The position numbers were made by a program, and so were the translations under genes. A stretch of 64,000 nucleotides of DNA, from the NCBI GenBank assembly GCA_965202585.1, contig OZ241826.1, positions 93,124,001 to 93,188,000 of the forward strand, in the 5' to 3' direction. This stretch comes from Thalia democratica. Taxonomy: Eukaryota. Below the pieces are notes generated by a model. It made no database searches, was not told where the DNA came from, and saw only the letters and a program-made list of their open reading frames with translations. Below, in pieces: positions 1 to 64,000 of this stretch (within the stretch, counting starts at the first letter, position 1; every line of letters begins with the position of its first letter).

Positions 1-341
1 TTTTTAAATAAACAACTTTATATAAAGTTAATTTTAATATAATAATAAAAAGAAAAGTTTAGGTTTCATTTTGGCCGTAATAATTGTATAATGATTAAAA
101 TTTTTAATTTATAGCTTGCAGCTTGATAGAAAGAAAAGCATTTAATTTTTAAATAGTCCTAACCGGTTATTTTTTGGAATTTTGACACCAAGATCAATGG
201 TTATCGAACGATTTACATTGTAAAAGATTAAAATTTTGTCTTTCTTTTTTCAAAAGCTAGTTTTTTATTAACATGAAAAATTTATAACATAAATTTTGAA
301 AGAAGTAACTAGCAAATATAAATTATTAAACTTTTTAAATG

Positions 342-1586
342 TTAAGGGCATAAGGGGTTCTAACATTTTAAATAAATAAATAAGCCTTACATATCAAAGC
401 TTAAGTTATATACTATAAGATAGTTTTTACAAAACTAATAACTAATTACTTTTGAGATATAACAATTTTTGTAAAATAATTCGGATACAACTTTGGAATT
501 TAAAATTTTAAGAACAATTTTCTCATAAATAAAACAAATTCATTGAAAACCTATCTCGTCCTTCATTTTAAAAGCAATATAATTTAAAATATCATGAAAT
601 GTATTTTAAAACAAACTTGGTTAAAATTTGATCAATAATTTTTTTGGTTTAATGACCTGGATAGCAAAAATACCTCTCGGTCATCGAGTTGCATACCCAA
701 ACTTAATAAAAATTAAAATGAGCTAAAAATGAAAAAGAAATTTAAACTCTAAAACGAAGAGCTCGATGAAAATGAGATTATTAAACTTTACAACCAACAT
801 TTAATGTTTTTCTGAAAAAGAAAAAAAAAAATAAAATAAAAATGTTTGATGTTTTTATTTTTTTATGTGTGTTTAAGAATTTCGACTCTACTACCAACTT
901 ATTTTAAATTATTCGAAAATAATTAAAAGTAAGTTAAACTATAACATTAAAAAAAAATATATAAAAAATAAAGCTGCAATACTTAAAAAAAAGTAAAATA
1001 AAGCTGTTTTCATAAAAAAATGCTTAAACTAAAGTATAGTATAAAACAAATATATCATTTTTATCTTTTTTTTACAAACTTGAAAAATATATAAATATAT
1101 GAGTTTAACTATACCAAAATAATAATGTAAACAACCACAATAAACACTGAAAATAGTAAATAACTTTTTACTTTTTGAAAAATACAAATAAATAGTAAAA
1201 ATATATAAATAACAATATTATTAAGATAAAAAACACTAATAATCATAAAATAAGTCAACCTATTACTAGTTTAAAATTTTATCAGTGATTTTAGCTCATA
1301 ATTTAAATTTTTAACCTTCTTTGTTTAAAACAAAATAGCATTAAAAATGTTATGATAGAAATTATTTAAAAAAATATTATTTATTATTAAAAAAAAATAT
1401 ATAAGTCTGTTTCTAACAAGTTGTTTAAAATTTATAAAAAACTACTCTGAATCTCACTTAGGTCCCTTATATCTTCTTAGCTATTTTTAATCCAACAAGC
1501 GGTAAAGTGTAAAAAGTATATTATCTGATTATAAACAAAAAAAGACAAAATTTGAAAAAAAAATTGTAGTCCCCCTATGCCCTTAA
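342..1586. mobile_element. Non-autonomous DNA element with TTAA target duplication (Kolobok-like MITE)
   Basis: TTAA at 342-345, then GGGCATAAGGGGTTCTA. The right end reads TAGTCCCCCTATGCCC, then TTAA at 1583-1586. Imperfect terminal inverted repeats, RR termini and TTAA flanks fit Kolobok. No ORF. Confidence 0.5.
655..697 (-). repeat. Dispersed repeat family R1 copy (diverged)
   Basis: Reverse complement GGTATGCAACTCGATGACCGAGAGGTATTTTTGCTATCCAGGT resembles the R1 consensus GGTGTACGACTCGATAACCGAAAGGTTTTTTCGTGCACCAGGT. Confidence 0.5.
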
Positions 1587-2670
1587 ATTAGTTTATTGGA
1601 AAATTTATAAAATATTTGATAATATTTTTTTAATTCTATGAGTCTATTATATAAACTATATAAAGCTTTCGATCTAATTTTAATACAGGTTAAAAACAAC
1701 AGTTTTTTGCTGAATTCTATCATCAAACTTCCAGTACATCACTTAAACCTTCTGTGTATGATTGATGTTTGTAATAAACAGCTCTATCAACAAAATACTT
1801 GTATCATTACCTTATAAACACAGATTTTCTGAAAAAAGACACAATTTTTTATCATTTCCTAGCATAAATGTATCTAAATAAACAAATGACATATAAGGAA
1901 CTTTTACAATTTAAACTTTGAATTAATAACAAACTTTCACAACTAAAATCTTAAAACAATAACATATTTTTACAGTTGAAACCTTTTAAACTATTTAATA
2001 TAAAATCCTTAAATTAAAAATCAACTAAAAAAGAATATACTTAAGTAACTGTAAAAAAAGACATAAAAAAATAAACTAAATATCTGTTGTATAAAATATT
2101 TCCTCTTATCATTTAGTATAAAATTTGTAACAAAAGATTATAGTCTTATTTACTTTAAAAACTTCAGTTACTATACAAAGAATACAAATAATAAGTAAAC
2201 TTAATCTTGGCATATACCTCTCTTATAACTTATTTTATAAATTTAAAAACCTTTGAAAAAATTATAAAGAGGTAAAGTATACACATTAACTTGTTACATA
2301 AAATACTAAACTAACTGTTTAGTTATAAAGAACTTAATAATTTACTTAAAAAAAAAACTTAGATTCTAAAATTATGCTAGATATATCACAGTTTCACTAT
2401 GGAAGTGTCCTTGCTACAGATCATCAATACTAAAAAGCTTACAAAATCTGCTTGTTCATGTAGGGTACTTGTTCAATATGTTAATAGAAAATTTTTGCAG
2501 TTTTATAAAGGATTTTTTACTAATTTATACTAGATGAAGGCATTAGAAATAAAATTAAATATTTTTGTAAATTTTAGGAAAATTTTGGAACTTTTTTCTG
2601 ACTTTAAAGGATATTTAATTAATTTTTTACCATTTGAAGGCTTTGGAAAACAAGGAATTTTGTAAATTTA

Positions 2671-2818
2671 AACTGACAAAATCTGACTTTTTTTAAATTG
2701 TATCAAATTTCTGACTTTTTTTTAAAACCCCCCATTTTTTCCTGACTTTTCCTGACTTTTGTCATTTTTTAAAATTTTTCCTGACTTTTCCTGATTCCCT
2801 GACCAAGTTGCAACCCTG
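2671..2818 (-). mobile_element. Solo terminus of a DNA transposon (CAGGGTTGCAAC end with subterminal CTGAC repeats)
   Basis: Ends in GTTGCAACCCTG at 2818, preceded by many TTCCTGAC/TCTGAC repeats. No partner end found in the window. Confidence 0.35.
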
Positions 2819-3375
2819 ACCATGTGTACTAGGTAAAATATTTGTTCAGTCCTGGTGAGGGAAAAATTAATAATCTTTAGTAAAATCTAAATGAAGTGTA
2901 TTTTCAAGATTTTTAACTATTTTTATAATAAAAAGAAAAGATTCTTTTTTTTTTTAACAATAATTATTCAAAATCATTATTTGAAATACCTTCTGTAAAC
3001 TTTTCTTTAATTTCAATAATAAATTTAATGAAGTTGTTGGCCATTTTTAATTCTAAACAAAATCTGAAAATAAACAAAGCTATGATAAAATTTTCTATTT
3101 AATCATAGCTTAAAAATATAAATGTATAATCTTGTATAGAAGATAAATAGTATGAGGGTCAATCTCACATTTAAATATGTTTGATTAGTGTTTATTTTTT
3201 AATTTTTCATTATATCACCCTGTTGTTACTAGGATAACTAGTTAATACTTCTTGTTTTTTATTTTTGTTTATATTATTTTGTTGTTAATAAGAACAATTT
3301 GTTAAAAGTTTTAAAGTTGAAAGTCGAAAGTCAGCAAAAAACTGGGAATTCCGGAACATGTACAATCGGACCCTA

Positions 3376-3435
3376 TGACTCGATAACCGAAAGGTTTTTT
3401 CGTGCACCAGGTCCTAGGACCAAATCTTTGAGCGC
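3376..3435 (+). repeat. Dispersed repeat family R1 copy
   Basis: GACTCGATAACCGAAAGGTTTTTTCGTGCACCAGGTCCTAGGACCAAA recurs at 4130, 25587, 34288 and 39630 (reverse). Confidence 0.7.
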
Positions 3436-3712
3436 ATTTTTTTTCGTTTAATAATTAATTTGTTAGTAAATATATTTGATTAACATATAAAAACTATAAA
3501 AAAAAATATTTCCGACTACCTATATAACTGTAAAAGTAACAAAAGCTTGGCCAGTTTACTTAAAACTCAGTCTGATTCGACATTTACTGAGTCAGCAAAA
3601 CAGGAAGATTTATTTCAATATATTTTTTATTTTAATTTTTTAAGTTTATTAATTGATTAATATTTAAAATTTTTTGGTAAAGTAGGTTAATAATAAGGTT
3701 TAATGAAAAACT

Positions 3713-3867
3713 AACAATAACAAGCTTTAGAATAATTTGCTGACTCAGAAAATATGCAAATCAGACTGATCTTTGAGTATATACTGTATATTATACAATA
3801 TACTCAAAGATCAGTCTGATTTGCATATTTTCTGAGTCAGCAAATTATTCTAAAGCTTGTTATTGTT
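3713..3867. repeat. Near-perfect 155-bp palindrome
   Basis: Arm 3713-3782 is the reverse complement of 3798-3867. The centre carries a further TGTATA/TATACA stem. Confidence 0.9.
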
Positions 3868-4129
3868 TTCTTTTTTAGCTTTTTTAAACTTTATTATACA
3901 GTGTATAAAAAATTTCAAAATTTGCAGCTAACTTGTAAATGTAAAAAACTTGCGTATTTTTATAATAAATTAAAACTTCAAAACTTAAGTAGTAACTTTT
4001 TAAATGTTTTGTTAAACTATTGATTGGAAATTTTTCAGTACTTTTCGTAAAACGTTCTACGCCTCGGTTGGTTTAAATTTTGATTCAAAACTCAATTAAT
4101 ACTATAAAAGTTGTACAAATTGTATAAAA

Positions 4130-4197
4130 GTGGTGTACGACTCAATAACCAAAAGGTTTTTTCGTACATCCCATTTTTAGACAAAAATTTTTGATCG
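4130..4197 (+). repeat. Dispersed repeat family R1 copy
   Basis: GTGGTGTACGACTCAATAACCAAAAGGTTTTTTCGTAC matches the other R1 copies. Confidence 0.65.
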
Positions 4198-6037
4198 TTT
4201 TTTTTACCGTTTATAAAACAAAATAGATAAGACTTCATCTATAAACTTAGATTCAGCTATACAAAGTAAAATTAATTGGTTTATTATATTTTAATAAGTT
4301 GGAGAAAAAAAAGTAGTATGAAAGTAAAAAATCAGTATATGTAGTTGACCATTATTAAACATATTCAAGTAACAAGGGGTATATCTTAATAATAACTTTA
4401 CAGTTATTTTAAAAACTGAATAAGTTACAAACGTTTCTTATTTATATTTAAGCAAAATATTAAACAGTACAATGCTTTTATTGTTAAATATTTACAAAAA
4501 CGCAAAGTTTATCTATAGTTTAACATTGTTTAATAAACTAACTTATTTTATTGTTTTCAGTTTGACTTAATTTACTTTTTTCTTAAACTATATAAAACTT
4601 CTTAAATAACACATATAAGTTAATCATATTCGTTCAATGTTATTTTTATAAACCGGCTTATTAATTAAAAATCATAAGAACATTTTAAGTAATGGTTTAA
4701 TAAATATTTAGTTTTATAAATATTTTACAAAAAAAGGTATGTTTATGAAAAATAAAGTTATAGCATAATAAGTTCAAACGTTTTTTCCTTTACGGAAAAA
4801 ATAATTCTTTTTTAGTCTAAAATGACAATTTACTAACATTATACAAACTTAAATAGCTTTAAAACTATTTGAAGAGTTTTATTTTTATTTGAAAGCGATT
4901 GGTTTTAGATTAAAAGTTTTAATTATAAATTAGTATTATATTATAGTGTTTTTGTCAGGTTAACAAAAAGATTCGTATAACAAAGTACACTTTACAACAT
5001 GAAATAAATTTTTCTCGATCATTTCTAGTATTAAAATAATAAACAAATCAAATTATAATATATGAAAATACAGTAAAGCCTTGAATTATTAAAAAGTTTT
5101 ACTTTTGTCTCACTAGAAAAAACTTGATTTGCTTTTTATATAATAAGTTAGTTTAGTAAAGTAATTTGTTTTATAACTATCTAATTTAGTTTAAAAAGTA
5201 AAAATATAATTTTAGTTAAAAAAACCGTAAACGTAAAATAAAATTTGTAAAATAAATAGTCAAATGACATATTAACAAAACTACAGACTAATAAAATAAA
5301 GATTAACATTTATAACTATCGTAGTTATGATTGTAAACTAAATTAATCATTAAAAGATAATTAGAACAAAACTTATTTATAAACTCTCAAGTCTCAGTAT
5401 CATAATTTTATGTTTTAGTTTACATGCCTCTCAATTAACAATTAAAATTAAATTTCAGTGGTGATTTCTTTTATGTTGTGTATAAAAGAATGCAAAATTA
5501 AATTATTAAAATGTTTATACTTAAGACTTGAACTTTTTTAAATTTGTAATTAACACAGAATTGTACTCAATACTTAATTGAATTTAAAAAATAAGTGGTA
5601 AATATGACAAGTAATATACCTGATTTGTTAATTGTACTTAAGTATTTAAATTATTATTATTTTAATTTTTAATTTTCGAACAATTAATGAGAACTTAAAT
5701 ATTATTTCATAAAAAATGTTTCACTTTTAGTATTAATAACATCACATACAAAACTAGAAAATTAAGGTTACTAGATACACATTTTTTCAAATAGCTTCAA
5801 ATGCAGTAAAATTTCAGCATTTGTGTTTTATTTAAAGCCCACGTTTACCGATATTATATGTGTCAAAAAAAGATAATTAGGTTTTTACTGAAAAAAAAAA
5901 TTAAAATAAACTTCTTTAAGTAGATAAACAAAAATTTAAATTAGAATAACGAAAAAACTATAGTTTAATTTGACCTTCTACAGTTTGTTAGTTTTCTTTA
6001 ATTGTCTAAAAGCATTGAGCAGTGCAGTGACAACCCT

Positions 6038-7672
6038 ATGACAAGCAGTACATTGGCAAGTATCAGTGAGGTGACAAGTCCAGCTATGAAGAGCGAAGAG
6101 TTAGATAACGATCTCAAAAATTTGTGCATTCTCAAGTTTGGGAAAGAAGTTGGTTTGCAAAAATTTAATGGCTTGATGGATTACCCTGTAGGTAAAGTGC
6201 TAAGTAGAACAATTCCTAAAGTAAAATATCTGAAAGCAGATAACCCTGTCCAAAAAAGCAACATTAAGAAGTGTGAGTGTTTTATCGACACTATTAATTC
6301 TGCAGGTGAGTCCATAATAGATCAAAATGTATTAAAAGAAGAAACAATTAGTTCTAAATCAGAAGAACGTCCTAAGAACTATTTAGATCTATCTGACACA
6401 AGTATTGTAGATCCCACTGCTTCCACATCTATGGTTTTGAACACTTTAACATCAACACCTGATCGAGAAATGAATGTCAGTAAGAACAAAAACGCCGAAC
6501 CGGAGCCTGGATCGTCAAAAAAGAGAATTGAAGGTATTTATCAAAAGACATTTTCTTTCGGTGTTGACTCCGATGGACTAATGGTTATTTATGAACGGGA
6601 TCTTATTGATTTCTTACTTAATCCTATGAACAGTTATGCAAATCTTCGAAAATGGGACCGACTGATGCAACGTGAGGCATCTAAGCTTCTCAACAAAAAG
6701 AATTCTGGATTGATCAAGACTCTTCCCGACCTGATTGAAAAAGTGAGCGATTTTGAAACAAATTCTTCTCGTTATACTGGAAAATCTAACGATGTTGAAA
6801 GCAAGACTTCGCAAGTGAAACGGTTTGATACCCCTTCGAAGAATATCGAACCAGCAAAAATGAAAGGGCAATTTGCAGATTCGGGTGAATTCTCAGGCAA
6901 CGAAAATTCAACTGCAGCTCGTTGTTTTAGGAAGCAAGCGGCTGGTTGCCCGGAATTGAAAAAGTCTTTGCTAGAATTTCCTCCATTGGAAGATTGGAAA
7001 ATTAAGAGTAGCTCGCTGAATAAATCTTCTGAAAATAGACCGATAAAAGCCTCTTCAAAGCAAACAAAACCAGCTGGTTTACCTAAACAAGAGAAGAACG
7101 CCAGTAAGAGTAGCAACTCCAAACCGGTACCTAGACTTTTGAAAGTAAGAGGCAAAAATGCAAAGCAAAATACATTGTCTTTCGATGTTGACTCCAACGG
7201 TAAAGTGATCATTAATAACCAGAGCCTGGCAAAGTTTCTACTTTGTCCCACGAACCGTTATTCTAATCTTCAAAGTTGGGACTCATTGATGGTAGACCAG
7301 TTGTCTGAGCTTCTCCAAAGCGAGGCACCTGGATTGCCAAAAGTATCTGAAAGCAAGAAAGAATTAAAGTTGAAAACCTCTACCAACGCTGAGGCTGCTC
7401 GTGAAGATGATAAGTTGTTTGATTATTCGTTCCGTGACTTTCCTCCGCTTGAAAGCAGTCCAGGTATCCCAAAAAGTTCGCAAAAGAAATCTAATGCAAA
7501 TGAACAGTCTAACAAAAAGGTACCTTGTCAGTGTAGTGCAAACATTGAGTTTAAAAAAAAAGCAAACAAGTTCAAAACTCGTTACAGTAAGATTATTAGA
7601 AAAGTGAGTAGATGTCCGAACGATCCATCAAAACTCCGCGTCCATTGCTTCAATCCTGATGATTCGATCTGA
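6038..7672 (+). CDS. Uncharacterised Ser/Lys-rich protein (~544 aa) with a duplicated ~57-aa internal domain
   Basis: 1.6-kb stop-free ORF in very AT-rich DNA. First ATG at 6038 (track start 6002 is TTG), possible splice acceptor CTACAG at 5978-5983, AATAAA at 7785. No family recognised. Confidence 0.8.
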   Translation: MTSSTLASISEVTSPAMKSEELDNDLKNLCILKFGKEVGLQKFNGLMDYPVGKVLSRTIPKVKYLKADNPVQKSNIKKCECFIDTINSAGESIIDQNVLKEETISSKSEERPKNYLDLSDTSIVDPTASTSMVLNTLTSTPDREMNVSKNKNAEPEPGSSKKRIEGIYQKTFSFGVDSDGLMVIYERDLIDFLLNPMNSYANLRKWDRLMQREASKLLNKKNSGLIKTLPDLIEKVSDFETNSSRYTGKSNDVESKTSQVKRFDTPSKNIEPAKMKGQFADSGEFSGNENSTAARCFRKQAAGCPELKKSLLEFPPLEDWKIKSSSLNKSSENRPIKASSKQTKPAGLPKQEKNASKSSNSKPVPRLLKVRGKNAKQNTLSFDVDSNGKVIINNQSLAKFLLCPTNRYSNLQSWDSLMVDQLSELLQSEAPGLPKVSESKKELKLKTSTNAEAAREDDKLFDYSFRDFPPLESSPGIPKSSQKKSNANEQSNKKVPCQCSANIEFKKKANKFKTRYSKIIRKVSRCPNDPSKLRVHCFNPDDSI

Positions 7673-7784
7673 ATGGACACTGATGAAGATGACTGAATGT
7701 TTGTTTAATTTCTGATGTGTGATTATTGGTATTTCTGTTCACTATTTACTTGTTTCGTTCGTTATGTGAAATGTTTATTTTATC

Positions 7785-7790
7785 AATAAA
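7785..7790 (+). other. Candidate polyadenylation signal
   Basis: AATAAA about 110 nt after the stop of the 6038-7672 ORF, followed by GT-rich sequence. Confidence 0.45.
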
Positions 7791-7874
7791 CTAACACTGC
7801 ACTATGTTTCAGTGTTTGTATGTACATGTTTGTTTATTAACTTGTAATGTTGCTATCGTGTGAATATCTAAATC

Positions 7875-8245
7875 AAGCTAACGTTAAGAATTACGTTAAT
7901 ATATTATTTAGAAAAATCTAAAAATGAATCCAGCTACATCAACAAGTTTTATTAAAGAGTAATGGAGCAAATACTATTTAACTTTTTAACAGTATCGAAA
8001 AGATTTAAAAAAATCAGATTAGTTACTAAATATATATAGTCATAACATTTTTTCAAATAGCTGTTTATTTATTCTAATCGTTTAGCTATTTAGAAGTTTT
8101 ACTACAACTTAATTTAAATTTGGTTCTGCTTTATAATTTTTAGTTTAGGTACGAACTCCTTAAAAGCTAAAGTTTGTTTTACTAATTATATGGAAAAATA
8201 TTATAACAATGTTTTACAATTTATGCTTCAGAAGAAAAAAAAAAA
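7875..8245 (+). repeat. Segment X, duplicated at 31268-31637
   Basis: AACGTTAAGAATTACGTTAAT...TGCTTCAGAAGAAAAAA aligns colinearly with 31268-31637. Confidence 0.85.
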
Positions 8246-10605
8246 CAATTTATGATATATACAACCTTGTATGTAGTGTATAGTTAGTATAAGGTAAAAA
8301 AAGAAATAATTAAGTTCTGTGATATGTTTATTTATAAGTATTTTTTACAAGTATTTTTTACTTCATATTATACATTTATGCCTTGGGTATGTGCATTTCA
8401 TTTGAGCCAAAATACTAAAAAACTTAATCTTTTACTAATCAGTATAAAAGTTACTTTTGAAACTTTTTGTTTATGTACAACAACTTTAACTTCATATTAC
8501 AAAACACCGCTTTGTAAATTTGTTAACTTATTGAAATCTTATACTTTACATGTTTTAAAGTAAGAATTTTTCATTTTATAATACAAGTTTAATGATTTAG
8601 TTTGTTAAATTTAAGTAAACAAAAAATAATTAATTCATATAGGTTCAAGATTGATAAAAGGTTTCGAAAAATAACAAAAAGCCACTAGTTAAACGCTTAT
8701 GTGCAATATAAAACTGTTAATATCTTTCAATAGAAAATAGTAAATACGTAAATATTACTAAAATTAATTAAAAAGCCGTAGAATATTTTTTTTTCAAATT
8801 AAACGCAGAAAAAACGATTAAAGTAATTACAGGCCTACTCATGCTTGTTTATGCCTTTTGAGACTATTTCTAAACTCAAGATTATTTGATATTTTAGTAA
8901 AAATTCCGTCTAAATAAAAATTTAGTAAATTTCATACATTTAGTACAACTTATGATTTTGTTTTATAAAAAAAGCTTGTTGTTTTTGTTATTTACTTTTT
9001 TATTAGTATTTGACTAAAATTGACTATATTTTTTCTTTAACATATTTAACAAAAATTAAAAGCAATAAAGCCGTCCGCTTTCGCTTTGAAAAATAGCAGC
9101 CTTGATTAAACGTGATAAGTAATTTTATAATCTTAATTGGTTTACCTAATGGTATTAAACATATATAAATTAGAACTAATTAAGACCTTAAACAAGAAAG
9201 GTTTTTGTAATTAAAACTATATTTTAACACAAAATATTCAAATAAAATGAAGCTAATCGGGTCATTATCCTTTTCACTTTGAAAGCGTCCGTATAAAAAA
9301 ATTTTGTTCGAAAATAAATCCATTTAATTCAAAAGTATTATAACTGGCGACCATGTCAAGTAAAAAAAAATGATTGATTTAACTAGAATTAAAAATAGAT
9401 TACAACTATTTGTTTTTAGTATTCGGTTACTGCTACTTACTGTGATTGTTATTATAAACCAAGGCTAGTTTTCGGTCATTTTGGCTGATTATTTTCTTTG
9501 AAGATCGGCAATAATGTTACAAGTAAACGTTTTATTTATAGAGCTTTTTTAAGTTGCTTATGCTTCTTTACTAGGTAAGTAAAGTATATGTGCTAGTTAA
9601 AAAATCTAGACCCTCTCTCCTGTCCTGCATTATAGTTTGAAATGAAATAAATAAATAGCTTTTGAAGGATGATTTAAAAAAATAGTAGTCAAAAAGTAGT
9701 TCACATGTTGAGAAACAGATTTTTTGAGTTTTTTTTTTAGGTTGATCAAGAAATCATAAGTTTCAAATTCCACGTTTTAATATTTTTTACTTGATAATGT
9801 GCTTACCTAATTATAAATGTTATCTGTTTTACTAGTAGTATTTTTATTTACCACTTTAAAATAATAGCAAAGTTATAAATAAATTGGTATACTAAAAGCA
9901 TAGTTATCATAATTATGCACATATATAAAATTAGTAAAACGTGGTTTAAATAATATTTTGAAAATATAAGATAAAGTTTTCTGTTTAGTTTTCAAATAAG
10001 TAATCAACTTAAACTTTACTTTTTTAATCAAGCAAAGTAAGCTTTTGTTCTGAAAACAATATGAAGAAAATATTAAATGAGTTAAAAGTCAACAAAAAAT
10101 TAACAAAATTTCTATGTAACATGATTATAAATAATATGTAATATATATATATATATAAAACAATAAATTTTCATAAAAATATCGTTAGTTATGTGCAGCA
10201 TTGATCCACTTTAATTTAATTTTAAAATTAAGAAAAAAAAAGAGCTCTTATATTTTCTTTGACAATCAACAATCTCACTTAAAATTAACGTGTTTAAGTT
10301 AAAAATTAAATTTGCTATAAAATTAATAAAAATAGTTAATTTTATCTTCCTAATCATTTGTTTATCGGTGTAACAGTAATTTTTACTTGTTTTCTAATTA
10401 ACTTCAAAATATTGTAAAAGAAAAAAAATACTAATTCAACATTAAACTTTTTTTTTTTGATAATAAACTTTTTAGATTTATTAGTGATGTTTCTTACCTA
10501 TCAGTTTGTAACTAGTTCTGTAGTCAAACTTTATGTGCTAAATGTTTTAGAAAAATTAACACAAGTAACTTTTCAGTGAATTGTATAAACAGTATTAAAT
10601 AAGCA

Positions 10606-12261
10606 ATGCAACCGTTGAAAGATAAAGTGGAACTTTTTATAGAAAGTCATCCTAACTGCAGCAGTTTTTTACGTGGTCTCATTGAAAAGAGAGAAGGCGA
10701 AATATAGAATGAAACAGAAGATTTCGAAAACGGAAAGGTGCTTGAAAAGTCAATAAAGTTGTGTGGGTACGATGTGGCCAATTTAAAAAAATCAGTTCTT
10801 CCAGGATTCAAATACAAACTCGACCTGCTGAAGACCGACGATCCAGACTATGAGCTCCTTGAAAATTCGATTAAAATCAAGGATGCTTCAGGCAACTCCA
10901 GCTTCGAACCGAACAGTAACAACGAAGCTAAAAGTTTGAAGATATACCGAGTAGTGGCAGCTGAAAACACTTCAACAGGATCGGGTGGTTCAGATAGCGC
11001 TTCGAAAACTCTTTTGCTTCACGGGACGAAAGCACGAAACGTGGAAGGAATCCTGAAGACCGGGTTCAATCCTTCTGAAAAGGGGCTTTTCGGGCCCGGA
11101 GTATATCTGACTGGCAGCTTCAGCGAAGCGTGCATCTACGCCGAGAGTTTTGCCACAGAAAGTAACATGACCAAAAGAATCAGATACTTTTTTGTCAACG
11201 CTGTGGAAGTTTCAGAGAAAGGTTCACAAGCTCTTCTTCAAGACATAAAATCTTTTCAAAAGTATCAAAACTCAGATCCATCCGTGCAAGTTTTCGACTG
11301 TTTGACCAACAATGAAGATTCTGCACCAGACTTGTTTGATAGTAAACATAGAAAAATTTTGCACGGTAGTTTTCATAATACTGAACAAAAAATAGTGTTG
11401 GCTCATCACAGTTTAGTGGTTCCCGCTTATCTAATCGAGATTGAACTAAAAACACATGTGGCCGAAATTGTTAATGGAACGTTTTACAACGGTGGTTTAA
11501 AGTTGGGCAGATACTTTAAGGAAGGCGATTTTTATCAAAAAAGAAGCAGTATTCAAAAAAAAATTTCAGAGTTTTCTTTTGATATGATAGCAAAAGAGCT
11601 GGAAAAAGAAGTTAAAAGAAATTATTATGCAAAAATTGACAGGTTAAATTCTCGATTAGAAGAAGATACCAACAATATCATTAATCAGCTTTCTTTTCAA
11701 TTTAACAGCATTTTCGAATTGAAAAGTGACGAAAAAAGAAAATTCAGTACAGAGCTTGTGCAAAAAGGCAGTGATGACTACAACTTTATTTCATGTTCAT
11801 TCAGTTCTGCGAACGCATTTAAAATCAAACAGCTGTACAGAGTCAACCCTACTGACAAAAACGAATCAGTTAGGTTGGCACGTAAGTACCTTTACCTAAA
11901 CTTAGTGGAAAAAGATCAAGTAAAAAGCGTTTTGACAAGCGGTTATCCAGGAGCCAAGAAATCCGCAGGTATAAAAGGTGCGAAGTTATATTTCGCTGCA
12001 ACATATATAAATTATCGCAATAAAGAAGACTTCAGTTATTTTGAGGTAGATGGCACAGTAAAAAAGTTGCTGTTTGTGTTTGTGTCTGCCACTCAAGACG
12101 GTAATAACTACAATAATTTGGACATGAAAAAAGTTCAAGTTGTCGAGGATAGCAGAAAAAGTTTAGCCGTTAAAGGGTTTTTTGAACATGAATACCTCGA
12201 AACTTTTATCAGTCTCGCTAATTTATTTCCAGCCTACTTAATTGTTTTTGAGTTAGAATAA
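10606..12261 (+). pseudogene. Tandem PARP-like (ADP-ribosyltransferase fold) gene, copy 1, nonsense codon at codon 34
   Basis: ATG at 10606 as in copies 2 and 3. TAG at 10705-10707 where the paralogs have AAG. Motifs LLLHGT, GLFGPGVYLT and PAYLI; second degenerate domain in the C-terminal half. Confidence 0.8.
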
Positions 12262-14594
12262 TTAACAGTTCATCTTTCGTTTATCAGTACGCACTTATTT
12301 GGTAGGGACCTGTTTTGTTTTTGTTTATTATTGTGTTTTGTTTTTAGCAATAAAAATGTAAACTGTTTGCCAATGCCTTTCTATTTCTAATTGTGCGTAG
12401 ATTTATTTGTAAAACAAACATAGCTTTTAAACATGTAGATAAATTTTTTGAAGGCATCATATCTTTCTTCTTAAAATTAGTATACAATTTAATTTAAAAA
12501 AAGTTTTAGTTTTATTTAATACTACAATTAACTACGTTACTAAATAACAAGTTGAAAAATAAAAAAGATTAACAAAACTAAGAAAAAATCTTTTCAAATA
12601 TCAACTTATCATCATAAGTAAATTATTAATTGAAACGATTGAGTACAGTGATCTTACTCTGGAGTACACACTTTTACGTATGCTCTTTTCATTGAGTACG
12701 CACTTGATTTTTTTAGAAAACGTATTTGAAATTTAGTTTCTAATTTTAGTTCAAAAAAATTTTAAATGAAAGCATAATTTTTAAACATGAAGACATTTTT
12801 TTTTACTTATAAATAGTATACAATTTAATCTTCTCAAAATTTAATTTTTACTCCTTACTACAGTTAAGTACGTTCCTAAAAAATAAGTTCTAAAAGTGAA
12901 ATAAAGTTTAGTACTAAATACGTCGAGGTAACTCATTTTATTTTTATTTTCTTACACGAACGTTTTCAAAACTGCACCTTTGTCCTGAACTATCAAATTG
13001 TACGAGCAACCATCTGTTACAGCACATTTAGAGTGAACTACAAGAAGTCTTCAAAACCTGCTAAACGATTTTAATTTGTTTATATTGTTTCACTGCACAT
13101 TAAAGCGTATAGATATTTGTTAGTCTTTATTTGTTTTAAATGTTTAAACAAAAATGTAAATGACACTTACTCATAAACCACGGTCGCAGAACGAGTGATA
13201 AACTAAAAATCAAGATTGCCCCAAAACTACTGTCAATCTGGCGTCTTTTAAAACTGCTGAACCTGTGACAAAGTCGATTTCACATAAAAAAAGATGCGCA
13301 AGTAGCTCAGTGAGCATCAAAAGTATCAAAGCTCTTTTTTGATAAAAAATATAGAAAAATTTGAATTTATTGTACAAAGATGTTATAAATAAAAAGAGTG
13401 ATTATCAATCTAAAGTTAAAAAACAAAAATAGTTGAGATCAGCTTAGAAACAGCTAAATAATATTAGTAGACTTGCTAAATGTTTAATGCTACTAGGTAG
13501 TTGTTTAAAATTGTTTCGATTAGGTGATTTATTTTGCTACGATTGTTTTTGGGCTTATATGCAAACCATAGATAGCTCTATAATAAATTAGGCTCTAGTT
13601 TTTTGAACAAAACTAAACAGAAAAAAAAGATATACACTGTTTTTAAAAATATTTTCAATTTATATTTTTTTTTAGTAATATTTTCAACTAAAACTAAAGT
13701 TTTATTTAAAAGTTCAAACTGTACCAAAATGTTAATAAAATAATTAAGTTTTATAGAATTATTGATTTCACATTTCCAATATTTTAACTTCGAATAAGGT
13801 TTTACATATATAAGCAACATATATATATGTATTTCTGATATATACAACCTTGTATGTAGTGTATAGTTAGTATGAGTTGTATTAGGTAAAAAAAGAAACA
13901 ATTAAGTTTAGTGATATGTTTTTTATAAGTATTTTTTTATAAGTATTTTTTTACTTCATGTTATACAAATATGCCTTTGGTATGTACATTTCATTTGAGC
14001 TTAAAACTAAAAAACTTAATTTATTACTAATCAGTATTAAAGTTACTTTTGAAACTTTTTGTTTATGTACAACAACTTTTAACTTTATATAACAAAACGC
14101 TTTTTAAATTTGTTAACTCATTGAAATCTTATACTCTACATCTTTTTAAGTAAGAATTTTTCATTTAATGATGGAGGTTTAACGATTTAGTTTGTTAATT
14201 TTAAGTAAATAAAAAGTAATTAACTCATATAGGTTCAAGATTGATATAAGGTTTCGTAAAATAACAAAAAGTCACTAGTCAAATGCTTTTGTGCAATATA
14301 AAACTGTTAATATCTTTCAATAGAAAATAGTAAATACGCTTAATTTTACTAAAATTAATTTAAAAACCGTAGAATGTTTTTTTTTTAAATTAACTGTAAA
14401 ATATTGTAAAAGAAAAAATACTTATTTCATTATGAAACTTTTTTTTTAATAATAAACTTTTTAGATTTATTAGTGATATTTCTTACCTATCAGTTTGTAA
14501 CTAGTTCTGTAGTCAAATTTTGTGTGCTAAACTTCTTGGAAAAATTAGCACAAGTAACTTCTCAGTCAATTGTATAAACAGTATTAAATAAGCA

Positions 14595-16247
14595 ATGCAA
14601 CCGTTGAAAGATAAAGTGGAACTTTTTATACAAAGTCATCCTAACTGCAGCAGTTTTTTACGGGGTCTCATTGCAAAGAGAGAAGGCGAAATAAAGAACG
14701 AAACGGAAGATTTCGAAAACGGAAAGGTGCTTGCAAAGTCATTAAAGTTGTGTGGGTACGATGTGGCCAATTTAAAAAAATCGGCTCTTCCAGGATTCAA
14801 ATACAAACTCGACCTGCTGAAGACCGATGATCCGGACTATGAGCTCCTTGAAAATTCGATTAAAATCAAGGGTGCTTCGGGCAACTCCGGCTTCGAACTG
14901 AACAGTAACAACGAAGCTAAAAGTTTGAAGATGTACAGAGTAGTGACAGCTGAAAACGCTTCAACAGGATCGGGTTGTTTAGATAGCGCTCCGAAAACTC
15001 TTTTGCTTCATGGGACGAAAGCACAGAACGTTGAAGGAATCCTAAAGACCGGGTTCAATCCTTCTGAAAAAGGGCTTTTCGGGCCCGGAGTGTATCTGAC
15101 TGGCGGCTTCAGCGAAGCGTGCATCTACGCCGAGAGTTTTGCCACGGAAAGTAACATGACCAAAAGAATCAGATACTTTTTTGTTAACGCTGTGGAAGTT
15201 TCAGAGAAACGGTCACAAGCTCTTCAAGACATAAAATCTTTTCAAAAATATCAAAATTCAGATCCATCCGTGCGAGTTTTTGACTGTTCGACTAACAATG
15301 AAGATTCTGCACCGCACTTGTTTGACAGTCGACATAGAAAAATTTTGCACGGTAGTTTTCATAATACTGAACAAAAAATAGTGTTGGCTCATCACAGTTT
15401 AGTAGTTCCCGTTTATCTAATCGAGATTGAACTAAAAACACATGTGGCTGAAATTGTTAATGGAACGTTTTACAACGGCGGTTTAAAATTGGGCAGATAC
15501 TTTAAGAATGGCGATTTTTATCAAAAAAGAAGCAGTATTCAAGATGAAGTTTCAGAGTTTTCTTTTGATATGATAGCAAAAGAGCTGAAAAAAGAAATTG
15601 AAAGAAATCATTATGCAAAAATTGAGAGGTTAAATTCTCGATTAGAAAAAGAAACCAGCTTAATCATTAATCAGCTTTCTTTTCAATTTAGCAGCATTTT
15701 CGAATTGAATAGTGACGAAAAAAGAAAATTTAGTACAGAACTTGTGCAAAAAAGCAGTGACGATTACAACTTTATTTCATGTTCATTCAGTTCTGCAAAC
15801 GCATTTAAAATCAAACAGCTGTACAGAGTCAACCCTACTGACAAAAACGAATCAGTTAGGTTGGCACATAAGTACCTCTACCTAAACGTAGTGGAAAAAG
15901 AATAAGTAAAAAGCGTTTTGACAAGCGGTTATCCAGGAGCCAAGAAATCCGCAGGTATAAAAGGTGCGAAGTTATATTTCGCTGCAACATATATAAATTA
16001 TCGCAATAAAGAAGACTTCAGTTATTTTGAGGTAGATGGCACAGTAAAAAAGTTGCTGTTTGTGTTTGTGTCTGCCACTCAAGACGGTAATAACTACAAT
16101 AATTTGGACATGAAAAAAGTTCAAGTTGTCGAGGATAGCAGAAAAAGTTTAGCCGTTAAAGGGTTGTTTGAACATGAATACCTCGAAACTTTTATCAGTC
16201 TCGCTAATTTATTTCCGGCCTACTTAATTGTTTTTGAGTTAGAATAA
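14595..16247 (+). pseudogene. Tandem PARP-like gene, copy 2, in-frame stop inside domain 2
   Basis: GAA TAA (TAA at 15903-15905) replaces GAT CAA of copies 1 and 3. The same frame resumes to 16247. The truncated 436-aa product would keep domain 1. Confidence 0.8.
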
Positions 16248-17205
16248 TAAACAGTTCATCTTCTGCTTTTCAGTACGCACTTATTTGGTAGGGACCTGTT
16301 TTGTTTTTGTTTGTTATTGTGTTTTGTTTATGAAAATAAAAATGTAAACTGCTTGCCAATGCCTTTCTATTTGTTCGTATATTTATTTGTAAAACAAACA
16401 TAGCTTTTAAACATGTAGATAAATTTTTTGAAGGCATCATATTTTTCTACTTAATATAGTAGTTTACAATTTAGTTTTAAAAAAGTTTTATTTTTTTTTA
16501 AACTACAATTAACTACGTTACTAAATAACAAGTTGAACAATAAAAATAAAATTATCAAAGCTAAGTAAAACTTTTTTAAATATCAATTTATCATCATAAG
16601 TAAATTATTAATTAACGATTAAGTACATTGATCTTACTCTGGAGTACACACTTTTACGTATGCTCTTTTCATTGCGTACGCACTTGTTTTTTTTAGAAAA
16701 CGTGTTTGAAATTTAGTTTCTAATTTTAGTTCAAAAAAATTTTAAATGAAAGCATAATTTTTAAACATGAAGACATTTTTTTTTACTTATAAATAGTATA
16801 CAATTTAATCTTCTCAAAATTTAATTTTTACTCCTTACTACAGTTAAGTACGTTCCTAAAAAATAAGTTCTAAAAGTGAAATAAAGTTTAGTACTAAATA
16901 CGTCGAGGTAACTCATTTTATTTTTATTTTCTTACACGAACGTTTTCAAAACTGCACCTTTGTCCTGAACTATCAAATTGTACGAGCAACCATCTGTTAC
17001 AGCACATTTAGAGTGAACTACAAGAAGTCTTCAAAACCTGCTAAACGATTTTAATTTGTTTATATTGTTTCACTGCACATTAAAGCGTATAGATATTTGT
17101 TAGTCTTTATTTGTTTTAAATGTTTAAACAAAAATGTAAATGACACTTACTCATAAACCACTGCCGAACCTGTGACAGTCGAACCTTGTGAAAGATGTTA
17201 TAAAT

Positions 17206-19220
17206 CAGGGGTCGGCAAAGTGCGGCCCGCGAAGGGTAAATCTAAGGCCCGCGAGCACGTTTTTATTTTTAATGGAATGCGGCCCGCGAAAGAAAGTTTT
17301 GCGGCCCGCGAGCATGTAAATTTGGCCCGCTGAGCAAATATATACTGTAAGTTAAATTTTTTTGATAAATTTAGTTTTAAGTTCCTGTATAACATTTTAA
17401 GACAATTAAAAGACTTTACTGATTTAGCTTAAAATGTGAAAACGACAGGTTAGCATTCTACCAGGTTTTTTTTTCAATTTTATTATAATCTTTATCTTAC
17501 AATAGCAAATTATTTTCTGAAGCAGAATGTAAAAAGTGCTTTGAATTAGTAAGATAGTAATATAATACCTACTTGGTAAAAAACTGAATGCAAATATTTT
17601 CCGTTTTGAACAAAAGTAATGCACAGTAATTAACTGAAAAGTCATTTCTTTACAGTTTAGTTTTTTGTACACGTTTTTTATACCTAAGTTTCTATTACAG
17701 ATGTTTTATTTTTAAATGTTATATTCTAGCTTACACAGAAACATTTAAAATAACATAATAAAAATAATAATAATAATAATGTTAATAATAATGATAATAA
17801 TAATGAAAATGAAAATAATGATAATAAAAAAAAAAAGTTTATTTAATTTTGATTTTGACACCTTTGATTTTTTAGAAGTTTTCTTTGCTTTTTAAATTAA
17901 TTCTTATGCACACCAATGAACAAAAATGCTCATATTTTAAAACACTTTTTATTTAATACTTAACGAGATAAAATTTAGTTTATGCATAATTTACTAATAC
18001 TATTATTTCTACATGTAATATCTAAGTGTGTACAGACACAAATATATGGCATAAATTAAAAAAGTTTTTCTTAGGTATACTTTTTAGTTTTTCAAACCAT
18101 GTTTTTTGGCAAAATAAGTTAATTTTTATGCGTTGCATACTAATATAAACAGTTACTGTTTTTTGGAACTGCCTATTAAATACAAACTAGATTGAGAAAT
18201 GGTAATTTATAAAGTTTGTACATTTTTAATCAAAATAGTTCAAATTCGATCAAGTAAACAAATAAAAATTGCCACACACTCAGACTTTGACTATTTGAAG
18301 ACTTCAAATCTCAGGCTAATTTAGTAATATTTCAGTTTTTAACTTGCTTTTTGTATGCTAAAATATCATGCTAGTTTTGGTCACTCGGACTGACTTTTTT
18401 GCTTTAAAGATTCGTAAATTAAATTGATGATGTATGTTTTGTTCAATGCACACTGTTGGTTTTAATTAAAACATATGCAAATTTTAAGTCTTAAGCTGAT
18501 ATAATTTGAATTATTATTTATACTGATTGTATACATATAAATGTGAACAATTAGTGGTGCCAAAAAAATCCCGGTAAAACTTGGAATTCGACAATTTGTA
18601 CTTGAAAAATCTGAAAAAGCCCTGAATTTGAAAATTATCGAAAAAACTGGAACTTTAAATATTTTTAAGATGTAAAGTAGTGAAATTTCAATTTTACATA
18701 AAAAATCAACCATATAAATATTTTTATTTAAAAAATATTAAAAGTATCTTAACAGTATCTTTAAAAATTTTCTATAATATTTAGGACACATTTTGTTACC
18801 TTTTACTTAATTACATAGAAGCAAAAAGTTGTACTTTTAAAAACTTTATATTGGTGCATTGCACCTTTGCTATAAAAAGTCTTTACCTATTGTTGTGCAT
18901 TTTATTGGAACTAAACCTAGAAATTTTTCTAAGATGTCAAAATTAATAAAACCACCTGTAATAAAAGTTCTAAAATTAGCAATATCTGTTGTATCAGTTT
19001 TCGCATCTTAATAGATTGAATTAAATCCTAATTTGGTTTATGCGGCTTTATAATGTTCAGAAATTTCCTAAACACGACTTCTTGTTGATATTGAAGAAAT
19101 AATCAAAAATATTTTACTAACGCAAACACAAACTATTCAAATAAGTTTTCAACTCTCAACGGTATCTTTTTTTAGTAATTAATTTTGCTACTTTATAACT
19201 TGCCTGAACAGTTTTTTTCT
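17206..19220 (-). mobile_element. Decayed, internally deleted hAT (Buster/Charlie-type) transposon
   Basis: Terminus CAGGGGTCGGCAAAGTGCGGCCCGCG with GGCCCGCG subterminal repeats. The preceding 8-mer TTATAAAT fits NNNTANNN, and the empty site is visible in the paralogous flanks near 13378 and 38655. Reverse complement of 32225-34021. Confidence 0.75.
17763..17826. repeat. Imperfect (AAT)n microsatellite
   Basis: AATAATAATAATAATAATGTTAATAATAATGATAATAATAATG read directly. Confidence 0.8.
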
Positions 19221-19869
19221 GATCAGTCTGTAGTTACTGAAAATAATTATGTGCGTTTTTGAAACAAACTTACTTAAGCGGTTTGTTTTTTTTTTCTCGC
19301 AAAAACTCCAAACTAACGTACTATAGTTCGTTAAAAAAATCTACTTTAATTAAATTATATCAGTTCTACGTAAAGTTTGAGTATATAACGTGAAGCTTTA
19401 TGGTAATTATATTTTCAATGAATGAACAATATGTAGCTGCAATAAATATCATAAATAAATCCAACTTTTTAAAGAATGGGTTGTATAGTAGATAAAATTT
19501 ATGGCAGCTCTAAAATATCTGTAACAATGTCTAAATAAAGAAAAATTATCTAGACATTTCAACAGCTATCAGAAATTGTTAATTATATTTTTAAGACTAG
19601 TTATATACATAACCACTATTTAAAATAAAACATTAAACAGTAGATAACGGACGGAAGTGCGAATTAATTAATAACAACAGTTATAAATACATTATAATTA
19701 TAATTATAAATATAACAATAAGAATCATGTTATTTACTATGGTAGTAAATATAAAACAGTTAGTCATTAAAAATGCAATTAGGGTTACTTTTACTTTAAA
19801 TTATTTTAAAATTGTTAATTTAAGAATTTTCTATGTTATCTATTTTGTAAAAATTAACATTTTACTCGT

Positions 19870-20208
19870 TGTAATTTACTCCTGTTACTTTTAACCCTTA
19901 CCCTCGGTCGGTAACTTTTTTATTCTTTTTTTTAATGATAATTTAATGAGATTTTCTTATATTTTTAGTTTTACTATCACTGTTACCCCCAAACTTTACC
20001 CTTACTTAACTTTTACTTCAGTCAGTAATTTTTATTATTTTTTTAGGTTTTTTTTTTGTTTCTTTTTTCTCGTTTTATTTATTCTCGTGCAAACATTTAG
20101 CTCGTGCAAAATTGACCCTTGGTGCAAAATAGTCTTCGGGTAATTTTGTGCCCTCGTGCAATTTTGTCTTCGTGCAATTTTGTCTTCGTGCAATTAAGAC
20201 CCGTTCCC
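19870..20208 (-). repeat. MITE-like relic with TAACCCTTACCCTCG motif and ~17-bp TCGTGCAA tandem repeats
   Basis: CTGTTACTTTTAACCCTTACCCTCGGTCGGTAA matches, in reverse, the interior of the elements at 28798 and 48497. Six or more CGTGCAA/GGTGCAA units at 20085-20195. Confidence 0.5.
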
Positions 20209-21153
20209 TGGTGGACAGTTTCAAATTTTTATTTCAATTTATTCTTGATAATTAAAAAGTTACAACTGTTTAAAAATTTTAGTTTGCTACTAAATGCGAG
20301 TTAGCTACCAAGTATGATGTTTTTAAATTATAAGTAAGGAAAGTTATTTAGTTACTTTTTTTAAATCTAATTAAAACGGGTAAGTTAATATAAAGGGTTA
20401 CTTTCGAACAAAATTAGAAACAGTAAATCAATATATTTATTTGTTTTTCGACAAACTGCTTTTCTTTTAATAATAGCAATTAAATTTAGTTAATTATTTA
20501 TCCTTCTATTCTTTAAATTAGGTATTGAATTAAACTTTATTGTATCTCAATCAAAAGTTTTTTTTTAACACTATAAAAAATAAGTCTGTTAATAGGTTCA
20601 TTATAAATTATATATTAAATCAAATTAGAAATTAAAGTTTTTGTATTTGGTTATCAAACACTTAATCTATTTAAAAATTAAACTGGACTTATGCATAAAT
20701 CAAAACACTTTTAAATCAAGAATATGTAATTCCCTTTTAGGATGCAAGTTGAGAACCCTAGCTGTTACTTTAAAATAATCACAAGTATACAACTGCCGTT
20801 TTATCACATAGAACAGATTTAACAAAGGAATCAATTCAAGTTGACTTATTAAAGTATACTTCTTTTATCTATGATAGTTTGTCCTATTATATATTTTTGG
20901 ATGATAATCCATTGTGCACCTGTAAAACTTACCATCTGTCTGAATTTTTAAGAAACGTTTTTAAATAAAAATTAAATGTTCAAAAACGCTACAAATTTTA
21001 AAGGTCTATCGAATAAACATTTATGCAGTGTAAACACAGTTCTAAGTACATTAATTTACTTTAAAAAGTTTGTACAAGCTTTAATAGTTTATAATCTTAA
21101 AAAAAATATTTTCAACTATTTTTATAACTAGCCAGGTTTTTTAATACCATATT

Positions 21154-22254
21154 ATGATTAAGTTTTCATTGAAGTTTGATGTTACTATTATCAAAGTGGC
21201 ATTAGTTTTTGTTGGTTCAGTTGCATTCTATAGTATTAATCGATGTGTCTCTAGTTTAGTTAGCTCTGCTGATAAAAACAAAAATGATGTATCGAATGCT
21301 GAAGACCCGTTACTTCCAAACGTGAGTGAAAATTGTGATGATGAAAAACCGATTACTATTACTAGGAAGAATGAAACTATGGCCCCAGAGGTCTACAAAC
21401 CTGAAACCGAAGTTGCTAGAGGGGCATTAAAAATTGACTCTTGTGGTATTTTAGAAAATAATTATAAACCTAAAATTGCAACACATAAAGTTAATACAGA
21501 AACACTTAATTCAGAAGAAGATTGTTTTCAAAACGTTGAACAAAGTTGTAGGGTTTCAGAAAGTGAAAAGAATAATTTTAACCAGCCCATTATAAACAAT
21601 ATTGATGTACCTGACTGTTTTCTAATAAATGGTTTGTCTGAACATTTTACTGAGTTACATGAAACAGTTGAACATTTCTATGTTTCAATACATGTGACGC
21701 ACTCCAACATAGAATTAGTTACAGCATCAGAGGACGACAAAACACACAATGCAGCTACTGCTGTGTTGTTTGAAGTATTTGACGATACAACTAAATGGGT
21801 GTCCTCTGCGGAAAAATATAAACTGATTACTGATTTTTACAATAGTCTTAGAAAAATATTAGATAAGTTATTCATTTATCCTCTTCAAAGTAGCCTTTCT
21901 AAAGAGCAAATTAAAAGTATTGTAGAGGGTATTCGAAGTATTTCTAAATATCTAAATTGGTACACAGTATTTCTCGGAAATTTGAAGGACTTAATCAACG
22001 GTATTTCAGCTGATCTAAAGCAAACTGAGATCGAGCTTAATAAAGTTGTAGGAGAATGGAACACGTATACTGACAAGTATAAATTCGCTGCAGCTAAATG
22101 TTTAGAAGCTCTTAACATTGAACATAAAATAGTTAGAATAAAAGATCTGTCTGAAAATTTTTCAACACTGTTTTCAAAAGCCAAAGAAGTTATTGTTTAT
22201 CTTTTAAAATATTTAGACTCAAACATCTCTGTTAACTTGAGCGGAAAAGATTGA
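21154..22254 (+). CDS. Uncharacterised 366-aa protein: N-terminal hydrophobic anchor, acidic linker, helical C-terminal domain
   Basis: Single intact ORF. Hydrophobic stretch VTIIKVALVFVGSVAFY near the N-terminus. The paralog at 40933-42026 conserves the C-terminal half best. Confidence 0.8.
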   Translation: MIKFSLKFDVTIIKVALVFVGSVAFYSINRCVSSLVSSADKNKNDVSNAEDPLLPNVSENCDDEKPITITRKNETMAPEVYKPETEVARGALKIDSCGILENNYKPKIATHKVNTETLNSEEDCFQNVEQSCRVSESEKNNFNQPIINNIDVPDCFLINGLSEHFTELHETVEHFYVSIHVTHSNIELVTASEDDKTHNAATAVLFEVFDDTTKWVSSAEKYKLITDFYNSLRKILDKLFIYPLQSSLSKEQIKSIVEGIRSISKYLNWYTVFLGNLKDLINGISADLKQTEIELNKVVGEWNTYTDKYKFAAAKCLEALNIEHKIVRIKDLSENFSTLFSKAKEVIVYLLKYLDSNISVNLSGKD

Positions 22255-22691
22255 AAGAGATTGAATTTTATTGATTTATAAAATACAAAAGTACTTAAAA
22301 TTAATTTAGAAACATTAATACAATGAGATGCATTTAATTTCTATTCATAAATTAATACTTAGTTTTTACCACTTACTAAGTTGTTTATTAAACTTGTGGT
22401 ACGACTACAATTATCTATTTTTCTATACTTATAGTAAAAAGAAAATGTTGGCAAAATTTTAATTTTTATTTCCATTTTCAAATAATATCTTCATTTAATG
22501 CAATATAGTAGTAGTAATATATTATTGATAGTAATAACTAAATATACTCAAACTTTAAGTATCAAAAATAATTAAATGCTAAAAAAAAGTATCATAACAT
22601 TAGAAATAGTAAGTCTCTTAGGTTCAAATTTTCTTGCAATTGTCTTACTTTACTACCATCAACTTATCGGCTTCAACGTCATAATTGAGTA

Positions 22692-24085
22692 ATATGAACT
22701 AGACTTTTCGATGTAGTTGTCCTATGACTATTGACACTTTTTTGTTACAAAACTTTATTTACTTAAGTCACATAAGTTTATAAACAATTTTGATGCTTTA
22801 TTTTATGAAAGTTTTAAAAATTTAAACAAGTCCTTTATTGTATTATTCATTACGTAACTTCTTATAAGTAAGTAGCGTTTTATATACATAAATAGCGGTT
22901 TATATATATTGAAAATGTAAAATATTTGATTGTTTTTTATAGTAAAATTAGGTATGAAGTAAAAACGAGCGTTTTACTTCATAAACTATGTTATGTAACA
23001 ATTTTCTTAAAGTAACAATTTAATATACAAGTAAATTTTTTTGTTTACATTAATGTTATCAACGTATCATTACGAAACTAAAAAGTTTACAAATAAGCTT
23101 CAAAAGAAAAAAATAATTGTTTCATGTTAGGAAACAGAGAAACAAATAAATAAAGAAATTAATTTGTTTTTAAATAAACCATCACTACTTTTTGCTAAAC
23201 TATTACACATAAAAAAGTCTTAACATAAATTTAAAAGTGTTTTTTCAACATCAACAAAATTTGTTTCCAAAATAGTCATTATAAATACTTATGAAAGTAA
23301 CTCCCATAAAAACTTGTAAAAATATTATTTTAAACTATTCTGCATTGATGAACTTTTTTTTACTTCGGAAACAAATCTATAAGTCGTTTTTAAATAGTTT
23401 TAATATTTTTTCCAATAATTTAAAACAGCGTCATAACAGAAGTGCAAAACTTAACTCAACTTTTACAAGTACTACAAGTTTCGTAATCATGCATAGAAAA
23501 ACAGATAAAACAACACACTGTATGAACTAGACTTCTTGATGTAGTTGTCTAATGTCTATTGACAAATTTTAGATATAAAATCTTATTTATTTTAATTCAC
23601 ATGAGTTTAATAAATAGTACTAATGCTTTATTTTTTTAAATGTTTTAAGAGCTAAACGAAGTTTTATATTGTAATATTCATTACGCAGCTTATGTTAAGT
23701 GAGTAATTTTAAATATACATGTTTTAAAAATATCGATAGTGTAAAAATAACTTCATACTTTTTTTTAAGCAGAATGAATATTTTGTTTCGAAAACTATGT
23801 TGTGGAAGAAGATTTATTTTAATATACAAGTAAAAGGTTTTTTAAACAATAATGTAAACATAATATTACGAAACTAACAAGTTTACAATTAAATAGAAAA
23901 AATAATAGTTTCATTTTGTCAAATAGAGAAATAAACAAATAGAGAAACTAGTTTACTTAAAAAAAAAACTATCACTCCTTTTCGCTAAACAATGTCACAA
24001 CAAAAAGTTTTCAAATAGTTTTAAACGTTTTTTCAACATGAACGATATTTGTTTCCAAAACAGTAGTTTAAAATTTTAATGACAG
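22692..24085 (+). repeat. Old direct tandem duplication, period about 830 bp
   Basis: ATGAACTAGACTT...GATGTAGTTGTC starts at about 22693 and again at 23522 with colinear downstream sequence. Also present in copy B near 42470 and 43300. Confidence 0.7.
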
Positions 24086-24471
24086 TGATTTCTATTCAAA
24101 ATTGATTTTTTTTTTATTTTGAGTATAATTTATATCTTTTTTATTTGTTAACCATGTACTTTATTTTATAACAACTAGTTCAAGGTGATGTAAAGTGTTG
24201 AAAAATCTTTTTTATTTGACTTTTTTAGTCGACGTAAAATTGATTGTTTGAGAGTACTCGTAACGTGTTATTTTTTAAATTTGCATTAAATATTTAAATA
24301 TAAATTTTTTTTTCAATAATAAAACGTTAAATTTAACATTTTCAAGCTGTTACAAGTAAATACGTTTTGTATGAACTTAACTTGAATGATTTCAAATGTT
24401 ATAAACATTTTTTAACACATAACACTTTAAAAATATACATAAAGAGCTACAAATATCGAACTAATATAAAA

Positions 24472-24881
24472 TTGAATTTAAAGTTATCAAAGTACTCAAT
24501 TTAAGTTTAGTTTATCGAACAGCAAAATAAAATGCAACAATACAACTATCGCATCACAGTAGTTGTATCTACTGTGATGTGATAGTTGTATTGTTGCAAT
24601 CTACTGTGATGTGATAGTTTTGTTGTTGCAATCTACTGTGATGTGATAGTTTTGTTGTTGCAATCTACTGTGATGTGATAGTTGTAGTTTTGCGATCTAC
24701 TGTGATGTGGTAGTTGTAATATTGCAATCTACTGTGATGTGATAGTTGTATTGTTGCGGTATACTGTGATGTGATAGTTGTGATGTTGAGATCTACTGTG
24801 ATGTGGTAGTTGTGTTGTTGCTTTCTATTTTGTCGTTTATAAACTAAACTTAATTTGATTACTGTGATTACTTTAATTTAA
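24472..24881. repeat. Foldback/MITE-like element with a 32-bp tandem array (8 units)
   Basis: Units CTACTGTGATGTGATAGTTGTATTGTTGCAAT at 24569, 24601, 24633, 24665, 24697, 24729, 24761 and 24793. One inverted unit and long inverted flanks lie to the left. Confidence 0.85.
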
Positions 24882-25586
24882 TCTTTGTATTATTTGAGTA
24901 CTTATAAATCTTATAAAATTGATTTTCGGTAAATTTTTATGTCATATAAAGATTTTATAAGGAAAGAAATAATGCAAGTTAAGATCATACAAAAAAAAAA
25001 TTATTTGTAAAAACTTGTAAATGTTAAACATAACGTTCTTATAATAAAAAATAGTTTTATTAAAATCATTAGTAATATTGACTGTTCAAAAAATATTTTT
25101 GCATCAATCGAAGAATCTGACAACTTTTGAATATTTTTGTTCGTCTATTTTTTACAGATTAAGTTGTTCGATTAAATTTATCTTTAGTTATTTGATTAAG
25201 CGTTGTTTTTTGATAGTTAGTTTTGTTTGTTTCCAGCACATTGCTAAGTTTAATTTGTTTTGGTTTGCGACAACTAATTATCTGAGCCATAATTTGCAAT
25301 TCAAAACTATGTATTTTATTGAGAAAATTATTGGTTATACCTTTATTATTTTTTTAGCTGTAAAGTTTTTATTTACCTTGATTACACAGATACAAAATTT
25401 TCATATTAAAATATCACTAATTAAAATTTTCTGCAAAAAAAATGATATCTCTCAATTTTTTCTTCGGTAAGATCTATTCTATGTTAAAGACTTATATTTT
25501 AACTGAGTAACACTTTATAAAAAGTTTGTTTCAACGTTTTAATTTAATTGTTAACAACCACATTATTTTTTTTCCTGGATAAGACG

Positions 25587-25680
25587 TTAAAAGGTATCCA
25601 AGTGGTGTACCACTCGATAAATTATTTTGATTTCTCAGAGGTTCTTTTTGCACCAGGTCCTAGGACCAAATATTTTGACT
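25587..25680 (+). repeat. Dispersed repeat family R1 copy, absent from the paralogous segment
   Basis: TTAAAAGGTATCCAAGTGGTGTACCACTCGATAA...GCACCAGGTCCTAGGACCAAA. No counterpart near 45150-45190. Confidence 0.7.
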
Positions 25681-28600
25681 GTTTTTTTAATCGTTCAATA
25701 ATCTATATATTTTGACTAAATAGCTTCAGATTAAATTATTCAACAAAATGTAGCTTTAAAATTACTACTAAGATCCGTTTTATCTTAGAAAAACATTTTT
25801 TATTCTTGTTTTTTAAAGTAACTATTTTTATTCTTGTAAAGTTTAAAAAACAAATAATATTGATGCAAGTTATAGTTTATTGGTTAAAAATAAAAAAAAA
25901 CGATGAAATCAGATTATTTTAGTTTGTCATTGTTCGGTATCAAAAACCAGCTGAATCTGAAAATAATATAAATTTTAAAATTTATAAAATATGCAATGAA
26001 CACTGCTGTATAACTTAGTTTTTTAGTATGTTTTATTTATTTTTTATTCTCAAATGTTGTATTAAATGTTAATTAAATTTTGAACAGCAATACTTTATCT
26101 TCTAATAAGAAAATTTTTATTAAAAAAGTTTGAAAATTTAAGATGAAAATACTCAAATATTTTGTCATTTAGTTTAACATAGTAACATTTATTAATTGTA
26201 GAACAAACTTACATAGTGTCTGGAACGAGCTTAAGCTTGATCTGTGTAAAAAATAAGTTTTTAAGTTACTTAGGTTAATTTAATTTTTATTAATTAAACA
26301 GCTAAGGCCTAAAACTTAATTAATTCAAACATAACTCATTAAGCTTTACTTAAAAAAAGCTTACTTGATTTTTTTCAAAATAAATGTTAGTAAACAAAAC
26401 TCATAAATGTTTATACTGTTTTGAAATGTGTCTTTTATTCGATTAATAAACAATTTGAAATACTTAAAAAAGCCTAGAACTAGTGGTTCTCAATAAAAAA
26501 GTTTCAGTAAAATAGATAAAAATAATTATGCTGCATTTCTTACGGCAGATCTCGGCAACCTTACATTATTAATTACCAAGTTTTTTGTAAAAATTTGTTC
26601 GCTGGCAGTATCCAATAAAATAGTGCATTTTTTTACCAAAACTACGCAATAATAAATCACTAGTAGTTACTAATTATCAAAATAAGAGCCTAACGCAGTT
26701 TTTAACACAAAATATTTTGTATTGATTTACTGAAGTAAATCTAAACTGAAAAGTACACTAAGTGCCGCAGTATTCATTTGGAAAAATATCTCAAAAAAAC
26801 TACTAACCGTTGCTTACGTCACCATAGTAACCATGGTGATAATACCCGTGGTGGTAACCGTGGCGATATCCGTATCCGTAGTAGTAATCTGATTAAAAAT
26901 TATTATATTTTTGTTAATTTTTGTTTAAACTCAATATTTTGTGTCGCTAATACTTTCTACTTTAAATATTGTAGTAAATATGTTTTGTACAAAACAAAAA
27001 CATATTTGTTCAAATGTATTAAAATTAGTACAAATTGATATTTTTTGTTACTTTACATTTAAACTTTAAATGTTTGCTATTAAAATAACTTCAACTTTTG
27101 AACAAAGTAACAAGTATATAAAATATTTTTAATTAGTTGTAAATTAAATGTATACATAAAGTAAAATACTGAATAAAGTCAATTTAAAAAGGAAATGGTT
27201 ATATTGTATCATAAAAACATCATAAATATGTTGTATCAAAAATATACTTATAATCATAAAAACAAACCATCATTGTTGTTGTTGTCACCATAGTAATGAT
27301 GATGGTAATAAGGATGTCCGTATCCGTATCCATAATAGTAATCTGTTTTTGAATAATAATATTAAATTAAATCTATACATAGCACCACTTGACATGGTTA
27401 ATATAAAACTAAGTCTAAACATGAAAAAAAAATGGCTTAATAATCTCTCAATAAAAATTTAAGCATCATTGTAAAACAATTATCTAAAGTGGTAAAAACA
27501 AACACTTTTTATTGTTATTGCCACTATCTTCCTAAAACACATCAAGTTATAAATTAACAATGAAATAATTATACATTTGTATAAAACTTTCTTTGCATTC
27601 TTTTACAACAAATATAGAACATTTTTGGCGAAAAATACGAATAAAGTAAGCTTTCTGAGTATGGCAAAATAACATTAAAAACTATCGAGGTATTTAAAAT
27701 ACTTAGCTAAAAAAATTTAAAGTAAGTTTTTAAATTCAGTGATCATATTGTATCAACAAGACATACTTATAACTATAATAACAAACCATCGTTGTTGTTG
27801 TTGTCACCATAGTAATGATGATGGTAATAAGGGTGTCCGTATCCGTATCCATAATAGTTTGAAGTTAAACGTTATTTAAACTTTATGTATTTTTTTTTAA
27901 TTTAGCTTAAACATAAAGCCTGTTTTAAAAAATGAAAAATATTCTAAATTGCAAAATTAAATAACGTTGAGCGATTATCAAAATCGATTCATATAATTCA
28001 CTTATAGGGTTTATGAAAGAATAGTTTATAAGTATAACTTATTTCAAAATTTCTACTAAATACAAAAAAGTTGTGGTTGTTATTCTATTATAGTTTTTTT
28101 AAATGAAGAACGAATGAGAGTACTAAAAAGTATTTCTAAAGTACAGTTTTTTTAATCTTCTTACAAGTAAAAACAGTTTAAAAAATAGTTAAAATATTGA
28201 AAAATTAACTTTCTAAAAAAAAAAATATTAATAAACGATAACAAAGACATTGTAAAATAAATTAAAATATAATTCATTTTAAAGCTTTATATCTTAAATG
28301 AGAATGATTGCAATATAAACGTAAAACTTTGTATTAAAAAGTTTTAAAATAAGTGCGCTTAACTTAATGAAACAAAAACAATTATATTTTTTCGAAATCT
28401 TGATAGTTTGGAAAATTATTAAAGTAAAGTTTACTAGTACACAGTTTTGAAAGTCCACGTAAGTATTTGGTTCATCAAACTATTGCAACTAACTTTAAAC
28501 CGTAAAATTTAAAAAGTTAGTTTTTAAACAGTCTCCCTCAGCTAATAGTGTGAGTGGTTCTAAAATGTCTTTTTAACTCACAGTCTTTTTGTTCTTCATC

Positions 28601-28797
28601 ACCGAGAATGGCATGACCGATTCCTCTAACAGCACCAATTGCGTGATGAGCAACTCCAGCTACTCCTCTGATGGCATGGTGAATAAGTCCGAAGAAAACT
28701 GTTTGTTTTCGTTAAATTTTAAAAAAGTAAAAGTTCTATGTCAACACGTAACTATATTTATAATAATTTAATAAATTATTTTTACCACTTTATAACT

Positions 28798-29004
28798 GGG
28801 GCACATTCAAATCCACCCGCGTTTAAAATATACCCAGTCAAATTCGAAAACCGCTTACCATCGAGGGTAAGGATTAGAGGTAACAGTAAAAGTGAAAAAT
28901 AAATTAAAAAAATTAAAAAATGTATAAAATAAATGAATGATTAAAGAAAATAAAAAATAAAAATTGGGTGGATTTTGAACGCGGGTGGATTTTGATAGTA
29001 TACC
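28798..29004. mobile_element. MITE with ~40-bp TIRs and telomere-like internal motif, intronic
   Basis: Left CAAATCCACCCGCGTTTAAAATATACCCA versus right TGGGTGGATTTTGAACGCGGGTGGATTTTGATAGTATACC. Interior GAGGGTAAGGATTAG. Shared with 48497-48716. Confidence 0.7.
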
Positions 29005-29950
29005 TTTAAACTAACACAAAGATTTCGCTTTTGTATAATAAAAGGATTTAGTTTAGTTTTAAGTTTAAAGAAATATTTAACTTTAACTAAAATTTAAAGA
29101 AAGAAATTATTTTATCATTAAAATTAATTTTAATACAACCAGTAAAACGAATTTACATAATTAAATTTAAGATAAAACTAAAAAAAAAGCAAATGTTATT
29201 AGGTTGTTTATAACTCACAGTCTCTGTTGTTGTCATTCACTTTAAGTCCGTCCTTTACAAGTTGGTCCATAACTTTGTTTGCCATATCATTAACTGTTTT
29301 AAGTTGTATAATATAAAATCTTTATTTGATTTTAAGTAGTGTAAAACAGTATGTTTGTTTCGTGTATAAGTTTGTTTATATTATAGTGTTTATAAAGCAG
29401 TTTAAATAAAAAAATATGGTAAAAGTAAGAAATTATATTTTGACTTAAATAAATTAGTCTTTATTTAAAATCTTAAGTTTAAAACAATAACTGCTTAATT
29501 TAGTAAAACTTATTTAACTGAATAATGTTCTTGAATTTTATAAAACTTGTCTGCAAACAGTAGCTTTTTATTTTATGTTTCTTCGAAAAATAAATGTTGA
29601 GATTAAGTTAGGAAAGATCTTGTTGTGTAACTTAGTTAGACATGTTATTAAATTTAGGATTTTAAGACTAAAATAATATTTTAGTTTAACTTACTTTCTT
29701 CATCACCGAGTATGGCATGACCGATTCCTCTAACAGCACCAATTGCGTGATGAGCAACTCCAGCTACTCCTCTGATAGCGTGGTGAATAAGTCCGAAGAT
29801 GACTAAATTTAAAAATAATTTCAAATACATTTAAAAAGAGTATGCTACAAAATAGCACATGTATTTACACAATTAATAACTTTTATAAAATCTCGATTAT
29901 TTACTTACAGGTTGAATTAATATGTAATAATTTTAAACTTTAAAAAAGCT

Positions 29951-30519
29951 AAATTTAAATAAATATCACAGATGTTCTTGTGCTAAAACTTTATTCCGAC
30001 TAACGGCGTTTCACTGCTCTCAAATAAATTTAAGAACAGATCTACGGAGTCTATAAAATGTTAACACACATTAGAAAAAAAGCAGAAAAAAGCATGTATA
30101 ATTATGTATAGTGTTTATCTAGGTAGTAACTATAAATGGACTTTATGGTTTAAAAACAAAGTTTGGGATATTTTAAGTAAGTTTTAAGTTAGTTCCCAAA
30201 CTTTGTTTTTAAACCATAAAGTCCATTTATAGTTACTACCCCAAACTTTGTTTTTAAACCATAAAGTCCATTTATAGTTACTACCTAGATAAACACTATA
30301 CCTAATTATACATGCTTTTTTCTGCTTTTTTTCTAATGTGTGTTAACATTTTATAGACTCCGTAGATCTGTTCTTAAATTTATTTGAGAGCAGTGAAACG
30401 CCGTTAGTCGGAATAAAGTTTTAGCACAAGAACATCTGTGATATACATTCCGATAAGCTTATCAGGATCTCCAGGATTTAACGCCTTATAACGTTACATC
30501 TTATAAATTTAAATAAATA
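29951..30519. mobile_element. Palindromic insertion with 15-bp target-site duplication (retroelement, possibly Penelope-like)
   Basis: AAATTTAAATAAATA at 29951-29965 and 30505-30519. The paralog near 49665 has a single diverged copy. Arms 29963-30168 and 30194-30444, with a 45-bp direct duplication in the right arm. Confidence 0.75.
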
Positions 30520-31267
30520 GATTTTTCAAATCTTAATTAAATTCAGACTTAAATAAAATCAAATTGTCTTTGAAGTTACCAAATTCTTTTTATATTGTTA
30601 ATTTCAAAATTTTTAAGTATGCAAAAATTTTGATAATTTTCGCCTAGCATACTTTTAAACTCATAAAAGAACTAAAACTTAAATCATATTGTTTAAACAG
30701 TTTAAAAACTTACAATCGTTTTTAGACTTGCTGTCTTTAGATTGGAAAATATCCTCTACCATTTGTTTAGCTAAAACTTGAGCGACTAAAAATGAAAATA
30801 CAATTAAAAAACATAAGCATTTTAATGTAAATAAACAGCTAGTATTGTGACTAAAATCAAATAAGTTAAACATAAACTGCTGAGTTTTTATAATTTTGTC
30901 ACTGTAGAAGTATTTTATCACTGACAATCTTTTTGTTCTTCATCTCCAAGTATGGCATGACCGAGTCCTCTAACAGCACCAATTGCGTGATGAGCAACTC
31001 AGGCTACTCCTCTGATAGCATGGTGAATAAGTCCGAAGAGAACTAATTATTAAATATTTAGTCAAGAAATTAACTAAACCTAAAAAAAGTATTGATGTGT
31101 TAATATATATATAAATGCTTGTAAAAACATAATAGCTAAAAGATGACACAAGTTTATTTAAAACTAACAATCTCTGTTTTCTTTGTTGTCTTCCATATTT
31201 GCCTGTTTAAGAAGTTCATCTGTCATTTCTTTAGCCAATTTGTTGCCTGATTTAAACTTAATTAAAT

Positions 31268-31637
31268 AGCCAACGTTAAGAATTACGTTAATTCATTTTT
31301 AGATTTTCCTAAATATTATTTTAAGCTACATCAATAAGTTCAATTAAAAAGTAATGGAGCAAATATTATTCATCTTTTAAACTGTATCAAATAAATTTAA
31401 AATAAATTAGATTAGTTACTAAATATATATAGTCATAACGTTTTCTCAAATAGCTGTTTATTTACTCTAATCGTTTAGCTATTTAGAAGTTTTATTACAA
31501 CTTATTTTTAATTTGGTTTTGCTTCATAGTTTTTAGTTAAGCTATTAACTTCTTAAAAGCTAGAGTTTTTATTACTAATTATATGGAAAAGCATGTTAAC
31601 AATGTTTTACAAGTTACTGCTTCAAAAGAAAAAAAAA
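31268..31637 (+). repeat. Segment X copy (paralog of 7875-8245)
   Basis: Colinear match. Starts right at the truncation point of the peptide pseudogene. Confidence 0.85.
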
Positions 31638-32224
31638 TCCTGAGCATATTTTAATATATGCCTACAAGTTTATAAGAAAAACTACATAAACAAACAAAAG
31701 TAATATACTAAAATTCTAATAGCAATAAAATAAATACACAAACTAGCTAAAGTGTTTTAGCTTCTTTTAAGTACATCAGCTTCATTACTAGACTCTGCCC
31801 CATTACGAACAATCGTATCTCATGTTTCTTAAAAAAAGTGAGTTTAAAATGTAATACTTGTATAAAATAGTTACTTTTATAGTAAAACTGTAAGACACGA
31901 AATGCTATTTTGTATCTTAATTTTAAAAATTATTATTATTATAAATTTAGTATTACACGAACAAAACAGTGTCAACCCTGTTTGAAATTAAGTTCACAAC
32001 ACAAAGTAATATCGAAGTTTATTAACAGTGAATTAATTAAAATAACTAAAAAAACTAACATAATTCAGATTAAATGGAAAATTAAGTTTTAAACACTTTT
32101 AACAATTGTATAGAAAGTTGTTAAGGTATTAATGAATTATAAAAACCTATTTTTTATTGAGCGTTTTATCAATTCTTTATCTGCAATAAAAACATTGCAT
32201 TTAAAAAGAGTTAATATGAATTCT

Positions 32225-34021
32225 GTTCAGGCAAGTTACAAAGTAGCAAAAGTAATTACTAAAAAATAATTCCGTTTAGAGTTGAAAACGGATTTAGATA
32301 ATTTGTGTTGGAGTTATTAACATATTTTTGTTAGTTTTTCAATATTATCAAAAAGTCGTGTTTAGGAAACGTCTGAAATTTATTAAGCCGCATAAACCAA
32401 ATTAGGACTTAAATCAATTTGTTAAGATAAGGGAACTGATACAACAGATGTTGCTCATTTTAGAGTTTTTATTACAGGTGGTTTTACATTATGATGTTTT
32501 AGAAGTGTTTCTAGGTTTAGTTTCAATACAAAGCAAAGCAATGGGCATAGAAATTTTAAAAGCAAAGGTGCAATGCACGAATATAGAGACTTTAAAAGTA
32601 CAACTTTTTGCTTCTATTTTTAGTATAAAATTAAGGTAAAGGTAAAAATTAATGTCTTAAATAATATAGAAAAATTTAAAAGAAACTATTAAGCTACTTT
32701 AAAGGTGTTTTTTAATAAACAATATTTATATGGTAGATTTTTTTGAGTCAAATCGAAATTCTATTACCTTACATGTAAAAATTGTTTAAAATTCTAGGTT
32801 TTTTCGATAGTTTTCAAGTTTAAGGCTTTTTGAAATTTTTTAATTGTAAATTTTCAAATTCAAAGCTTTTCCGGAATTTTTCGGCAACACTTATTGTACA
32901 CATAAAATGTGCATTTAACAAAACATACATCATATATTTAATTTACCATTCTTTAAAGCAAAAATTCAGTCCGAGTGATCAAAACTTGCCTGATATTTTA
33001 GCATACAAGTCTTCAAATAGTCATAATCTGAGTGTGTGGCAATTTTTATTTGTATATTTGATGGAATTTGAACTATCATGATTAAAAGTTTATAAACTTA
33101 ATAAAATACCATTTCTCAATCTATACAGCAACTGTTTAAAGTAGTATGCAAGGCATAAAAATTAACTTATATTGCCAAAAAACATTTTTTTTTAAATCAA
33201 AAAGTATACTTAACAAAAACTTTTCAAGTTTATGTCATATGTATTATTTTAAATGTGTCTTTACACACTTAGATATTACATGTAGAAACAATAATTTTAG
33301 AATACTATGCATAAAATAAATTTTATCTCGTTAAGTATTAAATAATAAGTGTTTTAAAATATGAGCATCTTTGTTAATTAATGTGAGTAAGAATTAATTT
33401 AAAATGCTAAGAAAACTTCTAAGAAATCAATACGTCAAAACTTAAATAAAATTAACTTTATTTCTAATTACTATGTTTTTTTAAATGCTTTCGTGCACAC
33501 TAAAATATAGCATTTATTAATAAAACGTATGTAATAGAAACTTAGGTATATAAAGCGTGTAAAAAAAACTGTAAAGAAATGACATTTTAGTTAATTACTA
33601 TGCATTACTTTTGTACAAAACAAATATCGTTTGCATTTAGTTTATCTACTAAATAGGTATTGATTGACTATCTTACTAATTCAAAGCACTTTTTACACTC
33701 TATTTTCAGAAAATAATTTGCTGTTGTAAGAAGAAAATAATTATGAAATTGAGAAATAAAAAAAACCTGGTTGAATGCTAACCTGTCTTTTTCACATTTC
33801 TAAGCTAAATCAGTAAAGTCTTTTAATTCTATTAAAATGTTATACAGGAACTTAAAACTAAATTAATCAAACAAAATTAACTAAATAACATTTTTGCTCA
33901 GCGGGCCACATTTACATGCTTGCGGGCCGCAAAATTTTTCTTCGCGGGTCACATTCCGTTCAAAAAAATAACGTGCTCGTGGGCCGCATTTGCCCCGCGG
34001 GCCGCAGTTTGCCGACCCCTA
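32225..34021 (+). mobile_element. Decayed hAT (Buster/Charlie-type) transposon with transposase remnants
   Basis: Broken frames give VQASYKVAKVITKK (32225), DTTDVAHFRVFITG (about 32438) and EVFLGLVSIQSKAMGIEILKA, resembling hAT transposase motifs. Ends GCAGTTTGCCGACCCCTA at 34021, followed by TTATAACC (NNNTANNN). Confidence 0.75.
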
Positions 34022-34287
34022 TTATAACCTAAAATTCAAGTATTCACTAGTTTGCTAGTAGTATTGCTTATATTGTTTTATATGTTAGTTTAATATTATA
34101 TATATTTTTTACTTCTTAAGTTACTAAACAAGTTTTTAAGTACGTTTTTAGTACAAAATTCAGTTAATTTTCGTTAAGTCTTTTTTTATTTGATTTCGTT
34201 TAAATGATCGTTTTATTATTAAAGAATTAAGTATTTAAAATATTAAAAAAATCATGTTTAATAGCTCGTAAGAAACTTTATAAGCGT

Positions 34288-34357
34288 GTGGTGTACGAGT
34301 CGATAACCGAAAGGTTCCTTTGTACACCAGGTCTAAAGACCAAACTTTTTGAGCACT
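34288..34357 (+). repeat. Dispersed repeat family R1 copy
   Basis: GTGGTGTACGAGTCGATAACCGAAAGGTTCCTTTGTACACCAGGTCTAAAGACCAAA. Confidence 0.7.
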
Positions 34358-34377
34358 TTTTTATTGTTCAACACACA

Positions 34378-34409
<32 letters not shown>

Positions 34410-35927
34410 GTTAGATAACAATTCTTACCATTTTAAGTTTGAAATTGTTTTGTACTTGTTGAGATTTATTATTTTTATAAACATATAAGAGTTTAGAAGA
34501 AATTTGTAGTTCTTTTTATTTAACACAATACAAACTTAATTAGAACTCAAAAATTTCAATGTCTACTTTTACTACAACATTTTATTGATTTTCACGTGAA
34601 TTTCAACCATAAACAAGTTTTAATCAACTTGATTTAGTTTTTATACTCCCAATATTATTATTGCTTACGAGTAACTAATTTTCAACAACAACATTTATTT
34701 TTTTAAAGTTATTAAGTATTAAACGATAATGCTTAATTTTATTTACCACTAAACAGATTCCGGTATATTTTTTTCTCATTTTGGACATAATTAGTTTTAT
34801 ATTAATTTTTTAAGAATAATTAAAAGAAATAATATTTAAATTTACTTAGAACTTTATTAAATGAACACTTTTAAAACTGCTTAAAAATAATTTTAAATAG
34901 AAAAGTTAAAAACATTTTTTTTCAATCAAGCAAGTCTTTAAAACTTTTGTTTACATGGATTTATGAATAAATCATACCTTAATTAAGTGCAGAAGTTTTC
35001 AAGTTGTGTATACAGTAAGCGTTTTAAATTTTACACTTGGTTCTGTTTGAACCAGTTTTACAAAAAAGTTTTATTTTGTTAATTCGTAATTGATATATAC
35101 CACGATTTTAAATACTTAAATTGTCATACTTATATTACATTAACTCAAACCAAAACAATAATTTCTGATATATACAACCTTGTATGTAGTGTATAGTTAG
35201 TATGAGTTGTATTAGGTAAAAAAAGAAACAATTAAGTTTAGTGATATGTTTTTTATAAGTATTTTTTTATAAGTATTTTTTTACTTCATGTTATACAAAT
35301 ATGCCTTTGGTATGTACATTTCATTTGAGCCTAAAACTAAAAAACTTAATTTATTACTAATCAGTATTAAAGTTACTTTTGAAACTTTTTGTTTATGTAC
35401 AACAACTTTTAACTTTATATAACAAAACGCTTTTTAAATTTGTTAACTCATTGAAATCTTATACTCTACATCTTTTTAAGTAAGAATTTTTCATTTAATG
35501 ATGGAGGTTTAACGATTTAGTTTGTTAATTTTAAGTAAATAAAAAGTAATTAACTCATATAGGTTCAAGATTGATATAAGGTTTCGTAAAATAACAAAAA
35601 GTCACTAGTCAAATGCTTTTGTGCAATATAAAACTGTTAATATCTTTCAATAGAAAATAGTAAATACGCTTAATTTTACTAAAATTAATTTAAAAACCGT
35701 AGAATGTTTTTTTTTTTCAAATTAACTGTAAAATATTGTAAAAGAAAAAATACTTATTTCATTATGAAACTTTTTTTTTAATAATAAACTTTTCAGATTT
35801 ATTAGTGATATTTCTTACCTATCAGTTTGTAACTAGTTCTGTAGTCAAATTTTATGTGCTAAATTTTTTAGAAAAAATTAGCACAAGTAACTTTTCAGTC
35901 AATTGTATAAACAGCATTAAATAAGCA

Positions 35928-37573
35928 ATGCAACCGTTGAAAGATAGAGTGGAACTTTTTATAGAAAGTCATCCTAACTGTAGCAGTTTTTTATGTGGTC
36001 TCATCGAAAAGAGACAAGGCGAAATAAAGAATGAAACTGAGGATTTCGAAAACGGAAAGGTGCTTGAAAAGTCAATAAAGCTGTGTGGGTACGATGTGGG
36101 CAAGTTTCAAAAAATCAGCTCTTCCAGGATTCAAATGACCTGCTGAAGACCGATGATCCAGACTATGAGCTCCTTGAAAGTTCGATTAAAATCAAGGATG
36201 CTTCAGGCAACTCCAGCTTTGAACTGAACAGTAATAGCGAAGCTAAAAGTTTGAAGATATACAGAGTAGTGACAGCTGAAAAAACTTCAACAGGATCGAG
36301 TAGTTCAGATAGCACTCCGAAAACTCTTTTGCTTCATGGGACGAAAGCACGAAACGTAGAAGGAATCCTAAAGACCGGGTTCAATCCTTCTGAAAAAGGG
36401 CTTTTTGGACCCGGAGTGTATCTGACTGGCAGCTTCAGCGAAGCGTGCATCTACGCCGAGAGTTTTGCCACGGAAAGCAACATGACCAAAAGAATCAGAT
36501 ACTTTTTTGTTAACGGTGTGGAAATGTCTGAGAATGGTTCACAAGCTCTTCAAGGTATAAAATCTTTTCAAAAATATCAAAATTCAGATCCATCCGTGCA
36601 AGTTTTTGACTGTTCGACTAACAATGAAGATTCCGCACCAGACTTGTTTGATAGTCAACATAGAAAAATTTTGCACGGCAGTTTTCATAATACTGAACAA
36701 AAAATAGTGTTGGCTCATCACAGTTTAGTAGTTCCCGCTTATCTAAACGAGATTGAACTAAAAACCCATGTGGCCGAAATTGTTAATGGAACATTTTACA
36801 ACGGTGGTTTAAAATTGGGCAGATACTTAAAGGAAGGCGATTTTTATCAAAAAAGAAGCAGTATTCAAGATGAAGTTTCAGAATTTTCTTTTGATATGAT
36901 AGCAAAAGAGCTGGAAAAAGAAGTTAAAAGAAATTATTATGCAAAAATTGACAGGTTAAGTTCTCGATTAGAAGAAGATACCAACAGTATCATTAATCAG
37001 CTTTCTTTTAAATTTGGTAGCATTTTCGAATTGAAAAGTGACGAAAAAAGAAAATTCAGTACAGAGCTTGTGCAAAAAGGCAGTGATGACTACAACTTTA
37101 TTTCATGTTCATTCAGTTCTGCGAACGCATTTAAAATCAAACATCTGTATAGAGTCAACCCTACTGACAAAAACGAATTAGTTAGGTTGGCACATAAGTA
37201 CCTTTACCTAAACCTAGTGGAAAAAGATCAAGTAAAAAGCGTTTTGACAAGCGGTTATCCAGGAGCCAAGAAATCCGCAGGTATAAAAGGTGCGAAGTTA
37301 TATTTCGCTGCAACATATATAAATTATCGCAATAAAGAAGACTTCAGTTATTTTGAGGTAGATGGCACAGTAAAAAAGCTGCTGTTTGTGTTTGTGTCTG
37401 CCACTCAAGACGGTAATAACTACAATAATTTGGACATGAAAAAAGTTCAAGTTGTCGAGGATAGCAGAAAAAGTTTAGCCGTTAAAGGGTTGTTTGAACA
37501 TGAATACCTCGAAACTTTTATCAGTCTCGCTAATTTATTTCCAGCCTACTTAATTGTTTTTGAGTTAGAATAA
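35928..37573 (+). pseudogene. Tandem PARP-like gene, copy 3, frameshifted
   Basis: ATG at 35928. Relative to copies 1 and 2 there is a 1-nt insertion (about 36106-36116) and an 8-nt deletion (ACAAACTC, after 36136), net -1 frame. This explains the split ORFs 35928-36146 and 36083-37573. Confidence 0.8.
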
Positions 37574-39629
37574 TTAACAGTTCATCTTTCGTTTATCAGT
37601 ACGCACTTATTTGGTAGGGACCTGTTTTGTTTTTGTTTATTATTGTGTTTTGTTTTTAGCAATAAAAATGTAAACTGTTTGCCAATGCCTTTCTATTTCT
37701 AATTGTGCGTAGATTTATTTGTAAAACAAACATAGCTTTTAAACATGTAGATAAATATTTTGAAGGCATCATATTTTTCTACTTAAAAATAGTATACAGT
37801 TTAGTTTTAAAAAAGTTTTATTTTTATTCAAACTACAATTAACTACGTTACTAAATAACAAGTTGAAAAAATAAAATAAATTTAACAAAACTAATAAAAA
37901 ATTTTTTCATATATCAACTTATCATCGTAAGTAAATTATTAATTAAAACGATTAAGTAAAAAAAGTGATCTTACTCTGGAGTACACACTTGTTTTTTTTA
38001 GAAAACGGGTTTGAAATTTAATTTCTAATTTTAGTTTAAAAAATTTTTTAATGAAAGCATAATTTTTAAACATGAAGATTTTTTTTTACTTAAAAATAGT
38101 ATACAATTTAATCTTCTCAAAATTTAATTTTTACTTCTTACTACAGTTAAGTACGTTCCTAAATAATAAGTTTTAAAAGTGAAATAAATTTTTGTACTAA
38201 ATACGTCGAGGTAACTCATTTTTTTTTTCTTACACGAACGTTTTCAAAACTGCACCTTTGTCCTGAACTATCAAATTGTACGAGCAACCATATGCTACAG
38301 CACATTTAGAGTGAACTGCAAGAAGTCTTCAAAACCTGCTGAACGATTTCAATTTGTTTGTATTGTTTCACTGCATATTAAAGCGTATATATATTTGTTA
38401 GTCTTTATTTGTTTTAAATGTTTAAACAAAATGGAAATGACACTTACTCATAAACCACGGTCTCAGAACGAGTGATTAACTAAAAATCAAGATTGCCCCA
38501 AAGCTACTGTCAATCTGGCGTCTTTGAAAACTGCCGAACCTGTGACAAAGTCGATTTCACATAAAAATAGATACGCAAGTAGCTCAGTGAGCATCAAAAG
38601 TATCTAAGTTCTTTTTTGATAAAAAACATAGAGAAATTAAAATTTATTGTACTAAGATGTTATAAATAAAAAGAGTGATTATCAATCTAAAGTTAAAAAA
38701 CAAAAATAGTTGAGATCAGCTTAAAAACAGTTTAATGCTACTGGGTAGCTGTTTATAATTGTTTCGATTAGGTGATTTATTTTGCTACGATTGTTTTTGG
38801 GCTTATATGCATACTTTAGATAGCTCTATAAAAGATTTGGCTCTAGTTTTTTGATCAAAAATAAACAGAAAAAAAAGATATACACTGTTTTTAAAAATAT
38901 TTTTAATTTATATATTTTTTAGTAATATTTTCGACTAAAACTAAAGTTTTGTTTAAAAGTTTCAACTGCTCTGTGACGTTTCGGTACCTCATTGGTAATC
39001 AATAACTGTACCAAAATGTAAATAAAATAATTAAGTTTTATAGAATTATTGATTTCACATTTTCGATATTTTAACTTCGAATGAGGTTTCACATATATAA
39101 GCTGACAATTATATGGTAAAGAAAAGTATAATTTAATTTTTCAAATAGAGTAGACAAGAGTAGATATGATTTCATATTCTTTACTTCACAAACTTCAGAT
39201 TTTACTGCCTTATATCTAATTAAACAGTTTTATTAGGAATTATGTATTTAGGAATCATCACATTTGCAGTCTTACACGAGGCTTTTTAAATCATTTATGT
39301 CAAAATCTAAAATAATATTTTAAATTGTTTTTAATTTAAGCAAAACTGTAGAGTTTTAATATACAAATAAATATTTTAATACAAAGTTGCTCAAATAAAT
39401 CAAGTTTAAGTTAAAAACAAACTTTTTGAAACAAGTTAATGACTTGTTTAAGCCTGTGAAAATATTAGTTCAAGTATGCTAGTTTATTAGTCTAATTTTT
39501 TAAATAAAATTTTTATTTTGAAACAAAATTAGTGGCATCATTTAAACAAATTTGTCACCCTAACTTAAAATAGAACATTCAAATAATAGTTAGTTTGTGC
39601 TTAATACAGTTTGCTGAACATCTAAAGTG

Positions 39630-39709
39630 ACGTTCAAACTATTTAGTCCTAGAACCTGGTGCACGAAAACCCGTTCGGTTATCAAGTCGTACACCACGGA
39701 TACCTTTAA
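39630..39709 (-). repeat. Dispersed repeat family R1 copy with TTAA-AGGTATCC terminus
   Basis: Reverse strand reads TTAAAGGTATCCGTGGTGTACGACTTGATAACCGAACGGGTTTTCGTGCACCAGGTTCTAGGACTAAA. Confidence 0.7.
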
Positions 39710-40932
39710 AAGTCTTGTCAATTTTCAACTATTAAATATCCAAAATTTTAAACTCATTAATGTGCTTAAGTCTGATTTAATAATATTCAGTTTTAGTAGA
39801 TGTAAAGTTACCTTTATAAAGACGTTAATAAAAAAGTTATACTTGATAACCTACTAAAACAGTTTTTTCATACCAACAAAATAGTCTATTTATGTGAAAA
39901 TAGGTTATATTTAAGTTTATATATTACTTAATGTAGATATTTATAGTTTTTTATTATCATAACATACAGGCTTGATATTTTAAGTATTAGAAAATCGACT
40001 ATTTTAAAAACATTATACTTTTGATCTTTTAAAATATAAAATGTCCAGCATTGATCACTTTTAAATCTAAAATTTTGTATTCGGCTAACAGTTATGGAAA
40101 CTAAGCTAACGCATGAGTGGAATAACAAAATCAGGTTATTGATACAATTTACATAAATTAAAATGTTAAAAATACAAAGTTACTATTATGTTTGTATTGT
40201 TAAATTTGCTACAGCTATAAAATCATTGTTTTTACATGTAAGATTTATAAAGTTAGAGAAAATTGTGCTCTCAATTATTCGAATGAACACAAGACATTTT
40301 GTTTATTAATATATTAATACAGTACTGACAATATATAAATTAAGTTACAAAAATACATGCTTTATTTTATTGACCAAGTGAATTCATAGCTACTAGAAAT
40401 CTGTTACAAACTAAAAATAATGCACAATGGCTGGTTTTAGGATAATATGTATTATATACACTGTTGCAGCTAGTTTTTGTTTCTAAAATATCATAACCTA
40501 ACCATTCAAGATTTAGAATATAGTGTATAATACTTTTAAAAACTTTGCGTTTTTATAAATAACACTGATACTCATTTTTGTTCAAATCTCTACTATTTGA
40601 ATTATTTTTATTACATTTAAAATTATTTTATTACAAAATTAGTTGATAGTTTACGAAACAAATACATTCAAAACAAAGCATAAATAAAATATGTTTTTAG
40701 GTGTTAATCTAAGGAAACAACAGTGCAAAAGAATTTTAAACTTTCACTGTTAGCCTCTTATAACATTTTGTGCTATTTAACTTGTAAAATTGGGTGGGTG
40801 TCACTTATGCACGAGCGTCACTTTTGCTCAGTGCACTTTTGCACAAGTGTGTACCAGTTTTGATAGTTTATAATCTTTAAAAAATAATTTCAAGTAATTT
40901 TATAAAACGAAACGTATTTTGGATTATAAGTT

Positions 40933-42026
40933 ATGATCAAGTTTACATTGAAGCTTGATGTTAGCATTAGCAAAGTGGCATTAGTTTTTGTTGGTTCAGT
41001 AGCATGTCATAATATTTGTCGATGTGTCTCTAGTTTAATGTCTCTAGTTTAATTAGCTCTACTGATGATAATAACAAAAATGCTGAGGACTCGTTGCTTA
41101 CAAACAACAGTAAAAATTTTGATGAAGAAAAACCGTTCATTATTACTAGGAAGAATGAAACTTGGGCTCCAGAGATCTACAAACCTGAAACCGAAGTTTC
41201 TAGAAGAGCATTAGAAGTTGGCTCTTGTGAGGTTTTAGAAGGTTATTTTAAAAGTATTGAAATGCAGAAAGTTAAATTAGAAACGTTTAAGTCAGAGTTA
41301 GGTTGTTTTCAAAATGTTGAACAAAATTGTATGGTTTCGGAAAGTAAACAGAATATTTCTAACGAGCCTATTGTAAATAATATTGAATGTTTTAAAATAA
41401 ATGATATATCTGTACATCTTACTCAACTACATGAAATAGTTGAACATTTCTATATTTCAATACATGTTACGCACTCCAAAATAGAATTAATTACAGCATC
41501 AGAGGACGACAAAACACACAATGCAGCTACTGCTGTGTTGTTTAAAGTATTTGACGATACAACTAAATGGGTGTCCTCTGCGGATAAATATAAACTGATT
41601 ACTGATTTTTACAATAGTCTTAGAAAAATATTAGATAAGTTATTCATTTATCCTCTTCAAAGTAGCCTTTCACTAGAGCAAATTAAAAGTATTGTAGGGG
41701 GTATTCGAAGTATTTCTAAATATCTACATTGGTATTCAATATTTCTCAGCAATTTGAAGGATTTAATCAACTGTATTTCAGCTGATCTAAAGCAAACTAA
41801 GACCGAGCTTAATAAAGTTGTAGGAGAATGGAACAAGTATATTGATAAGTATAAGTTCGCTGCAGCTAAATGCTTAGAAGCTCTTAACACTGCACATAAA
41901 ATAGTTAGAATGAAGGATCTGTCTGAAAATTTCTCAACACTGTTTTCAAAAACCAAAGAAGTTATTGTTTATCTTTTAAAATATTTAGACTCAAACATCT
42001 CTGTCAACTTGAGCGGAAAAAATTGA
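40933..42026 (+). pseudogene. Frameshifted paralog of the 21154-22254 gene
   Basis: ATG at 40933 is homologous to 21154. The tandem 14-bp duplication TGTCTCTAGTTTAA (41025-41038, 41039-41052) shifts the frame into a TAA. The rest is open to 42026. Confidence 0.8.
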
Positions 42027-44147
42027 AAGAGATTGAATTTTATTGATTTATAAAATACAAAAGTACTTAAAATTAATTTAGAAACATTAATACAATGAGA
42101 TGCATTTAATTTCTATTCATAAATTAATACTTAGTTTTACCACTTACTAAGTTGTTTATTAAATTTGTGCTACGACTAGAATTATCTATTTTTCTATACT
42201 TTTAGTAAAAAGAGAGTGTTAGCAAAATGTTAATTTTTATTCCCATTTTCAAATAATATCTTCATTTAATGCAATATAATAGTAGTAATATATTATTGAT
42301 AGTAATAATTAAATATACTCAAACTTTAAGTATCAAAAAAAATAAATGCTAAAAAAAAGTATCATTACATTAGAAGTAGTCAGTCTCTTAGGTTCAAATT
42401 TTCTTGCAATTTGAAGTTGTCTTACTTTACTACCATCAACTTATCGGCTTTGACGTCATAATTGAGTAATACGAACTAGACTTTTTGATGTAGTTGTCTT
42501 ATGACTACTGACTTTTTTTTGTTATAAAACTTTATTTACTTTAGTCACATAAGTTTGATAAACATTTTTGATGCTTTATTTTATGAAAGTTTTAAGAATT
42601 TAAACAAGTGCTTTATTGTAATATTCATTACGTAACTTCTTATAAGTAAGTAGCGTTTTATATACATATATAGCGGTTTATATATATTGAAAATGTATAA
42701 TATTTGATTGTTTTTTATAGTAAAATTAGGTATGAAGTAAAAACGAGCGTTTTACTTCATAAACTATGTTATGTAACAATTTTCTTTAAGTTACAATTTA
42801 ATATACAAGTAATTTTTTTTGTTTACATTAATGTTATCAACGTATCATTACGAAACTAAAAAGTTTACAAATAAGCTTCAAAAAAAAAAAATAATTGTTT
42901 CATGTTAGGAAACATAGAAACAAACAAATAAAGAAATAAACTTTTTTTTAAATAAATCATCACTCCTTTTTGCTAAACTATTACACATAAAAATGTCTTT
43001 ACATAAATTTAAAAGTGTTTTTTCAACATAAACAAGATTTGTTTCCAAAATAGTCATTATAAATACTTATGAAAGTAACTCCCATAAAAACTTGTAAAAA
43101 TATCATTTTAAAATATTCTGCATTGATGAACTTTTTTTAACTTCGGAAACAAATCTATAAGTCGTTATTTTAAATAGTTTAAATATTTTTTCCAATAATA
43201 TAAAACAGCGTCATAACAGAAGTGCAAAACTTAACTCAACTTTTACAAGTACTACAAGTTTCGTAATCATGCATAGAAAAGCGAATAAAACAACACACTG
43301 TATGAACTTGACTTCTTGATGTAGTTGTTTAATGTCTATTGACATATTTTAGATATAAAAACTTATTTATTTTAAGTCACATGAGTTTAATAAATAGTAT
43401 TAATGCTTTATTTTTTTTAATGTTTTAAGAGCTAAACTAAGTTTTATATTGTAATATTCATTACGCAGCTTCTGTTAAGTGAGTAATTTTAAATATACAT
43501 GTTTTAAAAATATCGATAGTGTAAAGAAAGAATATCGCAGAATGAATATTTTGTTTCGAAAACTATGTTGTAGAAAAAGATTTATTTTAATATACAAGTA
43601 AAAGGTTTTTTAAACAATAATGTAACATAATATTACAAAACTAATAAGTTTACACTTAAAATGAAAAAAATAATTGTTTTATTTTATTAAATAGAGAAAT
43701 AAACAAATAGAGAAACTAGTTTACTTTCAAAAAAGCTATCACTCTTTTTCGCTAAACAATGTCACAACAAAAAGTTTTAAAATAGTTTTAAACGTTTTTT
43801 TTAACATGAACGAGATTTGTTTTCAAAACAGTAGTCAAAAATTTTTATGACAGTTGTTATTCAAGGTGATGTAAAGTGTTAAATATTTCTTTTTTTTTTT
43901 GACTCTTTTAGTCAACGTAAAATAAATTGTTTGAGAGTACTCGTAACGTGTTGTTTTTTAAAGTTGCATTAAAAATCCAACTTTTTTTCAATATTTAAAC
44001 GTTAAATTTAAGATTTTCAAGTTATTACAAGTAAATACATTTTGTATGAACTTAACTTGGATAATTTCAAAGGTTATAAATATTTTTTATCACGTAACAC
44101 TTTTTAAAAAATATATAAAGAGCTACAAATGTTGAACTAATATAAAA

Positions 44148-44493
44148 TTTAATTCAAAGTTGTCAAAGTACTCAATTTAAGTTTAGTTTATCGAACAGAA
44201 AAATAAAATGCAACAATACAACTATCACATCACAGTAGATACGACTACTGTGATGCGATAGTTGTATTGTTGCAGTCTACTGTGATGTGATAGTTGTATT
44301 GTTGAAATCTACTGTGATGTGATAGTTGTATTGTTGCAGTCTACTGTGATGTGATAGTTGTACCGTTTCGTTCTACTGTGATGGATAGTTGTGTTGTTGA
44401 GATCTACTGTGATGTGGTAGTTGTGTTGTTGCCTTCTATTTTGTCGTTTATAAACTAAACTTAATTTGACTACTGTGATTACTTTAATTTAAA
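44148..44493. repeat. Foldback/MITE-like element with a 32-bp tandem array (6 units)
   Basis: Units at 44245, 44277, 44309, 44341, 44373 and 44404. Paralog of 24472-24881. Confidence 0.85.
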
Positions 44494-46603
44494 TTTTGTA
44501 TTAGTTGAGTACTTATAAATCTTTTAAAATTGATTTTCGGTAATTTTTTATGTCATATAAAGATTTTATAACGAAAGAAATAATGCAAGTTAAGATCATA
44601 CAAAAAAAAATTATTTGTAAAAACTTGTAAATGTGTAATATAACGTTCTTATAATAAAAAATAGTTTTATTAAAATTATTAGTAATATTGACTGTTTAAA
44701 AAATATTTTTGCATCAATCGAAGAATCTGACAACTTATAAATATTTTTGCTCGTCTACTTTTTACAGATTAAATTATTCGATTAAATTTATCTTTAGTTA
44801 TTTGATTAAGCGTTGTTTTTCATAGTTAGTTTTGTTTGTTTCTAGCACATTGCTAAGTTTAATTTGTTTTTGTTTGCGACAACTAATTATCTGAGCCATA
44901 ATTTGCAATTTATAACGAAGCACTTCATCGAAAAAAATGTTCAATATATATATATATACACCTACTCCTTTATTTAGCTGTAAAGTTTTTATTAACCTCG
45001 ATTACACAATTAAAAAGTTCTTATAAAAAATATTTCTGATAAGAAAACAATATCTATTAACTTTTTTCTCGGCAACATCTATTTTATGTTAGACACTTAT
45101 TTTTAAATTGAATACAACTGTATAAAAATTTTATATTAACGTTTTAGTTTTAAGTTTTTTCGATCACTTTATGTTTTGACTGATAAGCTATAAATTTAAT
45201 TATTCAACAAAACTTAGTTTTAAAACTGCTATAAAAATCCGTTTTCTCTTGGTTTTAAACAATTTTTTTGCTTTGGTTCTTAGAAAGTAATTATTTTATT
45301 CTTATGTAGTTAAAAAAACAAACTTTTTTGATGCAAGTTATAGTTTATTGATAAAAAAAACAAAACGATGAAATCATGTTGTTAGGTATTGTAATCCAGT
45401 TGAACCTGTAAAATATAAAAAAAATTGTAAAGCTAACAAAAATATGCATTGTTACTGCTGTATAACTCAGTTTTTCAGTCTGTTCTACTTATTATTTTAT
45501 TCTTGAATATGGTCCTAAGGTAATTTTGAACAGCAATACTTAAACTTCTAATAAGAAATTTTATATTAAAAATGTTTTAGAATTTTTAATGAAAGTATTT
45601 AAATATTTTTCAATAAGTTTAACATACTAATTTATTTAATGATATATTTGGATGTATTTACATCTTAACTCTTCAATATTATTCTTATGTAAAAAACTAA
45701 TCTCCATTTTTAAATTTCTTAACTATTTACCAAAAGTTTAGTAATACAATTTGGTATCTAAACTGGTAAGTTTAAAACTTACATAAACTATACTGTCCAA
45801 ATCTAAACTATTTTACATTCATAATGAGTAAAGTAAGCAATCTTTATCAGACGATTTATAAACAAATAGCAACAATTTTGGACCTTTACTAAATTCACGT
45901 ATTCAACATTTTTAAAACACAAAGAAAAGTTTAATAAGTATTTAAGCTCGGTACCTTTTCTAAGAGTTTTTTTCAAATGTTTTAATAAGTTATTAGCAAT
46001 TATTAGCTGTAATTAAATAAACTTACGTAGTGTTTGGGACGAGCTTAAGCTTGATCTGTGCAAAAAATAAGTAATTGTAAGTTTAAGTTAGTTTATTAAT
46101 TAATTAATAAGCAATGGTCTAAAACTAAGTGATCTCAAACACTTGCTTAACTTAAAAAAAGCTTACTATATTTTTGTAAAAAATAATATTAGTTTATAAA
46201 ACTTATAAATGTTTATACTTTTATAAAATATGTCTTTTAATCGATTAATAAACAATTTGGAATACTTAAAAAAGCGTAGAACTAGTGGTATTCAATAAAA
46301 AAGTCTCAGTAAAATAGATAAAAATAAATGTGCTACATTTATTACGGCAGATCTCGGCAACCTTACATTCTTAATTATAAAGTTTTTTGTAAAAAAATGT
46401 TCGCTGGCTGTATCCAATAAAATAGTGCATATTTTTACCAAAACTACGCAATAATAGATCACTAGCAGTTACTAAATATCAAAATAAGAGCTTAACGCAG
46501 TTTTTACCACAAAATGTTTTTATTAATTTAGCAAAAACTAATACAGCTGAAAAGTACATTAAGTGCCGAAGTATTCATTTGAAAATATATCTCAAAAAAA
46601 CTA

Positions 46604-46689
46604 CTAACCGTTGCTCACGTCACCATAGTAACCATGGTGATAATACCCGTGGTGGTAACCATGGTGATATCCGTATCCATAGTAGTAAT
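46604..46689 (-). CDS. Polyprotein exon 20: (D)YYYGYGYHHGYHHGYYHHGYYG-DVSN(G*)
   Basis: Acceptor ATAATCAG. Ends at TAG 46604-46606, or at donor GTTAGT after 46609. Confidence 0.8.
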
Positions 46690-49600
46690 CTGATTATTAA
46701 TTATTATATTTTTGTGAAGTTTTGTTTAAACTCAATATTTTGTGTCGCTAATACTTTCTACTTTAAATATTGTAGTAAATATGTTTTATACAAAACAAAA
46801 ACATATTTGTTTAAATGTACTAAAATTAATATAAATTAATATTTGCTGTTACTTTACATTTAAACTTTAAATATTTGCTATTATAATAACTTCAACTTTT
46901 GAACAAAGTAATAAGTATATAAATATTTTTAAAAAGTTGTAAATTAAATGTATACATAAAGTAATAATAATAAATAAAGTCAATTTTAAAGGAAATGATC
47001 TTATAGTAATCTAAAATAAACTTATAAATATAAAAATAAACCATCATTATTGTTGTTGTCACCATAGTAATGATGATGGTAATAAGGGTGTCCGTATCCA
47101 TATCCATAATAGTAATCTGATTATTGATAAAAAAAGTAAATTAAATCTATACATAGCACCACTTGACATGGTTAATATAAAACTTAAATATTCAAAAATT
47201 AGCTTGCTAATATTTCAATAAAATTTAAGCATCACTATACAACAAATATCTAACATTATTATACAAACATTTATTATTATTATTGGCACTACCTAAACCA
47301 TAAACCAATTTAGTTATAAGTTATTATGATGTTTAATATACATTCGTATGAAACTTTCATTGTATTCTATTACAACACAATATATATAGAACGTTCTTTG
47401 CAAAAACAACAAAAAAAAAAAGTAAGCTTTCTTACTATGGCAAAATAACATTGAATTTTATTGAAGTATTTAAGTACTTAGCTAACAAAATTCAAACGTA
47501 AGTACTACAGGCAGTGATTATATAGTAATCTAAAATAAACTTCTTATTATAAAAACAAACCATCATTGTTGTTGTTGTCACCATAGTAATGATGATGGTA
47601 ATAAGGGTGTCCGTATCCGTATCCATAATAGTCTGAATTTAAAAATTAGTTAAACTTTCTTTTTTCATCTAGCTTAAATATAAAGCTTGTTTTCATAAAT
47701 TAAAATTTTTCTAAATAGCAAAATTAAATAACGTTTAGCGATTATCGAAATAGATTCATTTAGTTTACTTATAGCGTTTATAAAAGAATACTTTTATAAG
47801 TATAACTTATTTCTAAACTTCTACAAAATACAAAAAGTTTTAAGCTTAAAATCTTTTTGAAAAATAAGTTGTGGATGCTATTTTGTTAAAGCTTTCCCAA
47901 TTAAACAACGAACAAGAGTACTAAAAAATACTTTTAAAGTAGAGTTTTGTTAATCTTTTTACAAGTAAATAAAGTTAAAAAAATAGTTAAAATATTGAAA
48001 AATTAAACTACTAAAAATAATATTATTAAACAATTACAAAGTCACTGTGTAATAAACTAAAATTAATACATTTTAAAGCTGTTCATCTCAAATGAGAACA
48101 AGTTCAATAAAAATGTAATATTTAGTACTAAAATTTTTTAAATAAGTAAATATAAATATAATTATTTAATAAATAACTTAATAAAACAAAAATAAATACA
48201 ATTTTTTTGAAATTTTGATAGTTTGGAAATTTCAAAAGTTAGTTTTTAACAGTCTCCCTCAGCTAATAAGGGGTTCTAAAATGTCTTTTTAACTCACAGT
48301 CTTTTTGTTGTTCATCACCGAGTATGGCATGACCGATTCCTCTAACAGCACCAATTGCGTGATGAGCAACTCCAGCTACTCCTCTGATAGCGTGGTGAAT
48401 AAGTCCGAAGAAAACTGAAAAAAAGTAAAAGTTCTCAGTCAACACGTAACTTAAATTTTAATGAAATAAGATATTCTTTTTACTACTTTTAAAACTGGGA
48501 CACGTTAAAAATTCACCCGCGTTTAAAATCCACCCAATCAAATTTGAGAACCGCTTACCGATCGAGGGTAAGGGTTAGGGGTAACAGTAATAGCGAAAAA
48601 TATTTTAAAAAATGCAAAAGCATATAAAGTAAATTAACAAATGAAGAAAATATAAAAACATTGGGTTGATTTTAATTGGGTGGGTTTTGAACGCAGGTGG
48701 ATTTTGATAGAATACCTTTAAACTAACACAAAGTTTTCGCTTTTGTATAATATAAGGGTCTAATTTAGTTTTAAATTAAACAAATATATTTAGCTTTGTT
48801 TTAATACTAAAATAAAGAAACTATTCTATCATTAAATATATTTTAATATTACCTTTGGAACTAATTTACATAGTTAAATTTAAGATAAAACTAAAAAAAA
48901 AAGCAAATGTAGTTAGGTTGTTTATAACTCACAGTCTCTGTTGTTGTCATTTACTTTAAGTCCGTCCTTTACAAGTTGGTCCATAACTTTGTTTGCCATA
49001 TCATTAACTGTTTTAAATTTTATAATAAAAAAACTTTATTTGATTTTAAGTAGTGTAAAACAGTATGTTTGTTTCGTGTATAAGTTTGTTTATATTATAG
49101 TGTTTATAAAGCAGTTTAAAGAAAAAATCTAGTAAAAGTAAAAAATCTATGTTTTTTACTTAAATAACTTAGTCTTTATTTTGAATTTTAAGTTTAGAAC
49201 AAAAACTGCTTAATTTAGTAAAAATTATTAAACTGAACAATGTTCTTGAATTTTATAAAACTTGTCTGCAAACAGTAGCTTTTTATTTTATGATTCTTTG
49301 AAAAAAAATGTTGAGATTAAGTTAGGAAGTATCTTGTTGTGTAACTTAGTTAGACATGTTATTAACTTTGGGTTTTCAACACTAAAATAATATTTTAGTT
49401 TAACTTACTTTCTTCATCACCGAGTATGGCATGACCGAGTCCTCTAACAGCACCAATTGCGTGATGAGCGACTCCTGCTACTCCTCTGATAGCATGGTGA
49501 ATAAGTCCGAAGATGACTAAATTTAAAAATAATTTCAAATACATTTAAAAAGAGTATTCTACAAAATAGCACATGTATTTACACAATTAATAACTTTTAT

Positions 49601-52600
49601 AAAATCTCGATTTTTTGCTTACAGGTTAAATAAATATGTTATTATTTTAAACTTTTAAAAAGCTAAATTTAAATAATTAGATCTTTCAAATCTTAATTTA
49701 ACTCAGACTTAAATTTAATTAATTGTTTTTGAAGTTACTAAATTCTTTTTATATTGTTAATTTCAAACATTTTTAAGTATGCAAAAATTTTGATAATATT
49801 TGCCTAGCATACTTTTAAACTCATAAAAGAACTAAAACTTAAACCATATTGTTTAAACAGCTTAAAAACTTACAATCGTTTTTAGCCTTGCTGTCTTTAG
49901 ATTGGAAAATATCCTCTACCATTTGTTTGGCTAAAACTTGAGCGACTAAAATAGAAAATACAATTAAAAAACATAAAAATTTTAGTGTAAATAAACAGCT
50001 AGTATTGCGACTAAAATCAGATAAGTTAAACATAAACTGCTGAGTTTTAATAATTTTTTCACTGTAGAAGTACTTTATAACTAACAATCTTTTTGTTCTT
50101 TATCTCCGAGTATGGCATGGCCGAGTCCTCTTACAGCACCAATTGCGTGATGAGCAACTCCAGCTACTCCTCTGATAGCGTGGTGAATAAGTCCGAAGAG
50201 AACTAATTATTAAATATTTAGTCAAGAAATAAAATAAACTCAAAACAATTTAGGTATTAACATAAGAAAAAAAAATACTTTATTTAAAAAACATAATAAC
50301 TAAATTATGAAACAAGTTTATTAAAAACTAACAATCTCTGTTTTCTTTGTTGTCTTCCATATTTGCCTGTTTAAGAAGTTCATCTGTCATTTCTTTAGCC
50401 AATTTGTTGCCTGTTTTAAACTTAATTTAATTTTTGTGCTAACAAAAAGTGCATATCTTAAAAATGAATTAGTATTTTTTACTTTTTCAGCCAGAGAAAA
50501 AAATATCCTAAGATTTTTGATAAAATATTAAATATATAAGAATAAGTATATCTATTTTGATGTAAATTTTAGTTTTCAAGAGCAAGTATCTTAATTTGTG
50601 TCTTTAACTGCACTTGTTGCATAGGAAACTCATAATACTTCGAATAAACTACTCAAGAAAATGTATAATCTATTCGTAAGTATAAGATCTATTCATGAGG
50701 CATGATGTCTTGAACTACTCTAATGATAGATTTTTAAATATAAACATTTTTACTGAGTTTTCAAATTAAAATTTGTTATAGCTTACTTTCTTCATCTCCG
50801 AGTATGGCATGACCGAGTCCTCTAACAGCACCGATTGCGTGATGAGCAACTCCAGCTACTCCTCTGATAGCGTGGTGAATAATTCCAAAGATGACTAATC
50901 ATTTTATGTTTTTTATAACCACTTATGGCTAAAAATTATGTTTTTAATGAATAAAACAACACTCAAATTTTTTTCATTCCAATATTTTTCGTCAAATTCT
51001 CTTCAGGGAAACTACAATTGAAACAATAAAATAAAACACAACAAGTATTTATACAAAATAATGTTTTTTACAAACTAATTAACTGATCAATTAAGTAAAC
51101 ATAAATGTAATCAACGAAAATGTAATCAACAAAGCTTTAAAAATCAACACAAAATGGTCTTAACTAAATAAGGCTAGGGTGTAATCAAATTTTTTCTTTT
51201 TGCATAAATTTGGTTTTTTTAAATGTATTAAAATGGCTTCAAGTCTAATTAATTCCAATGTATTTGAACATTGTCGCATTACACTGAAATTAGATAATGC
51301 AAACTTTTTTCCACAACTTGGATTATTCACAAGGTGTTCTGCTATCGCAGATTTTTTTTATTGCATTTTTGACTGCAATACTCTTTTCGTCTTTTTCGTC
51401 TTTGATATATGAAGTGATACACTTGGGAACATAATCCTTTATTCTAGTTGTGAGGTATGTTCCCAAGTGTATCACTTCATATATTAAAGACGAAAAAGAC
51501 GAAAAGAGTATTGCAGTCAAAAATGCAGTAAAAAAATCTGCGATAGCAGAACACCTTGTGAATAATCCAAGTTGTGGAAAAAAGTTTGCATTATCTAATT
51601 TCAGTGTAATGCGACAATGTTCAAATACATTGGAATTAATTAGATTTGAAGCCATTTTAATACATTTAAAAAAACCAAATTTATGCAAAAAGAAAAAATT
51701 TGATTACACCCTAGCCTTATTTAGTTAAGACCATTTTGTGTTGATTTTTAAAGCTTTGTTGATTACATTTTCATTAATTACATTTATGTTTACTTAATTG
51801 ATCAGTTAATTAGTTTGTAAAAAACATTATTTTGTATATATACTTGTTGTGTTTTATTTTATTGTTTCAATTGTAGTTTCCCAGAAGAGAATTTGACGAA
51901 ATATATATTTGAATGAAAAAAATTTGAGTGTTCTTTTATTCATTAAAAAGTTATAAAATAAAGTCTGATGTTTAAATTATTAAAAATTATATTATTTTGA
52001 ATCTATGAACTAAATAGCGCAATTAACACTAATTAAATTTTTCTAAATGCACAACAAGTTGTAAAAGAAGAAGTGAAATTGAGTGGTTTAAAATGTTTGT
52101 TAAACTAACAATCTTTCTGTTGTTCGTCACCAAGTATGGCATGACCGAGTCCTCTAACAGCACCAATTGCGTGATGAGCAACTCCAGCTACTCCTCTGAT
52201 GGCATGGTGAATAATTCCGAAGATGACTGAAATTAAAAATAACACACTCTCGTAATTAACCCGTCAAATGAATTATAATAAAATAAATAGTGTACACTCT
52301 TTTAAATATTTGTTATAAGTTAGGGTTTGAAAACGTACAATTCTCAGGCTGGCTCGCCAATAGAAATATCAGGCTTGCCTGGTATTTATAAGTTTAAAAT
52401 GACAGGTGCATAATATTTAAAATTGAGCTTTTTGATAAGACTCTGTTTGAAAATGATTTTATACATTATTATTACTTAGCAGTTCTTGTAAAAATATGTT
52501 TCTAATTATAGTTTTAAATTTCAAGTTGTTTTTGAACTTTTTAGAGTTTTTTAACATATACACGGCCTGATAAGATTTAAAATCTGGTAAAGATTTTTTG

Positions 52601-55600
52601 GTAAAACATTTTTTTAAATTGATGCCTGCATACTTAAACATTTGCTTGTTCCTACATTAAATTTTAAACTTCACGCAGTTTTTAGATTTCATCTGTTCTA
52701 AGTTCAAAAAGATAAGCTTCAAATTTATATTTATAGTAAATACAAAACTGAAACCGTCAATAAAAAGCATTAACCGTAAACCAAATTTATCTAGCTTAAT
52801 TTTAGATTAACCAAAAAATCAGATATTATCAATTTGTTAATAAACTCACAGTCTCTGTTGTTGTCATTTACTTCAAGTCCATCTTTTACAAGCTCGTCCA
52901 TAACTTTGTTTGCCATATCATTAACTGTTTTAAATGGTTTAATTAATAAATGTTAATTTAAATTTAGTTATTGTAAAACAAAATATTTTTGTTTTGTATA
53001 TGAGTTTGATAGTGTAAAGGTGTTTACAAATTTTTTTATAATATATAGACTTAAACCTATTTAAATAATTGAAAAGCTATTTTACCTACTTAAATACCTT
53101 AGTCTTAAAATAAAATCTCAAGTTTAGGGCAATTAAGTGTTTGAACCAGTATAGGCTTCTAGTAAAACAAAAATTGAAAGACTAAAGTTTATTCTCTCAC
53201 ATATGTCTAAAAGATAATTATAAAGAACTTGTTAAAAAAATCACATTTTGTTACGTAGTTATATATGATATTAACTTAAGGATTTTAAGAAGTAACTACA
53301 AAATTCTTCTTGCTTAACTTACTATCTTCATCACCAAGTATGGCATGACCAAGTCCTCTAACAGCACCAATTGCGTGATGAGCAACTCCAGCTACTCCTC
53401 TGATAGCGTGGTGAATAAGTCCAAAGATAACTAAATTTAAATTAAAGTTTATATTATTTTAAAATAAAACATTCAACTTAGAGATTATGTATATCAGAGA
53501 ATAAACTTATCACAGTCTAATAAATGCTGACTTCATTATAAATTGATATTTATTTAACTACGAAATGCTTTACTTACAGTAGTTTTCAAATACTTTAAAC
53601 ACGAAAAAAAAAATGTATATGCCTATCATTTTATTTAAGTTTATTATCGCAGTAAAACTTTATATATAGTTTTAAAACTTACAATCGTTTTTAACTTTGC
53701 TGTCTTTAGCTTGGCGAATGTCCTCTACCATTTGTTTAGCCAAAACTTGAGCGACTAAAAAACATATTTATTTCAAACAGATAATCAAAAATAAAATTTT
53801 TCAATTAAAAGTTTGTGTCATAACTAAAATCAGATTAGTTGAGCAAAATTACCGAGTTTTTATCATTAATAACTATAAACTATTGTATAACTAACAATCT
53901 TTTTGTTCTTTATCTCCAAGTATGGCATGACCGAGTCCTCTAACAGCACCAATTGCGTGATGAGCAACTCCAGCTACTCCTCTGATAGCGTGGTGAATAA
54001 TTCCAAAGATAACTGTTTATTAAATATTTAGTCAAGAAATAAACTAAATCCAAAATGGTTAAGGTATTGACATATTAATAAAAAAACAACTTTGTACTTC
54101 GAAAAAATCAGTAGTTATGTTATAAAATAAATCAAATACTAACAATCTCTGTTTTCTTTGTTGTCTTCCATATTTGTTTGTTTAAGAAGTTCATCTGTCA
54201 TTTCATTAGCCAATTTGTTGCCTGTTTTAAACGTAGTTTTAATTTGTGTGCTAACAAAATTATACATATTTTAAAGTTGGATAAGCATTTTATGTCTGTT
54301 AATCTAACTAAATCAAATATTAGTAGCTATTTAGCAAAAAAAAAAGTTTTTTGATAAGGAATTATGAATAAAAAAATAATCTTATTTTTGTGTCTTTAAT
54401 AATAAACTTTGTATTAGAAACTAACATTTTTTGTAATAATCTACTAAACTAAAAATTCAATTTATATTTAAGTGTAAACTCTGCATTAAAGCTATCACTA
54501 ATTAAACATTTATGAAGTTTTACATTCAAATAAAAATATTTTTTTATTATTGTATTAACTTATAGTTTGTTATTATGAATTTACTTACTTTCTTCATCTC
54601 CAAGTATGGCATGACCAAGTCCTCTAACAGCACCGATTGCGTGATGAGCAACTCCAGCTACTCCTCTGATAGCGTGGTGAATAATTCCGAAGAGAACTGT
54701 TTATTTTCGTTAAATTTTAAAAACCGATATAATTTTAAAGTTTTTTATTCAAATAGAACTTAATACTGTTTACTAGATGATTTTATAAAAAAATATATAA
54801 ATTTAATGATAGTATTAACTAAACTGATAAGCTGTTTTAACTGATATAATCTATGAACTTTGCTTTAGTTTTTATCTTTTTTGAAGCTAAAATTATATTA
54901 TCATCCTGCAAAACTTGTTAAGGTTTTTTTTTATATGTCAACAAACGGTTGTCAACAAAAAATTAAATCTTAGACTATAAAGATTGTTAACTTTGTATTA
55001 CGTTTAACTTACTTAATTTAATTTTTTGTTAACTGAATATAAACATATTTGAAAGTATTAATAGTATTTTTATTAATTAAAACTAACAGTCTTTGTTTTC
55101 TTTTGTGTTTCCGTCTTTGATTAAATCGTTTGCCATCATTTTTGCAACTTTAAATAATGTTTAGTTTTAAATGCTTTATTTATTTACTTTTAAGTAAACT
55201 ATAAAAAAAAAAAGAATATTTTTGATAAAAGGTAAACTTTTTATCGACGTTTTACTATTTTAATACAATTCTTATAACTAGTTTGATTTATAAGTGCGTA
55301 TAAAGCAAGTATCTTCGATATAAAAAAAAAAGATTTTATCCCAGTTAAAACTTTGTTTATATATTTCAAACTGAAATAAATCTAATAAAATTTTGATACT
55401 ATGTATACTATCAATTTTATTTTTAGTTTTATTTAAAAAGAGGTAAAAATTTGTAACGTAAACTTTTTCTTCAATTTTAAGCAAATTATTAAAAATTTCT
55501 AACCATCAGCGCTGTCCATAGACTTAACTGTAAAATTAATTTATTTAAATCTTTAATATAAAAATAAATACCCAATTAATGGTAGGAAAGTAATCAGAAA

Positions 55601-55756
55601 TTTAGTTGTTACTAAAAACTAAACACTAAAACTGTAGTCGTATCCTTATTAGTAGTAAAAACTTTTAAATCGTTATATATAATCAAACAAACCAGCTTTA
55701 GACATTGAAGTTGCTACAAAAGCAAAAGAAAGAGCGACAACCAAACAGAACTTCAT
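46604..55756 (-). CDS. Multi-exon secreted polyprotein precursor of eight His-rich amphipathic (clavanin-like, putative antimicrobial) peptides and three Tyr/Gly/His-rich peptides
   Basis: Twenty exons, all with AG/GT boundaries and all introns phase 1, join into one open frame of about 572 aa starting MKFCLVVALSFAFVATSMSKA. Differences among repeated exons are almost all synonymous in this frame. The exact 3' end (GGT TAG at 46604 versus a further spliced exon) is uncertain. Confidence 0.88.
47042..47116 (-). CDS. Polyprotein exon 19: (D)YYYGYGYGHPYYHHHYYG-DNNNND
   Basis: 75 nt, acceptor ATAATCAG, donor GTTTAT, phase 1-1. Confidence 0.8.
47561..47632 (-). CDS. Polyprotein exon 18: (Y)YYGYGYGHPYYHHHYYG-DNNNND
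   Basis: 72 nt, acceptor AATTCAG, donor GTTTGT, phase 1-1. Confidence 0.8.
48251..48262 (-). CDS. Polyprotein exon 17: putative 12-nt microexon (S)EGD
   Basis: TATTAG-CTGAGGGAGACT-GTTAAA, identical 12-mer in copy A (28530-28541). The upstream intron would be only 35 nt. Confidence 0.45.
48298..48414 (-). CDS. Polyprotein exon 16: peptide 8 (F)FFGLIHHAIRGVAGVAHHAIGAVRGIGHAILG-DEQQKD
   Basis: 117 nt, acceptor TTTTTCAG, donor GTGAGT. Confidence 0.88.
48497..48716. mobile_element. MITE with TIRs and GGGTTAGGG core, intronic (paralog of 28798-29004)
   Basis: AATTCACCCGCGTTTAAAATCCACCCAAT versus TTGGGTGGGTTTTGAACGCAGGTGGATTTTGATAGAATACC. Confidence 0.7.
48933..49007 (-). CDS. Polyprotein exon 15: spacer (I)NDMANKVMDQLVKDGLKVNDNNRD
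   Basis: 75 nt, acceptor AAAACAG, donor GTGAGT. Confidence 0.85.
49409..49516 (-). CDS. Polyprotein exon 14: peptide 7 (F)IFGLIHHAIRGVAGVAHHAIGAVRGLGHAILG-DEE
   Basis: 108 nt, acceptor AATTTAG, donor GTAAGT. Confidence 0.88.
49874..49945 (-). CDS. Polyprotein exon 13: spacer (F)AQVLAKQMVEDIFQSKDSKAKND
   Basis: 72 nt, acceptor ATTTTAG, donor GTAAGT. Confidence 0.85.
50086..50202 (-). CDS. Polyprotein exon 12: peptide 6 (F)LFGLIHHAIRGVAGVAHHAIGAVRGLGHAILG-DKEQKD
   Basis: 117 nt, acceptor TAATTAG, donor GTTAGT. Confidence 0.88.
50333..50410 (-). CDS. Polyprotein exon 11: spacer (S)NKLAKEMTDELLKQANMEDNKENRD
   Basis: 78 nt, acceptor AAAACAG, donor GTTAGT. Confidence 0.85.
50787..50894 (-). CDS. 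Polyprotein exon 10: peptide 5 (F)IFGIIHHAIRGVAGVAHHAIGAVRGLGHAILG-DEE
   Basis: 108 nt, acceptor TGATTAG, donor GTAAGC. Confidence 0.88.
50941..51949. mobile_element. Penelope-like retroelement 3' fragment as a ~1-kb inverted repeat (GIY-YIG C-terminus plus hammerhead-like motif)
   Basis: Arms 50941-51433 and 51456-51949 with a 22-nt spacer. Translation LTTRIKDYVPKC...SAIAEHLVNNPSC...NFSVM...ELIRLEAILIHLKKPNLC resembles the C-terminal part of the Penelope GIY-YIG endonuclease. Confidence 0.75.
52110..52226 (-). CDS. Polyprotein exon 9: peptide 4 (F)IFGIIHHAIRGVAGVAHHAIGAVRGLGHAILG-DEQQKD
   Basis: 117 nt, acceptor ATTTCAG, donor GTTAGT. Confidence 0.88.
52850..52924 (-). CDS. Polyprotein exon 8: spacer (I)NDMANKVMDELVKDGLEVNDNNRD
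   Basis: 75 nt, acceptor AAAACAG, donor GTGAGT. Confidence 0.85.
53323..53430 (-). CDS. Polyprotein exon 7: peptide 3 (F)IFGLIHHAIRGVAGVAHHAIGAVRGLGHAILG-DED
   Basis: 108 nt, acceptor AATTTAG, donor GTAAGT. Confidence 0.88.
53683..53754 (-). CDS. Polyprotein exon 6: spacer (F)AQVLAKQMVEDIRQAKDSKVKND
   Basis: 72 nt, acceptor TTTTTAG, donor GTAAGT. Confidence 0.85.
53896..54012 (-). CDS. Polyprotein exon 5: peptide 2 (F)IFGIIHHAIRGVAGVAHHAIGAVRGLGHAILG-DKEQKD
   Basis: 117 nt, acceptor TAAACAG, donor GTTAGT. Confidence 0.88.
54144..54221 (-). CDS. Polyprotein exon 4: spacer (S)NKLANEMTDELLKQTNMEDNKENRD
   Basis: 78 nt, acceptor AAAACAG, donor GTTAGT. Confidence 0.85.
54589..54696 (-). CDS. 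Polyprotein exon 3: peptide 1 (F)LFGIIHHAIRGVAGVAHHAIGAVRGLGHAILG-DEE
   Basis: 108 nt, acceptor TAAACAG, donor GTAAGT. Confidence 0.88.
55088..55147 (-). CDS. Polyprotein exon 2: pro-region (V)AKMMANDLIKDGNTKENKD
   Basis: 60 nt, acceptor TTAAAG, donor GTTAGT. Resembles the spacer exons. Confidence 0.8.
55693..55756 (-). CDS. Polyprotein exon 1: signal peptide MKFCLVVALSFAFVATSMSKA
   Basis: ATG at 55756, basic-hydrophobic-small residue pattern, donor GTTTGT, phase 1. Confidence 0.82.
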
Positions 55757-55815
55757 AATTGTTTCAGTTGATAAATAAATATAAATATCAGATAATATGA
55801 AAGATAATTGAAGGT

Positions 55816-55822
55816 TTTTATA
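55816..55822 (-). promoter_or_regulatory. Candidate TATA box of the polyprotein gene
   Basis: TATAAAA about 60 nt upstream of the ATG. Weak evidence in AT-rich DNA. Confidence 0.35.
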
Positions 55823-58800
55823 AAAAGCTTTTAAAGCGTAGGTGCTAAAAATTGAGTGGTTTAATCAAAACAAAGGAAATCACGTAGGACCAGACTTTTA
55901 ATTAAAAAAAGCAATAATATTTCTAGACTAATAAAGTGTTTTTCCAAACTTGGAACTTAACTAATTAAAGAATAAAATATTTCACGAGAAGTTACAAATA
56001 TTCAAAAGCAACTAATTATGATAAACTATATATAATAAACTAAAAAATTTTTTTAAGTTTTTTTAATTTTTGCTAAAAAATGATTTTTTAGCTACAATAC
56101 AACAACTATCAAATTAATTGTTAGCCATAAATTTTTGTAGGCTTACTTGTTCTAGTAACAATTAGCATATCAACACAATCAAATTGTTTAAGCAATTGAT
56201 TGGTTTTTCGTGTTTTACATCTTTATTTAGTTTACTTGGAACTCGTTCTAAATAATTTACAAAAAAAAGTGAAAAAAAAAAGTCCAGTTTCAAGACTTCT
56301 TAAAACAATAATACAACAATTAAAAAAGTAAATGAATTGTAAATCTCTATTAACAATTAAATTTATTTACGGCCGTTAATAGACTAAATTGATTTGTTTT
56401 TGGTAAAATTAAAAAAAAACATTAAGTGATAAAAAATTATTCGAATCTACAAATTCCAACTTACAGTGTTTTTTTTTAATTATAATAACTAAAATACTAA
56501 CTATTAAAACTAGTTTAAGTAAATGAATTGTTTAAACATTTAGATTTTCTCAACTGAAGTTGTTTCATTATAAACTTTTAATCCAGATAAAAAAATGTAT
56601 AAACTTACACATAAGTTGTTTCTAGCTTGAAGTTCTCTTTTTAACTAACAAAGTTTATAAAGTGTAAAACCGTTGTTAACAACAAAAATTAATTATTTTA
56701 AAACCTTCTAATACACTTTTTAACTTCATAAAGGTACAAAAGGTATAATTTCAATAGACATTTTAATTTAATTGTGACATTTTAGCATTAATGCACATTA
56801 GATTTCAAAACTCTTGTATTGTTCGCCAAAAGTTGGTGTTGTTATTATTTTTGCTGTAAATACATGATATGTGAAGTCGTTAGCAACAATATGATATAGC
56901 GTATAAAAAGTATTATTACTTATACATACACCTTAATAAAAAACTTATGTTATGATTCTGTTTATTCTCAACAGTTACTTGCGTCTTTTCAGAAAACGTT
57001 GTTTTGTTACAAATTTAGTGTCATTGTTTCTTTAAATAAAGATTTTTTTGTCAATGAAAAGCGACTGTTGATCGCTAATATATAACTAATTTAGTAAAAC
57101 TGTAAACTATACTATAATCTAAGTTTCTTACTTTTGATATTTAATTTGATGATTGTTAAGCTACTAATTTGCAAATTTATAAAAGTTTTTAAAAATTCAC
57201 TATTTAGAATTTAATTGATTTATTCTTTTGTAGCTATAAAACTTGTTAAAAATTTATAAATTACAGAAAGTTTATATTTAAAGAAAACTTAAATAAAACT
57301 TTTATATGAAACTTCTATTTAAACAAGCAAATAATTTATCTTACTTGTTGCTTATTTTAAAATACTTCTAGTATTAAACCATGTAAGCCTGTTAAGCATT
57401 GGGTTATATTTCATAATTGCAAACAAAAAAAAGTACAATTTTTCTTAGCATTTAGACTGTTGTATACAAACATTTAAAACTTTTAAAATAGTAACACTTT
57501 TTAAATATCACTTTTTCTTTAACTTTTTTTAACTTCACTTTATATTATTTACAGTAATGTGCTTATTAGCTAGTTAGTTGTTATGCTATATTTTGAAATT
57601 TCATAAGTCATAGCTCATTAAAATATTGAGTTGTTATAAGTTCTTATGTACCCTTTTTTAAAACTTAACTTATAATTTTTTATTATGTTGTCTACATAAA
57701 AGATAATGATTATCAACAATCTTATTTTATTGATTTTCAAAAGTTGAAGGCAAAACGTAAGCTAAAATTTTTATTAAAGTTTTCAGCACCTTTTATGTTT
57801 ATTCTATTATCTTAGCATAGTAAGTGTATACGATAAAAAGCCTTTAAACTCCTAAACTAATTAAAGTTTTAAAATGGTACAATAAAAGCGATTGATAAGT
57901 ATACCTGTTATTCTAAAAACTCGGTTATAAACTTAAGTAAAGAAACTGATTTGAATCGTGTTTAGAAAAAAATAAGGAGCAAATACATAATTGTAAGGTG
58001 TTTTTAATAAAATTTGTGTGTTATCTGGTATGAATAAATATGTTATTAACTTACTTTGTTCTAAACTTTTATACCATGTTCTAAATTAGAAATTTAAATT
58101 AAAGCAAAATGATAGCTTGATTTTATAAGCTGCTGTTTCGAATTCATGTATTTAGTTGACATTTAAAAGTAGTACTGCTGTTTTTGTTTTTTACTTTAGA
58201 AAATTTTCAATATTTATAAAGTAACTGAAAAAGTACATGCATGCAGTTCAAAGGTTTTTATATATGGACATAAGTCATAAACAAACTTATATACAAATTA
58301 GTTTAATGCTTTCTGAACGCTTGTTTAAACAAAAAACTATTTAAAAAATCTTATAGTATATAAATTTAACATTTACACTTTATAAATTGTTATAATAAAG
58401 ACGGTAGCTTTTTAATATTAGACATTTAGATTTAAATTTGTTAGTAGGAGGTAAACAGTTAGTGCTACTAGTTGTCACATAAAAGTTAAGAATAAGTCAT
58501 TGTGTACAAAACAGTAGTATTTTCAACCATTTGTGTTCAGCGTTTAACAGCAATAGTTAGAATATATCTCGATTGTTTTGTAAATACTTGTTTAATACTC
58601 GTGTAAGAACATATTTAATTAACTTTTTTTTTGTTTTAGGTATACAGTGTCAATTTTATAGTATCAGCTGCAAAAATGTACTTTAGGGTAATATGTAACA
58701 ACTAAGTTAGTTATTCTAAACTTAATTTAAAAACGTCCGATTAAAAAAAAAACTGTTAAGTTAGTTTTTGAATAAATAAAACGTATTTAATAGCATTAGT

Positions 58801-61692
58801 TAATATTTATTTGAGTCACAAACCAAAACTTAAGTTAAATAAAATTTTAAGTATATTTTTTAATTTTTAAAGGTTTTTGAACTTTTTAAAGCTTTTTTAT
58901 TGTAAACATTTTAAAACTAATTCTTTTTAAATTTCGTTTAAGTATAGTATTTTTAGAAAGTTTACTAATTGTAAAAAGTTGTAATATTAAAGTTCAATGT
59001 AGTTTCGTTCTTTATAAAAATATCTATAAACAAAAAACTTATTGAAGTTTTTAATCATTATGAAAAGTAATTTTTTTAGAATAGTACACTGATAAAAAAC
59101 AAGAGAGATAAGCTTTCGTGATGTTTTTTTTAACAAATACTTATGTAAATAAACTTGTAATTAGTAAAGGATATAATGTATTAAAAACAAAATTAGGCTG
59201 GAGTACGTTTTGCTAATTAGAACTAAGTAGTAAATGACTTTTGTGAGATAAAAACAAAATCTTTTAGCTGTAATTATACAAGCGAAAAACTACAATAGTA
59301 CAAAGTAAACAAAATAATCTAAAAACTGTTTATCATGAGTTAATTTTATTAAGCTAGCGATGTTTGTTGTTAAAAAATAATTTGAACATACGCAAACTTA
59401 AAGTTGAGTAAGTTACATAATTTTTCATAACTGTAAAATTTTGTAATAACTTGTAAGTTTTGTGGCTTAAGTTAAGTAGTTAAAGTAAACTATTTTTCTA
59501 AGTGTTAAAATTTATATTTTTAAGTCAGTAACTTACATTCATAAAATTTGTGTTTGTTTACAATCAAAAAATGTTTAATATGTTTTTTGAACAAGTAACC
59601 AAAGTTCAAAAGTGAATATTCTTTTTTTTTTACAGCCATTTTTTTATTGCGATGTTAAGGTAAAAGTTGTACAAATTTGACAAAAGTTTAGTAAAAAATC
59701 ATTACAATAAAATATGTTTACAGGATTCTAGATTGATAAGTAAATTACGCTGCTACCTTAATTAGATAAGATTTAGACTATAGATCAGATAGATAACTTC
59801 AAAATACTTATTTTATTTCAACAAAGTTTTAAAAAGCGCTTTGCAGCGATAGTATCAGTGAAAGATTGTATTTAAAACCGAAAACCTTAACGTTTATACT
59901 TAGGCTTTGAAGAAAAAAAAGTCTTATTTTTGTTTTAAATGTTAAAAACGCGGCTTGCTTAACAAAACAAGATTTGTTAGTTATTTTCAGTATTTCTATA
60001 AACTATAAATTACTTTCACAGTCTTATTTAATACAAAGCTTAGTCTAAAGCTCAGTTAAAAATTAATCACAGTTTAAGAGTTGACACAATCTTTACCACT
60101 TACAACTAGGTTAGCCAGGTTTCACTAACACCTAATTTTATAAAAAGTAATTAAACAATCACTGTTATAATATTTTAAACACTTACAAAGCTTCTTTGCT
60201 TTGATTATCTAACAAAAGCTGTTAAACGATTAATTATTAGTAGTTATTTTTACTTTTTTGAACTTAGCTTAAGCTTGCTGTTAAATGGAAGACGCTTAAA
60301 ACTGTTTGTTGTCTTTAACTTACAACAGAATGTAAATTTTGTAACACTTAAAACTTAACACGAATTAATTTCTGTTAAGATTAATACCTCTTAAGTTTAG
60401 TTTAAGTAACAAAGTAATTATAGACTCTTTAGAAATATTTTAAGGTACAGGTTATCACTACACCAATAGCTTATAAAAAGAATATTTATAACATAAGTTT
60501 TTAACTAAAACATATGCAAAAATCAAAGTTTGTTGTATGTTAACAAGCTTTTTTTTCAGCAATTGGTTTCTTTGTGTAATAGCATAAAAATCTTAATAAT
60601 TTTTTTTTATTAAAATGCTTTTTAGATATGGTTATAGTAGTACAACTTCAAATTATACTGTTAGTATATGATATCTTTATATTTAGAGTTAGACTACAAG
60701 TTACTGGAAAGCTTTACGCTTAGGGAGCCTATATATAACATTGAAGTTTTAATTGTATACACAGTAGTTTTGTGTTTGTTTTAGTTTATTGCTATGATTC
60801 AATCTACTCAAGTTTTTTTTTAAGAAAAAGTTCAAATTTTAAAAGTAGTGTTCTAACTTTAAACTTGAGCTAGTTGAAATACCCGGACAAAAAATTAATC
60901 ATCAAAAATTTGTAGCAAAATATTACTTTTGTAGACCTTTAGTTCATATTTGAAAAAAATAGTTTTGTGTTTAATAAAAAATATTGAGCTTTTGATTTTT
61001 ACAGAAATTTGTTTGAATATAAACAAAGCGGTGCAAACAGTCTACAAGTATCTTTTAGTCTTTACTACAACTAATATGACTTAAAATTGTACGGCTTAAT
61101 CATAAAGTTCTATTCAAAGTACAAAGGTTGTTACAGACTTAGCTCTAAACATTTTAAAAAAACACACTATGTAAATTAGCTTTAGTTTTTATTACACCAC
61201 TAACTATATAGTTCCAACTATTACACAACAAAGTACTTTCACAAATTAAGCTAATCACCGGCTTAAAAATGTATGTACTTAAAATATTAACATTAGTTTT
61301 CTAATTTCTCGGTAGCTTCATTGAGTAATAAAATTAAACGTGTATATTTGAGTTATAAACGTCTAACTGAATTGAAAACAACTTTTACAAACAACAAGCA
61401 TTAGTACAATGTACTTAGATTTATTTTATTTACTTTTCTTTGAATTTAGTACTATTTTTGCTAAGTATTTTCATAAAAACACTTTAAATCTACTAATTTT
61501 TTTATTTATCGTTTTTTTTAACATTTATTTCCGTGAATTTAGTACTGTTATTTTATTTTTTATCTAATGCTGTTTATTTATTTATTAATTTTTTGTTCAA
61601 TTAATGGTAGTTGTAGCATACTTTAAAATCCTATTTAAAATTTCTTTTTATTTTAACAGCACAATATTTGTAGTTTTTTTACTGAACTGAGT

Positions 61693-63850
61693 ATGGAAAA
61701 CTTTGCTAAACCGAAGAAAAGTTCAATCAACTTTGAAACAAACGACAAAAAGAAATTGAAATACAATTTCAAAATGTTTCAACAAAAACAAGCAAACGAC
61801 GACGAAGGTGAAAACAGAAGCAATTCAGTTGGAACAAATTCACCATGTTCTTCTACGAGCTCCACTCTGTACATTGACGAGAATGCACAGACAAACAGTC
61901 AGTTTTGAATTTACTTGTCTTGAAATTATATGGCTCAAACATAAAATATAATCAAACTTCAAAAGTTACTAAAATCTTAGCTCTAAACACTTGAAAAAAA
62001 AATTACATGAAAAATTAGCTTTAGTTTTTATTACACAATTACGCTTTAAAGTTTCAACTATTACAAGCAGTTTGACTATTTAAATTCATTAATAGTTAGA
62101 CATATATTTTTCACTGAAACAGGCTCACAGCAAGGATTAGTAGTTGATAAACCTGTGATCATGCATAACAGCCAATCACAAATACCCACTGAGGAAAACA
62201 GCCAGTCACAAATATCCACTGTGGAAAACAGCCAATCACAAATATCCACTGTGGAAAACAGCCAATCACAAATACCCATTGTGGAAAACAGCCAATCACA
62301 AATACCCATTGTGAAAAACAGCCAATCACAAATACCCATTGTGGAAAACAGCCAATCGGCAGGTGAGAAACTCGCGATTTGCAACAAGGAAACCTGGAAC
62401 AAATTGAACGAGGCAGGAAAACCTGAGATGGTGCTGACGAGACCAGGAAGGTAAAATTTTGAGTTTTTTTAATTTACTAATGAAAAATGTTTTATTAATT
62501 ACGTAAACTTTTAAGATATTAAACAACTTTAATGACTTTAAAACTTGTTTATGTTAGTATAAATTTTATTTTAAGCAACCTGCTAACAAATCGCAAAGTT
62601 ATTACTGACTGATGTAAACTTTTTAGCTGAAAAGGATTTTTATTTAATTTTAAAATTAAAACTAAGTATGTAAAAAAGGCAAACTTTTAAAAGTATTCTT
62701 AGACAACAAACTTTTTTTCGATCAACTACTTAAAAACCTTTAATTTAATTCATGTACAATTCTTTATTGTCTTGTTAACATTTTTTAAGCAAAAGGATGC
62801 TGAAATGTTATTAATACTACTTTGACGTCTAAAAAATTTATCACCTTTTTTAAATAAAAAAACGTTGTTTTAGTTTAATTTTTCAATAATTAATAAAACA
62901 CTATTTAAACCTGAAACCTCACAGGCGGATGTTCCCAACCATCAAAGTGAGGATGATCAACCTCCGTCCTGATTCCCAGTACATCCTCTTCCTCAAGTTC
63001 GAACCCGCCACCAACCTCAAACACAAGTGGGACAGGTGAGTAAATTTTGACAACTGACACTTTTATCGGAAATAACTTATTTTTTTCTAAAATGTTTATC
63101 TATGAAACAAAAATGAGTTGTATTGAAAGTAAAAATTAACTTTTTTTATTACCCGGTTTCAGTTGAAAAATTCCCACTTTATTAAACACCAATAAGTTAT
63201 TAAAAAGAAATTAAAAAAAATAGAATATAGTATGAAATAAGAAAAGTGATAAGTTTTAATTCGTGGCAATTCAACCCAACAGGGACCGGATGGAGTGGCA
63301 GTCCACTTTCTGCGGGGACCCTCAGCCCGACACGCTTGGTCACGTGCACAGGATGTCGCCATCTAGCGGCGCTGATTGGATGAAATACGAGGAGGTGGAC
63401 TTCGATCAGGTGTTTCTGACCAACTGCAGGGAAACGGCAGTCGCTAAAAACTTTGTGAGTGAAAAATTTTTTTAATTGAGTAGATTACCAACAAAATTTC
63501 ATTATACTAAACCTTTAAGTTATTTACAAATTAAATGAGTACAAAGTGTATATAAGCCCTTTAAACATTTGTAAGAAACCATTTGTTTTGTTAGTCTTTT
63601 CAACAAATTTTTTACAATAAACAAAAAAGTTAATTTCTCTTTTAAGTATTCGTAATATTATGACATATATTAACTTTTGAAGTATGTATACTAAATAAAT
63701 AAAAATATTAAACAGTCTTTATTGACTTCAATGATGAAATATCAGCCAGTGTTTTCTCTGATTCGATTGGACAGCACTGGTGAAAACATCAAGCGATTTA
63801 CATTTAAGGAAACCGAGTTTATTGCAGTCACTGCGTACCAAAACCAAACC
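61693..63850 (+). CDS. Divergent T-box transcription factor, first five coding exons (continues beyond window)
   Basis: Exons 61693-61897, 62123-62450, 62925-63035, 63283-63454 and 63716-63850 splice in frame (phases 1, 2, 2, 0, 0). They give ETWNKLNEAGKPEMVLTRPGRRMFPTIKV...HVHRMSPSSGADWMK...FLTN...TSMMKYQP...FTFKETEFIAVTAYQN. Subfamily not assignable. Confidence 0.92.
62167..62358 (+). repeat. 30-bp coding tandem repeat (6 full units plus a partial; NSQSQIPIVE-like)
   Basis: AACAGCCAATCACAAATACCCATTGTGGAA units inside T-box exon 2. Confidence 0.92.
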
Positions 63851-64000
63851 GTTAGCATATTGTTTGTTTATAAACTGTAACAATTTACTTACTACTAACT
63901 TAAGTAGTAATGTTAAGCGTTTTGTCTACTTTATTTTTAAAAACATTTTAAACAAAAAAACTAACCAAGAATAAAGCTGTTTTAATGTAACTACAAGCGG

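Follow-up and report, generated by a model that had tools for sequence, protein, structure and literature searches.

We asked whether a row of short, GC-richer islands on the minus strand of a 64,000-nucleotide window, the whole stretch of DNA analysed here, forms a gene missed by open-reading-frame tracks, and what such a gene would make. A mechanical scan for open phase-1 intervals with AG..GT borders, together with an assembled model, found all 20 exons proposed in an earlier note at their predicted places, joined in one frame by introns that are GT..AG in 19 of 19 cases and phase 1 in 19 of 19 (Table 1). GC content is 0.31–0.48 in the exons against 0.15–0.26 in the introns. The order proposed earlier is likewise seen in the model: a signal peptide, two pro-piece exons, eight exons for 32-residue His-rich peptides alternating with acidic and other spacer exons, and three Tyr/Gly/His exons. 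The frame is indeed single, while its length of about 572 amino acids required revision, to 576 plus a stop (1731 nt) as first drawn and to 578 with a 21st exon. The peptide exons fall into two four-peptide cassettes, whose exons are 89–96% identical and whose introns are 54–74% identical. Such an exon structure lies far beyond chance.

The gene, although invisible to open-reading-frame tracks, is genuine: it is spliced and transcribed. The RNA contigs, taken from marine metatranscriptomes and from a single transcriptome labelled by organism, are short unitigs, 95–99% alike, with alleles and paralogues mixed; they cover the exon bins and leave the intron bins at zero in six runs, X1, X2, X6, X11 and X12 among them, and the RNA signal for the locus in whole-plankton samples is very high. 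Joints or loose ends fall exactly at the predicted borders 1→2, 2→3, 4→5, 11→12, 12→13, 13→14, 15→16, 16→17, 19→20 and 20→21. One contig reaches 55766 on the 5′ side; exon 1 has RNA depth and a joint (55527→55693) corresponding to intron 1, GT..AG, and loose ends at 55693 and 55504 mark junctions 1→2 and 2→3 in variant transcripts. Further joints define intron 13 (49945→50086), intron 15 (49007→49409), intron 19 (46689→47042, carried by three contigs of X1 and one of X12) and the passage from exon 11 to 12 (50409→50787, plus loose ends at 50410), and junction 4→5 is visible from both sides (loose ends at 54221 and 54588). The acceptors of exon 7 (53754, with a loose end behind it) and exon 18 (47632, joint 47632→50086) are used, as are both borders of exon 9 (loose ends at 52924 and 52850). 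Exons 12, 14 and 16 are matched at 0 mismatches by X11 pieces, by an X6 contig spanning 49874–49945 with flanks on either side, and by an X12 contig, respectively; a loose end at 50333 shows that a peptide exon comes next after exon 12, and one at 48933 carries the start of exon 17.

Most borders of the 19 predicted junctions are thus used as drawn, with 10→11 and 17→18 absent from the RNA joints listed. Joints 13→18 and 11→16 are also present, and could be exon skipping that gives shorter products, paralogues or misplacement among near-identical exons. Because the contigs are so short, alike and mixed, full exon connectivity is not proven; no single transcript with all 11 cargos (eight peptides, three Tyr/Gly/His modules) was seen among these unitigs, and we infer that one mRNA carries all eleven.

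The RNA also moves the end of the gene, which the earlier note had misplaced at a TAG at 46604. Five reads exit the genome at 46609, the donor of exon 20, with one shared consensus that matches at 46055–46030 with 3 mismatches, where 0 such matches are expected by chance. The transcript there enters a 21st exon (46055–46027), flanked by canonical AG and GT, which changes the C-terminus from ...SNG-stop to ...SNDQA-stop; the 578-residue precursor then ends ...GDVSNDQA, and the metatranscriptome proteins P0007, P0025, P0028 and P0035 all terminate in GDVSNDQA. An X12 contig has 115 extra letters, a number that equals the 29 nt of exon 21 plus 86 nt, and a further 3′UTR exon is likely near 45405–45320, a region partly conserved in a paralogue.

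Table 1. Features of the precursor gene, in window coordinates.
Feature	Position	Strand	Basis
Putative TATA box TATAAAAA	55815..55822	-	Read from sequence, 59-66 nt upstream of ATG; promoter role inferred
Exon 1: ATG + 21-aa signal peptide (MK + hydrophobic core + SKA), phase-1 end	55693..55756	-	Scan, model, RNA
Exon 2: pro-piece KSMDSAD	55504..55527	-	Model, RNA loose ends
Exon 3: pro-piece, ends KENKD	55088..55147	-	Model; P0025 match
Exon 4: peptide copy 1 + G + DEE	54589..54696	-	Model, RNA junction
Exon 5: acidic spacer type 1	54144..54221	-	Model, exon-only RNA depth
Exon 6: peptide copy 2 + G + DKEQKD	53896..54012	-	Model, RNA depth
Exon 7: spacer type 2	53683..53754	-	Model, RNA-used acceptor
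Exon 8: peptide copy 3 + G + DED	53323..53430	-	Model, RNA depth
Exon 9: acidic spacer type 3	52850..52924	-	Model, both borders RNA-used
Exon 10: peptide copy 4 + G + DEQQKD, closes cassette 1	52110..52226	-	Model, RNA depth
Exon 11: peptide copy 5 + G + DEE, opens cassette 2	50787..50894	-	Model, RNA joint
Exon 12: spacer type 1	50333..50410	-	Model, RNA
Exon 13: peptide copy 6 + G + DKEQKD	50086..50202	-	Model, RNA joint
Exon 14: spacer type 2	49874..49945	-	Model, RNA contig
Exon 15: peptide copy 7 + G + DEE	49409..49516	-	Model, RNA joint
Exon 16: spacer type 3	48933..49007	-	Model, RNA
Exon 17: peptide copy 8 (FFFG..RGIG variant) + G + DEQQKD	48298..48414	-	Model, RNA depth
Exon 18: Tyr/Gly/His module 1, 17 aa + G + DNNNND	47561..47632	-	Model, RNA-used acceptor
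Exon 19: Tyr/Gly/His module 2	47042..47116	-	Model, RNA joint
Exon 20: Tyr/Gly/His module 3, 21 aa + G + DVSN	46609..46689	-	Model, RNA-used donor at 46609
Exon 21: completes Asp, then Gln-Ala-stop; 3′UTR begins	46027..46055	-	RNA loose-end consensus
Putative exon 22: 3′UTR, AATAAA at 45349-45344	45320..45405	-	Read from sequence; likely

The main cargo is a strongly amphipathic helix. Its hydrophobic moment at 100 degrees, 0.416, is reached by 0 of 5000 shuffled sequences, whose values are 0.156 ± 0.075, and on a helical wheel one face, at 240–360 degrees, holds all five His and both Arg. The AlphaFold model is helical throughout the peptide (pLDDT 70–83). The sequence is hydrophobic (mean H 0.49), rich in Gly/Ala and built of three 11-residue units, with His at 7/8, 18/19 and 29; its computed charge rises from +3.1 at pH 7.5 to +7.3 at pH 5.5, and the predicted amidated 32-mers have computed monoisotopic masses of 3278.9 and 3312.9 Da. 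Seven of the eight copies, each 32 residues long, differ only through Ile/Leu swaps. The 14 variable sites in 96 nt include 11 at third codon positions, and with dN at 0.021 against a dS of 0.19 the peptide is under purifying selection.

Every cargo sits in the same frame, with Asp before it in 11 of 11 cases and Gly-Asp after it in 11 of 11. The borders read ...K/R-(N)-D|F and ...L-G|D, and all eight peptide copies close ...AIL-G-D(E/K)...; the tails GDEQQKD, GDKEQKD and GDEE reported earlier are present in the model, as is GDED. Across the family, 68 of 77 peptide starts are preceded by Asp. No KR or RR occurs at any cargo border, and no dibasic or monobasic convertase site flanks the cargo; the framing rule points to a processing protease that would cut at Asp. 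The three Tyr/Gly/His modules, 17–21 residues long with one exon each, lie in an Asp...Tyr-Tyr-Gly-Asp frame that is kept even in distant relatives, and AlphaFold leaves this Tyr/His tail disordered.

These features suggest how the precursor might work. The signal peptide would send the 578-residue protein into the secretory pathway, where the anionic spacers (types 1 and 3 have a computed charge of −6 to −7) would keep the modules apart and probably neutralise the cationic cargo in storage. Cutting at the Asp sites would expose a C-terminal Gly for conversion to an amide; the genome has genes for copper type II monooxygenases (PHM/DBH-type), whose matches may be DBH-like rather than PAM. At seawater or neutral pH the released peptide would have a charge of about +3; its five His would bring this to about +7 at pH 5.5, and its membrane action may therefore be pH-dependent and clavanin-like. 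Cleavage, amidation and antimicrobial action are predictions of this scheme.

The gene belongs to an expanded tunicate family. The 16-nt Ciona-type spliced leader followed by GT, a leader sequence confirmed for Ciona (PMC1488885), occurs 358 times in the 802-Mb genome against 0 for the control, and the genome is therefore that of a tunicate; the animal is marine and probably pelagic. Peptide exons of this type number at least 62 and form several clusters, among them one other gene with the 8+3 layout and another with 4+3; peptide copy number among the paralogues is 4, 8 or about 9, and signal-peptide exons of the exon 1 type open paralogues as well. Between paralogues C1 and C6 the peptides are 76–100% identical (one outlier, 37%) and the spacers 59–72%, and in C1a and C1b two peptides follow each other directly across an intron of about 170 nt, in the same peptide-to-peptide order as modelled for exons 10 and 11. 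A profile of the peptide exon returned 20 matches among 1.84 billion proteins, none of them named, the relatives being metatranscriptome proteins. The whole of P0021, from signal peptide through four peptides to the stop codon, stands on one 1339-nt cDNA contig, which shows that the family does make multi-peptide mRNAs; P0007 (118 amino acids) has one peptide and one Tyr/His module; P0025 joins 19 residues identical to exon 3 to a peptide, and an exon-17-type peptide to a Tyr-rich module; P0002 places spacer 2 before a peptide; and in P0020, a distant relative, helix and Tyr/His modules alternate likewise. The Asp...Gly-Asp frame also surrounds unrelated cargo modules in P0021, P0037 and P0020. 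Pfam yielded nothing above its curated cut-offs and no match for the window exon, the best being DUF5429 (24.5 bits on P0021, cut-off 27), and the closest language-model look-alike, Bombinin (0.81), falls below the level counted as more than a lead.

Tunicate blood cells produce His-rich amidated helical antimicrobial peptides (AMPs; PMC10608444, PMC5465252), among them clavanins A–E and clavaspirin of Styela clava, which are 23-residue, C-amidated, α-helical haemocyte peptides. Our peptide shares with clavanins the tunicate host, a cationic His-rich amphipathic helix with pH-dependent charge (computed here) and a Phe/Leu-rich opening motif, F-L-x-x-I-I-H-H; it is identical to mature clavanin A at 8 of 18 positions without gaps (z = 3.2), while the score against clavaspirin is not significant (z = 0.8). 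The tail of the clavanin precursor begins GDDQQD, and its C-terminal part contains Tyr/His. With one peptide and one Tyr/His module, P0007 resembles a clavanin-type prepropeptide. In both systems an acidic stretch without basic residues follows the amide-donor Gly directly (for clavanins, in part after PMC10608444). Clavanins differ in carrying one peptide per prepropeptide of about 80 amino acids, against eight copies in 578 here with one exon per module, in peptide length (23 versus 32 residues) and in the preceding residue, Lys rather than Asp. The clavanin likeness that the earlier note had drawn holds for the Gly followed by an acidic tail, and the host is indeed a tunicate; the profile search of 1.84 billion proteins gave no named relative, and the clavanin A match is only suggestive.

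The claim that this architecture is unrecognised among AMP precursors was overstated. Tandem multi-copy polyprecursors are known for apidaecin (honeybee), magainin/PGLa and bombinin (frogs), Ib-AMP (Impatiens) and baramicin (Drosophila), and the present gene shares with them a single signal peptide, tandem cargo with spacers, a conserved motif at every cargo border and copy numbers that vary among paralogues. In those precursors processing occurs at dibasic, furin-type or dipeptidyl-peptidase sites, whereas here the borders are Asp and Gly-Asp, each module has its own symmetric phase-1 exon, and a Tyr/Gly/His class of cargo is added.

We think it probable that the product of the gene is a secreted polyprecursor from which host-defence peptides, antimicrobial or cytolytic, are released, and most likely that this unannotated family makes clavanin-like host-defence peptides. 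The protein's want of convertase sites, of a Pfam family and of demonstrable clavanin or clavaspirin homology counts against this reading, as do the low Bombinin score, the short and mixed RNA contigs with their joints 13→18 and 11→16, and the chance that the copper monooxygenases are DBH-like. The same missing convertase sites would suit a protein that stays uncut, a secreted structural, metal-binding or tunic- or mucus-associated product whose His helices bind lipid or metal and whose Tyr/His tail cross-links after oxidation, like DOPA proteins. An 11-residue His period is typical of surface-binding helices, the tail, predicted to be disordered, is similar in composition to materials that cross-link or bind metals, the locus has a very high RNA signal, and DOPA proteins of tunicate blood cells do cross-link the tunic (PMC5465252). 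Yet a strict Asp...Gly-Asp frame on every module, even around the unrelated cargo of P0021, P0037 and P0020, is hard to explain without processing, the cargo evolves more slowly than the spacers, and copy number varies as freely as in polyprecursors; we regard an uncut protein as unlikely.

If the peptides are released, their target might be eukaryotic (predators, parasites, fouling organisms or ingested prey), with the same membrane-active helices. Their hydrophobicity, length and Gly/Ala content favour insertion into neutral membranes, clavaspirin is markedly haemolytic (PMC10608444), and gelatinous plankton presumably have few other defences; against this, the present data fit antimicrobial peptides equally well and His peptides with a pH switch are known chiefly for antimicrobial action, and we hold such a deterrent role to be quite unlikely. 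A neuropeptide or hormone precursor would also be built of many amidated signalling peptides between acidic spacers, but such a product is very improbable for a membrane-type amphipathic helix of 32 residues bordered by no convertase sites, in a large, fast-expanding family with very high RNA signal in whole-plankton samples.

Within the host-defence reading, the Tyr/Gly/His modules invite a bolder proposal: that they are the long-sought ribosomal precursors of tunichrome- or plicatamide-type DOPA/TOPA peptides, encoded and secreted together with the membrane-active His-rich peptides. We consider this a long shot. The origin of tunichromes is largely unknown (PMC3039461); they are considered fragments of Tyr/DOPA-rich peptides, and plicatamide is a His/Phe peptide with a terminal modified Tyr (PMC3039461, PMC5465252). 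Tunichromes have 3–5 residues, however, against 17–21 in the modules, whose low-complexity composition also recalls the Gly/Tyr- or Gly/His-rich NLP/CNC AMPs of C. elegans and shepherins of plants; the modules have no sequence relation to any of these or to tunichromes and plicatamide. If the proposal were true, one gene would unite a killing arm with an oxidative cross-linking or wound-sealing arm of tunicate blood-cell defence under an Asp-directed processing code unlike that of convertases, and the origin of tunichromes would become testable.

Only a handful of benthic ascidians have yielded host-defence peptides, and we found no description in the literature of those of pelagic tunicates. 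The family described here is large, wholly without annotation and, it appears, strongly transcribed, in an animal common enough to turn up in many ocean metatranscriptomes. It would offer a natural series of 32-mers predicted from their computed charge to be pH-switchable, and it gives a clean case of polyprecursor growth through symmetric-exon duplication, while the locus ties nameless, taxon-less sequences of ocean catalogues to a tunicate genome.

In a very AT-rich window (~24% GC), the minus strand carries short islands of 31-48% GC in the interval 55756-46604. AG..GT intervals that are open in phase 1 were picked out by a mechanical scan, and their assembly gives 20 exons of 24-117 nt with a coding sequence of 1731 nt (576 aa before correction of the 3' end); all 19 introns are GT..AG, in phase 1 and of 15-26% GC. 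The product runs from a 21-aa signal peptide through two pro-piece exons and two cassettes to three Tyr/Gly/His exons, each cassette consisting of four peptides with spacers 1, 2 and 3 between them in that order. The exons and modules described in the earlier note are thus correct, and the tails GDEE, GDKEQKD and GDEQQKD are present as it had stated, together with one further tail, GDED. Its placement of the gene end at 46604 has to be revised: RNA contigs diverge from the genome at 46609, at the GT of GTTAGT, and share one continuation, which matches 46055-46030 with three mismatches (chance expectation, none) and has a canonical acceptor directly ahead. Splicing here changes the C-terminus from ...SNG-stop to ...SNDQA-stop, giving a protein of 578 aa, and four catalogue transcripts end in GDVSNDQA. 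Conservation is uninformative on exon 21, which the splice adds, and on a putative exon 22 (see table), because the entire 3' flank has been duplicated along with the paralogues. Some RNA contigs join another exon after exon 19; its consensus is absent from the window, and we assign it to a paralogue or another species.

Words of the gene are present in 20 RNA runs; most of these, drawn from several studies, are marine or seawater metatranscriptomes, and one is an organism-labelled transcriptome. In the six of these that were aligned to the locus, depth is confined to exon bins and is zero in intron bins, which serves as a control against DNA carry-over. Most exon borders of the model are in use: RNA joints or loose ends fall exactly at the predicted borders 1→2, 2→3, 4→5, 11→12, 12→13, 13→14, 15→16, 16→17, 19→20 and 20→21, and junction classes 6→7, 8→9 and 9→10 occur in variant transcripts, while 10→11 and 17→18 are absent among the joints listed. 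Because the gene family is repeated and the RNA records are short unitigs that are 95-99% alike, alleles and paralogues are mixed among them. Joints 13→18 and 11→16 may reflect exon skipping, paralogues or mis-placement. Since all exons are symmetric, any exon skip keeps the frame. The shorter catalogue transcripts P0007 and P0025 may be either genuine exon-skipped forms or assemblies collapsed over repeats. That this family produces multi-peptide mRNAs is directly proved by P0021, a catalogue relative in which a single intron-less contig of 1339 nt spans a complete precursor from signal peptide to stop and includes four 32-mers as well as other cargo. Both the gene and the observation that drew attention to it are real.

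Between the two cassettes, exons are 89-96% and introns 54-74% identical. The eight peptide copies differ at 14 of their 96 nucleotide sites; 11 of these are third codon positions, and second positions are invariant (dN 0.021 versus dS 0.19). Residues differ only at positions 2, 5 and 27, by Ile/Leu/Phe swaps, and all but one of the eight products share the same computed mass. The monoisotopic masses computed are 3278.889 and 3312.874 Da for the amidated 32-mers, and 2300.949 and 2755.121 Da for Tyr/His modules. The 802-Mb assembly, in which the window is C1:93.124-93.188 Mb, holds at least 62 peptide exons, clustered on C1 at 93.05, 93.15-93.18, 93.52 and 93.54 Mb and on a second sequence, C6, at 81.02 and 81.07 Mb; two small contigs with peptide exons look like alternates. 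One other gene has an 8+3 layout and one a 4+3 layout, and in the C6 genes the peptide ends in a variant form and one copy has diverged strongly. Between C1 and C6 genes, peptides are 76-100% identical (one outlier, 37%), with spacers down to 59-72%. The window itself contains a partial paralogue with three peptide exons, three spacers, three Tyr/Gly/His exons and the 3' exons, in which one peptide exon has an in-frame TGA and a signal-peptide exon was looked for and not found; a segmental duplication of ~19 kb probably left it as a truncated pseudogene.

Features of the window in addition to the main coding exons
Feature	Position	Strand	Remarks
Putative further 3'UTR exon (exon 22)	near 45405-45320	minus	carries AATAAA; fits 115 extra letters of one RNA contig
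Partial paralogue	25860-31250	minus	equivalents of exons 12-22, 88-100% identity
Its peptide exon with TGA	30927-31040	minus
Palindrome	50941-51949		inside intron 10
Tandem array	44230-44440	minus (reading)	~33-nt units
Long intron-less ORFs	10738-12261, 14595-15905, 36083-37573	plus	~37% GC
Further long intron-less ORFs	6002-7672, 21154-22254, 41094-42026	plus	~37% GC

Intron 10 (1215 nt, versus ~170 nt in two paralogues) is enlarged by a near-perfect palindrome of ~1 kb, with arms 96-98% complementary around a centre of 22 nt; its depth in DNA runs, ~20,000 against ~300 in the flanks, marks it as a high-copy foldback or MITE-like element. The short tandem array (...caacaatacaactatcacatcacagtagat...) closes in an inverted copy of itself. 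The plus-strand ORFs form a series that is interspersed with the peptide genes and flanks them. For three of the ORFs the Pfam match is the PARP catalytic domain (E 1e-10 to 6e-12); the remainder have none. Together they may constitute a tandem PARP-like gene family adjoining an immune-type gene cluster. Elsewhere in the genome, the 16-nt Ciona spliced leader (sequence confirmed in PMC1488885) followed by GT occurs 358 times, versus 0 for the reversed control, which identifies the genome as that of a tunicate; how often it turns up in RNA from the open ocean suggests a pelagic tunicate, a thaliacean. The 358 loci are probably SL RNA genes; the copies lie partly in regular arrays (for example, L016 and L017), with a spacing on the assembly sequence C26 of ~15.1 kb and one gap of 16.6 kb.

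A profile built from eight peptide exons and searched against 1.84 billion proteins gave 20 matches, and a word-based search with P0007 gave 35. All are unnamed, from ocean metatranscriptome catalogues, ENA assemblies or JGI, plus one EukProt entry, P0016, labelled Bolivina argentea; rather than pointing to a foraminiferal origin, this sequence was most likely carried over from some other organism present in the sample. In the distant member P0020, His-helix modules alternate with Tyr/His modules. Further cargo types lie within an Asp...Gly-Asp frame in P0021, P0023 and P0037 (L015), among them a ~38-aa module rich in Pro, Arg and His with the C-terminus CP(V/T)HHG and a short FGVMGHHATVFG module. 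The scaffold of these precursors seems open to cargo of unrelated kinds. No Pfam family scored above cut-off, and weak matches (SGP, DUF5429, Synuclein and others) were set aside as compositional; the nearest look-alike in the protein atlas, Bombinin (0.81), serves as a lead only. Words of 6-8 residues from the 32-mer had no match in the literature searched.

For the 32-mer, the helical hydrophobic moment is 0.416 (shuffles, 0.156 ± 0.075); its five His, whose positions recur with a period of 11 residues, and both Arg all lie on one helical face. Its computed charge rises from +3.1 at pH 7.5 to +7.3 at pH 5.5, and that of spacers 1 and 3 is -6 to -7. In an AlphaFold model, the peptide is helical and the Tyr/His tail disordered. 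The precursor contains no dibasic sites; Asp stands ahead of every cargo and Gly-Asp behind, here as well as in relatives whose cargo is unrelated. Cleavage may thus be directed by Asp at the cargo borders, with legumain-type or other Asp-specific enzymes as candidate proteases, and would expose Gly for amidation; the genome has copper monooxygenase genes of a suitable type, at C4:70.15 Mb and C4:55.04 Mb, which are candidate PAM genes. The products would then be pH-switchable membrane-active peptides like the clavanins of Styela (PMC10608444, PMC5465252), a functional reading that we infer and consider well motivated.

Clavanins and clavaspirin are the closest known systems by function, and multi-copy AMP polyprecursors the closest by architecture. 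Mature clavanin A aligns without gaps to the peptide at 8 of 18 identical residues (z = 3.2), whereas the alignment of clavaspirin is without significance; on these comparisons, homology to clavanins may exist but is unproven. In the literature searched, neither the clavanin precursor tail GDDQQD, cited in the earlier note, nor Gly-extended clavanin A had a match. A link between the Tyr/His modules and tunichromes or plicatamide is a low-probability reading, of interest since the biosynthetic origin of those compounds has been called largely unknown (PMC3039461). What is new here is the peptide family itself, the use of one exon per module with up to eight peptide copies, the Asp / Gly-Asp frame around the cargo, and the conserved Tyr/Gly/His modules.

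Follow-up and report, generated by a model that had tools for sequence, protein, structure and literature searches.

Precursor proteins that carry several peptides are, in general, well known. Cnidarian neuropeptide precursors hold many copies of their peptides, use Gly as the amide donor, and are cut after acidic residues. The nematode NLP/CNC peptides (YGGYG) and the plant shepherins are low-complexity Gly/aromatic or Gly/His host-defence peptides, some of which come from multi-copy precursors. In ascidians, the precursors of the clavanins and styelins have C-terminal extensions of the pro-region type, and that of the clavanin precursor, which starts right after a Gly, is acidic and includes Tyr, Gly, and His. 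Tunicates also make small Tyr-derived DOPA/TOPA peptides, often with His, whose genes are unknown (tunichromes, plicatamide, the halocyamines, ferreascidin, and the halo-DOPA peptides of the holdfast; PMC3039461, PMC13079984). The clavanins, hemocyte peptides of Styela clava, are His-rich, begin with Phe, form amphipathic helices, and act in a pH-dependent manner (PMC2866484). The His-rich beak proteins of squid (GHGLY-repeat peptides) have short, disordered C-terminal regions of His, Tyr, and Gly that are soluble in acid and condense as the pH rises (PMC10766971).

How does the locus described here compare with these systems? The window that we analysed, a stretch of 64,000 nucleotides from Thalia democratica, is AT-rich (GC 0.20–0.37 per 2 kb, mostly about 0.25), and its genes are spliced. 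One neighbouring gene is PARP-like, and its homologues are all unnamed ENA environmental proteins. The context is that of a marine planktonic metazoan; searching the genome for GH6, a tunicate marker, gives no match, but the controls of that search are silent as well. The gene of interest (gene A) lies on the minus strand. Its exon 1 (55693–55756) holds the start codon and the signal peptide MKFCLVVALSFAFVATSMSKA, and the same signal peptide is found in two relatives, P0033 and P0049. Two small additional exons (55527–55504 and 53754–53683) bring the gene to 21 exons, which splice to one open frame encoding a secreted precursor of 578 amino acids; the numbering of the last module exons as 18–20 is correct in this completed model. 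The precursor consists of the signal peptide, eight His-rich amphipathic helical peptides of identical type with acidic spacers, and a tail of 79 residues. The unit that is repeated, a His-rich amphipathic peptide of 32 residues with a terminal Gly, is nearly perfect from copy to copy. The last of these peptides, FFGLIHHAIRG...AILG-DEQQKD, is encoded by exon 17 (48298–48414), which lies directly upstream of the tail exons and is connected to them by an RNA joint from 47632 to 48300.

The tail is encoded by exons 18, 19, and 20, each of which runs from phase 1 to phase 1 between an AG acceptor and a GT donor. The last base of exon 17 is T, and exon 18 (47561–47632, minus strand; RNA contigs on 47578–47632) starts with AC, so the codon at the junction (T|AC) is Tyr; exon 18 continues with YYGYGYGHPYYHHHYY-G-DNNNND, and the first peptide therefore reads YYYGYGYGHPYYHHHYY-G. 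Exon 19 (47042–47116, minus strand), defined by its boundaries and by an RNA contig joint, encodes D-YYYGYGYGHPYYHHHYY-G-DNNNND, in which the peptide is identical to that of exon 18. Exon 20 (46609–46689, minus strand), defined by the donor G|GTTAGT and by RNA contigs, encodes the third module, D-YYYGYGYHHGYHHGYYHHGYY-G-DVSN. Because exons 19 and 20 open with AT after G, they supply the second Asp of the linkers, which read DNNNND+D. The three Tyr/Gly/His modules of the original prediction, with their DNNNNDD linkers, are thus all present at the predicted minus-strand positions. The differences between exons 18 and 19 (TAC/TAT and AAC/AAT, plus one missing TAC) are synonymous, as had been claimed. 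Tyr accounts for 35% of the tail as a whole, and His and Gly for 18% each.

The end of the gene had to be revised. Exon 20 had been taken as the terminal exon, with a TAG stop at 46606–46604. This TAG is intronic: RNA contigs splice from 46609 to 46055, across an intron (intron 20, 46056–46608, minus strand) in which RNA depth is zero over 46300–46608 and at whose edge the contigs diverge past 46609. Exon 21, whose start (46029–46055, minus strand) is marked by the loose ends of RNA contigs and a cacag acceptor, finishes the Asp codon and adds Gln, Ala, and a TAA stop at 46047–46045, followed by the 3′ untranslated region. A pattern derived from the RNA loose ends matches at 46055 and, in a second copy of the gene (copy B), at 26222–26241, with 0 matches expected by chance. 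The contigs leave the genome at 46609 and resume at 46055 behind cacag, so the C-terminus of the protein is ...YYG-DVSNDQA. An independent transcript-derived protein, P0033, has the same last eight residues (...GDVSNDQA), and paralogs C and D keep the exon 20 donor G|GTTAGT. The untranslated region may have an intron of its own, to judge from a GTAAGT near 46028.

Exons 18–20 are real, expressed coding exons of this 21-exon gene. The claimed frame is the sole frame open across all three, since the other two meet stops in exon 20. A degenerate pattern for the motif matches 11 times in the 802-Mb genome (reversed control: 0), and every one of the 11 sites lies at the 3′ end of one of four paralogs, all on a single chromosome; two of these paralogs are within the window and two approximately 350–370 kb away. 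Among the 11 copies, eight of the nine variable sites fall at third codon positions (binomial p about 1e-3); at the ninth, a decaying copy has Arg in place of His. Between paralogs, exons 19 and 20 show 95.5–98.7% identity, and the changes are synonymous save one, located in the decaying copy. Identity in the intervening intron is 76–92%, but 98.9% for the B/C pair, and downstream of exon 20 it drops to 45–61% for pairs with either distant locus.

RNA contigs from four marine metatranscriptome runs of two studies map to the predicted exons only, with none on introns, and their joints lie at CT..AC (GT..AG on the minus strand), including those between exons 19 and 20 and between exons 17 and 18. 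Record 9 of contig X4, for example, splices 47114–47042 straight to 46689–46609. Exon 18 is joined to upstream helical exons at 48300 and 50086, and complete exon 20 is found in runs of study P1 and also of study P5, which is not among the mapped ones. A few joints pass over exons (47632 to 50086; 46689 to 47561) or go back. We do not count them as isoforms, because contigs assembled from short reads collapse near-identical repeated exons and the paralogs share exon ends. The RNA contigs and the third-position bias together indicate that exons 18–20 are coding, transcribed, read in the predicted frame, and not skipped; transcripts therefore do not end before exon 18, and no other reading frame is in use. 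That the exons are noncoding, their frame being open by chance in AT-rich DNA or the exons belonging to the untranslated part of a transcript, is in our judgment close to refuted. A second frame (TIMDTDTDTL...) is likewise open in exons 18 and 19, and the RNA evidence consists entirely of assembled contigs, with no raw reads. Against this stand the third-position bias, the contrast between exon and intron conservation, the single open frame of 578 amino acids that runs with its signal peptide through 21 exons, and the conservation of such tails in the transcript-derived proteins of relatives.

Copy B, the other locus in the window, has the same three tail exons (26808–27858, minus strand) and is, by sequence comparison, a 5′-truncated tandem duplicate. 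The acceptor of its first tail exon is lost (AG to AA), its last tail exon carries the His-to-Arg change, and one of its helical exons is broken by a frameshift at 31046/30998. No signal-peptide exon for copy B was found within the window. This second copy (31.0–26.2 kb) looks like a decaying partial duplicate.

An exhaustive search with the helical exon (phmmer, 1.84 billion representatives) identifies 19 proteins, none of them named, and a word-based search with one such relative identifies 35, all unnamed. Most come from catalogues of ocean metatranscriptomes; the record of one distant member assigns it to the transcriptome of a foraminifer. P0033 is a complete precursor of 118 amino acids with one helical peptide and one Tyr/His module, and P0049 has four helical peptides and tiny tail units only. 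The tails of other relatives vary in the length of their HHGY runs, begin with a different module, or consist of RHYG, HYYG, and GYYG units alone, and these small units keep the flanks of the long modules. Pfam gives no family above threshold for either the tail or the helical peptide. DUF5429 was considered for the helical peptide and set aside: it scores 24.5 and 17.7 bits (cut-off 27) and has no match in most relatives; our literature search returned no mention of this domain. Searching PDB sequences with P0033 gives chance matches only (E about 1), and the ESM Atlas gives no usable match for exon 19. Among JGI metagenome contigs, the degenerate pattern hits 11 loci, all unrelated low-complexity proteins that are mostly prokaryotic-looking, with no relative among them. 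In the literature, the string HHAIRG occurs in no paper and HHAIGA once, in an unrelated paper of 1948. As far as these comparisons reach, the family is so far known only from this genome and from ocean metatranscriptomes, and neither a Pfam family nor a named homologue corresponds to it.

What links the tail to the rest of the precursor is its punctuation. All three tail modules have a terminal Gly and stand between two Asp residues, and identical punctuation surrounds each helical peptide. Gly followed by Asp or Glu occurs exactly 11 times in the protein, once per peptide end (11/11). To examine the relatives, we segmented 49 of them by cutting at D, E, N, K, or Q, with Gly not assumed. All 14 distinct Tyr/His segments (3–35 amino acids) show the Asp|...Gly|Asp pattern, kinship making these events non-independent, and Gly makes up 17% of the segment interiors. 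Helical segments obey the same rule in 35 of 38 cases. In one relative, P0067, a tail module ends in Cys, not Gly.

This punctuation is shared and conserved although the contents that it encloses range in length from 3 to 35 residues, which suggests for the tail modules the same handling as for the helical peptides, namely excision, with the Gly possibly serving for amidation. The original prediction called the tail a second class of cargo, and in this respect it gains from the punctuation common to both kinds of peptide and kept in the relatives: the modules are probably a second released product of the gene. The claim that they are amidated at the C-terminus fares less evenly. A Gly does stand at the end of each module, but no basic site follows Gly anywhere in the 578 amino acids, and the protein has neither dibasic pairs nor Gly-Lys/Arg. 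Of the features of a classic amidation precursor (PAM substrate), the Gly after each peptide is present and the Lys/Arg site after it is absent. In the genome, the domain Cu2_monooxygen gives two exon-level matches above cut-off, which are not discriminating, as the domain is common to PHM and dopamine beta-hydroxylase-like enzymes. Overall, the punctuation favours excision of the modules as peptides, and amidation is possible.

The comparison with the systems introduced above can now be made more precise. The cnidarian neuropeptide precursors resemble gene A in being multi-copy, in the Gly amide donor, and in the acidic residue just before the peptide. They differ in that their Gly is followed by basic residues, whereas in gene A the next residue is always Asp or Glu and dibasic sites are entirely absent. 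The NLP/CNC peptides and shepherins are built of Gly-rich repeats, in contrast to the Tyr-dominated composition with His clusters in the tail of gene A; repeat runs of the YGGYG/GYGGY and GGH/GHG kinds are found in neither gene A nor its relatives. The clavanins share the His-rich, Phe-started, amphipathic character of the helical peptides. Their prepropeptide holds one peptide in about 80 residues, while gene A holds eight helical peptides and three Tyr/His modules, one per exon, in 578 amino acids. BLASTP of clavanin A (its sequence confirmed in papers) against exon 17 gives no alignment at E ≤ 100. The Gly-acidic boundary of the clavanin precursor, which we presume to be as described above, would equal the Gly-Asp boundary of gene A, and we treat it as a lead only. 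The squid beak proteins have far less Tyr and no homology to gene A, whose modules are linked by Asp and Asn within a peptide polyprotein; the GHGxY pentarepeat occurs 0 times in gene A and once in the 49 relatives. The gene family is, judged by sequence, a variation on the theme of multi-peptide precursors that does not reach membership of any known family with which we compared it.

What would the released modules do? The tail is predicted to lack secondary structure, with pLDDT below 50. The computed charge of a module is about +3 to +4.5 at pH 5.5 and near neutral at pH 8.1. Two experimental precedents are relevant: short His/Tyr/Gly peptides of squid beak phase-separate as the pH rises, through His-Tyr hydrogen bonds and Tyr stacking (PMC10766971), and the heptapeptide GYGYGYG assembles into fibrils to which Cu, Ni, Co, and Zn bind (PMC10510724). 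The absence of a predicted fold, the computed charge switch, and these precedents favour a peptide that self-associates upon a change of pH, and such pH-switched self-assembly is the mechanism that we regard as most likely. A putative protease not specific for dibasic sites, for which legumain-type enzymes would be the leading candidates, would cut the precursor at its Asp-marked boundaries and release three Tyr/His/Gly peptides of 17–21 residues, whose terminal Gly may become an amide. The peptides would stay soluble in acid storage at a granule-like pH of 5.5. On release to the pH of seawater they would associate with one another by His-Tyr hydrogen bonding and Tyr stacking, and form a condensate or gel deposited along with the helical peptides. 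Such a condensate could bind metals, or be cross-linked if its Tyr residues were oxidised. Judged from their composition only, the modules may also form DOPA, bind metals, seal wounds, or act against microbes, as the original prediction had it. A secreted polyprotein with released Tyr/His/Gly peptides that self-associate with pH is our best explanation overall, and we hold it tentatively, at a little less than an even chance.

Three other accounts of the tail deserve to be weighed against this one. The tail might be a C-terminal pro-region that condenses or sorts the precursor into granules, or masks the membrane-active helices, before it is removed and lost. We think this unlikely, though it has an appreciable chance of being right. 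It would explain why each precursor has a single tail no matter how many helical peptides it carries (helical peptides to modules are eight to three here and one to one in P0033, and P0049 has four with tiny units), why the tail is predicted to be disordered, and why its content changes fast, by HHGY indels or by replacement with SYGLGHPYHLRSIYG or RHYG units, next to a nearly invariant helical peptide. The clavanin precursor, with its Gly and its acidic Tyr/Gly/His-containing extension, offers a parallel. Yet a discarded spacer would have no need for a Gly at the end of every sub-unit or for Asp on both sides of units of three residues. The ordinary spacers of the same protein, rich in Lys, Glu, and Asn, are quite unlike the tail, and the modules are under strong purifying selection. 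Alternatively, the protein might not be processed at all and be a modular secreted structural or adhesive protein (in the tunic, a mucus net, or attachment sites), with the tail as a cross-linking or coacervating end domain, much as squid beak proteins have C-terminal repeats and mussel byssal collagens have His-rich flanks. The Tyr-, His-, and Gly-rich composition with its pH switch and the absence of convertase sites throughout are in keeping with this account, as is the weak similarity of the tail to the Gly/Tyr-rich sulphur globule protein family of Pfam (SGP), a compositional match below threshold (20.7 bits against a cut-off of 26.7) seen with the P0033 tail only. The coacervation of beak proteins is likewise driven by C-terminal modular repeats (PMC10766971). 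What makes an uncut protein improbable to us is that a 32-residue amphipathic His-rich unit with a terminal Gly is typical of released host-defence peptides, that the GHGxY motif of beak proteins is lacking in gene A, and that strict Asp/Gly-Asp punctuation around at least four unrelated cargo types in the relatives would be hard to explain.

The modules could also give rise, by further trimming once they have been excised, to small DOPA/TOPA peptides like the tunichromes, plicatamide, or the halocyamines, and would then be ribosomal precursors of such peptides; we give this only a slight chance. The Asp-flanked RHYG, HYYG, and GYYG units of the relatives match such peptides in size and composition, and there is room for a genetic source: the biosynthetic origin of these compounds is scarcely known (PMC3039461), and the DOPA peptides of the holdfast were sequenced by mass spectrometry only, in a paper in which the string "transcriptom" is absent (PMC13079984). 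The known backbones that we tested (YYGPY, FFHLHFHY, and HYGW, taken from PMC3039461) are found in neither gene A nor the 49 relatives. The modules of gene A, at 17–21 residues, are larger than the known compounds, and in the holdfast peptides the abundant residues are Glu/Gln, Ser, and Gly rather than the His of the tail modules. Searches of the genome for the tyrosinase and hemocyanin-type phenoloxidase families give no match to a Tyr-oxidising enzyme, but the controls are silent as well. The chemistry of the end also differs: tunichrome-type natural products end in a decarboxylated dehydro-DOPA, whereas the product expected from Gly-directed amidation is an amide. A broader form of the idea is that the family is the first genetically encoded source of tunicate-type catechol peptides, with excision by an Asp-directed system not described before, DOPA oxidation, secretion together with the helical peptides for antimicrobial, sealing, or metal-binding roles, and units from 21 residues down to the triplets HYY and RHY; we consider this doubtful, if marginally less so than further trimming of the modules.

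Gene A is unusual in encoding two chemically unrelated products in one gene, in having no basic cleavage sites, and in belonging to an unnamed family. If the modules are merely a pro-region, they are a modest detail of an otherwise interesting polyprotein of antimicrobial type. If they are released, they would represent a new processing code (Asp | peptide-Gly | Asp) and would provide a concrete gene with which to test for the ribosomal source of Tyr-derived catechol peptides that has long been missing. In addition, they would be natural His/Tyr peptides of 17–21 residues with a predicted pH switch near the pH of seawater, relevant to condensates and adhesives.

The polyprotein gene, whose intact copy (gene A) encodes a secreted precursor of helical peptides followed by a Tyr/His/Gly tail, is accompanied in the window by a tandem duplicate on the same, minus strand. 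This copy B (25500-31100) corresponds to the 3' half of the gene, is truncated at its 5' end and lies at a distance of approximately 19.2-19.8 kb from gene A. One of its helical exons is frameshifted (31046/30998), an acceptor site has been lost (AG to AA at approximately 27860), and there is a His-to-Arg substitution. Among the RNA loose ends, one from the marine metatranscriptome run X3 exactly matches the copy B variant of exon 21, the exon that completes the C-terminus, and copy B, or an allele resembling it, may therefore still be transcribed.

Two further paralogs (loci L009-L012) are found on the same chromosome (G000 C1), approximately 350-370 kb from the window, at 93.512-93.527 Mb on the plus strand and 93.5426-93.5476 Mb on the minus strand. 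All three tail exons are intact in one of them, while the other retains two intact tail exons and a decayed third (77% identity).

The window also contains three intronless plus-strand ORFs of 436-507 amino acids with PARP catalytic domains (10738-12261, 14595-15905 and 36083-37573; Pfam E-values 1e-10 to 6e-12). The first, the one searched, has only unnamed environmental proteins as homologues. Within the long intron that separates two four-peptide cassettes of the polyprotein gene is an inverted pair of near-identical ORFs (51160-51730, both strands; 121 and 92 amino acids) sharing the motif KDEKDEKSIAVKNA..., probably a transposon remnant. An exon-sized plus-strand ORF at 62929-63039 (MFPTIKVRM...PDSQYILFLKFEPA) resembles, by eye only, the beginning of a T-box DNA-binding domain.

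Tail-like compositions occur elsewhere. Prokaryotic-looking JGI metagenome contigs (listed together as loci L029, L034, L036, L037 and L035) encode conserved Tyr/Trp/Gly/His low-complexity proteins (...GYYGYGYWHGYHHGYWHGYW...), and a GC-rich contig in this set encodes a small secreted YWRYHRRYYGYGYHHPYWHH... protein. Their composition converges on that of the polyprotein tail.

EukProt places a distant member of the polyprotein family, P0045, in the transcriptome of the foraminifer Bolivina argentea; this protein has two helical-type modules with approximately 62% identity to the query peptide. Either that transcriptome is contaminated or the family extends beyond one animal lineage. Five other relatives, P0030, P0049, P0051, P0036 and P0040, carry additional cargo types under the same punctuation (Asp before each peptide, Gly at its end and Asp after it), e.g., a Cys/Pro/His peptide (...FIIPFIRPHIMICPTHHG), FTGFGIPKHLWGKPGAAKWLSRYG, FPWYIPLIG and RRPRPRGPYTVSRYVNGVWTTTHHYNG. 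The polyprotein family appears to be a general multi-cargo precursor system.

Follow-up and report, generated by a model that had tools for sequence, protein, structure and literature searches.

What does a short, histidine-rich exon of Thalia democratica encode, and what might its product do? The exon lies at 54589-54696 of the stretch analyzed here (64,000 nucleotides, hereafter the window) and codes for nearly all of a 32-residue peptide. A review covers tunicate antimicrobial peptides from ascidians only and calls defence in thaliaceans poorly investigated (PMC5465252). Judged from sequence, the peptide looks like a member of an apparently new family of acid-sensitive, membrane-attacking defence peptides.

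A Spliced Gene for a Secreted Polyprotein

On the minus strand, 54589-54696 is a complete phase-1/phase-1 exon with the acceptor ...aaacag and the donor gtaagt. The codon for Phe1 is split across the splice, with T at 55088 and TT at 54696-54695. Translation of the exon gives the 32-mer and then G-D-E-E. The codons of the peptide therefore end at 54602, and 54589-54696 spans the whole exon. The translation confirmed the composition read in the preliminary description: His at positions 7, 8, 18, 19, and 29, two Arg (positions 11 and 25), and no Asp or Glu.

A 20-exon gene on the minus strand (46604-55756; Table 1) carries eight near-identical copies of this peptide, the one at 54589-54696 included. 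Every exon is in phase 1 and bordered by AG/GT, each unit of the precursor occupies its own symmetric exon, and a single open frame of 576 codons predicts a secreted polyprotein with a signal peptide. Seven of the eight cargos, as we call the peptide segments between the spacers, are isobaric by computed mass. As amides these seven would weigh 3278.889 Da and cargo 8 would weigh 3312.874 Da; the Gly-extended form would come to 3336.895 Da. Among genes and cDNAs, the number and order of the modules vary freely, and the products range from 118 to 576 residues.

Table 1. Exons of the gene and of its truncated duplicate (window coordinates)
Feature	Position	Strand	Remarks
Exon 1: start codon and 21-residue signal peptide	55693-55756	-	donor confirmed by RNA joint 55527>55693
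Exon 2: short pro-region	55504-55527	-	RNA joint 55527>55693
Spacer exon before cargo 1	55088-55147	-	ends ...K-D plus the T completing Phe1
Cargo exon 1 (exon 4 of the gene)	54589-54696	-	residues 2-32 and G-D-E-E; peptide codons 54602-54696; first Phe1 base is T at 55088
Acidic spacer exon, class A	54144-54221	-	second copy 50333-50410
Cargo exon 2	53896-54012	-	ends ...G-D-K-E-Q-K-D
Spacer exon, class B	53683-53754	-	second copy 49874-49945
Cargo exon 3	53323-53430	-	
Acidic spacer exon, class C	52850-52924	-	second copy 48933-49007; RNA loose ends join ...I-L-G-D-E-E to class C
Cargo exon 4	52110-52226	-	cargo exon 5 directly next in the gene model; intron between holds a high-copy repeat
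Cargo exon 5	50787-50894	-	
Cargo exon 6	50086-50202	-	donor confirmed by RNA joint 49945>50086
Cargo exon 7	49409-49516	-	
Cargo exon 8	48298-48414	-	begins F-F-F; Ile at 27
Three terminal exons (47561-47632, 47042-47116, 46604-46689)	46604-47632	-	Tyr/Gly/His-rich cargos with the same flanks (D before, G-D after); stop codon 46604-46606
Truncated 3' duplicate of the gene	26.8-31.25 kb	-	contains 3 of the 11 window copies
Three cargo exons in the duplicate	30926-31042, 29695-29802, 28582-28698	-	TGA at codon 15 in the first

The gene is spliced as modelled and transcribed in ocean plankton. Marine metatranscriptome contigs cover the exons, and their depth falls to near zero in most introns, with some signal in a few bins (e.g., 50400-50599). 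Two GT..AG joints (55527>55693 and 49945>50086) are present in these contigs, as are loose ends linking cargo to spacer. The contigs reach very high depth in bulk plankton, and a fraction of 0.86 of the words of exon 54589-54696 is present in RNA runs of at least two studies. The same signal-spacer-cargo chains occur in public cDNA-derived proteins (P0011, P0024). In the stretch of the window between the truncated duplicate and the intact gene, no signal exon for the duplicate was found.

The genome contains 1299 copies of a 16-base leader and 9 of its reversed control; we take this leader to be of the ascidian spliced-leader type and a sign of tunicate origin. An exon-by-exon search of the genome returned no match to cellulose synthase (PF03552) or GH6 (PF01341); the GH6 control was silent too, and this search is uninformative.

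Helix Geometry and Charge

The cargo is a Gly/Ala/His-rich, triplicated 11-residue unit, and its periodicity stems from an internally repeated 11-codon unit. All five His of the 32-mer occupy two adjacent classes modulo 11, an arrangement that random placement yields with p = 3.4e-4. The preliminary description had called this 11-residue spacing exact. It is so in the 32-residue forms, but in 28-residue relatives the third His sits at position 26, on the same face of the helix.

As an alpha-helix, the 32-mer is strongly amphipathic. Its Eisenberg moment of 0.41 peaks at 99-100 degrees and was reached by 0 of 5000 shuffles. The apolar face covers roughly 200 degrees and consists of Ile, Val, Leu, Phe, and Ala; the polar face carries two Arg and a Gly stripe (4/15/26) with one His stripe on either side (7/18/29 and 8/19/[30], separated by about 100 degrees). 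The single His stripe first proposed must consequently be replaced by two. AlphaFold2 placed the peptide of a natural 118-residue precursor within one long helix at moderate confidence (pLDDT 70-83), which agrees with the long amphipathic helix proposed initially. A two-unit fragment (P0002) also came out all-helical, in an unreliable model with a mean pLDDT of 42.9 that speaks neither for nor against an intact folded protein. The calculated charge of the 32-mer rises from +2.5 at pH 8.1 to +7.2 at pH 5.5.

Helices with 11-residue repeats are known from apolipoproteins, alpha-synuclein, group-3 LEA proteins, and type I antifreeze. As in the 32-mer, this period keeps one face straight along the helix. 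The polar face of those helices is Lys/Glu (or Thr/Ala) instead of His/Gly/Arg, and they belong to uncleaved proteins or serve other roles, whereas the unit described here looks like a released 32-mer. For an ice-binding function the parallel would be the flounder type I antifreeze, likewise a helix of three 11-residue repeats encoded by a large gene family. An antifreeze-like reading of our multigene family, with its 11-residue repeat and Gly amide donor, is nonetheless extremely improbable: Ala makes up 22% of the 32-mer and does not dominate it, periodic Thr is absent, and the peptide is strongly amphipathic with bulky Ile, Leu, and Phe.

Purifying Selection on the Cargo

The window contains 11 copies of the peptide exon, all on the minus strand. 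As noted initially, these copies differ mostly at third codon positions: 11 of 15 variable sites are third positions, every one synonymous (12 allele changes). The other four are first positions and account for I/L/F exchanges at residues 2, 5, and 27, the positions listed in the preliminary description, and for a GGA>TGA stop at residue 15 (copy at 31040). In the resulting tally of 12 synonymous to 4 conservative changes and 1 stop, synonymous changes exceed their expected fraction of 0.27-0.28 (binomial test, p = 2-4e-4). The pooled Nei-Gojobori estimates for the 11 copies are dS = 0.162 and dN = 0.024, hence dN/dS = 0.147. Genome-wide, at least 66 such exons are spread over about seven loci, and the type-1 copies show 27 synonymous to 6 conservative changes and 1 stop (p about 1e-9). 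Replacements in the window and genome-wide are without exception I/L/F interchanges or R/K. These data support purifying selection on the amino acid sequence of the cargo, as first suspected, both in the window and genome-wide. The HH..11..HH pair kept in other species adds to this support, and the motif persists in one paralog at dS above 1.6.

Could recent duplication and gene conversion have produced this constraint as a side effect, with the peptide sequence itself unselected? Third codon positions are 89% identical between units although the flanking introns are at the random baseline, four gametes occur in 76 of 136 site pairs among the type-1 copies genome-wide, and three of the window copies lie in a recent truncated duplicate. 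The four-gamete pairs indicate that variants have been exchanged between copies, and the copies are therefore not independent lineages. Such exchange is unable to generate the synonymous excess. The 27:6 ratio with exclusively conservative replacements goes beyond what conversion produces, and conversion would not explain a motif maintained in distinct species and in that paralog; we consider this explanation highly improbable. The combination of 89% third-position identity with baseline introns does show that exon-limited gene conversion or codon-level constraint acts besides selection on the protein, which amends the initial reading.

Exchange among the copies accounts for much of their nucleotide identity. 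Constraint on the acidic spacer exons (dN/dS 0.10-0.31) matches that on the cargo, a result also compatible with a modular protein that stays uncut. Besides type 1, the family includes a type 2 (L034:2776-2877:+) and a divergent paralog (type 3, L034:4686-4787:+); the latter retains His only at positions 8, 19, and 30 and has no Arg.

Asp and Gly-Asp Flanks

The dipeptide G-D occurs exactly 11 times in the 576-residue product, each time directly after a cargo, and an Asp directly precedes all 11 cargos. Dibasic sites (KR, RR, KK, RK) are found nowhere in this precursor. Unrelated cargo classes in relatives follow the same rule of Asp before and Gly-Asp after the cargo. Unrelated cargos that share only their flanks are what a processing code predicts. 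From these flanks we infer that the precursor is probably cleaved to give the 32-mer as a mature peptide. Cleavage would take place behind the invariant Asp that flanks each cargo on either side; removal of the trailing Asp would then leave a terminal Gly as donor for C-terminal amidation. The mostly acidic spacers may keep the peptides harmless inside the precursor. We know of no protease that uses such Asp flanks.

Alternatively, the polyprotein may be secreted uncut and work as a whole, its modules forming His-rich amphipathic helices in alternation with acidic ones. Such a protein could bind or emulsify lipids through its 11-residue helices, or be a metal- or quinone-cross-linked (His/Tyr) part of the tunic, the mucus net, or the gut lining. 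Spacers under purifying selection similar to that on the cargo would suit such a protein, as would the Tyr/Gly/His-rich segments in the same gene; a period of 11 residues typifies lipid-binding helices that lie on a surface, as well as right-handed coiled coils. Tunicates have also been reported to cross-link their tunic with DOPA-protein fragments (PMC5465252). We regard an uncut polyprotein as rather unlikely, because the unrelated cargo classes have just their flanks in common, the modules are free to vary in number and order, and AlphaFold2 gave no confident tertiary packing (pTM 0.28).

Released and amidated cargos could also be signalling peptides of the neuropeptide or hormone type. A signal peptide, a multi-copy precursor, and a Gly amide donor after each cargo are what such a precursor would contain. 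This assignment is very unlikely in view of a cargo that is a 32-residue, highly hydrophobic amphipathic helix, the number of genomic copies, the RNA contig depth in bulk plankton, and the missing dibasic sites.

Relatives and Resemblance to Known Peptides

A profile search across 1.84 billion proteins gave 21 matches, among which no clavanin was recognized. Cargos from other plankton species are 21, 28, or 32 residues long; nearly all keep H7H8 and H18, and a few keep only H8. No named homolog and no Pfam family of the peptide was found. In Pfam no score exceeded a curated cut-off; the best was DUF5429 with 24.5 bits against a cut-off of 27, and the others were at chance level. Membership in DUF5429 was dropped as a compositional, sub-threshold hit with nothing from the genome search or the literature search behind it. 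The ESM Atlas returned no usable match to P0021. The literature search found no paper that contains the motifs of this family, and none on such peptides in pelagic tunicates.

The nearest resemblances, both weak, are to the tunicate clavanins and the frog phylloseptins. The clavanins A-E and clavaspirin are His/Gly/Phe-rich, C-terminally amidated, helix-forming peptides from hemocytes of Styela clava (PMC4904370, PMC8424629), and clavanins act at pH 5.5, where they are more active (PMC8424629). They share with the 32-mer a tunicate source and a ...G-x-I-I-H-H... core, and their C-terminal amide may have a counterpart here, where Gly, the usual amide donor, follows every cargo. Clavanins have 23 residues instead of 32. 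Since their His residues are at positions 10, 11, 17, and 21, an 11-residue period is missing. A clavanin precursor contains a single peptide, which may likewise be followed by G-D. Our family HMM scored clavanin A (sequence from PMC4904370) at 6.7 bits, a weak score equalled by 436 of 20000 composition-preserving shuffles (2.2%).

Among all solved chains, the best matches were the frog phylloseptins (PDB 2JPY and 2JQ0), with nonsignificant E values of 0.22 and 0.46 and an alignment over 17 residues along an L-I-x-H-A-I...V...H-H core. These members of the dermaseptin superfamily from frog skin are amphipathic helices of about 19 residues that start with F-L-S-L-I-P-H, place His about 11 residues apart, and contain a G-V-A-S-[IL]-A-K-H stretch similar to G-V-A-G-V-A-H-H in the 32-mer. 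Phylloseptin precursors have a conserved prepro-region, a Lys-Arg site, and one peptide each; the 576-residue product has no site of the Lys-Arg type. Phylloseptins are amidated, His-bearing helices, and their potency rises at pH 5 (PMC3742671). They come from vertebrates and are shorter than the tunicate 32-mer. The resemblance is best read as convergence.

The architecture of the precursor has parallels as well. Insect apidaecin and spider cytolytic-peptide precursors also contain many near-identical cationic peptides, separated by acidic spacers, in one secreted precursor. Those multi-copy antimicrobial polyproteins are processed at basic or Glu-rich/Arg motifs, in contrast to the Asp ... 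Gly-Asp brackets around every cargo class here.

Possible Function of the Released Peptides

The features of linear cationic amphipathic alpha-helical host-defence peptides, namely an amphipathic helix, a secretory precursor, and net positive charge, are found in the 32-mer. The released peptides may be counted as candidate membrane-active host-defence or lytic peptides. In favour of this reading are two analogues of measured activity, the phylloseptins and the clavanins. Protonation of His would set their charge (about +2.5 at seawater pH and about +7 at pH 5.5) and hence their solubility and membrane activity. An acid or metal switch for the 32-mer, as proposed in the preliminary description, is something we can only infer. 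On balance, we lean toward a secreted tunicate polyprotein that releases amidated, membrane-active defence peptides with a charge tuned by His.

The main task of the released peptides could instead lie in metal binding or redox chemistry (Zn, Cu, Fe, or V), shared with the Tyr/His cargos of the same precursor, and not in membrane disruption. His constitutes 9.4% of the precursor, Tyr/His-rich cargos are encoded alongside, and the HH pairs resemble the clavanin pair His10/His11, which helps to bind Zn(II) at pH 7.4 (PMC8424629). The HxxxH zinc motif described for clavanins (PMC8424629) is absent from the 32-mer, which has no i/i+4 His pair, and neither is there an ATCUN motif (His at position 3). 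Moreover, a wide conserved hydrophobic face is needless for simple chelation, and the type-3 paralog keeps just three well-separated His. A primary role in metal or redox chemistry thus appears unlikely.

A more far-reaching version of the defence-peptide reading is conceivable but doubtful. Planktonic tunicates may produce large amounts of an undescribed "histidine-zipper" family with an exact 11-residue design. These peptides would be released by an Asp-directed counterpart of the classical dibasic convertase route, with a cut behind Asp, trimming of Asp, and amidation on Gly, and would be lytic in a pH-gated manner, serving defence or the digestion of filtered microbes. Short Tyr/His peptides would come from the same precursors and might be the gene-encoded sources, long sought, of tunichrome-like compounds.

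Unrelated cargos with such strict Asp ... Gly-Asp flanks point to peptide processing without basic residues; if this route is real, the prediction of peptide precursors in tunicate genomes would have to change. The family is transcribed across marine metatranscriptomes. Its members, natural designs of 21, 28, or 32 residues that have two Arg or lack Arg, are well suited for asking how the placement of His sets pH-dependent membrane activity.

Gene Architecture and Transcription

The His-rich peptide is encoded in a gene built from alternating cargo and spacer exons, the latter mostly acidic (table below), within a window of 25.8% G+C. All exons are in phase 1; each cargo is therefore preceded by an Asp codon and by the T that makes Phe1. 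For cargo exon 1 this T lies at 55088, where the preceding exon ends, and cargo exon 1 itself encodes peptide residues 2-32 followed by Gly-Asp-Glu-Glu. Joining of the 20 exons affords a single open frame of 576 codons.

Features of the polyprotein gene (window positions)
Feature	Position	Strand	Remarks
Exon 1, typical signal peptide	55693-55756	minus	coding sequence
Cargo exon 1 (108 bases)	54589-54696	minus	AG acceptor, GTAAGT donor, both borders phase 1
Three terminal exons, Tyr/Gly/His-rich cargos	46604-47632	minus	coding sequence

Contigs from two marine metatranscriptome runs reach very high depth over the exons and almost zero depth over most introns. Two of the predicted borders (55527>55693 and 49945>50086) appear in these contigs as GT..AG joints, and their loose ends show ...I-L-G-D-E-E joined to the next spacer. 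Cargo exon 1 is also present in poly-A RNA runs from a second study. Additional GT..AG joints connect non-adjacent exons (49945>53896, 50202>52850 and 53745>55504); these could reflect exon skipping among symmetric phase-1 exons, or contigs of paralogous genes placed on this copy. One contig from RNA run X1, with a loose end near 53394, follows a cargo exon to ...R-G-V and continues with D-L-H-A-F-G-A-H, which looks like a divergent family member outside the retrieved loci. Cargo exons 4 and 5 are separated by an intron that contains a high-copy repeat (50950-52000) with DNA contig depths of 12,000-47,000, compared to about 400-1,000 nearby, and very low RNA depth. This repeat is probably a transposable element inserted at the expected position of a spacer exon.

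A stretch of about 5 kb is duplicated within the window at 82-96% identity (26343-31267 and 46145-50431, offset about 19.7 kb). The lower copy, a truncated 3' fragment of the polyprotein gene, carries three cargo copies at 28.6-31.0 kb; no signal exon was found in the part of the window that separates this fragment from the intact gene. The cargo exons of the fragment differ from those of the parent almost exclusively at third positions, plus a TGA in one exon.

Conservation of the Cargo

Within the window, a tblastn search located 11 cargo copies, which all lie on the minus strand. The peptide carries His at positions 7, 8, 18, 19 and 29, Arg at 11 and 25, and no acidic residue. Among the 15 variable sites, 11 are third-position and synonymous; the four first-position sites fall in residues 2, 5 and 27 (exchanges within I/L/F) and in residue 15 (GGA>TGA in the copy at 31040). 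These are the His positions, the near-exclusively synonymous variation and the confined replacements that the preliminary description had reported. Counted as allele changes, the window contains 12 synonymous, 4 replacement and 1 stop change (p = 2-4e-4 against an expected synonymous fraction of 0.27-0.28), and pooled Nei-Gojobori dN/dS across the 11 copies is 0.147. The original observation therefore stands, and the genome as a whole makes it stronger than the window alone could reveal. A search of the whole 802 Mb assembly returned at least 62 matches, and retrieval of the loci brought the count to 66 cargo exons, distributed over about seven places. The main form shows 27 synonymous, 6 replacement and 1 stop change (p ~1e-9), with all replacements within I/L/F or R/K. 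A second form has His at both 29 and 30, making three HH pairs. The third form diverges far more strongly (dS > 1.6 from the others): both Arg and half of the His residues are lost, and the remaining His lie exactly at 8, 19 and 30. This form provides the strongest internal evidence that it is His placement that is preserved.

The purifying selection proposed earlier is supported by both data sets with two qualifications. First, introns flanking different units are 0.77 identical, as is the baseline for unrelated AT-rich DNA, yet third codon positions between units are 88.6% identical. Moreover, among 136 pairwise comparisons of variable sites, 76 contain all four gametes. Evidently, sequence passes between the exons or constraint acts on their codons, and the copies are therefore not independent. 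Sequence exchange cannot produce the synonymous excess. Second, the spacer exons are constrained as well (dN/dS 0.10-0.31).

Helix, Charge and Relation to Known Peptides

The 11-residue periodicity arises from the build of the peptide, which consists of almost three repeats of an 11-residue unit; in a sister form ending V-A-H-H-L-L, unit 3 matches unit 2 at 11 of 12 bases. For five randomly placed His residues, the probability of falling within two adjacent classes modulo 11 is 3.4e-4. For the peptide taken as an alpha-helix, the hydrophobic moment (0.41, Eisenberg scale) peaks at 99-100 degrees and was reached by none of 5000 shuffles, in agreement with the suggested amphipathic helix. The proposed single His stripe did not hold: the polar side of an 11/3 wheel reads Arg25, His7/18/29, Arg11/Gly22, Gly4/15/26 and His8/19/Ala30, which places two His stripes around a Gly stripe. 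AlphaFold2 predicts the cargo of a natural 118-residue precursor within a long helix (pLDDT 70-83), and helices of low confidence only for a two-unit fragment. Between pH 8.1 and pH 5.5, the net charge is calculated to increase from +2.5 to +7.2, so that pH-dependent behavior is chemically plausible; the corresponding values for the Arg-free form are +0.5 and +3.5.

With clavanin A (sequence from PMC4904370) the cargo shares an I-I-H-H core, Gly richness, a probable C-terminal amide and tunicate origin. Against the family profile, clavanin A scores only 6.7 bits, which 2.2% of its own shuffles also reach. The best matches among all solved chains are frog phylloseptin-2 and -1 (E 0.22 and 0.46), amidated His-bearing helices with increased activity at pH 5 (PMC3742671). 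This likeness is striking over the first 20 residues. Since it is statistically weak and phylloseptin precursors differ from the present polyprotein, we ascribe it to convergence. Pfam contained no family at or above cut-off, and a literature search with motif words of the peptide found no paper. As judged from its sequence, the peptide represents a new, unnamed family within the known class of linear His-rich helical host-defence-type peptides, with a hendecad design, a multi-cargo polyprotein and non-basic flanks as unusual features.

Putative Processing Flanks and Relatives

Gly-Asp occurs exactly 11 times in the 576-residue product, each time directly after a cargo, and Asp directly precedes all 11 cargos; the product contains no dibasic site. 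Unrelated cargos in relatives are bracketed identically, including 21- and 28-residue His helices, Tyr/His-rich pieces, tripeptides (for example R-H-Y and H-Y-Y) and a Cys-containing 36-mer. A common flank around unrelated contents has the appearance of a processing code, and the cargo would be the released peptide. In the simplest scheme, a putative endopeptidase would cut after Asp, the trailing Asp would be removed, and the exposed Gly could then be used for amidation. Five related public proteins derived from cDNA (P0024, P0026, P0003, P0013 and P0021) carry additional unrelated cargo classes with the same flanks, among them a 36-residue piece with ...C-P-x-H-H at its end and a 23-mer rich in Trp and Lys, which argues for the precursor as a general multi-peptide delivery scaffold. 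Around residues 350-409, P0024 contains tiny cargos (for example R-H-Y, H-Y-Y and a 10-mer ending P-L-I) between Asp and Gly-Asp, and the Tyr/Gly/His-rich cargos of the three terminal exons of the present gene are flanked in the same way. Speculatively, such pieces might give rise to tunichrome- or halocyamine-like Tyr/His compounds, which would then be gene-encoded. At 17755-17829, a short Tyr/His/Phe-rich stretch that resembles an open frame but contains stops weakly matches the Tyr/Gly/His query; it is probably TA-rich simple-repeat sequence.

An exhaustive profile search of 1.84 billion representative proteins gave 21 matches, and none of the 10 looked up bears a meaningful name. The sources of these 10 are marine metatranscriptomes (Tara Oceans and JGI), a single metagenome scaffold from Tara and a single transcriptome set of a foraminiferan. 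Matches and cluster members include full-length cDNA products of 118 to 409 residues with the same signal-spacer-cargo layout. A Tara metagenome scaffold (L040, 31.7% G+C, from another organism) encodes three 21-residue cargos, with spacers of the type G-S-P-I-N-D...D-D, in one uninterrupted reading frame; the layout of one unit per exon is therefore not universal in the family. A two-cargo member, P0019, stems from a EukProt entry labelled Bolivina argentea, a foraminiferan transcriptome, for which contamination by a planktonic or benthic tunicate seems more likely than true foraminiferal origin. In line with its assignment to a tunicate, the Thalia genome also contains 1299 copies of a 16-base sequence, which we take to be the ascidian-type spliced leader, compared to 9 copies of the reversed control.
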